From Eledone cirrhosa (taxonomy: Eukaryota), in assembly GCA_964016885.1 (NCBI GenBank), contig OZ024741.1:7626001-7690000 (forward strand): a stretch of 64,000 bases of DNA, given 5' to 3'. A program made the position numbers and the translations under genes. This document shows, piece after piece, positions 1 to 64,000 of this stretch (within the stretch, counting starts at the first letter, position 1; each line of letters opens with the position of its first letter). Below the pieces are notes generated by a model that saw only the letters and a program-made list of their open reading frames with translations, was not told where the DNA came from and did not search any database.

Positions 1-3000
1 ACCACACACCACACCACACCACATCAAATCACACCACACCACTCCACACATCACACCACACCACACCACACCACATCACATCACACCACACCACACCACA
101 TCACACCACACCACACCACACCACACCACACTACATCACATCACATCACACCACACCACACCACACCACACCACACCGCACATCACACCACACCACACCA
201 CACCACACCACATCACATCACATTACATCACACCACACCGCACCACACCACACTACATCACACTACACCACACCACATCACACTATACTACACTACACCA
301 CACTACATCACATCACATCACACCACACCACATCACACCACATCACATCACACCACACAACACCACACCACACCACACCACATCACACCACACCACACCA
401 CACCACAGCACACCACACCACACACCACACCACACCACATCACACCACACCACAACACACTACACAATATCACATCACACCACACCACACCACCACAGAA
501 CACCACACCACATCACACCACACCACATAACATCACACCACACCACACTACATCACACCACACCACACCACACCACACAACACCACACCACACCACACCA
601 CAACACACCACACCACACGCTACACCACACCACACCACATCACACCATACCACACTACACCACACCACACACCATACCACACCACATCACATCACACCAC
701 ACCACACCGCACATCACACCACACCACATCACATCACACCACACCACACCACACCACATCACACCACACCACACCACACCACACCACACTACATCACATC
801 ACATCACATCACACCACACCACATCACACCACACCACATCACACCACACCACACTACACCACACCACACACCACACCACACCACATCACATCACACCACA
901 CCACACCGCACATCACACCACACCACACCACACCACATCACACCACACCACACCACACCACATCACACCACACCACACCACACCACACCACACTACATCA
1001 CATCACATCACATCACACCACACCACATCACACCACACCACACCACACCACACCACATCACATCACATCACACCACACCACACTACATCACACTACACCA
1101 CACCACACCACACTATACTACATCACACCACACCACACTACATCACATCACATCACACCACACCACACCACATCACACCACATCACATCACACCACACCA
1201 CACCACACTACACCACACCACATCACACCACACCACACAACACCACACCACACTACACCACATCACATCACACCACACCACACCACCACAGCACACCACA
1301 CCACATCACACCACACCACACCACACCACACGCTACACCACACCACACCACACCACATCACACCACACCACACCACATCACATCACACCACACCACACCA
1401 CATCACACCACACCACACCACACGACACCACACACCACACCACACCACATCACACCACACCACAGTACATCACACCACACCACACCACACCACACCACAC
1501 CACACCACACGCTACACCACACCACACCACATCACACCACACCACACTACACCACATCACACCACACCACACCACATCCCACCACACCACACCACACACC
1601 ACACCACACCACACCACACCACACACCACACCACACCACATCAAATCACACCACACCACTCCACACATCACACCACACCACACCACACCACATCACATCA
1701 CACCACACCACACCACATCACACCACACCACACCACACCACACTACATCACATCACATCACACCACACCACACCACATCACACCACATCACACCACACCA
1801 CACCACACCACACCACATCACATCACATCACATCACACCACACCACACCACACCACACTACATCACACTACACCACACCACACCACACTATACTACACTA
1901 CACCACACCACATCACATCACACCACACCACACCGCACATCACACCACACCACATCACATCACACCACACCACACCACACCACATCACACCACACCACAC
2001 CACACCACACCACACTACATCACATCACATCACATCACACCACACCACATCACACCACACCACATCACACCACACCACACTACACCACACCACACACCAC
2101 ACCACACCACATCACATCACACCACACCACACCGCACATCACACCACACCACACCACACCACATCACACCACACCACACCACACCACACTACACCACACC
2201 ACACTACACCACACTACACCACACTACACCACACCACACCACACTACACCACACCACACCTCACTACACCACACTACACCACATCACATCACACTACACC
2301 ACACCACACTACGCCACACCACATCACATCACACCACATCACACACCACACCACACCACACTACACCACACTACACCACACCACACCACTCTACACCACA
2401 CTACACCACACCACACCACACCACACTACACCGCACTACACTACACTACACTACACCACACTACACCACACTACACCACACCACACTACACCGCACCGCA
2501 CCACACCACACTACACTACACCACACCACACTACGCCACACCACATCACATCACACCACACACCACACCACACTACATCACACTACACCACACTACACTA
2601 CACCACACCACACTACACTACACCATACTACACCACACCACAACACACAACACTACACCACACAACAACACACTACATCACACTACACTACACCACACCA
2701 CACCACACTACACCACACCACACCACACCACACCACACTACACTACACCACATCACACCACACTACACCACACCACACTACACTACACCACACTACCACC
2801 ACATCACACTACACACACTACACTACACTACACCACACTACACTACACTAAACCACACCACACTACACCATACTACACCACACTACACAACACTACACCA
2901 CACAACAACACACTACATCACACTACACTACACCACACCACACCACACCACACCACACCACACTACACTACACCACATCACACCACACTACACCACACCA

Positions 3001-3001
3001 C
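1..3001. repeat. (CACCA/CACAT/CACTA)n pentamer microsatellite, runs off the window start
   Basis: Continuous degenerate ACCAC/ACATC units; ORF 1450..1686 is an artefact. Confidence 0.97.
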
Positions 3002-3164
3002 ATGATGATAATGATTGTGATGGTGATGGTGATGGTGATGGTGATGATGCAAAAAAAAAAGAAAGGAAACGGCGAGAAATTTCAGAAAAAAAAACAAAAA
3101 ATAACAACAGTAATAAACGTTCGAGAATAAGAAATGAGTTGGTAAGAAGTTGACTAGAATTGGT

Positions 3165-3805
3165 GAAATGGCGGCAGCGATGTTACAAGATGGTATGGAA
3201 CTTAGAAATGGCGGCAGGGATGCTACAAGATGGTATGGAACTTAGAAATGGCGGCAGGGATGTTACAAGATGGTATGGAACTTAGAAATGGCGGCAGGGA
3301 TGTTACAAGATGGTATGGAACTTAGAAATGGCGGCAGGGATGTTACAAGATGGTATGGAACTTAGAAATGGCGGCAGGGATGTTACAAGATGGTATGGAA
3401 CTTAGAAATGGCGGCAGGGATGTTAGAAGATGGTATGGAACTTAGAAATGGCGGCAGGGATGCTACAAGATGGTATGGAACTTAGAAATGGCGGCAGGGA
3501 TGTTACAAGATGGTATGGAACTTAGAAATGGCGGCAGGGATGTTACAAGATGGTATGGAACTTAGAAATGGCGGCAGGGATGCTACAAGATGGTATGGAA
3601 CTTAGAAATGGCGGCAGGGATGCTACAAGATGGTATGGAACTTAGAAATGGCGGCAGGGATGCTACAAGATGGTATGGAACTTAGAAATGGCGGCAGGGA
3701 TGTTACAAGATGGTATGGAACTTAGAAATGGCGGCAGGGATGTTACAAGATGGTTTGGAACTTAGAAATGGCGGCTGGGAATGTTACAAGATGGTATGGA
3801 ACTTA
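3165..3805. repeat. 40-bp minisatellite, about 16 copies
   Basis: Unit GAAATGGCGGCAGGGATGTTACAAGATGGTATGGAACTTA repeated almost perfectly. Confidence 0.97.
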
Positions 3806-3806
3806 C

Positions 3807-3913
3807 CAGAATTGTCTTGTAAACATTCTTAAATCTGTCGCTCGTGACATGACACTTGCTATACACAACATCTTCCATAATAAGCCATGTTCTGCTAAAA
3901 TGACGCCGACAGG
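3807..3913 (-). CDS. candidate 107-nt internal exon of an unidentified host gene
   Basis: Minus strand: ttaaatccttcag acceptor and GTAAGT donor; two open frames ([35 protein letters not shown] or [35 protein letters not shown]); no family recognised. Confidence 0.35.
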
Positions 3914-3951
3914 CTGAAGGATTTAAGAGTTTTAGGAGCAATGAAATTGTA

Positions 3952-4812
<861 letters not shown>

Positions 4813-4972
4813 GTATCGCTCTTCTTTATGTTGTTGATGATGATGTTGTTGTTTCAGTTGTTTTTGCTGTTTCAAATGCCTTTGTTGTTGTAATAGTCGT
4901 CTTTGTCTTTGCAGCAGAAGAGAGTTCCGAGGGTCTAATGCTCCCTTTTCTTGTCATTTCTTTATATCTAAA

Positions 4973-6026
4973 CTAGCAGTAAAGCCTGGCGTTGCTCGGG
5001 GTCGCTCAGTAGCTGTGTTAAAGTTACAATGTTAAGTTTCTTTTTTGGCTTAAAAACTGTAGTGTCTACTGTGCAGACTTGCATGTGGTGTTTTTGATTA
5101 ATATTCCCTCAACCAACAATATGCCTTATGAAGTTAAGAAAACATAACGATAACCCGAATGTTATAACAAAAGAGGATGCTGGGGATAAAAACTGCACTG
5201 GTTATTTATTAACAAAGATCGAAAATGTAAACACTGCAACGCAGAGAAAAACATTAGCGTAACCAAATTATCAGTTATGTCTGTCTGCACGCCTATATCA
5301 CCTCTCTGCACGACTGTCTGTCTGCACGCCTATATCACCTCTCTGCACGACTGTCTGTCTGCACGCCTATATCACCTCTCTGCACGACTGTCTGTCTGCA
5401 CGCCTATATCACCTCTCTGCACGACTATCTGTCTGCACGCGTATATCACCTCTCTGCACGACTATCTGTCTGCACGACTGTCTGTCTGCACGACTGTCTG
5501 TCTGCACGCCTAACGAAATTTACAGATACATATATTTTAAATAAACTTATATAATTTTTGCTTTTTTTTACGAAATATTTGCTTGTTTTACGTAGTCTTT
5601 AAATAGACTTGTTTTCAAGTAAAAATATTGTTTTAAAATGCTTTTAAATGGAAATGAAGCAAAACGGAAGCTTAGTGTTCGAACTGATGAATTTTGCAGG
5701 TCAATATTTTGCTGGCTCGACAACTGTTCGTGTATTGTGTTAATATCATTTTAAACGCTGAGAAAGCCAGCGTAATTTTTTACGTAAGACGCTCAATGTA
5801 AACAGAACAAAGGGAAATAACTGATAACTTACGCTCAAAAGTCGATACATTATATTCGATTTCGTCACATAGGGTGGGTCAATTTGAAATTTTTTTTTCC
5901 GATGTCTTCGCTAGGGCTCAATGTACAAGTATAGCAATTTCGGTGCAATTCCGTGAGAGATTCTAAGAGGAGATGTGTGCCAAAAATCGATAGACAGACA
6001 GACAACCACAGTTTTATATATATAGA
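4973..6026 (-). mobile_element. non-autonomous Helitron
   Basis: Minus strand starts TCTATATATATAAAACTGTGGTTGTCTGTCTG, ends CCCGAGCAACGCCAGGC...CTGCTAG, sits between A and T with no TSD; internal 37-bp minisatellite at 5278-5510. Confidence 0.85.
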
Positions 6027-6076
6027 TTACACTTCAGTAGTTTTCTGAAACACTTTTAATATTAATATTAATAATT

Positions 6077-6450
6077 GTTTCTACTTTTGGCACAAGGCCA
6101 GCATTTATACTAGTGTATTACTGGTACTTTATTTTATCGACCCCGTAAGGATGAAAGGCAAAGTTAACCTCGGCGGGATTTGAACTTAGACCGTAAAGGG
6201 ACGTAACTATGCTGCAAAGCATGGCGTCCGACCCACTACCGATACTGCTAATTGTTTTCTGATATAGACACAAGGCCAGCAATTTAAGGGAAAGAGAAGA
6301 GGGATTATATCTACCATGTACTTGACTGTTAGCTTAGTTTATGGTCCCTGGCAGGATGAAAAGTAAAGTTGATCTGGGTGAGACTCGAACACAGAACTCA
6401 GAGACGAGGACGAAGTAAGGTTTTAACGTCTCTGCCAAATAGACTCTGAG
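6077..6450 (-). mobile_element. two adjacent tRNA-derived SINE copies
   Basis: Minus strand GTTCAAATCCCGCCGAGGTTAACTTTGCCTTTCATCC (B-box-like plus central domain) and TGGCCTTGTGCC...GTAGAAAC tail; related copies at 17255, 24658 and 34455. Confidence 0.75.
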
Positions 6451-6594
6451 TATTCCTGTAGAATCCAACTTTACTGTCTGAGAAGTTCTTGCAGGAGTGT
6501 CGAGCCCCGGATCAATCAACGAGATAAATATTTCACTGTTTATCAAAACCTATTCACGCCTCGCAATGTAGGCAGCAAATCCTTAATTAGAAAC

Positions 6595-6604
6595 AATATA
6601 CATG

Positions 6605-6687
<83 letters not shown>

Positions 6688-6704
6688 GCGTGTATATATA
6701 TATA

Positions 6705-6736
<32 letters not shown>

Positions 6737-6766
6737 CATACATGTATACATACATATATATATATA

Positions 6767-6812
<46 letters not shown>

Positions 6813-6849
6813 CATATATACATACATATATGCATACATATATATATAT

Positions 6850-6924
<75 letters not shown>

Positions 6925-6955
6925 GGTATGTATGTATATATATATATATTCATAT

Positions 6956-6998
<43 letters not shown>

Positions 6999-7078
6999 CA
7001 GAGTATAAAAGTTTTAATATAGATGAGATATATATATATACATACATTATATATATATATATATATATACATACATGT

Positions 7079-7145
<67 letters not shown>

Positions 7146-8380
7146 CATATATACATATATACATATATACATACGCACATATAAATACATACATACACAT
7201 ATATACATTAATACATATATACATATTGCTTTTTTTATTGCGAGGTTAATGATGATTATTATTATTATCCTTATGATGGTGATGATGATGATAATAACGA
7301 TTGTGATAATGGTGATGGTGATCGTGATGTTGATGGTGATGGTGATGGTGATGGTGATGGTGATGGTGATGGTGGGGGTGATGGTGATGGTGATGGTGAT
7401 GGTGATGGTGATGGTGATGGTGATGGTGGGGATGATGGTGATGGTGATGTTGATGGTGATGGTGATGGTGATGGTGATGGTGATGGTGATGGTGATGGTG
7501 GGGATGATGGTGATGGTGATGGTGATGGTGATGGTGATGGTGATGATGATGGTGATGGTGATGGTGGGGGTGATGGTGATGGTGATGGTGATGGTGATGG
7601 TGATGGTGATAGTGATGGTGATGGTGATGGTGATGGTGGGGATGATGGTGATGGTGATGGTGATGGTGATGGTGATGGTGGTGGTGGTGGTGGTGATGGT
7701 GATGGTGGTGGTGGTGGTGATGATGGTGATGGTGGTGGTGATGGTGATGGTGGTGGTGATGATGATAGTGATGATGAAAATGCTGCTGTTTATGCCGATG
7801 TTGCTGGTGGTGGTGGTGGTGGTGGTAGTTCATAGTTAGCTTTATCACATGTTGACAGCTGGAAAGTGAAACCGACATCACCACCACCTCTACCACTACC
7901 ACTACCACCACCTCTGTTACCAACACCACCACTACCACCTTCATGACACCACCAACACCACTACCACCTCTACCACTACCACTAACCTCCCATCACCACC
8001 ACCACTACCACCATCATGACACCACCAACACCAACACCTCTACCACTACCCTCCCATCATCATCACCACTACCATCACGACACCAGCTCCATCACCACCA
8101 CAACCACAAATACCACTACCAATACCACCACCAGTAAAACCACCGCCACAACCCCTGTCCCTATCACCACTACGACCCCCCGCCCCTCAACCTATGTCCC
8201 CCCCTCACCACCACTACGACTCACCCCACCCCGCCCCACCCCGCCCCACCCACCTTCTTCCATCACCCCGCACCACCACTACGACCCACCCCACCCACCC
8301 CTCACCCTCGGCCATCACCCCCTCGCACCACCACCACCACTACGACCCACCCCACCCCACCCTCACCCTCTGCCATCACC
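6595..8380. repeat. compound microsatellites (CA)n/(TA)n, (GATGGT)n, (CAC)n
   Basis: Direct inspection; poly-His and poly-MV ORFs are artefacts. Confidence 0.95.
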
Positions 8381-9161
8381 AAAGTAATTTGTTTGTTTTA
8401 ACAGTTATAAATAAAATACACTGATACAATACACGTTTATGGGATGTCAGTGGAGCAGGGAGGTGACAGACACAGACAGACACAGACAGACACAGACAGA
8501 CAGACAGACAGACACACAGACAGACACACAGACACATACAGACACATCTTCACATACATAAACACACACTCATCTCCAATGATGCACACATATGCTGATT
8601 CTAAATGAAAGTGAGGTTCAGTGTGTACCTATCTGTGGATTAACCAGGCACTATATATATAAACCAACTGGAATACTGCTCATCAAAGCCGGCGCAGATA
8701 ATCATGTCCGTAGAGGAAAGGAACAAAGAGGAGTTCACTTTGCTTCAGTGAAAAATTAAAAATATTCCAGGGGCTGACGTCCTCTCACAAATGTTGAAAT
8801 AATAAATATGTTTCAGAGGATGCAATAAATTACATAAATAATACACAATTAACTAAACACATTCTACACCCCACCTCTAGATAAATTAAATACAAATGTA
8901 TATACACTCTGATCTATATACACTCACTTCCAACAATGCATATAATTACACACACAAAAAAATATATACACTTTAATAATTACAATTCACCACTGGATAG
9001 AACTGGTCATTCCGTATAGTCAACCTTGATGTAATATTAGGGAGAGCACTCGACGTAATGTAACTCACCCGTCTTCGTTTGTGTTGTTGGTGGTGCGAGT
9101 ACGGAGTTTATTATTATAAAATAACAGGAGGCTGGACTGGTGTAATACCTTAAAGGTTTAT

Positions 9162-9219
9162 ATACTATGAACATTTCAATGACGGGGTTCAGTATGAATC
9201 CGGTGATATCATCAGGTAT
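9162..9219 (-). ncRNA. type I hammerhead ribozyme in a solitary PLE pLTR fragment
   Basis: Minus strand: ATAC-CTGATGA-imperfect stem II-GAAAT-GTTC-ATA-GTAT; RCTC/GAGY stem-loop about 55 nt downstream (9045-9107). Confidence 0.7.
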
Positions 9220-9756
9220 TCCGAAATTTAGCAAAGGAATATAATAGACACAATCCAAGGGGCTGAAAAGCATAAATATGCCCAAGATGAGAAGGCGGCC
9301 CAAAAATTAGCAGTTTCCAGTCCGGTTGGCCACCTTATTATAATTATATATATATATGAAAAATCCACTGTCAATAAATACACCAGGACTTTTTCATTCT
9401 GATGACTGAAAGCATATTTGTTTGCTTTCAAGAAACCACTGGTAAATGGAATAATTATTTTATGTTGTTTATTACATAACTAAATATATATAAACGGAAA
9501 AAATGAAACGAAATTTCATTTCCCACTCTTAGTACGGCTGTTACTTAAATATAAGTATGTACACGTACATACATATATGTATACAGACGTACAGTAGTAT
9601 GTATATATATACACACACATGCACACATATATACATGTACGTATGGATTCACCGAACGTTTATTATAATGCTCGGTGTGTTTGTAAACAAACATCCCGTA
9701 TTAAGCCGTAGTGTCTAGCAACCATCGTTGCTCGTTTGTTCAACACTGACAAAGGA

Positions 9757-9799
9757 ACGCTGTACTAGTTTCAAGCTTATTAGCTATCGTCAGCAACGT
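9757..9799 (-). ncRNA. minimal type I hammerhead ribozyme
   Basis: ACGTTG-CTGACGA-T-AGCT-AATA-AGCT-T-GAAAC-TA-GTA-CAGCGT; palindromic ACTAGT stem III. Confidence 0.85.
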
Positions 9800-10397
9800 A
9801 TACCTTCCTGCCATATTGTTGAACGTATATACTTACCTTATGCATATTAACGGCTGAGTAGCCCAATTTGCATATCGAGCGGGTTAATCGACCGGGTGCA
9901 CCGAAAACGATAAACGGAAAAAATTAAACGAAATTTCATTTCCCACTCTTAGAACGGCTGTTACTTAAATATAAGTATGTACACGTACATACATATATGT
10001 ATACAGACGTACAGTAGTATGTATATATATATATACACACATGCACACATCCTTTGTCAGTGTTGAACAAACGAGCAACGATGGTTGCTAGACACTACAA
10101 ACACACCGAGCATTATAATAAATGTTCGGTGAATCCATACGTACATATATAAATGTGTCCATGTGTGTATATATACATACTACTGTACGTCTGTATACAT
10201 ATATGTATGTACGTGTACATACTTATATTTAAGTAACAGCCGTTCTAAGAGTGGGAAATGAAATTTCGTTTCATTTTTTCCGTTTATCGTTTGCGGTGCA
10301 CCCGGCCGATTAACCTACTCGATATGCAAATTGGGCTACTCAGCCGTTAATATGCATAAGGTAAGTATATACGTTCAACAATCTGGCAGGAAGGTAT

Positions 10398-10440
10398 ACG
10401 TTGCTGATGATAACTAATAAGCTTGAAACTAGTACAGCGT
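10398..10440 (+). ncRNA. minimal type I hammerhead ribozyme
   Basis: ACGTTG-CTGATGA-TAACTAATAAGCTT-GAAAC-TA-GTA-CAGCGT; one mismatch in stem II. Confidence 0.8.
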
Positions 10441-10504
10441 TCCTTTGTCAGTGTTTAACAAACGAGCAACGATGGTTGCTAGACACTACGGCTATACACT
10501 TATA

Positions 10505-10545
<41 letters not shown>

Positions 10546-10560
10546 CGTGTATATATATAT

Positions 10561-10628
<68 letters not shown>

Positions 10629-10713
10629 ACAAAAATATTATTAAAAACACCATAATCCAGATGAGTAGGAATCAAATTTATTTATTACACTAACGGGATT
10701 TGAAAACTGCTAT

Positions 10714-10778
<65 letters not shown>

Positions 10779-10779
10779 T

Positions 10780-10834
<55 letters not shown>

Positions 10835-10954
10835 ACCAGTTCTTTGAGGAAACAACACCATACTTCGAGACTGGGCATGTTAAAATATCGAAATAATGGA
10901 GGTAAACTTTGTTCCATCATTATGTCATTCTGCTTTTTTTCTGTTCAAGTTCTA

Positions 10955-11016
10955 GCTGTCTGGTGAGGTCATAGCTGTTGAAAAATGGTTATCACCGAAA
11001 TAATATATATAACAGC
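10955..11016 (+). ncRNA. hammerhead ribozyme with core substitution (CTGGTGA)
   Basis: Stem I GCTGT/ACAGC; stem II GGT-c-ATAGCTGTT/AATGGTTAT-c-ACC; then GAAA; fragment ends in (TA)n about 55 nt later. Confidence 0.65.
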
Positions 11017-11064
11017 GAATATGGATAAACGAAGTTAATTTTAACCTGTTGATTTACACTTCTT

Positions 11065-11122
<58 letters not shown>

Positions 11123-11331
11123 CAAAGAAAGTATGGTAAGATACCAGGTGGACCATAACGCACCAGAGTACTCAATACTTAGGGTAGCAGAGTGGGTAAT
11201 ATATATATATATATATCGGCCTGCCCGCCTACCCAGTGGGATGGTGTTTTCTTTTGGCTAAAACAGCACGACGTGTTGTGACAAGCGGCGCCAATTGGCG
11301 CCCTACAGACTGGTCGGTCAAGGTGATCAAG

Positions 11332-11399
<68 letters not shown>

Positions 11400-11404
<5 letters not shown>

Positions 11405-12413
11405 TATTTACGTATCGAGAGAGAGTAAAAAAAGGGAGGATAGGTGATACAAATAGTTATTTGCCAAGTAGCGTATGCAAAAGGTGCTCGATACTAGTGC
11501 CGGCTGTATTAAATATTCGAAGTGTTAATATTTAGTGGGCTAGAGAGTTAGCAGAGCGTAAGCACGTGGAAAAGTAAGAAATCGGAGAATAGACCGTTAA
11601 AACATGTTTATTTAAAACAGCACCTACGTACGTTTCGCCCAGTTGGGCTTCTGAAGGGCATAAATAACCAAAAGTGTTCCTTACATTGCTCGGAAAGAGC
11701 TTTTGGGGTTAGTTCACGTCAAGATTCATTGCTCGCAAAAAATAGCTTCTCCACGCACTGGGGTATTGTTGGCAGGGCTGCACCGTACAACTTCAAGAGA
11801 AAGTGCGATCTTTGCCTCATGGAGCTCTACCACATCATAACTGCACCCCACGAGCTCATCAACAGCTGAGCTGAAACAGCGATAAGTTGTACACATCGCT
11901 TAAAAATATCCTTCTTCAGATGGGTTAAGGATGAGGAGTGAAACCGTGTACCGGATCTCCCTGCAACAACTTTTAACACCCCGGCGGGCAGGCGCTGCAA
12001 AATAACACCCAGGAAACTAACCAGGCATACCAGACCCAGCCTCAAACGACCCAGGCAAACAGGTGCGGTTAAACAAACGTCTCAAAATTTGCGTTGGTTA
12101 CATGACCCTGTGCGTATCGACAAGGGTAAGGTTGTAACCACATCTTGTAACAGATAAAAATTTGTCCGGGAAAGACTGCCCTAACACCGGCCAGAGTTAC
12201 CTCCCTTGACCTGCTGCAAAATCAAAACACGGTATTTTTGCGAGCAATGAATCTTGACGTGAACCTAACCCCAAAAACTCTTTCCGAGCAATATAAGGAA
12301 CACTTTTGGTTATTTATGCCCTTGAGAAGCCCAACTGGGCGAAACGTACGTAGGTGCTGTTTTAAATAAACATGTTTTAACGGTCTATTCTCCGATTTCT
12401 TACTTTTCCACGT
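11400..12413 (+). mobile_element. heavily 5'-truncated PLE with inverted pLTR
   Basis: 11564-11744 is the reverse complement of 12233-12413; spacer from 11747 encodes WGIVGRAAPYNFKRKCDLCLMELYHII...LINS*AE..SCTHR (PLE endonuclease C-terminus); degenerate HHR GCCCAACTGGGC-GAAACGTACGTA in both arms. Confidence 0.8.
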
Positions 12414-12423
12414 ATATATATAT

Positions 12424-15269
12424 AGAGAGAGAGATTAGAGTAGTCTCAATAGAATTTAGTAAGGTTCTAGCTGCGGATAGGAATAGGAAGGAAAGGGAGC
12501 TAATAGATAGAGTAGAAGAGGCAATTAGAAGCGGCGACGTGGCCAGAGTGCTAGCGTCGAGAACGGCTTTGAGCCAGTTTTTCGACGCGAAGCACGAAGG
12601 CTGCGTTGTCCGAAGTAAAATACGTGCTCTAGGGAACGAGGGGACCAAAGCTGTTAGCTGGGCCCGCGTGACAGAGGCCAACAGTGGAACTAAATCCACC
12701 ATCCGGTCTTTGCGAGACCTGGATGGACGGACGATTCTTGAGCCTAAGCAGATGTGTGAGGCCTTTCAAAGGCACTTTGCCCGACTGTTCGAGAGGGGCG
12801 GGGAGCCGGTTGGGAACGTGGACTTCGGTCCATACCTCGACGGCCTGCCGCGCCTCTCGGACAGGGAGGCGAAGTCCTGCGAGGAGCCGATTTCGGCCGC
12901 TGAGATAGAGGACGTGCTGAGCCAATGCGGCAAACGCAAATCCCCGGGTCTCGATGGTCTTCCTTACGAATTATATCTAGCTATGCCGGACTTGTTCCCC
13001 GATCTCCTCGAGGCGGTCTACTGCAACTGGCAACAGAACGGGAGAATTCCCTGTACTGTGACCAAGGGCGTAGTCACGCTAGTGAGGAAGGACGAGAACA
13101 AGGGGGACGAAATAAGTAACTTCAGGCCCATAACACTGCTAAATACAGAGTTACAGATTTTGGCCAAGGTGCTAGCAAAGAGGTTGGCGCTTGTCGTGGG
13201 CAACCTGGTGGGAGATGCGCAGACATGCGCTATCCCGTCCAGGTCCATCCATGACAACCTCCACCTCATGCGATACATCATAGAGAGGGTTGGGAACGAA
13301 CCCGGCTTTGGTGGGGCTCTGATCAACTTGGATCAATCTAAGGCGTTCGATAGGGTCGACCATGGTTACCTGGATGCGGTGCTAGCGGCGGCAGGCTTCG
13401 GACCCGTTTTCAGGGGCTGGATCACTGCTATGCACAGCAGCCGCATCTGCTCTAGGGTCAAGGTGAACGGCTACCTCTCGGAACCGTTCAAAATCGCGCG
13501 GTCCATCCGACAAGGGTGCCCTCTCTCCTCCCTTCTGTATGTGTTGACTCTCGAGCCACTACTGCGGAAGTTGGAGTTGTTGCAGGGCATCCCTTTGGAA
13601 CCGGGATTGCGGAAAGCGGTGTCGGCCTACGCCGATGACGTGACAGTAATGGTGTCGACGGCCTCCGAAATCGAGGTGGTCAGCACCTTACTGGAGGAGT
13701 ACGAAAAGTTCACAGGGGCTAAGCTGAACCGGGACAAGTCGATCGGTTTGCAACTCGGCACGTGGAGGGGCAGACCGATGCCCTCCGATGGCGTCGTCGG
13801 ACGCTGGACGGAGGGCCCGGTGAAGTTGCTCGAGGTCTGGTTCGGACCGGACCTCCAGGTGGAGAAAAACTGGGCGGAGGTTACGAACAGGGTGTTTGCA
13901 CTGACCCAGAAGTGGGCCAGTTGCAAACTATCCCTGAAAGGTCGGGCGGAGGTGGCGAACACCTACATAGCGTCCGTCATCTACTACCGCCTGACCGTAG
14001 TGCCCTGCCCAAGGGAAACCCTCACCAAGATGGAGCGCGCGCTCTTCCAATTCCTTTGGAAGAGGCGGGCTCCTATGGTGAGGAGATCCATCTGCTGTCA
14101 ACACCCTTCGAAAGGAGGGCTGGGGATGCCGTGGCTAATGATGCGTAAACACGCATTAAGGCTACGGCACCTCTATGTATTCCTCACCGGACAACCGGTG
14201 TGGGCCTCGTTTGTGAGACGAACCTTTCCCAGACTCGTCTCACTCACCGAGCTGCAATCCTGGGTCAAGCAAAGACCGAGAAAACTGGGCGCCTGGCACA
14301 CTGAGTGTGCCCAGGCGCTCACCGCCCTCTGGCAGGCGGATCCGGTTATCAGTGGAGACTCCACCGCAACATTCTATAGAGGGCTGGTACGCAGCAGGCG
14401 CGACGACGCCCTCGGAGAAGCCCTAGACATGGAGGAGGACGAACTGGCCAGCCTGTTCGGTAGGACATTCAGCCCGGGACCTATGGACAACTTCCAGAAG
14501 TCCCTGGCCTGGCAGTGCTACCGAGGGGCTTTACCCGTTCGAGAAAGGCTCTACAGACACGGGCGCCCGGGTAGGGACCCCGCCAAAAAGATCTGTCCCA
14601 GATGCGTGTGCGACGAGGAAACCGTTGCACACGCATTGGTACACTGCTCGGGCGTAGCCGATCTGTGGGGCTATGTCGAACAACTGCTGTCAAGGGTGGG
14701 ACCGATCCGGTTGACCACCGAGTCTATTGTAATGATCAAGCCGCCTCCCCCCTTCAAAGATGAAGCAGAGGCGGTGTTTCTGTGCGTAATAGCCATGGCG
14801 AAAGAGGTTGTATGGTGGACGCGTCTGAAAGGACTGAGGTCAGGCACCTTTCTCTCTGGCCAACAACTGGTCCGTTTCTTCCGATATCATTTCGGAAGAA
14901 GGATCAGGATGGAGAGAGAGGTGCTGCACCCCAGCCGTTTCTATGAAAGATGGGTGAAAGTGGCGAGAATGGCCCGTGTGAATGGGCCTTCACTCTACAT
15001 CAGACTATAGGTGAGGAAGATGAAAGACCAAGGGAGCACCCCTTCTCTGTGCTCCTGAGGAGAAGGGTTGCACACTTTTTTCGGGGGTGTGTGCGACCCC
15101 CCAAGGCGCCTCCTCTCTATTGAGGATTTTGTTAAAAATTTTATTTTTTGTTATATCTTATTTTATTTTTATATTTTGTTATTGCCTCCTCCTTATTGAG
15201 GACGCCTTTTTGTGTAAACTCCCCCTTTGTACTTGTCCCACTTTTGATGCCCTAGTGGCAAATAAAAGA

Positions 15270-15272
<3 letters not shown>
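12424..15272 (+). mobile_element. L1/Tx1-clade LINE, 5'-truncated, in (TA)n
   Basis: Uninterrupted ORF2; 3' UTR ends AATAAAAGAAAC followed by (TA)n; APE endonuclease absent. Confidence 0.9.
12539..15010 (+). CDS. LINE ORF2 reverse transcriptase with C-terminal CCHC zinc finger (frame stays open about 110 nt further upstream)
   Basis: Motifs KSPGLDGL, FRPITLLN, LDQSKAFDRVDH, IRQGCPLS, YADD, GGLG, CPRC...ETVAHALVHC. Confidence 0.92.
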   Translation: MARVLASRTALSQFFDAKHEGCVVRSKIRALGNEGTKAVSWARVTEANSGTKSTIRSLRDLDGRTILEPKQMCEAFQRHFARLFERGGEPVGNVDFGPYLDGLPRLSDREAKSCEEPISAAEIEDVLSQCGKRKSPGLDGLPYELYLAMPDLFPDLLEAVYCNWQQNGRIPCTVTKGVVTLVRKDENKGDEISNFRPITLLNTELQILAKVLAKRLALVVGNLVGDAQTCAIPSRSIHDNLHLMRYIIERVGNEPGFGGALINLDQSKAFDRVDHGYLDAVLAAAGFGPVFRGWITAMHSSRICSRVKVNGYLSEPFKIARSIRQGCPLSSLLYVLTLEPLLRKLELLQGIPLEPGLRKAVSAYADDVTVMVSTASEIEVVSTLLEEYEKFTGAKLNRDKSIGLQLGTWRGRPMPSDGVVGRWTEGPVKLLEVWFGPDLQVEKNWAEVTNRVFALTQKWASCKLSLKGRAEVANTYIASVIYYRLTVVPCPRETLTKMERALFQFLWKRRAPMVRRSICCQHPSKGGLGMPWLMMRKHALRLRHLYVFLTGQPVWASFVRRTFPRLVSLTELQSWVKQRPRKLGAWHTECAQALTALWQADPVISGDSTATFYRGLVRSRRDDALGEALDMEEDELASLFGRTFSPGPMDNFQKSLAWQCYRGALPVRERLYRHGRPGRDPAKKICPRCVCDEETVAHALVHCSGVADLWGYVEQLLSRVGPIRLTTESIVMIKPPPPFKDEAEAVFLCVIAMAKEVVWWTRLKGLRSGTFLSGQQLVRFFRYHFGRRIRMEREVLHPSRFYERWVKVARMARVNGPSLYIRL

Positions 15273-15321
<49 letters not shown>

Positions 15322-15577
15322 TATCCGTTTCGTGTTGGCTATTTCGCGTTTGTGTAAAGTGGATATGCGTAACAAAAATGGAAGAGGTGGTTTAATTATG
15401 CTCAACGTGGTCGGTGGAGTTGTGTGATATAAATATCTTGATGATTTGAGGTGCGTCATTGAGTATGGTACATAGGTTCCAATGTGTATTTCACGGAGTA
15501 ATTTATTATGAACAGAGTACGAGGAAAAACTAGGTAAGATTTGTTAAAATTCGACGAAAGATTTATTACACAATAGT

Positions 15578-15688
15578 CCCTAACACGTGTTTCAATGCAA
15601 TCATGCAATCGTGTACGAAAGCTGAATTATTATGTTTCACAATCCACTGTCCCGCAGTGCGTATTTTACATTCGATTTGATCAGAGAG
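15578..15688 (-). ncRNA. degenerate hammerhead-like motif
   Basis: CTCT-CTGATCA-long insert-GAAAC-ACGT-GTT-AGGG; core G replaced by C. Confidence 0.35.
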
Positions 15689-15779
15689 GTTCGGAGGAAA
15701 ACTGAGGCTCCGTGGACGGGGTCACACTTATATTATAGAAAATATATTGACCTCGTCCACGGAACGTCCTAGCCAAAAA

Positions 15780-17243
15780 GGAATATATCGAGAGACATGA
15801 TAGAGTTGGGATTTACATACACTAGAACTTTTCTCAACACTACGAAATACCAACAGAAAAATACTGGTGCAAGTACAGCAGAGAAGGTGTCAGAAAATGA
15901 CGAAGCAGCCATTCTCTGGGATTTGCCAATATATACTGACAGGACGATCAAAGCCAACCCACCTGATATTATTGTCAAAGACTACAAAGAAAAATGTCTT
16001 CTAATTGATGAATCAATCTCTGCAGACGACAATATATCTACCAAGGAAATAGAGAACCTATCCAAATATAAAGATCTAGGGATAAAATTAACCCGGATGT
16101 GGATGATAAAAAACTGAAAACAAATAGGTTTGTAGCGGAACTACTTCATACCTGGCAACAACAATGTTTCATATGTGATTTGGTTAAACAAACCAATCGT
16201 ATTAGATCGCGTATGAATACATTGTTGCCTCTTCCTTATAAAACCTTCTGCTGGTTCACTGTTGCCTCTTCCTTATAAAACCTTCTGCTGGTTCACCAGA
16301 GAGATAACTCTCCTGGCCAGCAAGATGAAAAGACCTGTAGTAAGAGTTGCCTCCCTTGTTATGACGTCACATCAGCAGCAGCGCTTGTACAAATAGAGGA
16401 GTCTAACTGCAGCGTTCGAAGAAGCCAGACGTTAATAGTTTCGCTCTGACTATTAACCACGTGATGGGATCCCCATCATGGGACCTTCACGTGCTAATCA
16501 CTTCAGTTCATTCTTTGAGACTTTAAACATCCAGGTTTAACATTTATGCACACACCACTCCATCAATAAAGCATTTGTTACGTTGATAAGCTCTGTTGTT
16601 TTTTACTCTGATACCAATAACTTTCAGTGAATTCAATGGAGTCATAACATATAAAAAATAGAAGATATTTCCATCGGACATTGACTAGCTATCCTTCTCT
16701 AACTGACTACATATCTTCTAAAGACCTATTACAGGATAACTCCTACTGTAATCCTCCTATAATCCTGCTATGAGAAATTGAACATGTATCAACAAAGCAT
16801 GTTCCACATTTCTTGAATTGCTCCTCTACGTTATATTTTCAATATGAGATATTCTACTGTGTAAAGAAATTTTGGTTTTCTACAATAAATTTATGCTTAT
16901 AGCGAATTGAGTGTTGAAAAAGATAATTGTTTATATCATGGATGTCAGAAGCTTGTCACAGCAAGAACGGAGGAAGGAATACACCAACCAAGGTATTTTC
17001 CTTGGATGTTTCGCCCAGGGAATGGTAAAAAAAGAACCATACAAACAGACACATAACCAAAACCCTAGGGTTCATAAATATATATAGCATACATAAGTTA
17101 GCACGCTTTGGCACTGCACACCTATTATGAAGAGTACTCTTAATACAATAGAAGTAATAACACCAAAACCCACACTGCACATACCCAAGGCACACACAGC
17201 TGTGCTCAGTAATGCTGTGATGACTCACAATACAAATAAGACT
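15780..17243 (+). pseudogene. R4/Dong-like retrotransposon 3' remnant (RLE domain), interrupted by a 0.9-kb insert
   Basis: ILWDLPIYTDRTIKANPPDII..LIDES..LSKYKDL..TRMW (15797-16117); resumes near 17045 as HITKTLG..IHKLARFGTAHLL; ends at (TAA)n. Confidence 0.75.
16131..16616. mobile_element. possible LTR-like insert
   Basis: Starts TGT and ends CA; AATAAA at 16565; internal 37-bp duplication; no TSD found; 3' end also reads as a TGGTATCAGAG PBS-like motif on the minus strand. Confidence 0.3.
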
Positions 17244-17254
17244 AATAATAATGG

Positions 17255-17430
17255 TTTCTACTTTTGGCACAAGGCCAGCAATAACCCAGTGCATTACTGG
17301 TACTTTATTTTATCGACCCGGTAAGGATGAAAGGCAAAGTTAACCTTGGCAGGATTTAAACTCAGAACGTAACGGGCTGTAGCTCCATGCTATGAAACAT
17401 GGTGTCCGATGTCCAACCAATCTATTGACC
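17255..17430 (-). mobile_element. tRNA-derived SINE
   Basis: Same family as 6077-6250. Confidence 0.75.
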
Positions 17431-17499
17431 CAATAATAATAATTTTTTCTACGTCCGTTGGTCGACGCCATATTGTTGTCTTATATTCTTAGAATATAA

Positions 17500-18005
17500 T
17501 TAGTTCTCTCCCTTTTACTCTCTCTCTTTCACTTTCTCTCCCTTTCACTCTCTCTCTCTCACGCTCTCTCACTCTCACTCTCTCTTTCTCCCTTTCACTC
17601 TCTCTCTCTCTTTCACTCTCTCTCTCTCTCTCACTATCACTCTCTCTCTCTCACTCTCTCTCTCTCACACACTCTCTCTCTCTCTCTCACTCTCTCTCCC
17701 TTTCACTCTCTCTCCCACTCTCTCTCTCACTCTCTCCCTTTCACTCTCTCTCTCTATCTTTCACTTTCTCTCTCACTCTCTCTCACTTTCACTCTCTCTC
17801 TCTCACACACACTCTCTCTCTCTCCCTTTCACTCTCTCTCCCTTTCACTCTCTCTCTCTCTCTCTCTCACTCTCTCCCTTTCTCTCTCTCTCTCTCCCCT
17901 TCACTCTCTCTCTCTCTCCCTCTCTCTCCCTTTCTCTCTTCCTTCCTCTCTCCCTTTCACTCTCTCTCTTTCACCCGCCTCTCTCTTCCTCTCACTCTTT
18001 CTCTC
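17500..18005. repeat. (CT)n-rich low-complexity tract
   Basis: Direct inspection. Confidence 0.95.
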
Positions 18006-18201
18006 CGTCAGGCAACATTTCATTCTCTGACAAGATTTATTCGTCTTGTAAGCAACACACACACACGCACACACACACACACATATTACTTTCTAGATAT
18101 TAAATTGGCTATATCACTAAATAATGTATGTATGTATGTATGTATGTATGTATGTATGTATGTATGTATGTATGTATGTATGTATGTATGTATGTATGTA
18201 T

Positions 18202-18588
18202 GACAAAAGGGCGGAAGAACTCATAAGAGTCAACGGCCATCCGAAAGTGTGTAAATATGTATATACACATGTACCGCACAGTTAAACCACTGGGAGTGAA
18301 GGACCCCTAGCCTTTGTCAGGACATTCTTCTAGGAGAAGGTAACTCAGGAAACTGGGATAACTCCGATATAAAACCTGCGGCTCAGTAGTTACCGATGAT
18401 GTTGATCTTTTCTTATTTTCGGGTTATAGCTACTGTCTCTCAGAGAGTGGGATTGGCTCAGTGCACAGTCTTTCCTCACTTTAAAAAATATCTTCACGCA
18501 CAGGCATTGCACGATAGAATTAATTAATAATTATTAATAATGGTATATCGTGCAATGGCCATACTCGATAACGAGGGGGCAGCCATCA
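18202..18588 (+). mobile_element. non-autonomous RTE-derived element, subfamily 2, 5'-truncated
   Basis: Reverse complement of most of 47012-47520; flanked by (TATG)n. Confidence 0.65.
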
Positions 18589-18611
18589 TGTGCGTATGTA
18601 TGTATATATAA

Positions 18612-18655
<44 letters not shown>

Positions 18656-18889
18656 CTATTAATATGTGTGTGCGTGTGTGTGTGTGTAATTAAAATGTAC
18701 AATAACCGTTTAATACACAGAAACGGAGGTGTCATATATATTTTATATATTTTTGTATTAAAAGTGCCACATCAGACACATCCATCGATATACAGCGTAT
18801 GAGGGACAGGGATCAATAATTGGTTTTGATATTGTCACTGATCTCTTCGATTCTGTGTTGGATGTTCGTGTTAAGAGAGAGGCTGAGTT

Positions 18890-19975
18890 GTATGTGTGTG
18901 TGTGGTGATGTATGTGTGTGTGTGAGGGGTGATATGTGTGTGTGTGTGTGTAGTGATAAATCTGTGTGTGTGTGTGTGTGAGGGGTGATATATGTGTGTG
19001 TGTGGTGATATATCTGTGTGTGTGTGTGAGGGGTGATATGTGTGTGTGTGAGGGGTGATATGTGTGTGTGTGTGTGGTGATATATCTGTGTGTGTGGTGA
19101 TGTATCTGTGTATGCGAGGGGTGATATATGTGTGTGTGTGTGATGATGTATGTAGGTGTGAGGGTGGTGCTGTATCTGTGTGTGTATGTGTGTGTGTGAG
19201 GTGATGTATCTGTGTGTGTGAGGGGTGATATATATGTGTGTGTGTGTGGTGATATATGCGTGTGTGTGTGTGGTGAGGTATGTGTGTGTGTGTGTGTGTG
19301 AGGGGTGGTATATCTGTGTGTGTGAGGGGTAATATGTGTGTGTGTGTGTGTGTGGTGATACATCTGTGTGTTTGTGTGGTGATATATCTGTGTGTGGTGA
19401 TACATCTGTGTGTTTGTGTGAGGGGTGATATGTGTGTGTGTGTGTGTGTGGTGATACATCTGTGTGTGTGTGTGAGGGGTGATATGTATGTGTGTGAGGG
19501 GTGATATGTGTGTGTGTGTGAGGGGTGATGTGTGTATGTGTGTGTGTGGTGATATTTCTGTGTGTGTGGTGATGTATTTGTGTGTGTGAGGGGTGAAATA
19601 TGTGTGTGTGTGTGTGGTGATGTATGTGGGTGTGAGGGTGGTGCTGTATCTGTGTGTGTATGTATGTGTGTGTGTGGTGATGTATCTGTGTGTGTGGGGG
19701 TGATGTATGTGTGTGTGTGAGGGGTGATATATGTGTGTTTGTGTGGTGATGTATCTGTGTGTGCGAGGGGTGATATGTGTGTGTGTGTGGTGTTATATCT
19801 GTGTGAGTGGTGATGTATCTGTGTGTGCGAGGGGTGATATATGTGTGTCTGTGTGTGGTGATGTATGTGGGTGTGAGGGTGGTGCTGTATCTGTGTGTGT
19901 ATGTGTGTGTGGTGATGTATATGTGTGTGTGGGGAGGTATGTATGTGTGTGTGGGGGTTGGTATGTGGTAGTGGG
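18890..19975. repeat. (GT)n-rich cryptic repeat
   Basis: GT runs punctuated by GGTGATAT/GAGGGGTGAT. Confidence 0.95.
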
Positions 19976-19994
19976 GGGATATTTGTATCTACAA

Positions 19995-21172
19995 CATGAG
20001 ACTACCTAAAGCCAAAGAAGCCCACAAAACTGGCAGGTCCAGGGAGACCTACAGGATATAGTGGGAAACATTGGTAGATAAGGAAGTCAGGACCAGGTAT
20101 GTAGATACTATTGCATTCAAATTCAGAGAACTCCCTGAGCAAACTAAGGACCTTAAGACGGAGTGGAGATTGTTCAGCTCAGCAGTTTCTGCTTCAGCTG
20201 TTAAATGCTGCAGGTGAAAAAGGCTTGGTGTGGCACCAGATGGAAGGAGGACCCCTTGATTCAATCAAGGGGTCAAAGATCCAATCCAAGCAAAGAAGTG
20301 TCCTACAAAACTTGGCTTAGAAGTAAGTCCTCCTTCTTGCACTTGTGGTACAAGCAGGCATGAAGAATTGCAGCAAAGACAGTAAAGGTGTCCAAAGTTA
20401 AGACATGGGAGGACTTTGGGGTTAAGCTGGAATCCGACTTCAGATCAGCAAATAAAGTGTTCTGGCAGACCATCTGCTGACTTCATAATAAGATACCCAC
20501 CTCCACCCCGGCTATCAAGAACATGTCATTGGTTCTCCTCTCTTCAGAGAAGTGCATCCTCGCGAGGTGGAGAGAATACTTTACTGATCTCCTAAACCCG
20601 ATCACAACAGCATCTTCTGATGTACACGAAGTACATCTGGGAGTGGTGACTAATCTCTCAGAGGTTGACGTTACAAAAGCAGTTAAAGAACTCAAATGTG
20701 ACAAAGCCGCTGGGGAAGATGAAATCCGACCTGCGATGTTAAAAGCCTTAAATAGAGAAGGTATTCTCTGGTTAATTCATGTGTGCCAAGTGGCCTGGAA
20801 GGGCATCTAAGAAATGGCGATCGGGAATGATAATCCCAATTTCCAAAAAAGGAGTCAAGAGAGATTGTTCCAGCTACAGAGGGATCTCCTTGTTTAGCCT
20901 TCCTCGTAAAATCTATGCTAAGTGTCTGGCAAAGATATGCAGGGAGATTATCGAGTCCAAGCTAGCTGATGAACAGTGTGGTTTTCGCCTAGGACACAGC
21001 ATAGCCGAGCAAATATTCACATTGCAGCAGGTCTTCGAGAAATCGTGGGCCTATTGCCAAGAGGTGTATTCTTGTTTTGAAAACCTCAAAAAGGTATATG
21101 ACCACGTTTCACGGGACCTGCTGTGGAAGGTTCTGCAGGAGTATGGGATCGATGATCAGCTTCTTGCTGTCC
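19995..21172 (+). pseudogene. degenerate RTE-clade LINE fragment
   Basis: RWREYFTDLLN, KAAGEDEIRPAMLKA, IIPISKKG..DCSSYRGISL, EQCGFR, KVYDHV; several stops and frameshifts. Confidence 0.85.
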
Positions 21173-21648
21173 TGATAAATGGTGTTAAATTAGCTTTGTA
21201 TCATAAAACCTGGTATAGTTTCAGGAGGGTTCGTATAAAAAGGAAAAAGGCTACAGTTAAACCGGCTGTAAAATGTAGGTACAGTTAATCCGGCTGTAAA
21301 ACGTAGGTTAGTAACATCTTATATTTGTGTTTGAAACACGTAAATAAATAATTGAAGATGGTGAAAATAATACAAAATGAAAACGAAGAGAAACGGGCAG
21401 CAATAGTCGTTGAGAAGGTCGCAGAATGTGTGACAAAAGAGCTTTGGCAATTAAATAACTAAACGGTTACCAGATTAACCGAGGAATGGATTAGTTACCT
21501 AACTTAAAATAAAACTGGAGTGAAAACCAACTGCTACGTGTGTATTTATTTACAGCATGATCCTTCCAAGATATAAACATTTTTATTTCAACTAAAGATC
21601 TCTCACCAAAAAAATCTTGTAAAATAAATACGAAGCGAAGCATATATG

Positions 21649-21709
<61 letters not shown>

Positions 21710-21811
21710 GTGTGTGTGTGTATATATATACATTTGGTGAGTAGTTTTAAACAGGTTAATCCTGATCTTTCTATACATGTATTATATACATCTTCAAACA
21801 TATATACCGAT

Positions 21812-21970
<159 letters not shown>

Positions 21971-22391
21971 GGGAGACACACATCTAATGATGTGTGAAAA
22001 GCTGTTTATGAAAGTTGTAATTGTATTGGTATTTGAAATAGGTTTCATGGGAAATAACAGAATGTTTATTACCCCTGGGGAGACCCTAATGTCTTACCCT
22101 TCAATACCGTCTTTTGTGCAGACATATTCAGGGGTCAAAGAAGAAGAATATCGAGAAAAAATCAGAGATTTTATTTCTTTCGTTATTTATTACCAAAATT
22201 AGCCGAAACCTGGTTGTTAAATATTCCTTAGATGGTTCAGGAATCGTCAGAATCTTCCAGTAAGGATTTCTCACATTTTATGGCCAAATCTTTGGTGACC
22301 TTTGTGTGAAGTCTGACTCGGGCTATAAATGTACCTATTTTACAGAAATAAAGCGAAATTCATTACGGCAGATATATTAGAACACACACAC

Positions 22392-22492
<101 letters not shown>

Positions 22493-22950
22493 TACACGCA
22501 CACACACACACATGCGCACACCCACAAACAAACAAGAACACGCACACACATAAACACACACACACACAAACACGCACACACATACAAACACACACACGTG
22601 CATATACACAAACATACATATAGTTCAAATTAAAATGAAGACACACACGAAGTACAACGATACACTGTGTTATTAATTTCATGCTTTATGGAAAAGGAAA
22701 AAGTATGTTTCAACGTTTCGGACGCTCGTCCTCCATCACCAGGAGAAAGTAAATTATTCTCGCTTGTTATTGCGAGGTTCGCGGATTGTTGCTGATCACG
22801 CAACACATGTTTTCTACTGGTTTCAGCCACCAGACTGCATATAAATATATATATATATATACTCTGCTCTGTATGAATATTGAGTGCTAATTTTGGCATA
22901 CCGCCTATGGAAGCACCATAGCTACCATTATACACAAGTATATATATATA

Positions 22951-23098
<148 letters not shown>

Positions 23099-23349
23099 TA
23101 AAATTAAATTGTTATAGAATACCAACTACAAGTGAAGTCATTATTTTTCTTATTTCAAATATCCCTAACTGTACCAAGGATTTCACACAATTTCCGATAT
23201 ATATATATATATTACTTGTTCCCTAATTATTATTATTGATACTCTCCTCCTCAATAGCATCGAGTGGTCATCTTGGCATACCGCCTGTCAACGCAATACA
23301 GTTGCACCTCTATTGCCACACACACACACGCGTACACACACACACACAT

Positions 23350-24080
23350 ATATATATATTTAAAACAGAGAATGTCTGTCTGTCTGTCAGTCCCCCTAAA
23401 ACTCGAGAACCACCCAACCGATTTTTTCAAACTTTACACATGTAATACTTATGGTCGTGTGAGTATTTTGAGCAAAAAATATTTCAAGTTTTCAATACCC
23501 TAGGGACCGCATTAGGCGCCGGTTAGCGATCTCTCTCTCTTTCTTAGTCTGTCTTTTTAGATAGATACATAGCTATAACGTCGCGCCCTTATAATATCTG
23601 TTTGTATGTCTGGCTGTCTGCATTACGACATTATGAAAACATTGACTTCGTTATCTGTGTGTGTGTGTGTATATATAGTATGTGTATATATATATAGTGT
23701 GTAACGTTTTTCGGAATATTTACTTCTGCGTTCACATATTGATTTTTTTAGTTTCAGAAGATCCCGTTAAGGGTGAAAGCAGCGATTCTTTGCTTCTTTT
23801 GCTTTCATTGTACCATAGCACAACAAATACATGTTCAGTTTGTCGAATGCCTTTTTACTTAACCCTATCGTCTTGGCTTAATGGGTTGAACATTTTACTC
23901 TCAGGCACCCAATTAAGTTAAACCCCTGGTAATCTACGACGAATTTTTTTTATAAGCACAAAATGAAGACACCATCCCGAGGCAGAGGTATTCCGTACTT
24001 CTCTGTACTGTTTCAGAAAGAAGGGATAAACCTGCCAATCTATGTTTAGAATCCCGAGCAACGCCGGGCCATTCTGCTAG
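23350..24080 (+). mobile_element. non-autonomous Helitron
   Basis: 5' TATATATTTAAAACAGAGAATGTCTGTCTGTC (TC start lost in the TA run); 3' hairpin CCCGAGCAACGCCGGG then CTAG|T, nearly the same terminus as 4973-6026. Confidence 0.75.
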
Positions 24081-24577
24081 TATTTATTAAAATAACAGAT
24101 TAAAGTTTAAGCAAAGAATCGCTGCTTTCAACATTAACGGGATCTTCTGAAACTTAAAAAAATTCAATCTGTGAACGCAGAAGTAAATATTTCGAAAAAC
24201 GTTGCAACCGAAGGAAAACAGGAAGACGATACTTTGGTTTGTGAAGCCGAGAATCATTCGGTTTCCTAAATACAATATTAGTCTAATGACTCCATTTATA
24301 CCATAAACGTGGTTTTGTCTTTGCTTGTATTTGTTCTCATGGTCCACATAACGACGTATTATCTTCGCTTTTTTCCCGTTCATTGTCAGGGAACGTCTTC
24401 ACGAACCAAAGTATCGTCTTCCTGTTTTCCTTCGGCTGCAACGTTTTTGGAAATATTTACTTCTGCGTTTACAGATTGATTTTTGTTTAGATTCAGAAAA
24501 TCCCGTTAAGGGCGAAAGCAGCGATTCTGTGCTTAAACTTTAATCAGTTATTTTAATAAATATTTGCTCTAGGGTTC
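24081..24577. mobile_element. fold-back element with about 165-bp inverted arms, probably PLE pLTR-derived
   Basis: 24081-24246 is inverted to 24398-24562; hammerhead-like CAGAAGA-TCCC-GTTAA-GGG-GAAA; third partial copy at 23700-23797. Confidence 0.6.
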
Positions 24578-24884
24578 TTATATATTTGATATATATTTAT
24601 CCTTATCGAGCCCTCTTTGGATTTTAGTCTTCACATTTATTATTATTAATATATATATAAAGTACCAGTAATACACTGGGATAATTGCTGGCCTTGTGCC
24701 AAAAGTAGAAACAATTATTAATATATATATATATATATATATATACGCACAAATATAACACATATATATGTATATGTATATTATATACATATTATACGTA
24801 TATGCCACGTGTTTTTCTTCTCGAATTTTCCGTTTCTTCTCACTCTCTTCTATCTTTCTATTACTTCTTTAATTTATCATTCTA

Positions 24885-24920
24885 TCTTCTGATGAAGGAC
24901 TAGTGTCCGAAATGTTATGA
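24885..24920 (+). ncRNA. minimal hammerhead ribozyme
   Basis: TCTT-CTGATGA-A-GGAC-TAGT-GTCC-GAAATGTTA-TGA; relatives on the minus strand at 32227-32262 (intact) and 22710-22742 (decayed). Confidence 0.7.
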
Positions 24921-25478
24921 CTCATTTCCTACTATATCAAGCGTTAAACACACACACACACGCACACAAACACACAGATATATAGTGTGTGGTGTGTGTG
25001 TGTGAATATATACTTATATGTGTGTGTGTGTACACATTTGTTTATCCCTTTTCATGTTTTAATTTGTTAAACTCCCTATTTTCTGGACCATTTACTTATT
25101 AAACACTTTAGATTCTGTCGTCTAATAATTCCATTTGTTTGTCTAAATATTCATATTTTTGTTCGGCTCCCACTAAAATGTTGCTGATATTACCTTAAGC
25201 CCCTTTAAGCAAAGAAGTCCACCTCACATTCAAGAAGGGCCTACCGCCATCTCTTGATAGAATCGTTGGAGACGTTTAGGTTCCTAATCAAATTTTGTTG
25301 GGGATCAAATAGCAGAGAAAAGTCTCTAAAGGGCCATTTAGGGAATTAAACAGCAGAAAAGCTACGGAGGTTCTCTCTCTCTGTCACTCTCTCTCTCTGA
25401 CAGTCTGTTTCTCTCTTTCTCCCTCTTCTTCACCCCACTCACTATATTTATCTCACTTCTTGATTATACACTTATACT

Positions 25479-26725
<1,247 letters not shown>

Positions 26726-26883
26726 AAGTGTGTGTATACTTAGATATGTACATACATATAGTCACACTCTACTATCGCAAGTACTGTGAATAATGGTCTA
26801 ACTAGTTTAATACTGGTTTAACCCTGATGTATATATTGAGTGGTCACCTGGGTGAACCTACAGTAACCCACGTTACACTCCCT

Positions 26884-26971
<88 letters not shown>

Positions 26972-27449
26972 GGATGTTTTCCCAGATAAATTGTAGTATC
27001 ATACATATTAAAATCTCTATAACTGTTACATTAAGCAACGTTTTTCTTACTCACACATTCTCTATTGAATTTATTACGTTTTCGCATTTTCTCATAATTA
27101 GGGTATAAATGTTAAATTTTCTCTCAGGCTAATCACTACCTTGATTAAATCTTAACCATTTAACATCTCAGGGTATGTCATGTATCATTATATTTTGTCT
27201 GGTGAGGACGTACTGTTGTAGATCCGAAATATGTATAATAAAATGTAATTGATCAAAAGAACATCTATTTTATTAATATTTGTATTATAATATTAATAAC
27301 TCCGGAAAATTATTTTCCGTAGAGTGCTTCCAATCTACTGTAAAACTCATTCTTTGACATACTCATTGAATATTGTTTAACACTTTAATACATATTGCTC
27401 CCAACTGGTTGAGCGCTTTTCTATACAATAGATTGTATATTCAATAAAT

Positions 27450-29734
27450 ATGGATCTCTTAAACTTCCCGACTTCCCTCAAAGATATACCCAAACCTTCA
27501 AATGAAGAATACACAAAGAAAACTATCGAACAGACAAACTCTTTTATTAGAAGATTGAGATGGAGAGCTTTTCATTTCGAAAATAAAGATGCTGAAAGAA
27601 AAACCAACAACAATCATTTAGAATCTTTATTTAAATCAAGAAAAAATCCTCCATACAACAAACTTCTGGAGGTTTTTGAAACAGAAATGCTCGGTATAAT
27701 CAAAAAAATTAAATTTAGGAAAAACCCATATATAGGTCACCAATACCTCAGAACTCTAAAAGATAAAATCACTGAAATAAAAAATGTTAACAAAGTACTG
27801 GTTAAATCGGACAAAACTAATAATTTATATGGGATAAGCAAAGATGAATATAACAACTTGATTTTGAAAGAACTTAGGAAAAATTACAAAAAAGCCCCGG
27901 CTGAGGATCTTACTGAAATTAATGAAGAAGCCTACAAATTAATTACCAATTTAGGAATAGAAGGAAGAACTGAGCCATTCATACCTAGACAGCCGAGGAT
28001 CAACCTGAAGGATCATAAAAGAAACTTTAAGGAAGAGATGCCAGTTAGACTGATTGCTCCATCGAAATCGGATATAGGAGTAATCAGTAAAAACATCATA
28101 GATAGAATATTACCCACTCTTAAATTGAGATCTAGTTTGAGCTTGTGGAAAGATACAAACGAGGTTATAGAATGGTACACGAATATAGAAGTTAAAAAAA
28201 ACCCATAAATTCATCCAGATGGACATTACTAGCTACTATTCTTCCATAACACCTACCCTCCTAAATAAGGCCCTTTCATATGCTTATAAGCATACTGATA
28301 TAACCACGGATGAAATAGACATAATACTAACAGCCAGAAGAACTCTTATTAACTTCAATAACGAATATTGGACACGCTCAGATAGAGATAGAAACTTTGA
28401 TATCACTATAGGTGCATCCGATTCCGCGCAAATCACAGATCTTCTGGGAATTTTCATTTTAAACATGATAAATAGAAAATTGCCGGAGATTACCGGTGGT
28501 TTATATAGGGACGACATTTTATTTACTGTGGTCAAACACAACAATATAGAACTAAATAGAGTAAAGAAAAGTATAATAGAATTCTTTAAAACGTACGACC
28601 TTAAATTAGAAGTAGAAAATGGTACCAAAATAGTTAATTTCCTAGACGTTACCTTTAACTTAAACACTGGATTCTATTACCCTTTTCATAAGCCTAATGA
28701 AAACTTAAATTATGTTAGTAACTATTCAAATCACCCGAAATCTGTAAAAAAAGCTATAGTAAATAGTGTGCAAAAACGTATTAATAAAATATCAGCCAAT
28801 AAAGATATATTTGATAAAAACGCTGAATACTACAACGCGTTAAAAAGAGCAGGATATATGAATAATATAGAATATGTAGATAATAATAATCCAAGTATTA
28901 TTCCTAATAATAATAATAAAAATAATAACATATATAAGAGAAACTCTAATAATTATAATTTAAACCCCCATACGCCAAATAAATCGAGAATACGAACTAG
29001 ATCTAAATCAGTCATATGGTTTGCCCCCCCCCCCCCCTGCTTCGGTCGCAGTTAAAACACCAATTGCAAAATTATTCTTTAACGCTCTTGACACCTCTTT
29101 CCCTACTCAACATAAATACCATTCCATTTTTAATAAACATACCATTAAATTCTCACATTCTACAACTATGAAGATGGCCCAAAACATTGCCAAATTAAAC
29201 ACTAAAATCCTAAAACCAAACCAGCATAATGATCCTAATAATAGAGTTAACATAAATGATACTAAACCAAAATGTAATTGTAGAAATAAAACTGATTGCC
29301 CTTTGCAAAATAATTGTCTAGATAGTAATTTGGTTTATAAATGCACCGTAAAAACTGATCACAACACATACAACTACATAGGATCAACCTCTTCGACATT
29401 CAAAGCCCGATTTGCGAACCATAAATGCTCATTCTCGAACTCTAAGAGGAAATCATCCACGACTTTATCACAGCTCATATGGCCATTAAAAGAGAGGAAT
29501 TTAAAATACTCCATTCTTTGGACAAAACTTCGGAACGGTGGAATTTACCGTAACTCTAGTATATCAAATAACTGCGCGCTCTGTACAATGGAGACCCTGT
29601 TGATTATTAATAACTATGAGACCCTAATTAACAAAAAAAGTGAATTATTCTCTAGTTGCCCCCATAAAGCTACGTCCACTTTTTTAGCCTCCCATAAAAC
29701 GAGAAAAAAAGAGAGAATAACATTAAACCATTAA
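27450..29734 (+). pseudogene. PLE RT + GIY-YIG endonuclease, split by two frameshifts
   Basis: VKSDKTNN, RLIAPSKSDIG, DITSYYSSI, LYRDD, NFLDV, SNHP, CNCR..CPL..CL, LVYKC..YIGST..FKARFANH, CALC; breaks at the A run near 28200 and the C run near 29030. Confidence 0.92.
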
Positions 29735-30373
29735 TAACTTGGTTGCCAGGAATATATAATCAACAGGGAAAAACATTAATGGCCTTTAATATTGCTTTAT
29801 CTTATAGCTATCTATAGAAGAAATAACGCTCGAATGAAAGACACTTGTTCAATAACATGCCGGAACATTGATATACATAACATTATTTTATTAACTTTGA
29901 TCAATACCATTATTTCTTTATTTCTTTATTTCTCTATCTTTCTTCCTATCTATGTTTTAAAGTTTAGTTTAATACCCAACCCATACATCTTTACGGAACT
30001 TATCTATAACTGTGAATTTTTAATGCGTTTTTGATCTCTTATTTATAGTATAATATAATATAGTATATTATAATATGTATGTAATTATAATTTTTTATAT
30101 TTTAAAATATACCTACTGCACTTTAAAATCTAAAATTTATAACAGATTAAAACTTATATATAAATGTGAATTTTTTGGTGCATTTTTGATCTCTTATTTA
30201 TAATATAATGTATTATAATATGTATGTAAGTATATATTATATTTTATATATTTTTAAATATACCTACCACATTTCTATATCCATGATTCAAATATAGAGA
30301 AAATATCCAAACTAAAAATTATTATAGACATTATTTTGAACTCTGAATTATCCATGCACTTATTATTGTTTTT

Positions 30374-30440
<67 letters not shown>

Positions 30441-30443
<3 letters not shown>

Positions 30444-30499
30444 AACCAGTAAGACCCCGACAGCTGAGCTCAAGCCGTTTCGAAGGCTAATTCTGGACT

Positions 30500-30530
<31 letters not shown>

Positions 30531-30676
30531 TTTTTTAGTCCAGAATTAGCCGTCGAAACGGCTTGAGCTCAGCTGTCGGGTTCTTACTGGTTCCTATTAC
30601 CCACTCTACTACCTCAAGTATTGAGTACTTTGGTGCGTTATGGTCCACCTGGTTCCTTACCACATTTCCTTCGTTA
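30441..30676. mobile_element. small fold-back pLTR derivative nested in (TA)n inside the PLE 3' UTR
   Basis: About 58-bp inverted arms around an A-tract/T-tract centre, plus an 80-bp tail; relatives at 11121-11200 and 62921-63112. Confidence 0.75.
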
Positions 30677-31835
30677 TATATATATATATATATATGTATT
30701 TAAATGTAACACGTTGAACTCTATTTTATAAAATTATAACCGTTATCATTTACCTAAAGTATACCGCACCACTGATACCTAATATATATCTATATATACC
30801 TCCCTATATCTTCCTATACATAATTTTTAGTTAACTTCTAAATTTCTTGATTATGTATACTCTGAACTAAGAATAATTAATGCATTTACACCCAGTTATA
30901 TATAGGTGTTTATTTAACCTTAACATACCTCAATCTATTATTTTATTTTTATTTTCGTTATTATTTACTTAAAATATACTGGCTCATTAATATATATCTA
31001 TATACATAATCGTTATTTAAATATTTCTAACAATAAATATTTCACAAGCTTTACATACCTAATATGTTGGTATCTTCGTTAAAGAATAATTAATGCATTT
31101 ACACCCAGTTATATATAGGTGTATATTTAACCTTAACATGCCTCAATCTATTATTTTATTTTTATCTTCGTCGTTATTATTTACCTAAAATATACTGGCT
31201 CATTAATATATACCTATATACATAATCGTTATTTAAATATTTCTAACAATAAATACTTCAAAAGCTTTACATACCTAATATGTTTGTATCTTTGTTAAAG
31301 TTTAAATTTAGGAAAATAATCAACAGTATAAAATTTCATTCTTGATGTGCCAGCTAAATTCTTTAAATGTTACCCTCATAAAACTCAGAAGCTTAGAAAT
31401 GTTAACACACTTATAGAATTTATAAAACTAATATATAAATAACCAGCAAATAATCCTGAAATCTTGATTCTTCACCCTAAAATTATAAATTAAATATTTT
31501 CAAAATTAACCGTTTAACTTACGGGAAAAATCTCCTTCTGCATATATCACCCTCCCCCATTTATCTTTCCCTCTCTATAAATCCTTTTCCAGGGGCTATC
31601 ACTGGCTGTTATGATTCATGAGATGTTTTCATAGATAAATTGTAGTATCATACATATTAAAATCTCTATAACTGTTACAACGTTTTTCTTACTCACACAT
31701 CTTCTATTGAATTTATTACGTTTTCGCATATTTCTCATAATTAGGGTATAAATGTTAACTTTTCTCTCAGGTTAATCACTACCTTGATTAAATCTTAACC
31801 ATTTAACATCTCAGGGTATGTCATGTATCATTATA

Positions 31836-31886
31836 TTTTGTCTGATGAGGACGTACTGTTGTAGATCCGAAATATGTATAATAAAA
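31836..31886 (+). ncRNA. hammerhead ribozyme in the 3' pLTR (the 5' copy at 27193-27243 has CTGGTGA)
   Basis: TTTTGT-CTGATGA-GGA..TAC-TGTT-GTA..TCC-GAAAT-ATGT-ATA-ATAAAA. Confidence 0.8.
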
Positions 31887-32025
31887 TGTAATTGATCAAA
31901 AGAACATCTATTTTATTAATATTTGTATTTTAATATTAATAACTCTGGAAAATTATTTTTCCGTAGTGCTTCCAATCTACTGTAAAACTCACTCTTTGAC
32001 ATACTCATTGAATATGGTTTAACAC

Positions 32026-32112
<87 letters not shown>

Positions 32113-32226
32113 TATATGTGTGTGTGCGTATGTAAAAGGTAAACAGAAATAACAACACAATCGGTACAGTATATGGAAGGGATATATTAGGTTAACGCTT
32201 GATATAGCAGGAAGAGGGTCTTAACG

Positions 32227-32262
32227 TCTTAACGTTTCGGACGCTAGTCCTTCATCAGAAGA
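32227..32262 (-). ncRNA. minimal hammerhead ribozyme
   Basis: TCTT-CTGATGA-A-GGAC-TAGC-GTCC-GAAACGTTA-AGA. Confidence 0.75.
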
Positions 32263-32351
32263 AAGAATCAGAAATAATATAGATTGAGGGGACGGGCGGG
32301 TTGGAATTGGAAAAAATATCTTTAGATAAAAATACAAGGTCCATTCATATT

Positions 32352-32386
<35 letters not shown>

Positions 32387-32571
32387 ATACAATAACAGAG
32401 ATAGCTTAAAGCTAAACTCTGACTGGTAACCATCTCACTCAACAAACATTAGGTTATATGTTAGTATAACCGAATTTAAGTGTTTGGGGTGCTAACTATA
32501 TGTATTATGTGGAAAGCCAGTTGTATTATTTTATGAGCTATAATTAAAGTTAAAGTATATATATATATATG

Positions 32572-32990
32572 TTATTCAGAATAATAATAAATGAAGACAT
32601 TCACATAATCAAAATATATGTTTTATTATATATATTATATTTCGAAGGTACTGTGTTGTTTTTTTCAGTACGTCCTCGTCAGATAAAATACATGAATTGA
32701 TGTATGACATACCTCAACTGTCTTGATAGTTCAATTCCAGTATTGGCAGTACTGGATTTGAACTATCAAGACAGTTGAGGTATGTCATACATCAATTCAT
32801 GTATTTTATCTGACGAGGACGTACTGAAAAAAACAACACAGTACCTTCGAAATATAATATATATAATAAAACATATATTTTGATTATGTGAATGTCTTCA
32901 TTTATTATTATTCTGAATAATATTAATAACTCCAGAAATCTTCCATTTAGAGTGCTTTTAATCTATTGTAAAACTATATTCATTGAGTAA
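32572..32990. mobile_element. near-perfect 350-bp palindrome of a PLE pLTR with an HHR in each arm, plus tail
   Basis: 32572-32740 is inverted to 32749-32920; HHR at 32804-32871 is TTTTAT-CTGACGA-GGA-c-GTACTG..CAGTAC-c-TTC-GAAA..ATA-ATAAAA. Confidence 0.85.
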
Positions 32991-33192
32991 TCAATGAACC
33001 ATGGATATTGGAAGTAAAATATGTTTGATAACATCTAATGTTATTATATATCATAGTCTGTGGTTATATATATATATGTATATATATAAGGAATGGTATC
33101 GACCTTAATTAGTAGTGATTTACAGAGGTTGGCTGAGGAGATGGGAGTATCAGCCCTTTCCCTTGTCTTTAACCTGTGCGCTCCCTATTTTG

Positions 33193-33258
<66 letters not shown>

Positions 33259-33632
33259 AGATCCGCTAAGGTGAAACAATTGTTCTCGGTATGGTGAACT
33301 AACTGTTGTATAACCACTTCTACCAAACTCGTCCCTTGGACTGAGTGCTCTACCACTACGGATATTACCTTCCAGTGTTCTACCTTTCTCTCTCTCTCTC
33401 TATATATATAATATATATATTTTAGGGAACCAAGAATCAGTGTTACATTATATACATATTTAATTACATATTACATATATTTCACTGTCGATCAGCTCGA
33501 GGAACGATCTATTTATGATCGAACCTGACTCTGTAATCGGAAGCTCCTTGGATATGTGTTAACATGTAGACTCGTGTCTACAACTCTTACACGCAAGTCT
33601 ACATGTTAACACATATATAGTGGTATTCTATA

Positions 33633-33664
<32 letters not shown>

Positions 33665-33845
33665 CATGCATACACACCCATAGATACACAAACATACACA
33701 TATAGACTACACACACACATACATATGGTGGTATTCTATATGTGTGGAAATCCTTGGAAATATGCCATGGATATTGGAAGTAAAATATGTTTGATAACAT
33801 CTGTTATATATCATAGTCTGTTGTTGGGAGAATATTACCATAGTT

Positions 33846-33878
<33 letters not shown>

Positions 33879-34454
33879 GTGACAACAATAACAACAACAG
33901 CAAACCACTCTCGCCACCAGTAACAACAGTAACAACATCAACAACACCATTAACAACAACAACAGTAACAACAGTAACAACATCAACAACACCATTAACA
34001 ACAACAACAGTAACAGCAATAACAACACCATTAACAACAACAACAACCACCAAACCAGTAACAAGTGAAATATCGAATTTATCACACGAAGAAGACGACA
34101 AAACAAACAACAATAAACAGAGAAAAGATATAAAAAAACAAAAAAACATGTTTAAGAGTAAAAGACATAAAAAGAGAAAGTAATAAAAGTTTCCTTACTT
34201 TAGCCAAAGTCTTGTAGTGCCACATTAAACAGAGTTATGAGGACTGACAAAGGGTATAATATATGGGATCTCGTATATATGGACCCCTTTTGAGGGAGTC
34301 GTAGGGGCACTATATTGACAGAGGTTGTTGGGCATTTTAAAACCTAGCAGGGGCCATCTCCTCCTCGGGTCTGAATATAGGGGATTTCTTTCAGAGATAG
34401 ATAGAGAGAGAGTGAGAGAGAGAGGAAGTGAGAAAGAGATATAGAGGAAGAATC

Positions 34455-34695
34455 AATCCCAGTACTTGACTGGTACTTTTTATTGACCTTGATGGATGAA
34501 AGGCAAAGTTGACCTTAGCAGACTACAGAGAGAGATAGAGAGGGGAGAGAGGGGGGGGGGGAGAGTCGACTCCTCGTACTTATTTTATCAACCTCAAAAG
34601 TAAGAAAGGCAATATTAACCTCGGCCAACTTTGAACTCAGAGGAGAGATTCGGAATGAATGTCGCAAAGTATTTTATCAGCCAATCTAACGACTG
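34455..34695 (-). mobile_element. decayed SINE fragments
   Basis: GGATGAAAGGCAAAGTTGACC and TTTGAACTCAG motifs shared with the 6077 family. Confidence 0.6.
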
Positions 34696-34859
34696 TGGAT
34701 AGAATGAACAGTTGAAGAATATCTTCTGTTGGTCTTTTACTGGTGGAGGCGGCCATTTAAACGTCGCAGAGAATTGGTTGGCGAAATATATTAACTATTA
34801 ATGTTTGGTATGGTCTTTGTTTTAGTGGTGTAAGGTGACGTCGGATAAGAATACTTACA

Positions 34860-35570
34860 GACATACATATACATACACATATATGTACATATTTACACCT
34901 GTACATATGTCATATACATATATGTACATATTTACACCTGTACATATACATACACATATATGTACATATTTACACCTGTACATATACATACACATATATG
35001 TACATATTTACACCTGTACATATGTCATACACATATATGTACATATTTACACCTGTACATATGTCATATACATATATGTACATATTTACACCTGTACATA
35101 TTTACACCTGTACATATGTCTTACACATATATGTACATATTTACACCTGTACATATACATACACATATATGTACATATTTACACCTGTACATATGTCATA
35201 CACATATATGTACATATTTACACCTGTACATATGTCATACACATATATGTACATATTTACACCTGTACATATACATACACATATATGTACATATTTACAC
35301 CTGTACATATGTCATACACATATATGTACATATTTACACCTATACATATGTCATACACATATATGTACATATTTACACCTGTACATATGTCATATACATA
35401 TATGTACATATTTACACCTATACATATTTACACCTGTACATATACATATAGATATATGTACATATTTACACCTGTACACATACATATACATACGCATATG
35501 TGTACATAGTTACACCTATACTTACACATATACATATATGTACATATTTACACATATACACATACCATAT
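34860..35570. repeat. 38-40-bp minisatellite
   Basis: Unit CATACACATATATGTACATATTTACACCTGTACATATGT with variants. Confidence 0.95.
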
Positions 35571-36119
35571 ACCGATATACATTTTTCAGACCCCCCCCCC
35601 CGCACTCCTACTAAATTCTGCTAATCTATCAGCGGCGAAATATTATTTTAAGTCGTAGCGTTCCAGCGACAATTAATTTTCTTTTTGCATTTTCTACATG
35701 ACAAGAAGAAGTACATTACAAGAAATCCCACATGTTATAACATAAATAGGATCGGTTGGGGTCTCAATATGTAAACTAAACGACTAATTCTGGCTTTTTA
35801 AAATATCAACAGAGACAACCTAGAAAAATTACCGAGGAGCCTTATCAGGCATGAAACACGTGGAATACTGAAATATATCAGTGATTGATTAAGATGAGAT
35901 ATATCAAATATATAGATTCATAATATATATATATATATATGATATATATACATAAAATATATAGATACATATCAGGGATGTATAAAATATAGATATATAA
36001 TATATAGGTGGGATATATAAAATATATAGATAAATAATATCTAGTCTATCCAAGGAAAATTCAACTGATAAGGCATGTTTCCTTGGCTATGTCAAAATTT
36101 ATAAAACACACTTTGTATG

Positions 36120-36173
36120 TTATCTGATGAAAGCATACCAAAGGTTTTGGTACCCTTGAAATATATATAATAG
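36120..36173 (+). ncRNA. hammerhead ribozyme in a solitary pLTR fragment (36050-36312)
   Basis: TTAT-CTGATGA-AAG..TACCAAA-GG-TTTTGGTA..CTT-GAAAT-ATAT-ATA-ATAG; related to 62199-62890. Confidence 0.7.
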
Positions 36174-36310
36174 AATAAATATGGTTTTATAAATATAGTT
36201 TCCATTTATTTAATATCATTGAATATTTACTCCAGAAACTGTCGAGTGCTCTGAATCAGTTATAAACATTTATATTTGTTGAATTTCCAACAAATTAAAT
36301 ATCCCTTCTA

Positions 36311-36343
<33 letters not shown>

Positions 36344-36346
<3 letters not shown>

Positions 36347-38990
36347 GGAGGTGAGTTTTATTGTAGTACAATAAAGCAATGCAGATATCGGATAATAAGC
36401 ACTCTACAGTTTGTAGGACTGGAGTATACATAATATATAAGAACAAAAGATGGTTAAAAGAGTTCCATGGTTTGGTACTTCTGAAGTGATTAGCTGGTTC
36501 AACGAATTGAATAATAAAAGCAATCTAAAATTTGTTCAATTTGATATTGCCAGCTACTATTCTTCTATTTCGCCTTCACTTCTCAATAATGCTCTATCTT
36601 TCGCACTTAAATATTCTGACATCACCACAGATGAACTTCACATCATTCTCACCGCACGTAAAACCATCCTAGAGTTCAACAACGAATATTGGACCAGAGC
36701 CGATACCTCTAACAACTTCGACATCACAATGGGAGCATCCGATTCATCCCAATTGACAGATTTAATTGGTATCTTTATTTTGAACTCTTTGAGTCGGAAA
36801 ATTCCTCAACTTCGCGGTGGAATTTATCGTGACGATGGACTCTTTACTATCTTAAATTGCAACATAGTTAACCTTAATATTATTAAGAACAATATATGTA
36901 ATCTCTTTAACCAACATAACCTAAAAATTGAATTTGATAACAGCATCAAACTAGCTAATTTCTTGGATGTATCTCTTAATCTTGACACTGGCCTATATTA
37001 CTCTTACCATAAAAACAATGAGAACCTAAATTATGTTAACTTTAAATCTAACCATCCTACTAATATCAAGAATGCTATAGTTAGTAATATTGGAAAAAAA
37101 TATCTAACCTATCTTCTAATAAAAACATCTTTGATGCTAACGCCAATTACTATAATAACGCGCTTTCTAAAGCCGGCTATCCTGATAAAATTAAATATAG
37201 TAAAGAAACAAATTCTAGAAGAAATTACAGTAGAATAATTAATCATGATCATTCCAATAACTAATAAATGACCTAGATACAAAAACATAATCTGGTATAA
37301 TGCTCCTTTCTCCATCTCTATTAATAACAATATTCCTAAATTATTCTTTAATGCCTTAAATAAATGCTTCCCTCCCTCACATATCTATAGTAAAATATTT
37401 AACAAACACACTATAAAATTTTCCTATTCTACATCCTCCAACATTTCCAACATTATCTCTAAACACAACAATAAAATACTAAATACTAAATCTCTTCCTT
37501 CCAACACTGAATATCATAATATAGTACTCCCGACGTCATTGTAAACCCTAGGCTAATTTCTACAAACCCAAATACAACGTCAAACACAACTTCGCTAAAT
37601 GTTCTTAATCCCATTCTAAATCAAGAAACTATTATTCCTATCGCAAATAACTTCTCCAATCCAATTCCTTCTATAGATAACACTAGGTCACTCATTAATA
37701 ATCTCTCTAATCGCAATTGCAATTGCCCTATTAAAAATAAATGTCCTCTCAACAACCATTGTCTTGATAAAAACTTAATTTACGAGTGTAAAGTTATAAC
37801 TGACACCAATTCCTTCACCTATTTTGGCTCCACTTCCACCTCTTTTAAAGCTCGTCTTTATAACCATCATTCGTCTTTTAAATACAAACTTAAAAGAACC
37901 AACACGGCTCTCTCAGAACTCATATGGTCCTTGAAAGACAAAAATATTAAATATAGCATCTTTGAACAGTTCTCTATCCAAAATTTGCAATCTCTGCCTA
38001 AATGAAAAATTTACCATTATTTCTAATTTAGATTCTATAATAAATAGACGCACTGACTTGTTTTCTATCTGCTTGCATAAATTCCATAAAACATTTCACA
38101 AAGTATACAGCTAATATTCAATTCTTTATCAATTTAGAATCTTTTTCTCAAAGGCACATATATATATATATATATACACTTCTTTTAAAAATATACCCAT
38201 CTTTCTACCTTATTTCAAAGGTTATTATACATTCTATAATACTTGTTACTCATTCTTCTCTTCTTCTTTTAATGTCTAACCCCTAATCTGTACCTTTTCT
38301 CACTCTTGCCTAACATAGAATCAATTACTACATAATACAATACATTCTTACTCTATACCACCTTATAAAAATCCTTCGTAAACATATACATTTTTTGACG
38401 TTAGATTATTCATCCTCAATTCATTATTCTTTTCTCCCTTTCATCTAACTCATTCATCTCACAATATTTCCTTACTTAAATAACCTGCTGTTCCTTTTAA
38501 TAATACATATCAACATCTTCTTAACATCGCACATATTATTAAACCCTTAAACATTATTCTCAATGCATATTAACATTTTCTTTTTTCATCGCACATATTA
38601 TCAAACCCCTCAATATACAAACCTTAACTTTACATTATTTTTCTCTTCGTTAATTTTCAAATTCTTTTAATTTATTCATTATATTCCAACGGTTTTCAAC
38701 CTCTCTATGTAAAACAATATATCTTTCTCAGTTATAAAAGCTATCTCTCTCTCTCTATCACCCATCTCTCCTCCTATCTCATCCTTCCTCATTATACTCC
38801 TCCCTCTCCACTTTTTACTCTCATCTCCTCCTCTTTTCCACCCCCACCCCTCTAAATAAAATATTTTCCCAATATCACACATCAATCTAAAACTACTTCT
38901 CATATGTTGATTTAAAACTGAACTATCCTTTCATCTTTCCAGGACCAATAAGATACCAGTTATCTACTGGAGTTCATTTAATCAACATCC
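36344..38990 (+). mobile_element. 5'-truncated degenerate Naiad-like PLE with a short inverted pLTR piece
   Basis: ORF 36450-37238 has FDIASYYSSI and IYRDDG; CNC..CPL..LIYEC..YFGST near 37715-37870; 36430-36469 is the reverse complement of the pLTR end seen at 59233-59266. Confidence 0.88.
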
Positions 38991-39041
38991 CTCCTAAATT
39001 GTTGGTCTTAGAAACCGTAATTATTGTCATTACCATACACA

Positions 39042-39116
<75 letters not shown>

Positions 39117-39117
39117 G

Positions 39118-39165
<48 letters not shown>

Positions 39166-39204
39166 TTCTCTCTCTCTCTCTCTTGTTCACTCCTTCTATA
39201 TGTC

Positions 39205-39245
<41 letters not shown>

Positions 39246-39281
39246 TTCTCTCTCCCTTTCTCTCTCTCTATCTTGTTCACT

Positions 39282-39406
<125 letters not shown>

Positions 39407-39974
39407 ATATTTACAGTTTATGTGGGTCTGGGCCAATAGGGGTTAAGTATCTTTGTCAGTCTCTCTCTATCTCCGCCTCTCCACCACTCCCCCTTCTATA
39501 CCCCTCCCCCACCCCTCCCTCTCTGTTATCTACAGTCTACCTCTACTCCAACATAGGTTAGGTATCTGTGCTACAAGACAGCTCTGCCGATCAGTTAACT
39601 ACAATTCTCAGTAGAGATCGATAAAATAGCCTGATAAAAGCTAGGTGACGGATCATATATCTGTAATCGATACTGCTATGTAATTTCCATGTGAGGAATG
39701 TGATATCGATTGTAAAGGCTAAAATAGGGAATTACTGAAAGGTTATTGGGAAGGGGGGGGGGATTGCAGATAATTGAAGAGGGAGAGAAACAAATGTGAT
39801 CTAATATAGAGTTGATGATGGAGTTAGGACTGTAGGGGTGGGGACTGGGGTGGGGAGAGGTATGGGGCTGGTGGGGGAGAGGAGGCTAGGATGGGCGAGA
39901 GGGAGGTAGGGAGGGTGTTGGAGTGGACTGGGGGAGAGAGATAGGGAGACAAACATAGAGACATAGATGTAGGA

Positions 39975-41335
39975 AGAGAGAGAGTGTGAGAGAGAGAGGG
40001 GTGAGAGAAAGAGAGAGTGAGAGAGAGAGAGTGTGTGAGAGAGAGACTGTGTGAGAAAGAGAGTGTGTGAGAAAGAGAGTGTGTGAGAAAGAGAGAGTGA
40101 GAAAGAGAGTGTGACAGAAAAAGAGAGTGTGAGAAAGAGAGAGTGAGAAAGAGAGAGTGTGTGAGAAAGAGAGTGTGTGAGAAAGAGAGTGTGTGAGAAA
40201 GAGAGTGTGTGAGAAAGAGAGAGTGAGAAAGAGAGTGTGACAGAAAAAGAGAGTGTGAGAAAGAGAGAGTGAGAAAGAGAGAGTGTGAGAAAGAGAGTGT
40301 GTGAGAAAGAGAGTTGTGAGAAAGAGAGAGTGAGAAAGAGAGAGTGTGAGAAAGAGAGTGTGTGAGAAAGAGAGAGTGAGAAAGAGAGTGTGACAGAAAA
40401 AGAGAGTGTGAGAAAGAGAGAGTGAGAAAGAGAGAGTGTGAGAAAGAGAGTGTGTGAGAAAGAGAGTTGTGAGAAAGAGAGAGTGAGAAAGAGAGAGTGT
40501 GAGAAAGAGAGTGTGTGAGAAAGAGAGAGTGAGAAAGAGAGAGTGTGACAGAAAGAGAGAGTGTGAGAAAGAGAGAGTGTGTGAGAAAGAGAGAGTGTGT
40601 GAGAAAGAGAGAGTGTGACAGAAAGAGAGAGTGTGAGAAAGAGAGAGTGTGTGAGAAAGAGAGAGTGTGTGAGAAAGAGAGAGTGTGACAGAAAGAGAGA
40701 GTGTGAGAAAGAGAGTGTGTGAGGAAGAGAGAGTGAGAAAGAGAGAGTGTGTGAGAAAGAGAGAGTGTGAGAAAGAGAGAGTGTGTGAGAAAGAGAGAGT
40801 GTGTGAGAAAGAGAGAGTGTGACAGAAAGAGAGAGTGTGAGAAAGAGAGTGTGTGAGGAAGAGAGAGTGAGAAAGAGAGAGTGTGTGAGAAAGAGAGAGT
40901 GTGAGAAAGAGAGAGTGTGTGAGAAAGAGAGAGTGTGTGAGAAAGAGAGAGTGTGACAGAAAGAGAGAGTGTGAGAAAGAGAGTGTGTCAGGAAGAGAGA
41001 GTGAGAAAGAGAGAGTGTGTGAGAAAGAGAGAGTGTGAGAAAGAGAGAGTGTGTGAGAAAGAGAGAGTGTGTGAGAAAGAGAGAGTGTGACAGAAAGAGA
41101 GAGTGTGAGAAAGAGAGTGTGTGAGGAAGAGAGAGTGAGAAAGAGAGAGTGTGTGAGAAAGAGAGAGTGTGTGAGAAAGAGAGAGTGTGTGAGAAAGAGA
41201 GTGTGAGAAAGAGAGAGTGTGTGAGAAAGAGAGAGTGTGTGAGAAAGAGAGAGTGTGTGAGAAAGAGAGAGTGTGTGAGAAAGAGAGAGTGTGTGAGAAA
41301 GAGAGAGTGAGAAAGAGAGAGTGACAGAAGGAGAG
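39975..41335. repeat. GAGAAAGAGAGAGTGTGT-type minisatellite
   Basis: Direct inspection. Confidence 0.95.
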
Positions 41336-41477
41336 TGTGTATTTTTGTATGTGGGAGAGTGTGGGTGCATATGTGTGTGTGAGTGTGTAGTGAATGTGTG
41401 TGAATGTGTGTATGTATGTGTTTGTGTGAGAATGAATGTGTGAGTGGGTGGAAGAGAGGGAGAGTAGTGAGTGGAGT

Positions 41478-44400
41478 GTGGGGTGGTGGTGTGGTGTGGT
41501 GTGGTGTGGTGGTGTGGTGTGGTGTGGTGGTGTGGTGGTGTGGTGGTGTGGTGTGGTGGTGTGGTGTGGTGTGGTGGTGTGGTGTGGTGTGGTGGTGTGG
41601 TGGTGTGGTGGTGTGGTGTGGTGTGGTGGTGTGGTGTGGTGTGGTGTGGTGGTGTGGTGGTGTGGTGTGGTGTGGTGTGGTGTGGTGGTGTGGTGGTGTG
41701 GTGGTGTGGTGTGGTGGTGTGGTGGTGTGGTGGTGTGGTGTGGTGTGGTGGTGTGGTGGTGTGGTGGTGTGGTGGTGTGGTGTGGTGTGGTGTGGTGGTG
41801 TGGTGTGGTGTGGTGGTGTGGTGGTGTGGTGGTGTGGTGTGGTGGTGTGGTGTGGTGTGGTGGTGTGGTGTGGTGTGGTGGTGTGGTGGTGTGGTGGTGT
41901 GGTGTGGTGTGGTGGTGTGGTGTGGTGTGGTGTGGTGGTGTGGTGGTGTGGTGTGGTGTGGTGTGGTGTGGTGTGGTGGTGTGGTGGTGTGGTGGTGTGG
42001 TGTGGTGGTGTGGTGGTGTGGTGGTGTGGTGTGGTGGTGTGGTGGTGTGGTGGTGTCGGTGGTGTGGTGTGGTGTGGTGGTGTGGTGGTGTGGTGTTGTG
42101 GTGTGGTGTGGTGGTGGTGTGGTGTGGTGTGGTGGTGTGGTGGTGTGGTGTGGTGGTGTGGTGGTGTGGTGTGGTGTGGTGGTGTGGTGTAGTGGTGTGG
42201 TGTGTGGTGTGTGGTGTGGTGTGGTGGTGTGGTGGTGTGGTGTTGTGGTGTGGTGTGGTGGTGGTGTGGTGTGGTGGTGTGGTGGTGTGGTGTGGTGGTG
42301 TGGTGGTGGTGGTGTGGTGTGGTGGTGTGGTGTAGTGGTGTGGTGTGTGGTGTGTGGTGTGGTGTGGTGGTGTGGTGTGGTGCGGTGGTGTGGTGTGTGG
42401 TGTGGTGTGGTGGTAAGGTGGGATGTGGTGTGGTGTGGTGGTGGTGTGGTGTGGTGTGGTGGTGTGGTGGTGTGGTGTGGTGGTGGTGTGGTGTGGTGTG
42501 GTGGTGTGGTGGTGTGGTGTGGTGGTGTGGTGGTGTGGTGTGGTGTGGTGTGGTGGTGTGGTGGTGTGGTGTGGTGTGGTGTGGTGGTGTGGTGGTGTGG
42601 TGTGGTGTGGTGGTGTGGTGTGGTGGTGTGGTGGTGTGGTGGTGTGGTGGTGTGGTGTGGTGTGGTGGTGTGGTGGTGTGGTGTTGTGGTGTGGTGTGGT
42701 GGTGTGGTGTGGTGTGGTGGTGGTGGTGGTGTGGTGGTGTGGTGTGGTGTGGTGTGGTGGTGTGATGTGGTGTGGTGGTGTGGCGTGTTGGTGTGGTGGT
42801 GTGTGATGTGGTGTGGTGTAGGTGGTGTGGTGGTGTGGTGTGTGGTGTGGTGTGGTGGTGTGGTGTGGTGCGGTGGTGTGGTGTGTGGTGTGGTGTGGTG
42901 GTGTGGTGTGGTGTTGGTGGTGTGGTGTGGTGTGGTGGTGTGGTGGTGTGGTGGTGTGGTGTGGTGTGGTGGTGTGGTGTGGTGTGGTGTGGTGGTGTGG
43001 TGGTGTGGTGTGGTGTGGTGTGGTGTGGTGGTGTGGTGGTGTGGTGGTGTGGTGTGGTGGTGTGGTGGTGTGGTGGTGTGGTGTGGTGTGGTGGTGTGGT
43101 GGTGTGGTGGTGTGGTGGTGTGGTGTGGTGTGGTGTGGTGGTGTGGTGTGGTGTGGTGGTGTGGTGGTGTGGTGGTGTGGTGTGGTGGTGTGGTGTGGTG
43201 TGGTGGTGTGGTGTGGTGTGGTGGTGTGGTGGTGTGGTGGTGTGGTGTGGTGTGGTGGTGTGGTGTGGTGTGGTGTGGTGGTGTGGTGGTGTGGTGTGGT
43301 GTGGTGTGGTGTGGTGTGGTGGTGTGGTGGTGTGGTGGTGTGGTGTGGTGGTGTGGTGGTGTGGTGGTGTGGTGTGGTGGTGTGGTGGTGTGGTGGTGTG
43401 GTGGTGTGGTGTGGTGTGGTGGTGTGGTGGTGTGGTGTTGTGGTGTGGTGTGGTGGTGGTGTGGTGTGGTGTGGTGGTGTGGTGGTGTGGTGTGGTGGTG
43501 TGGTGGTGTGGTGTGGTGTGGTGGTGTGGTGTAGTGGTGTGGTGTGTGGTGTGTGGTGTGGTGTGGTGGTGTGGTGGTGTGGTGTTGTGGTGTGGTGTGG
43601 TGGTGGTGTGGTGTGGTGGTGTGGTGGTGTGGTGTGGTGGTGTGGTGGTGTGGTGTGGTGTGGTGGTGTGGTGTAGTGGTGTGGTGTGTGGTGTGTGGTG
43701 TGGTGTGGTGGTGTGGTGTGGTGCGGTGGTGTGGTGTGTGGTGTGGTGTGGTGGTAAGGTGGGATGTGGTGTGGTGTGGTGGTGGTGTGGTGTGGTGTGG
43801 TGGTGTGGTGGTGTGGTGTGGTGGTGGTGTGGTGTGGTGTGGTGGTGTGGTGGTGTGGTGTGGTGGTGTGGTGGTGTGGTGTGGTGTGGTGTGGTGGTGT
43901 GGTGGTGTGGTGTGGTGTGGTGTGGTGGTGTGGTGGTGTGGTGTGGTGTGGTGGTGTGGTGTGGTGGTGTGGTGGTGTGGTGGTGTGGTGGTGTGGTGTG
44001 GTGTGGTGGTGTGGTGGTGTGGTGTTGTGGTGTGGTGTGGTGGTGTGGTGTGGTGTGGTGGTGTGGTGGTGTGGTGGTGTGGTGTGGTGTGGTGTGGTGG
44101 TGTGATGTGGTGTGGTGGTGTGGCGTGTTGGTGTGGTGGTGTGATGTGGTGTGGTGTGGTGGTGTGGTGGTGTGGTGTGTGGTGTGGTGTGGTGGTGTGG
44201 TGTGGTGCGGTGGTGTGGTGTGTGGTGTGGTGTGGTGGTGTGGTGGTGTGGTGTGGTGGTAAGGTGGGATGTGGTGTGGTGTGGTGGTGTGGTGTTGTGG
44301 TGTTGTGTGGTGTGTGGTGTGGTGTGGTGGTGTGGTGTGGTGTGGTGGTGTGGTGCGGTGCGGTGGTGTGGTGTGTGGTGTGGTGTGGTGGTGTGGTGGT

Positions 44401-45090
44401 GTGGTGTGGTGGTGTGGTGTGGTGTGGTGGTGTGGTGGTGTGGTGTTGTGGTGTTGTGTGGTGTGGTGTGTGGTGTGGTGTGGTGGTGTGGTGCGGTGGT
44501 GTGGTGCGGTGGTGTGGTGTGGTGGTGTGGTGTGGTGGTGTGGTGTGTGGTGTGGTGTGGTGGTGTGGTGGGATATGGTGTGGTGTGCTGGTGTGGTGTG
44601 GTGGTGTGGTGTGTGGTGTGGTGGTGTGGTGTGTGGTGTGGTGTGGTGGTGTGGTGGGATGTGGTGTGGTGTGCTGGTGTGGTGTGGTGTTGTGGTGTTG
44701 TGTGGTGTGGTGTGTGGTGTGGTGTGGTGTGGTGGGATGTGGTGTGGTTTGCTGGTGTGGTGGTGTGGTGGTGTGGTGTGGTGTGGTGGTGTGGTGGTGT
44801 GGTGTTGTGGTGTGGTGTGGTGGTGTGGTGCGGTGGTGTGGTGTGGTGGTGTGGTGGGATGTGGTGTGGTGTGTGGTGTGGTGTGGTGGTGTGGTGTGGT
44901 GGTGTGGTGTGGTGGTGTGGTGTGGTGGTGTGGTGCGGTGGTGTGGTGTGGTGGTGTGGTGGGATGTAGTGTGGTGTGGTGGTGTGGTGTGGTGGTGTGG
45001 TGTGGTGTGGTGGTGTGGTGGTGTGGTGGGATGTGGTGTGGTGTGGTGGTGTGGTGTGGTGGTGTGGTGTTGTTGTGTGGTGTGGTGGTG
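41478..45090. repeat. (GTGGT/GTG)n satellite, 3.6 kb
   Basis: Mixed 5- and 3-nt units; the 1897-aa H/T/P ORF is a stop-free artefact. Confidence 0.97.
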
Positions 45091-45692
45091 TGTCTGTTTA
45101 TATATGTGTGTGTGTCGGGGAGAAGTTTGAGTGTGTATTTCTGTGTATGTGTGTATGTGTGTATATATGCGTGTACATGTGTGTGTGTGTGTATTTTATG
45201 GGTGTATGTATGTGTGTGTGTATGTATGTGTGTATATATGTGTGCATGTGTGTGTGCATGTGCGTGTGTGAATGTATGTGTATGTGTGCGAGGTGTGTCA
45301 GTTTGATTGCGTGTATGAGGTGTGTGTATATGTGTGTGTGTGGTGTATGTCCGTATGTGTGTATATGCATGTATGTATGTAAGTGTATGTGTATGTATGT
45401 GTATGTGTGTGTGTATGACGAAGTAATTATGCACGTATTTCGTGATTAGTGGCTGCAGAAAGATTGGAGTTAGAGAGCGGAAGTGTCCCAGCATAATGTG
45501 ACGTTATTTCCGGTCAACTTTGAAGGTCCTACTTCAGTGGCGGCCATGTCTACATTATGAAGCATAATAAGAAAATAAGTTAGAGATGTTAAATGATGAG
45601 GAACGACTCCATCTTCCAATACATCAAAGTGTTAATTGTATAATGTTAATGTCATATGATAATAACGATTATAATGGTGATGATGGTGATGG

Positions 45693-45724
<32 letters not shown>

Positions 45725-46084
45725 GTGGTGGTGATGGTGATGCTGATGATGGTGCTGCTAACTAACCAGCCAACCTTTCAAATAGAACCTTTATTTCTTC
45801 ATCTTCTCCGCTTCAACTTACATCATATCCTATTGCTTAGATCAATGAATGTTATTAGCACACAAATGACCAGTGTACACTCAACCATTCTACATAATAA
45901 CATCGTGAAATGTGCCATAATCTGCAATTATGCCATAAACAAATCTCCAATATGGAGTCGCCCACCCCTAACACTTTCTTCTCCTTCTTCTTTATAACAT
46001 TCCATCTTCAATATCTGCTTCGATGTGGTTCTTTCTCGGTTTACCTAGCCACACAACCAGTCAAGCAGCCAGGCCTTAACGTGG

Positions 46085-46183
<99 letters not shown>

Positions 46184-46297
46184 ACTATATCCATTAAACC
46201 ATCACGTGATAAATGCATGGATGCATGCAGTTATATGTACGTAGTACATAAATGCATATATACATATATACATACATATATACATACATACATATAT

Positions 46298-46905
46298 GGT
46301 GGCTGCCAACTCGTTTTCGAATACGGCCACTACTTTATATCCATGTAGGAGAACCCCTACCGATGCGCTGAACGAGTGTGACTTTTTAGTCCAGCCAGCG
46401 ACTTGAAAACTCTGGTACAAACACTACACTTGTGACAATTATTGACACATAGTGCTGGGCCCGTGGTACCATGTAACGACAAGTGCAGAGAGATCTCCAG
46501 ATATAAAGCAATGCCTGTGCTGTGAAGCTTTTATAGTGAGCAAAGGCACTGCACAAAGCCAGTCCCACTCTCTTAACAAAGATGATATTTACCAACAAGA
46601 AGAACAAGTCAACATCATTGGATACCATCAGGGTTGCAGGTGTTATATCAGAGTTTTCCTTCTCCTAGAATTCTGCCTTGACAAAGGCTAAGGGGTCATC
46701 TCTCCCGGTGATTTTGGATGGCCATTGACTCTTAAGAGCTCCTTTGCCCTTTGACAGGTTTTGTTTTTAGTCCTGCAGGATGTCCAAAGTCACCCTCCTC
46801 ACCAAGAAACCTTGGTGGGGTTGCCAGTTTAGTCGCCAACGACCCGACCATGAGACAGGTTGTACTGGGATACATGTTACCAGTAGCACCAACTGGTGAC
46901 CTGAC
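46298..46905 (-). mobile_element. bipartite non-autonomous RTE-derived element (about 610 bp)
   Basis: Near-identical to 48550-49156; RTE-like leader (CTAGGAGAAGGAAAACTCTG) joined to an ORF2 end encoding CSVCTRVFKSLAGLKSHTRSAH; (ATGT)n tail. Confidence 0.7.
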
Positions 46906-47011
46906 ACATACATATATACATACATATATACATACATATATACATACATACATATATACATACATATATACATACATAAATACATACATATATACATACA
47001 TATATACATTC

Positions 47012-47670
47012 ATGATGGCTGCCCTCGTTATCGAGTATGGCCATTGCACGATATTCCATTATTAATAATTATTAATTAATTCTATCGTGCAATGCCTGTG
47101 CGTGAATATATTTTTTAAAGTGAGGAAAGACTGTGCACTGAGCCAATACCACTCTCTGAGCGACAGTAGCTATAACTCGAAAAGTAGAAAAGATCAACAT
47201 CATCGGTTACTACTGAGCCGCAGGTTTTATATCGGAGTTATCCCAGTTTCCTGAGTTGCCTTCTCCTAGAAGAATGCCCTGACAAAGGCTAGGGGTCCTT
47301 CACTCCCAGTGGTTTAACCGGACCATCTAGTATCCAGCCCGGCTATTTCTCTGTCCCCGCGCATATACATACACATGCACCCATGTATATACAAATATAC
47401 GTATACATACACATACACCCATGTATATACACATATACATATATATGTACATGTGTATATACATATTTACACACTTTTGGATGGCCGTTGACTCTTATGA
47501 GTTCTTCCGCCCTTTGTCAGGTTTTGTTTTTTTGTCCTGCAGAGTTTCCAAAATCACCCTCCTCACCAAGTAAACTTAGTGGGGTTGCCGGTATAGTCGC
47601 CGACGACCCGACCATGCGACAGGTTGTACTGGGTTACATGTTACCAGTAGCACTCAAGAGTGACCCGACC
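47012..47670 (-). mobile_element. non-autonomous RTE-derived element, subfamily 2
   Basis: Leader homologous to 46730-46905 but a different 3' end; matches 18202-18588. Confidence 0.65.
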
Positions 47671-47699
47671 TAAATTCATACATACATATATACATACAA

Positions 47700-48462
47700 A
47701 GATGTCATCGCGGTACTATCTGCCTATGAAGCATGATGTAGTGGCCAAAACACTGTACAATGCAATCCGTAAAAAAGATAACCCCGATAATAAACACATT
47801 AAAAGCTACAGCAATGTGGAAGACATCCATGTACATAATATGAAAGAGTACTGGTGGAATGTTCCAGTAAAAACCCCTATAAAATGCAGGCATAACAGAC
47901 CAGATATTATGATATGGGACAGGGAGAAGAAAGCATGCACAGTAGTGGAAATTTGCTCCCCAGCAGATGCCAATATAATATCAAAGATTAGCGAAAAGGA
48001 GAATATTTATGCAGAACTGATGAGAAATCTGCAGATACTCCACCCTGATTACACCTTCAGATTTATGCCTGTGATTATTGGAGCACTGGGGTATGTTAAT
48101 AACTGCCTCAATGCACATCTTGAGAAGCTGGGTTTCACAGGAACAGAAAGAACACAACTAGTTAGGAAATTACAAGTACAATCCATTAATGGAACAGTAA
48201 AAATATGTAAAACATTCCAAACATTTTGCATCTAATAACTGCATATACACATGTACAGATACAAAGCATATACACATGCACACATACAACTCAAAACATC
48301 CACATCCACACACACAATAACAGCCATATATACACATGCATGCATACATACATATCTACCTAGTTGATGTTGTGTAAATTTCAATGAGAGAGTCCTGTGG
48401 CTATGTTAGAAACCGACTCTCTCTCTATTGGGAAAAGTTTGTGAAATTATAAAACCAGAAGA
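47700..48462 (+). mobile_element. R4/Dong-like RLE retrotransposon 3' end in (CATA)n
   Basis: YYLPMKHD, YWWN, HNRPDIMIWD, VEICSP, EKENIY, PVIIGALG; stop at 48235. Confidence 0.85.
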
Positions 48463-48549
48463 TCATACATACATATACATACATACAAACATATATACAT
48501 GCATGCATACATACATACATACATACATACATACATACATACCTATATA

Positions 48550-49156
48550 GTGGCTGCCAACTCGTTTTCGAATACGGCCACTACTTTATATCCATGTAGG
48601 AGAACTCCTACCGATGCGCTGAACGAGTGTGAATTTTTAGTCCAGCCAGCAACTTGAAAACTCTGGCACAAACACTACACTTGTGACAATTATTGACACA
48701 TAGTACTGGGCCCATGGTTCCATGTGACGACAAGTGCAGAGAGATCTCCAGATATAAAGCAATGCCTATGCCGTGAAGCTTTTATAGTGAGCAAAGGCAC
48801 TGCACAAAGCCAGTCCCACTCTCTTAACCAAGATGATATTTACCAAAAAGAAGAACAAGTCAACATCATTGGATACCATCAGGGTTGCAGGTAGTATATC
48901 AGAGTTTTCCTTCTCCTAGAATTCTGCCTTGACAAAGGCTAAGGGGTCATCTCTCCCGGTGATTTTGGATGGCCATTGACTCTTAAGAGCTCCTTTGCCC
49001 TTTGACAGGTTTTGTTTTTAGTCCGGCAGGATGTCCAAAGTCACCCTCCTCACCAAGAAACCTTGGTGTGTTTGCCAGTTTAGTCGCCAACGACCCGACC
49101 ATGAGACAGGTTGTACTGGGATACATGTTACCAGTAGCACCAACTGGTGACCTGAC
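48550..49156 (-). mobile_element. bipartite non-autonomous RTE-derived element, second copy (partial third copy at 50638-50903)
   Basis: Direct similarity to 46298-46905. Confidence 0.7.
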
Positions 49157-49254
49157 ATAATACATACATACATACATACATACATACATACATACATACA
49201 TACATACATACATACATACATACATACATACATACATACATACATACATACATA

Positions 49255-50572
49255 AATAAAATATGGTCATCAGAACTGTCAGCATACAACAAATACATTG
49301 CCCACAATACTTATGCTGTGCCAATTCTAACGCCAACATTTGGCCTACTGAACTGGTCATTGCATGAACTAAGTGAGATGGATGTTAGAACTCGAAAACT
49401 TCTCAGTGTTACTGGGAACTTTAACATCAATGGTGATGTGGATAGGCTATACTTCTCACGCAAGGAAGGTGGCCGGGGTCAAAAATCAATATTAACAACA
49501 TATGAGACCCGGATAGTAACACTGAAGCAACACCTTCAACAGAGGAAAAAGGTTGGCAACCATCTTGCCCAGGTTTATGAGCATGAAAAAAGAAATATCA
49601 TTAGAATAGCGACTGATCTGGAGGAGAGAAATGGAATAAAACCTGATATAAATCTCTCACCCAGAGAAATCGGAAGATCCTATTCAATGTTCAAACAAGA
49701 TAAAAAAATTGACCAATTTACAGAAAAAGTTGTGCATGGATACTTAAGGCGTAAAACACAGACCATAGAGGGGATAAATCACTCAAAAAGCCTGGCATGG
49801 AGTTCCGACAAGTTTATGACATCACACCTTGAGGTATATCTCTATGCAATACAGGAACAAGAACTCCCTACCAAATATCTGTTGCACAAAAGAGGAGGGC
49901 CAGCAGCTGACAATAAGTGTAGGCTATGTAAAACAAAGATCGAGGATGTAAGCCACATTGTTGCCAGCTGCGAAAGAATGTCATCTCGCTACTACCTCCC
50001 CATGAGACACGATGGGATAGCTAGAACCATCTGGAACGCACTTCGGAAAACAAAATTAACAACAAACGAAGAAGAATATATTGAGACAGATGGCACTAAG
50101 GAATACTGGTGGAACCTGAAAATAAAAACTGCCACCAAATTAAAGCACAACCGGCCTGATATTGTAGTTTGGGACCACACATTGAAAACGTGTTCTGTTG
50201 TGGAGATCAGCTGCCCACTTGATGTAAACGTTGTCAGAAAAATACAGGAGAAGGAGGACATCTACGGACCATTGATGAGGAGTTTACAAATCCAGTATCC
50301 AAGATACACCTTTAGCTTCATACCCATCATTATTGGTGCTACGGGTTATATACCAACCCGCTTGGACCAAAGTATGACTGAACTTGGATTTTGCGGACAA
50401 AAAGCGCAGCTCCCTAATTCATAGTCTACAAATGGCTGCGATAGCTGGCACCTTCAAAATTTGCAAAACATTCTTGCGATTCAAGGGATGACAATTTCTT
50501 TTCTTTTACAACCTTGCCACCAGGAAGGTGGCCGGTCAAAAAAATATACTCGAAATTAAGAGAAAGAGAAAA
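49255..50572 (+). mobile_element. R4/Dong-like RLE retrotransposon, 5'-truncated, in (CATA)n
   Basis: ORF 49318-50424: RLYFSRKEGGRG, AIQEQEL, CRLC..EDVSHIVASC, RHD, NRPDIVVWD, VEISCP, PIIIGATG. Confidence 0.88.
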
Positions 50573-50578
50573 CATACA

Positions 50579-50610
<32 letters not shown>

Positions 50611-51239
50611 CATATATACATATATACATACATACATGGTGGTGGCTGCCAACTCGTTTTCGAGTACGGCCACTACTTTACATCCATGTAGGATAACCCC
50701 TACCGAAGCGCTGAACGAGTGTGACTTTTTAGTCCAGCCAGCGACTTGAAACCTCTGGTACAAACACTACACCTGTGACAATTATTGACACATAGTGCTA
50801 GGCCCATGGTAGGACAATTATTGACACATAGTGCTGGGCCCATGTGAGGACAAGTGCAGAGAGATCTCCAGATATAAAGCAATGCCTGTGCCGTGAAGCT
50901 TTTATATGTACATACATATATACATACATACATACATACATATATACATATATACATATATTCATACATATATATATATATATATACATAAATACATACA
51001 TACATATACATATATACATATATACATACATACATATATATATATACATAAATACATACATAAATACATATATATATATATATACATATATACATATATA
51101 CATATATACATATATACATACATATATATAAATACATACATATAGCTCCATGGTAGTTATTGAGGGTAACAACTTAAAGGACAGAGTGAGAGGAGAAAAC
51201 AAACCTTGAACATATGTGGACATCATAATGTATGATGTG

Positions 51240-51945
51240 AGTAGAGTCATAGCAGAGTAGGATCATAGCAGAGTAGGGTCATAGCAGAGTGGTGTCATAA
51301 CATAGGGTCATAGTAGAGTAGGATCATAGCAGAGTAGGGTCATAGCAGAGTCGGGTCATAGCATTGTAGTGTCATAGCAGAGTAGGGTCATAGCAGAGTA
51401 GGACCATAGCAGAGTAGGATCATAATAGAGTAGGGTCATAGCAGTGTAGGGTCATAGCAGTGGAGGGTCATAGCAGAGTTGGGTCATAGCAGAGTAGCGT
51501 CATAGCATAGGGTCATAGCAGAGTAGGGTCATAGCAGAGTAGGGTCATAACAGATTGTGGTCATAACAGAGTAGGATCATAGCAGAGTAGGGTCATAGCA
51601 GAGTGGGGTCATAGCATAGGGTCATAGTAGTGTAGGATCATAGCAGGTAGGGTCATAATAGAGTGGCTCATAGCAGAGTAGGGTCATAGCAGAGTAGGGT
51701 CATAATAGAGTAGCTCATAGCAGAGTAGGGTCATATCAGAGTAGGGCCATAGCATAGTAGGGTCATATCAGCTTATGGTCATAGCGAATTATGGTCGTAG
51801 CAGAGTATGATCATAGAAAATTTGGTTCATAGCAACTTCTGGTCATAGCATACTAAGGTCATAGCAGAATATGGTGATAGCTGCTTAGGGTCATAGCAGA
51901 TTGTGGTCATAGCAGAGTAGGGTCATAGCAGATTGGTCATAGCAG
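51240..51945. repeat. 16-bp minisatellite GGTCATAGCAGAGTAG
   Basis: About 40 degenerate copies. Confidence 0.95.
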
Positions 51946-52119
51946 CAAAAATTGGGCTAAGAGAGTGGACCATAAAACTGGGATATTTCCGGGTAGCATC
52001 AGTGCTGCTCAGCTGCGTTGGAGGAAGTGGTATAATCGGAAGGAGCCGAAATCGTAGAGATATCAATTGACAGCTGATGAGTGGTATATCCTGCAGTGTA
52101 AGATGTGTGTAGGATATGT

Positions 52120-52252
<133 letters not shown>

Positions 52253-52458
52253 TTACAATAATCAAAGTTCAGTTTAAATCATTTATTTGCTTACAATTGT
52301 TTCCTCCAAACCGAGGTTTGGATTCTTCGGACCAAGTATTTAGTGATCTATAACATACTTGACCTCCTTTTCAACACAAGAGACATATAAAAACATATGC
52401 ATATATTGACCCACAGTGGGATGACATCCATCATAATGATATAGCATGGCAATTTACA

Positions 52459-52839
52459 TATAAAAATAAAAATAAAAATAAAAATAAAAATAAAAATAAA
52501 AATAAAAATAAAAATAAAAATAAAAATAAAAATAAAAATAAAAATAAAAATAAAAATAAAAATAAAAATAAAAATAAAAATAAAAATAAAAATAAAAATA
52601 AAAATAAAAATAAAAATAAAAATAAAAATAAAAATAAAAATAAAAATAAAAATAAAAATAAAATTAAAAATAAAAATAAAAATAAAAATAAAAATAAAAA
52701 TAAAAATAAAAATAAAAATAAAAATAAAAATAAAAATAAAAATAAAAATAAAAAAAATAAAAATAAAAATAAAAATAAAAATAAAAATAAAAATAAAAAT
52801 AAAAATAAAAATAAAAATAAAAATAAAAATAAAAATAAA

Positions 52840-52870
<31 letters not shown>

Positions 52871-53147
52871 TAAAAATAAAAATAAAAATAAAAATAAAAA
52901 TAAAAATAAAAATAAAAATAAAATTAAAAATAAAAATAAAAATAAAAATAAAAATAAAAATAAAAATAAAAATAAAAATAAAAATAAAAATAAAAATAAA
53001 AATAAAAATAAAAATAAAAATAAAAAAAATAAAAATAAAAATAAAAATAAAAATAAAAATAAAAATAAAAATAAAAATAAAAATAAAAATAAAAATAAAA
53101 ATAAAAATAAAAATAAAAATAAAAATAAAAATAAAAATAAAAATAAA

Positions 53148-53178
<31 letters not shown>

Positions 53179-53267
53179 TAAAAATAAAAATAAAAACAAA
53201 AATTAAAATAAAAATAAAAATAAAAATAAAAATAAAAATAAAAATAAAAATAAAAATAAAAATAAAA
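52459..53267. repeat. (TAAAAA)n hexamer tract inside the pLTR
   Basis: About 810 bp, nearly pure. Confidence 0.97.
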
Positions 53268-54905
53268 CATTGGCAGTTTATGAAGATAAAGCAAGAGAGA
53301 TTAGAGTAGTCAGTGTATGAAACAATCTCACGTGTAGCATGCACGCGTGTCTTATTTATACAGGATTAGAGTGCGGCAGATAGTTACTTGTAGGATCAGG
53401 CAGTTAAAGCAGGCAATCAATAGTATTATGTGGGCTGTATTGTTAAATCATTTTTTCGCATACACCTGTATGATATACAATCCCGAATGTAGAGAAACAC
53501 CAAAATATCAAAAATATCAAACATATTATAAAACATATTATAACATATGCAAAACAGTACCACTGTCTTCGCACACACCACCACTCACATAATCCATGAA
53601 ACGCAATATATAGACTACAGGTCTATCACACAATCCACGATGATTCAGCATAGAACCAAGTTATAAACCATATCTTGTCGATTCCTAATTAATAGATCAT
53701 GTTGTTTAGTTTTGTGAGATGACATTATATTCCGGAAGTGTGTGTGTGACCAAGGGGAGTTAATGCGTAAGGGGAGTTAATGCGTAAGGGGAGGTAACTG
53801 GCTGATTTTCATAGTTAAATTTATTATCCTAAATTACATTAATGGTCTTTCAAATAAGTCCCTATCATATGATGTTATAACTAATTTCTAGATTAGGTTA
53901 CTTATAGGTTACAGTGTAGTCTATTAAGAAGTACTAAAGGTGTACATATCAGGATGATTACCTTCTATTAAGGAGTGTCACACCTGAACATTCTATAAGA
54001 AGAGTCAGACCTCCAAATCAATGTTCTTTGTAAGTGTAGTCCACTCTCAGAACCTGGCAGGGTCTTATTATTATATATGACTCCCGGTAAGCTCATTGTA
54101 TGTCTGAATCCTTGGCAAATTTAAATATCACCAGGGTGGCCCGGTGATCAATTCTCTCATATAAAGACATTAATCTGGCCATCAAGCAATACATAAACTC
54201 CCAACTCATATATAAATTAAATTAGGTTTCTTATCTATAAATTACAGTGTAGTCTATTAAGAAGTACTAAAGGAGTTCATATCATGATGATTACAATCCA
54301 ATATGGAGTGCCACACCTGAACAATCTATAAGAAGAGTCAGACTTCCAAATCAATGATCTTTGTAAGTGTAGTCCTCCCGCAGAACCCGGCAGGGTCTTA
54401 TTACTATATAAGACTCCCGGTAAGTTCTGGGTCATTGTATGACTGAATCCCTGGTAAATTCAAATATCACCAGAGTGGTCCGGGGACCGGTTCTCCCATT
54501 GAAAGACACTAATCTGGCCATCAAGCAATACAGAAACTCCTAACTCATATATCACCTGTGCATAATTCATTGTACTCATCATATAGAATATATAGTCCCT
54601 TTAATAATAAATTAATTACTTAATCATCTATCTATCCCATGGTGGCACTCCATGCACAGGATTATGTTAGCACAACCAATACAGTGTCTACAGTTTACAT
54701 TAATCATATATTTGTGCAATGTAGTCCAAGTAATCCAAGGCCAACATATCAGAATTAGAAGTATATGGGGGTATCTCCAGGGTAGATGGTACTATAAGGT
54801 TGCCACTATTAGCTTTAGAGTATATAAATGGGTGTAGAGATGAGGTGTAAGGTGTGCCACTGATGCTAATTGCTAGAGGAGGTGACGGGTTCAAGTCTGA
54901 CATTG

Positions 54906-55898
54906 TTATATATAGGGTTTAAAGTTTTGGAAAGAGTGTCGGAAGCGGTGTTGGCAAGATGCGAACACTTCTGATTTTTTATTAAGGAGATTATGGTTAG
55001 AGAAGATGATAGTATGGGTCTCTAGTAGACAGAGCTTACAAAATTTATTAGGTGGTTTGTACGATGTTGCATTACCTACCACTTCCCATTTAAGTGTATA
55101 TAGTTTATTTTTTGTTTTTAGATAGTGTATGTAGCTAGATAGTGAAGTGGAGTTGGCTAGACTGTGTTTTTTGAAAGAGTGGAGGTGCGAATTGTATCTA
55201 GTTTTGAAGCAGTTAGAAGTAGAGCCTATATAGGTTTCAGAAGAGTTGTTAGTTGTGACTGTGCATGAGTATATGATATCCTTGGTTAAGCATTTTTTAT
55301 CTAAAGGGCAGGTTCTATTAGATCTACAGTTACAATTATTCTGGGTGTTAGTCTGCCGGTTAATATGCTGTGTAGAAGTCTGGATGTTAGCTATAGGGTT
55401 ATAGTTATGTGGGTTGTCGTTCCCAGCGTTATTGTTTACACTAGTACTATTACTATTATTTCTATTGATATTAGGGTTAGTTGCTATAATGTTATTTTGA
55501 ATGTTATTTTGAAGGTTTATCGTCTGTTGTGATTTAGTTTGTTGGAAGTAAGAATTAATTTTTCTTTTATTGCTACTAGCTATGTGGTATGCTAAGTTAG
55601 GCGTAGTAGAGTAGGAGATTTTAATAGTGTTTTTGTTTAAAAGGCTATGGTACTTGTGGCCGGATGGGAAGTTTTTATCTAGTAGTGAGAAGAAAGTCCT
55701 AGGTAGGTTGGTAGAGACGTTTAGATTGAAAGGAGGGTTGAAAAATGTATTATTTCTTCTTCTATTTCTGTTTTTTATGTCTGGTGATTTGTTTCCTTTT
55801 ATGTTACTATGGTAATTTCTGTGGTGTGGGTTACTTTTGTTGTTATCATCTCTATTAGTGTGTATGTGGTTGCTATTCTTATTATTAAATTTTCTCAT
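54906..55898 (-). CDS. PLE linker + GIY-YIG endonuclease (truncated; frame open to about 56027)
   Basis: FFNPPFN, KISYSTTPN, CNCR..CPL..CL, IIYSC..YIGST..FKTRYNSH, CKLCLLE, CQHR. Confidence 0.88.
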   Translation of the reverse strand: MRKFNNKNSNHIHTNRDDNNKSNPHHRNYHSNIKGNKSPDIKNRNRRRNNTFFNPPFNLNVSTNLPRTFFSLLDKNFPSGHKYHSLLNKNTIKISYSTTPNLAYHIASSNKRKINSYFQQTKSQQTINLQNNIQNNIIATNPNINRNNSNSTSVNNNAGNDNPHNYNPIANIQTSTQHINRQTNTQNNCNCRSNRTCPLDKKCLTKDIIYSCTVTTNNSSETYIGSTSNCFKTRYNSHLHSFKKHSLANSTSLSSYIHYLKTKNKLYTLKWEVVGNATSYKPPNKFCKLCLLETHTIIFSNHNLLNKKSEVFASCQHRFRHSFQNFKPYI

Positions 55899-56736
55899 GG
55901 ATATGTTGTGCGAAATAATGTTGTAGCTATGCGTTTTTATAGGTAGGAACTCGATCTCTATATTATGGCCTGATCTAGCTAATGCCTGATTATAATATTG
56001 CGAGTTATTGTTAAATATGTTTACGTCATATGATATAATATGTTTTATAATATGTTTGATATTTTTGATATTTTGGTGTTTCTCTACATTCGGGATTGTA
56101 TATCATACAGGTGTATGCGAAAAAATGATTTAACAATACAGCCCACATAATACTATTGATTGCCTGCTTTAACTGCCTGATCCTACAAGTAACTATCTGC
56201 CGCACTCTAATCCTGTATAAATAAGACACGCGTGCATGCTACACGTGAGATTGTTTCATACACTGACTACTCTAAACTCTCCTCTTGCTTTATCTTCATA
56301 AACTGCCAATGTTTTATTTTTATTTTTATTTTTATTTTTATCCTTTAACCTTTATATGTAAATTGCCATGCTATATCATTATGATGGATGTCATCCCACT
56401 GTGGGTCAATATATGCATATGTTTTTATATGTCTCTTGTGGTGAAAAGGAGGTCAAGTATGTTATAGATCACTAAATAGTTGGTCCGAAGAATCCAAACC
56501 TCGGTTTGGAGGAAACAATTGTAAGCAAATAAATGATTTAAACTGAACTTTGATTATTGTAATCTCTATATAACTGCTCTGTAAAACAACCGATGTTATT
56601 ACATTGAGCTATTTATCTTACTGGTAATAAGATAGTAATGAATGACTATCTTTCACTATTTGGGGTTTGTATATAAAAAATATATAACCATAAAAGGTTT
56701 TATTATATACATAACCATAAATAGTATCCTTAATAC

Positions 56737-56880
<144 letters not shown>

Positions 56881-56984
56881 GTGAGTGTGAATATATATGT
56901 ATGTATATATATGTAATCAAGGTTTAGCAAATAAGAAAACGTGTCAAAATAAATTTCAAAAAATTCACTGTACTTACTATGGTT

Positions 56985-57071
56985 ACCTTTACTGAATCGG
57001 TTTCGAGTCTCAAAAATAAATGGACAGTCCTTGCGGGCTTCCATTGAAAAGATAAACTCTCGTCAGAAGGT
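56985..57071 (-). ncRNA. type I hammerhead ribozyme
   Basis: ACCTT-CTGACGA-GAGTTT..AGACTC-GAAAC-CGATTCA-GTA-AAGGT. Confidence 0.8.
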
Positions 57072-57261
57072 TCTTTTCACTCGGAGAATATAAAATTCCC
57101 GAGTTCAAATTACGAACTGGCGCTATTCAAAATTGTTCCCGAGATGAGAATGAATGTATGTATATATATATGTGTGTGGTTCTAAATGCATCAAAAGGAT
57201 GAAACCCTACTGAGACACATATGTTCTCTGTAGATGTTAGAATTATTTAACACACGCACAC

Positions 57262-57354
<93 letters not shown>

Positions 57355-57356
57355 TA

Positions 57357-57387
<31 letters not shown>

Positions 57388-58173
57388 GTATATATACATA
57401 TTTACATACATACACATATGTATTTCTCAATGTATAATTATACACATACATGACATATATATGCATACATGCATATATATGTGTATGTATATATATATAT
57501 ATAATACTTATATCCACATATATATATATATATACGTATACACACACACACACGCACACACACATATATATATATATATATATGTATATTTACATACATA
57601 GATACATACGTACATATGTATCTCTCAATATATAATTATACACATATAACATTTATAAAACTCTGATATATATATATATTCTCAGAGATATAAACTATAT
57701 TATATTGCGTAGACAGAAATAGGCGTAAGACATTTGAATGTATAAAGATGTGAAGTGCTGTATATCAGGACATAGTTCATAAGATTTGACAAACTACTCT
57801 CCCCTGAACTGTTCTTCATCACCGCCCTTCATCTCTGTACAAGACTTTAAATCAAGTCTTCAGACTGCTCTCACTCTAACAATGTCACTTTAATTGACTC
57901 CTTTACTAATCAGATGAATTTATTTCATTCTACTTCCCACCCACATTGAAATAACTTGATATATTATACAGAACCTACAACTAAATCTCTTTTACTTTTA
58001 TTTTCTATATGGCATAGACAAAGTAGAAAATGGAGCACCCTTGGCCTTCTTCAGGGGGTTCATCACTTGTGGGTGGAATTCTCTTCCGTTTAGAACTTTG
58101 AAGTGCTTATATTAATTCTCTTTTAGTTCCATTAAAAAACTGGGTAATCTACGCCAAAGCTGAAATAACACCA

Positions 58174-58425
58174 AGGCGTGTTGCCCTGTGGTAAGTGTGA
58201 TGGGCTTACGATCATAATGTTATGGGTCCGATTCCTGGACCGGGTTGTGTGTTGTATTCTTGAGCAAAACACTTCATTTCACGTTGCTCCAGTATACTCA
58301 GCTGAAAATTAATTACCAGCAATAAGCTGGGGGTGTGATGGACTGGCGTCTGTCCAAGGGGGATTCTTGTACTCTCAGTCGTCGCTTCACGCCACGGAAA
58401 CTGGGATAAGTACCGGCCTGACTTT
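58174..58425 (+). mobile_element. tRNA-derived SINE, second family
   Basis: A/B-box-like TGTGGTAAG..GGTCCGATTCC, then TTCTTGAGCAAAACACTTCATTTCACGTTGCTCCAG. Confidence 0.7.
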
Positions 58426-58734
58426 AGACCTTTATAGACTTCCCACCCACATTGAAATAACTGGGTTATCTATTCGAAAGCTGAACCAATAGGACTCGAG
58501 ACAGAAGGTTTTTGGTTCAATTTCATCAGAAGATAACCGTAGTTTATTCTTAAAGTAACGAACAGAATCGAAGACAATTCTTACACTAAGTTATTATGAA
58601 TTATTCTAAGTTATTAGAATAGGGATTTCACATGAAGAATCCTGTCAGAACCGCTTTCCCTGGGATCCTGTTTCAAGTTTCTTCAATTGGAGTATTCTAA
58701 CATGTGTTGATGAAACTCTCTCTCTCTCTCTCTA

Positions 58735-58826
<92 letters not shown>

Positions 58827-58830
<4 letters not shown>

Positions 58831-59260
58831 GGAGGTGAGTTTTATTGTAGTACAATAAAGCAATGCAGATATCGGATAAGTCTTCTAACGGTTTTTTTAA
58901 CCTCTCTATGTAAAACAATATATTTTTCTCAGTTATAAAAGCTATCTCTCTCTCTCTATCACCCATCTCTCCTCCTATCTCATCTCATCCTTCCTCATTA
59001 TACTCCTCCCCCTCCACTTTTTACTCTCATCTCCTCCTCTTTTTCACCCCCCCCCTCAATTTTTTTCCAAATATCACACATCAATCTAAAACTACTTTTC
59101 ATATGTTGATTTAAAACTGCACTATTCACAAGTGTTTTTTAACCTTCATATCATGTCTCCCTATTTTATCTGACGAAAACGCAAATGTTATTGCATGATG
59201 ATATTTGTTTTTGAAATGCGCATAATAAAATACATGGAACTCTTTTAACCATCTTTTGAT

Positions 59261-59266
<6 letters not shown>
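58827..59266 (+). mobile_element. ORF-less derivative of the 36344 PLE family, with HHR at 59162-59232
   Basis: 58827-58878 matches 36344-36395; 58885-59125 matches 38688-38925; HHR TATTTTAT-CTGACGA..GAAAT-GCGC-ATA-ATAAAATA. Confidence 0.8.
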
Positions 59267-59296
<30 letters not shown>

Positions 59297-59377
59297 GATA
59301 AGCAGAACAAGTAAAATTCAATCAATTTTTCAAAATACATTAAAAAATATAATATAAATATTTACCTCTTCTAGTGG

Positions 59378-59456
59378 CCCTTACTGATCAGTTTCGCTTT
59401 GTAAAACCTCATAAATCCGATGGATTTATGATGGAAAACCAAAGCTCATCAGAGAA
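59378..59456 (-). ncRNA. type I hammerhead ribozyme with extended stem II
   Basis: TTCT-CTGATGA-GCTTTG..TCATAAATCC-ATC-GGATTTATGA..CAAAGC-GAAAC-TGATCA-GTA-AGGG. Confidence 0.85.
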
Positions 59457-59510
59457 GCATTTTCCCTTCCTAGGGCTAAACGTCCCAGGAACGACAAAAT
59501 ATACAACCTC

Positions 59511-59560
<50 letters not shown>

Positions 59561-59567
<7 letters not shown>

Positions 59568-61785
59568 ATACTTGGGGAGGGTCATATTTGTGTAATATTG
59601 CCAGAATTAATAACAGAACACACTCACTGTTTGGTTGGTTTTCGCTTCTCGCTTCTGTGTCTTTTATATCGGTAATCTAACTTACTCGGTCCTCAATGTT
59701 GCCATTGACTGACCGATGGTCAAAAATAATACAGATACAATATAGACACAAACACATATATATAGTTTATCATAAATCTTTCGTTGCACATCTGCAACAT
59801 CGTCAGTGGTGTTATCGTTTCCTCCTGTTGTATTGTATGTCTACGCCATTTTTATTCAGTCTGTCTATATATTTATTTATTTATTTGCTTGCTTGTTTAT
59901 TTTATTTTGTCTTCATTGCGCATGCGTTTGCGTGTGTGTATAGTGTTTTGTTTGCTGTGTGATGGGTAACTAGTGTGTGTTTATGTGCTTGTTGTTATTG
60001 TGCTTGTGTATGTATTTATTTATTTATTTATTTATTTGTTTTATTTTATTTACTTATTTATACTTCTCTTAGGTCAGTGTTGTTTGTTTGGGTGTTGTTG
60101 TTATTCCATTCATTCTTTCTGTTTAGTCTTGGTCTTCTAATTTCTATTTCACTGGCCTCTCTGATTTGCCTATCTGCTGGGTCATTTCTATGTTTAGATA
60201 TTATTCTAATTTCTATGTTGTCTATGTTACCGTCATGTTGTTGTCTAGCATGTTCGTATAGTACTGACCCGTTTTTTCGTCCTTTTAGTTCCCCCCAGTG
60301 TTGGTCTATCCTTTCACCTATGCTACGAGCTGTCTCACCTATGTATGTTGTTGTCATGTTTCTGCAAGTACCCTCTGTACATCTTATGCTATAGACTACG
60401 TTTCTAGTTTTACAGTTTATCCGGGGGTTTACCTTACATATGATACATTTCCTATTGGTACAGTGGGTTTTCTTAAAAGGGTAGGTTTTACTGATCAGGG
60501 ATTTTATGGTGGTTCCTGGCTTTTCTACCACCTTAATTTTTAAGTATGTCTTTCTCAGGGCCTTTCTACACTGGTTAGCTAATTTCCCTCCAGGGGTAGC
60601 GTCCACAAACATGACACTCTGGTATCTCTGGTTGTCGTACCATGAGGTGACTTTCCCTATCTTATGTCTAGCCCTATCTAAGCTATTCCATGATTTGCTC
60701 CTGTATAATGGGCAAATTCCTTTCATGTCCAATTCTATGAGGGTCTTATACTTCTCCATGGCTCCTTCGTATACTCTGACTCTGTCTCTTTGGTTGTAGC
60801 CAGAGAACTGCATGCGGTTGATGCAGTGTTGGATGTGTCTTTCCATTTCTGTTGGGTCGCACATGCGGGACACATTCTTCATCACTCGTACCAAATCTGC
60901 GATCAGAATATTAAACTTAGCACTACTGGACATTACTGAGTTTTTGAGTATCAGGTATTTGGAGGCCATGGGTTTAGCATAGTGTGAGTGGAGAATTTGG
61001 GCTCTCTCGTCTATAGTGTTAATCCAGAGTTCTGTGTCTAATACAGGTAGTCTATTGTTAGGGTGTTTGGAAGGGAAGTCGATAGTTACAGTTATACTCT
61101 GGTGTATGGAATTAGCTATCTGCTGGATGCTTTCCATCCTGCTACGTTCTAAATCAAACTTGTTAGTGCTCTCTAGTGGGGATGTTCTTATAACTATATT
61201 GATATCGTCTACATAACGAGAGTACATGATGAGGTCTATGGAGCTCTCATTAAGGAGATCTTTAAGTCTCCTTTCCCACCATACCATGAAAAGGTTGGCA
61301 ACATCACCAGCTATGCTGACGCCAATGGCTGCTCCCTCATTTTGGGTGTAGATCTTCTCGTTGAACTTAAATATGTGGCCCTTTAGGGTAGTTTTGATAC
61401 TAGCCCCTATTGCATGTGCGACCATTTTCCTTACCTGATCATTGTTTTGGGGGATCCGTATAGCTTTGGTCCACCCAAACACCACTGACGATGTTGCAGA
61501 TGTGCAACGAAAGATTTATGATAAACTATATATATGTGTTTGTGTCTATATTGTATCTGTATTATTTTTGACCATCGGTCAGTCAATGGCAACATTGAGG
61601 ACCGAGTAGGTTAGATTACCGATATAAAAGACACAGAAGCGAGAAGCGAAAACCAACCAAACAGTGAGTGTGTTCTGTTATTAATTCTGGCAATATTACA
61701 CAAATATGACCCTCCCCAAGTATAACAATATTTGTTTCGACACACGATTTCATATAAAAAACCTCGCAAAACTAATTCATCGCCG

Positions 61786-61787
<2 letters not shown>
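59561..61787 (-). mobile_element. 5'-truncated Neptune-like PLE with inverted pLTR
   Basis: 59561-59813 is inverted to 61478-61730; each arm has the minimal HHR CTGACGA-T-GTTGCA-GATG-TGCAAC-GAAA. Confidence 0.9.
60058..61485 (-). CDS. PLE RT C-terminal half + Cys-rich linker + GIY-YIG
   Basis: YTQNEGAAIG, YSRYVDD, LPVLD, C..KCIIC..C, VVYSIRC..YIGETARS..RIDQH. Confidence 0.9.
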   Translation of the reverse strand: MVFGWTKAIRIPQNNDQVRKMVAHAIGASIKTTLKGHIFKFNEKIYTQNEGAAIGVSIAGDVANLFMVWWERRLKDLLNESSIDLIMYSRYVDDINIVIRTSPLESTNKFDLERSRMESIQQIANSIHQSITVTIDFPSKHPNNRLPVLDTELWINTIDERAQILHSHYAKPMASKYLILKNSVMSSSAKFNILIADLVRVMKNVSRMCDPTEMERHIQHCINRMQFSGYNQRDRVRVYEGAMEKYKTLIELDMKGICPLYRSKSWNSLDRARHKIGKVTSWYDNQRYQSVMFVDATPGGKLANQCRKALRKTYLKIKVVEKPGTTIKSLISKTYPFKKTHCTNRKCIICKVNPRINCKTRNVVYSIRCTEGTCRNMTTTYIGETARSIGERIDQHWGELKGRKNGSVLYEHARQQHDGNIDNIEIRIISKHRNDPADRQIREASEIEIRRPRLNRKNEWNNNNTQTNNTDLREV

Positions 61788-61833
<46 letters not shown>

Positions 61834-62095
61834 TTATTTATTAGATATTGAGTTAGAAACTTAAAATAGTCTCTTACAATTAAATAGCTCAAAGAAAGAA
61901 GATTTTCCGAGCCGTGTAATATGATTGAATATACAAGAGAGATAAACACAAATATAAACATATATGTGTTCGAAATGTAAAGGACCAGATTCAGTAGGGT
62001 GAAAAAAATACTAACTATAACAATATGGTTTGCCAGACTTAATTCAAAGTTATAAATCAAGAAAAAGAACAAACCTATTTTGGGCAACTGCCCGA

Positions 62096-62175
62096 AACAC
62101 CTAGACAGTTATAGTAACTGTTTCGCAAATTATTAAGCAAGGGAATCACCAACTTTCTGCTCATCAGTAGGTGTT
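62096..62175 (-). ncRNA. canonical full type I hammerhead ribozyme, GUC cleavage site
   Basis: AACACCTA-CTGATGA-GCAGA..TTTGC-GAAAC-AGTTA-CTA-TAACT-GTC-TAGGTGTT. Confidence 0.92.
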
Positions 62176-62198
62176 AAAATATATATATATATATATAC

Positions 62199-62890
62199 AA
62201 TATATTAATAAATGGAAATTATATTTATAAAACAATAATTATTTTATTATATATATTTCAAGGGCAACCAAGGCAAATTTTGGTGCGCTTTCATCATATA
62301 AAATACAAATTTGTTTTATAAATAAATATTGAAATACCCGCATAAAGACAACCTTAACGGTTGAGGTTCGCTGGATAGTGGAAGAAATATTTTATTGAGG
62401 GTTAACCGTAATAATATTTTAACCGTTAAAGTTGTCTTTATGCGGGTATGTCAATATTTATTCATGAAACAAATTTGTATTTTATCTGATGAAAGTGCAC
62501 CAAAATTTGCCTTGGTTGCCTTTGAAATATATATATAAAGACAACCTTAACGGTTGAGGTTCGCTGGATAGTGGAAAAAATATTTTATTGAGGGTGATCA
62601 CCCTCAATAAAATATTTTTTCCACTATCCAGCGAACCTCAACCGTTAAGGTTGTCTTTATGCGGGTATGTCAATATTTAATTATGAAACAAATTTGTATT
62701 TTATATGATGAAAGCGCGCCATAATCTACCTTGGTTGCCCTTGAAATATATATGAGAAAATAATGATGGTTTTATAAATATAGTTTCCATTTATTAATAT
62801 ATTGAATATTTACTCCACTAAACTGTTGAGTGCTTTATATCAGTTATAACAATTTTTAAGCTTGTTGAATCCCAACAAATTAAATATAAC
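62199..62890. mobile_element. multiply inverted PLE pLTR element with three HHR copies
   Basis: Alternating -,+,-,+ segments; palindrome centre GAGGGTGATCACCCTC near 62598; intact HHR core at 62481-62539, ATGATGA cores near 62295 (-) and 62705 (+). Confidence 0.8.
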
Positions 62891-62920
62891 CGCTGCATAT
62901 ATATATATATATATATATAT

Positions 62921-63110
62921 AGGAAAATGTATGACCCCGACGGCAGAGCTCAAGCCGTTTCGACGGCTATTTCTGGACAGAAATAGCTGACGAAACGGCT
63001 TGAGTTCTGCCGTCCTGGTCATGCATTTTCCTATTACCCACTCTACTACCCTAAGCATTGTGTACTCTGGCGCATTATGGTCCATCTGGTTCCTTACCAC
63101 AACTCATTCG

Positions 63111-63112
<2 letters not shown>
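62921..63112. mobile_element. small fold-back pLTR derivative, same family as 30441-30676
   Basis: About 55-bp inverted arms with almost no spacer, plus a tail; flanked by (TA)n. Confidence 0.75.
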
Positions 63113-63156
<44 letters not shown>

Positions 63157-63377
63157 CAAGTAAGTATGCTTTTAAACAGTGAGCAGGTTTGAAGTTAGAA
63201 AATAGAATAGCTTTCGCCGTATTTTGACTACAGAAATTTTAGTCTGATTTTGGGGTTTAGAACCCTCAGATAAATGGAAAAAGATGAGTATTGGCGTACA
63301 TGGGAGTCGAACCTACATCTTTGGTTATCCATACCACTGTGCTACTATTACACCAACACAACATGTGTTGGTGTTCT

Positions 63378-63648
63378 CTTTCTTTCACTGCCCCCATCTC
63401 TCTCGCTCTCCTCACCTCTCTCTTTCACTGCCCCCGTCTCTCTCGCTCTCCTCACCTCTCTCTTACACTGCCCACGTCTCTCTCGCTCTCCCCATCTCTC
63501 TTTCACTGCCCCCGTCTCTCTCACTCTCCCCACCTCTCTCTTTCACTGCCCCCGTCTCACTCGCTCTCCCCATCTCTCTCTTTCACTGCCCCCGTCTCAC
63601 TCGCTCTCCCCACCTCTCTCTTTCACTGCCCCCGTCTCACTCACTCTC
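63378..63648. repeat. about 40-bp CT-rich minisatellite
   Basis: TCTTTCACTGCCCCCGTCTCTCTCGCTCTCCCCACCTCTC, about 7 copies. Confidence 0.9.
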
Positions 63649-64000
63649 CTAAGTCTCACTTTTATGTACAAATGGGGGCCCACGTGCTGGTCACCCCGGG
63701 GTCCCAGCGGACAGAATAGAAATGGCGTTTTCCTGGAGGCTGACACCTGTGGATAATTAACGTGGTGCCGACGGTGGTGATTAGGGAAGTGGCCCTAGGG
63801 TCAAGAATACCAGAAGTCTCCACGGTGTGGTATATAATTCCTAGTATATATTTCCTCTGTACAGGGTAGGATTAAGTTCTTTTGAGTCCCTAAGTACTTA
63901 AAACATTACGGCGCTTGCAATGTATAACGTCTATAAAATATATTTTGGGGAAATGACAAATATATTTAACTTATATTTAATGGTGTCCTTCTTTCAATGT

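Follow-up and report, generated by a model that had tools for sequence, protein, structure and literature searches.

The reverse transcriptases (RTs) of Penelope-like elements (PLEs) are the sister group of telomerase RT, and optional pLTR tails are known for these elements. In telomerase RNA, a structured template-positioning element lies beside a short internal template; the primer pairs through a few bases, and repeats are added by realignment. In hepadnaviruses, the bulged stem-loop epsilon is tied to the RT start, which is protein-primed and templated from the bulge. The closest described PLE is PAc, a Poseidon element of Anolis carolinensis (Frangieh et al. 2024, PMC11167929). The passages of that paper used here describe an RT that starts internally at two sites bounding the tail and requires RNA 3' of the start. 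Both target strands are nicked and extended, a dimer is predicted, and the target is AT-rich. The general idea of internal two-site initiation linked to the tail is therefore already in print. The Hydra clade of PLEs is marked, according to the relevant passages of Craig et al. (2021, PMC8557442), by an RWK-like motif, DKT, a CxCX5C linker, a C-terminal GIY-YIG domain, hammerhead ribozymes and (TA)n targets; in those passages the term "stem-loop" occurs 0 times and hairpins are not mentioned. Searches of the openly readable literature, and passages of PMC8557442, PMC3846280, PMC4209133 and bioRxiv 10.64898/2026.07.22.740005, showed no duplicated hairpin marking PLE ends. The twin hairpins of Hydra elements described here are real and clade-wide.

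The window is a 64,000-nt stretch of the 3.0-Gb genome of Eledone cirrhosa (contig OZ024741.1), in which TA tracts and nested repeats are abundant. (TA)n is the insertion target of the families studied here, whose features are collected in Table 1. Positions 26973 to 32032 form a single PLE of family A with a 5' pLTR, an ORF, a long 3' UTR and a 3' pLTR. Its 5' pLTR (26973-27395) matches 31622-32037 at 94.6%, and its ORF is split over three frames. In translation, the family A protein has RT first and the GIY-YIG domain last within one ORF, and the same C-terminal GIY-YIG after RT was seen in the translated ORFs of families B and D. Because Pfam gave no relevant match for these PLE ORF pieces, this domain call rests on motifs. 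RWR and DKT motifs are present in the translations of families A, B and D, and the CxCX5C linker in A and B and also in D, G and H. Families A and B have no CCHH, and carry CxxC and CxH near the EN end. Hammerhead cores were found at 31842, 32810, 36124, 59170 and 62486; that of family B was not located. Family C was linked to the Hydra-type families by a tblastn match, and families E and F by DNA kinship, either with A or between themselves. Where proteins could be translated, assignment to the Hydra clade is based on these motifs. The initial annotation had called them Naiad-like, which is wrong because families A, B and D carry the Hydra-clade marks. Naiad identity would need an N-terminal GIY-YIG domain and no canonical hammerhead, whereas here EN is C-terminal and hammerheads are present. 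The tandem units of families B, D and G measure 3.1, 3.3 and 4.3 kb, respectively, and so several exceed the length of generally below 3 kb given for the clade in the passages of PMC8557442.

The motif has a lower stem of 4 bp (RCUC/GAGY) with a bulge of 2 nt (UN) on its 3' side, topped by a stem-loop of free length. This bulged hairpin is present twice between the hammerhead and the start codon, one copy behind each of two insertion ends that flank the known tail. The expectation drawn from family A, that a second hairpin follows the tail end, was borne out in 6/6 families with a read-through copy (A, B, C, D, G and H). Family B has one such copy, in locus L080, and 0 among the 100 matches listed of 253. 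In family C, the second hairpin is damaged in one read-through copy and intact in further copies. For family H, a directed pattern that demanded the 5' half of the stem only gave 287 matches, and nearly all of the 100 listed show the full hairpin. No read-through copy of families E and F was found among the loci examined. The descriptor matches 25 times in 128 kb (both strands of the window), genuine motifs counted in. Local folding in short windows gave a lower stem probability above 0.5 in 8 of 11 own-genome hairpins; the three below 0.5 are all first hairpins. Rfam at gathering score had no match to the motif, its sole match being tRNA-like (63292-63362). The spacing from hairpin to hairpin is 78, 87, 90, 98, 166 or 169 nt, and tail length tracks this spacing because the spacing varies while the distance from end to hairpin stays constant.

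All nine motif starts given in the initial annotation were right (27397, 32929, 30603, 63040, 62812, 56576 and 24566, and 11557 and 36425 on the minus strand). The ends of the shorter copies also agreed, as at 32032 (equal to 27390, 6 nt before 27397), 12413 (6 nt) and 62199 (7 nt). These copies were said to run into (TA)n, which is true of all but 24081, followed by another repeat, and about 52250, where (CT)n comes first and then (TA)n. The skipped bases, described as mostly AT-rich, are not so at 12413, 30441 and 62921. The proposal of one stem-loop and one start captured the hairpin beside the ends but not its duplication, as there are two hairpins and two end sites. The pair 32032/27397 belongs to the second hairpin, and that copy crosses the first hairpin (27299; 31942 in the 3' copy); the other eight of the nine junction pairs belong to first hairpins. 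A tenth comparable pair, 59563 vs 61731, absent from the original list, has fixed ends and no motif.

Table 1. PLE features of the window, in window coordinates.
Feature	Position	Strand	Remarks
Family A Hydra-clade PLE, 5' pLTR-ORF-3' UTR-3' pLTR with tail	26973..32032	+	pLTR match
Family B insertion interrupting family A 3' UTR	30376-30694
Hammerhead ribozyme motif, 5' copy	27186..27248	+	One core base changed; boundaries approximate
Hammerhead in family A 3' copy	31842		Core intact
Family A end site 1	27290..27293	+	4 bases common with TA target; 18/38 ends
Family A hairpin 1	27299..27325	+
Family A tail, stretch between end sites	27294..27390	+	98 nt between hairpins
Family A end site 2	27388..27390	+	Equals 32030-32032 in 3' copy; 17/38 ends
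Family A hairpin 2	27397..27414	+	Start codon 35 nt downstream
Family A RT and C-terminal GIY-YIG ORF	27450..29734	+	Two frameshifts
Family A hairpin 1 in 3' pLTR copy	31942..31968	+	3' half damaged
Family B inverted pair	30441..30675		Minus arm ends at site 1 (30441); plus arm has hairpin 1 (30603-30626) and ends at site 2 (30675)
Family C inverted pair	11401..12413		Plus arm ends at site 1 (12413); minus arm has hairpin 1 (11557-11486) and ends at site 2 (about 11401)
Family D inverted pair	24081..24720		Minus arm ends at site 1 (24081); plus arm has hairpin 1 (24566-24611)
Family E inverted pair	32570..33064		Hairpin 1 at 32929-32953, weak upper stem
Family H arm	36343..36470	-	Hairpin 1 (36425-36401); ends at site 2
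Family H, second copy			Ends at site 1 at 59266
Family G inverted pair	52238..56740		Minus arm has site 1 end near 52250, (CT)n then (TA)n; plus arm has hairpin 1 (56576-56609) and ends at site 2
Family F inverted pair	62197..62896		Hairpin 1 at 62812
Family F-related copy			Hairpin at 36229-36247
Family B-related inverted pair	62921..63111		Decayed hairpin 1 at 63040
Family I, non-Hydra PLE, control	59563..61787		Fixed ends, without such hairpin

We examined where inserted copies end in 210 copies of six families across the genome. Copies were picked by anchors upstream of both candidate ends, and copy selection was therefore independent of end position. Each family contributed at most 30 loci (H, 26), taken first by position or best by score from its 26 to 31,190 matches; a few of the sampled copies may be assembly duplicates. 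The initial DNA search enriched read-through copies and was excluded from the end statistics. Three copies read through and 207 had an end. As many as 195 of the 207 ends lie no more than 14 nt ahead of a hairpin (the first for 115, the second for 80), against a chance level set by zones upstream of hairpins that make up 11-16% of the searched span. Taking the start of the flanking repeat as the end, the distance to the hairpin is 6-9 nt in 145 of these 195; counted from the last matching base, as in the initial annotation, the main end distances are 2-8 nt. Several of the remaining 12 of 207 ends resemble miscalls on degenerate flanks, and a stricter caller, which halts at private substitutions, placed 165 of the 207 within -1 to 10 nt. 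By eye, about 3-4 of 100 listed rows of family D stop within the TA-rich loop of the first hairpin.

Bases shared with the target were compared with these ends. Most sites have 2-7 bases in common with (TA)n, and the choice of sub-position in families D and H follows the shared bases. TA microhomology alone does not explain the ends, because the 63 alternating TA patches elsewhere, of which 8 are at least 5 nt long, are nearly unused and because site 1 of family C has only 1 base in common with the target. Two expectations of the initial annotation are supported: genome-wide 3' junctions are sharply fixed beside the hairpin, and they are not due to TA microhomology alone, since longer TA patches elsewhere are hardly used. 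The AU-rich patch that it placed 5' of the stem-loop is optional, as site 1 of family C shows. Its extension of the rule to PLEs in general does not hold. In family I, a PLE lacking the Hydra marks, the ends fall into three sharp clusters and the motif is absent. The hairpin is a clade trait.

A protein search and a metagenome scan gave 77 relatives of about 40% identity, with many of the contigs 2.3-3 kb long; viral contigs yielded no relatives. The ORF start and 150 nt upstream were present in 49 of the 77 loci, which were grouped into 32 clusters. Using a descriptor fixed beforehand from the present genome, we found the motif upstream of the ORF in 28 of the 32 metagenome clusters, with at least 2 copies in 18. 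In 1600 shuffle controls, 20 had the motif and 1 had it twice; among the other controls, 3/32 reverse strands and 2/361 ORF windows matched the descriptor. Although no pairing was required, 47 of 49 motifs have a complementary first inner pair (33 C-G and 14 U-A); at the second inner pair, only 31 of 46 are Watson-Crick. Little covariation signal comes from the lower stem because it hardly varies, and the G-U vs A-C counts of 11 vs 5 are too few to separate strands or RNA from DNA. In short local windows, lower stem probability exceeded 0.5 in 42 of 46 metagenome motifs. Second pLTR matches numbered 29, of which 14 were truncated by the end of the contig or query; among the 15 informative ends, 11 stop 0-6 nt before a hairpin and 4 lie elsewhere. 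Both hairpins also occur in the published consensus Hydra-1_Ajap, and two other records among Hydra entries have one hairpin each, near their ends.

The two end sites are combined in a regular manner in inverted pairs. Among 75 pairs not separated by a TA tract, 69 join a site-1 arm to a site-2 arm, with 1+1 in 5 and 2+2 in 1; 19 further pairs, with one arm unclassified or read-through, were excluded. Forty pair regions were hand-picked from listings, 20 of them family G pairs of any type and the other 20 neighbouring matches sought mainly for read-throughs. A tail on one of two inverted pLTRs has been noted before, in a passage of PMC3846280 that ascribes the inversions to self-priming on an antisense template.

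Template-derived repeats were also seen at the junctions. The family G template carries a CT pair at site 1. Of 40 family G arms ending at site 1, 22 have at least 3 CT units ahead of the TA tract, vs 0 of 26 tail-bearing family G arms at the corresponding position. That (CT)n came from a compound microsatellite already present is disfavoured, with (AG)n in the partner-arm flank in only 1 of 14 family G pairs. No relation was found between CT length and arm divergence (rho 0.24, p 0.26, 25 rows). Listings inspected by eye contain junction duplications of 4, 9-11 and 17 nt of the template's last bases, and a 16-nt piece repeated with a TA run between the copies. The simplest reading of these repeats is RT slippage or restart at the start; growth of the CT repeat after insertion may also have occurred.

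That nearly all copies end a few bases before a hairpin suggests that the hairpins tell the enzyme where copying starts, and positioning of the RT start by the hairpin is our best reading of these sequences. Acting as RNA, each hairpin would bind the element's protein and hold its RT, so placing the active site on the RNA 6-9 nt 5' of the hairpin. A nicked (TA)n strand would pair with the matching bases there and be extended, DNA synthesis starting inside the RNA. The zone would be set by the hairpin and the exact base picked by the 1-7 shared bases. The two nicked target strands would be primed one per hairpin, perhaps by a protein dimer, and inverted pairs with a tail on one arm would result. 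RT would often slip or restart at the start, leaving template-derived repeats. We consider it probable, if not assured, that each hairpin docks the protein, that RT starts 6-9 nt 5' of it on a paired TA strand, and that the two hairpins serve the two target strands. By analogy, this reading fits the internal initiation described in vitro for a Poseidon element in the passages of PMC11167929.

The hairpin might instead work in DNA, with the GIY-YIG EN recognising it in single-stranded cDNA or the second strand and trimming the intermediate 6-9 nt away before joining. We regard this as unlikely, although the present data fix neither strand nor molecule. Craig et al. attribute the tail to EN-mediated resolution (passages of PMC8557442), recognition by the D. 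virilis EN required the tail (as cited in PMC11167929), and a GIY-YIG family with site-specific single-stranded DNA cutting is reported (PMC11893778). However, the repeats derived from the template and the short duplications right at the junction favour a synthesis start over a cut, and the Poseidon tail ends are RT start sites in vitro in the passages of PMC11167929. Less probable again is a hairpin that directs an RNA cut just 5' of itself, from which RT would start at the new RNA 3' end in a LINE-like manner. RNA-seq reads of the Poseidon element ending at its start sites would suit this (PMC11167929), and a processed 3' end would fit the fixed ends and their small jitter equally well. Against it, the Poseidon RT works on uncut RNA, according to the same passages, copies reading through both hairpins exist (3/210, and nearly all of those listed among the 287 family H matches) and the motif has no Rfam family match. 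That TA microhomology or AT-richness alone sets the ends, with the hairpin nearby by coincidence and serving another job such as translation control, is largely refuted and highly improbable: the shared bases, the sub-positions that follow TA patches and the closeness of hairpin 2 to the start codon would suit it, but some of the 63 nearly unused patches are longer, one site shares a single base, and both ends track both hairpins across variable spacing.

If the hairpin positions RT on RNA, the nearest parallel is PAc, with which the elements share two fixed genomic ends bounding a tail. As described in the passages of PMC11167929, PAc differs in several respects. The PAc start lies inside an AC-rich stem-loop in the ORF, whereas here the hairpins are upstream of the ORF, each 3' of its start site. 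The PAc tail is 30-40 nt and the tails here are 55-169 nt; PAc is without homology to its target, whereas 1-7 bases are shared here; and no repeated conserved motif appears in its description.

The resemblance to telomerase RNA is one of description. Here the RNA is the element's own mRNA, there is no fixed template boundary, and copying runs kilobases. Unlike in epsilon, the start would lie outside the hairpin and the primer would be target DNA. A bolder proposal, which we regard as speculative and rather doubtful, is that Hydra PLEs offer a living model for a pre-telomerase RNP, in which a dimer would grip two hairpins of one RNA, prime both strands one per hairpin, align the primer on 1-7 bases and slip, and so write part of the surrounding microsatellites.

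How a PLE RT chooses its RNA and its start, and why a tail stands on one arm, has been a puzzle since the tail was first described. A short, duplicated, clade-wide hairpin is a well-delimited cis element, open to displacement, disruption and repair within a single in vitro assay. It connects internal priming guided by RNA structure with the sister group of telomerase, and it supplies a rule for drawing the boundaries of Hydra elements. The hairpin could also act as a loading tag for RNA-templated insertion. If stuttering at the start site is true, abundant PLEs, one family of which has 31,190 exact anchor matches, may generate microsatellites.

The hairpin, a bulged stem-loop with insertion ends a few nt upstream, is also present in three additional families in the window, and in two of the three, copies at other loci stop a short way 5' of it. 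Family I, a Penelope-like element (PLE) outside the Hydra clade and without this hairpin, gave 8,758 anchor matches. Three fixed ends were found, the last of which may be followed by a hairpin of another kind. The weak tRNA match probably represents a tRNA-derived repeat.

Features in the window
Feature	Position	Strand	Remarks
Hairpin, additional family	9048-9107	-	
Hairpin, additional family	33327-33346	+	
Hairpin, additional family	61887-61912	-	
Tail-alone-like stretch	11122-11200	-	Begins immediately 5' of hairpin 1; TA tracts at either side
Tail-alone-like stretch	22860-22938	+	As preceding
Family I	59563-61787		Also L237-L266, L272
Non-TA repeat adjoining family D end	24030-24080		
PLE families tail to tail (example)	36313-36343		
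PLE families tail to tail (example)	62897-62920		
Non-LTR retrotransposon ORF	12326-15010	+	RVT_1 and/or zf-RVT match
Non-LTR retrotransposon ORF	49156-50424	+	RVT_1 and/or zf-RVT match
tRNA match, weak	63292-63362	-	Rfam

Sequence resembling the non-TA repeat beside the end of family D, a Hydra-clade family, was also found after TA tracts at two compared loci (L140 and L241); this repeat may be Helitron-like. In some inverted pairs (L273, L294, L295 and L301), the same flanking DNA was observed past the TA tract at both arms, as if the flank had been copied in mirror image, through either biology or an assembly artefact. At many loci, distinct PLE families lie tail to tail within a single TA tract, so that insertions are nested in one another's flanking sequence and occur clustered.
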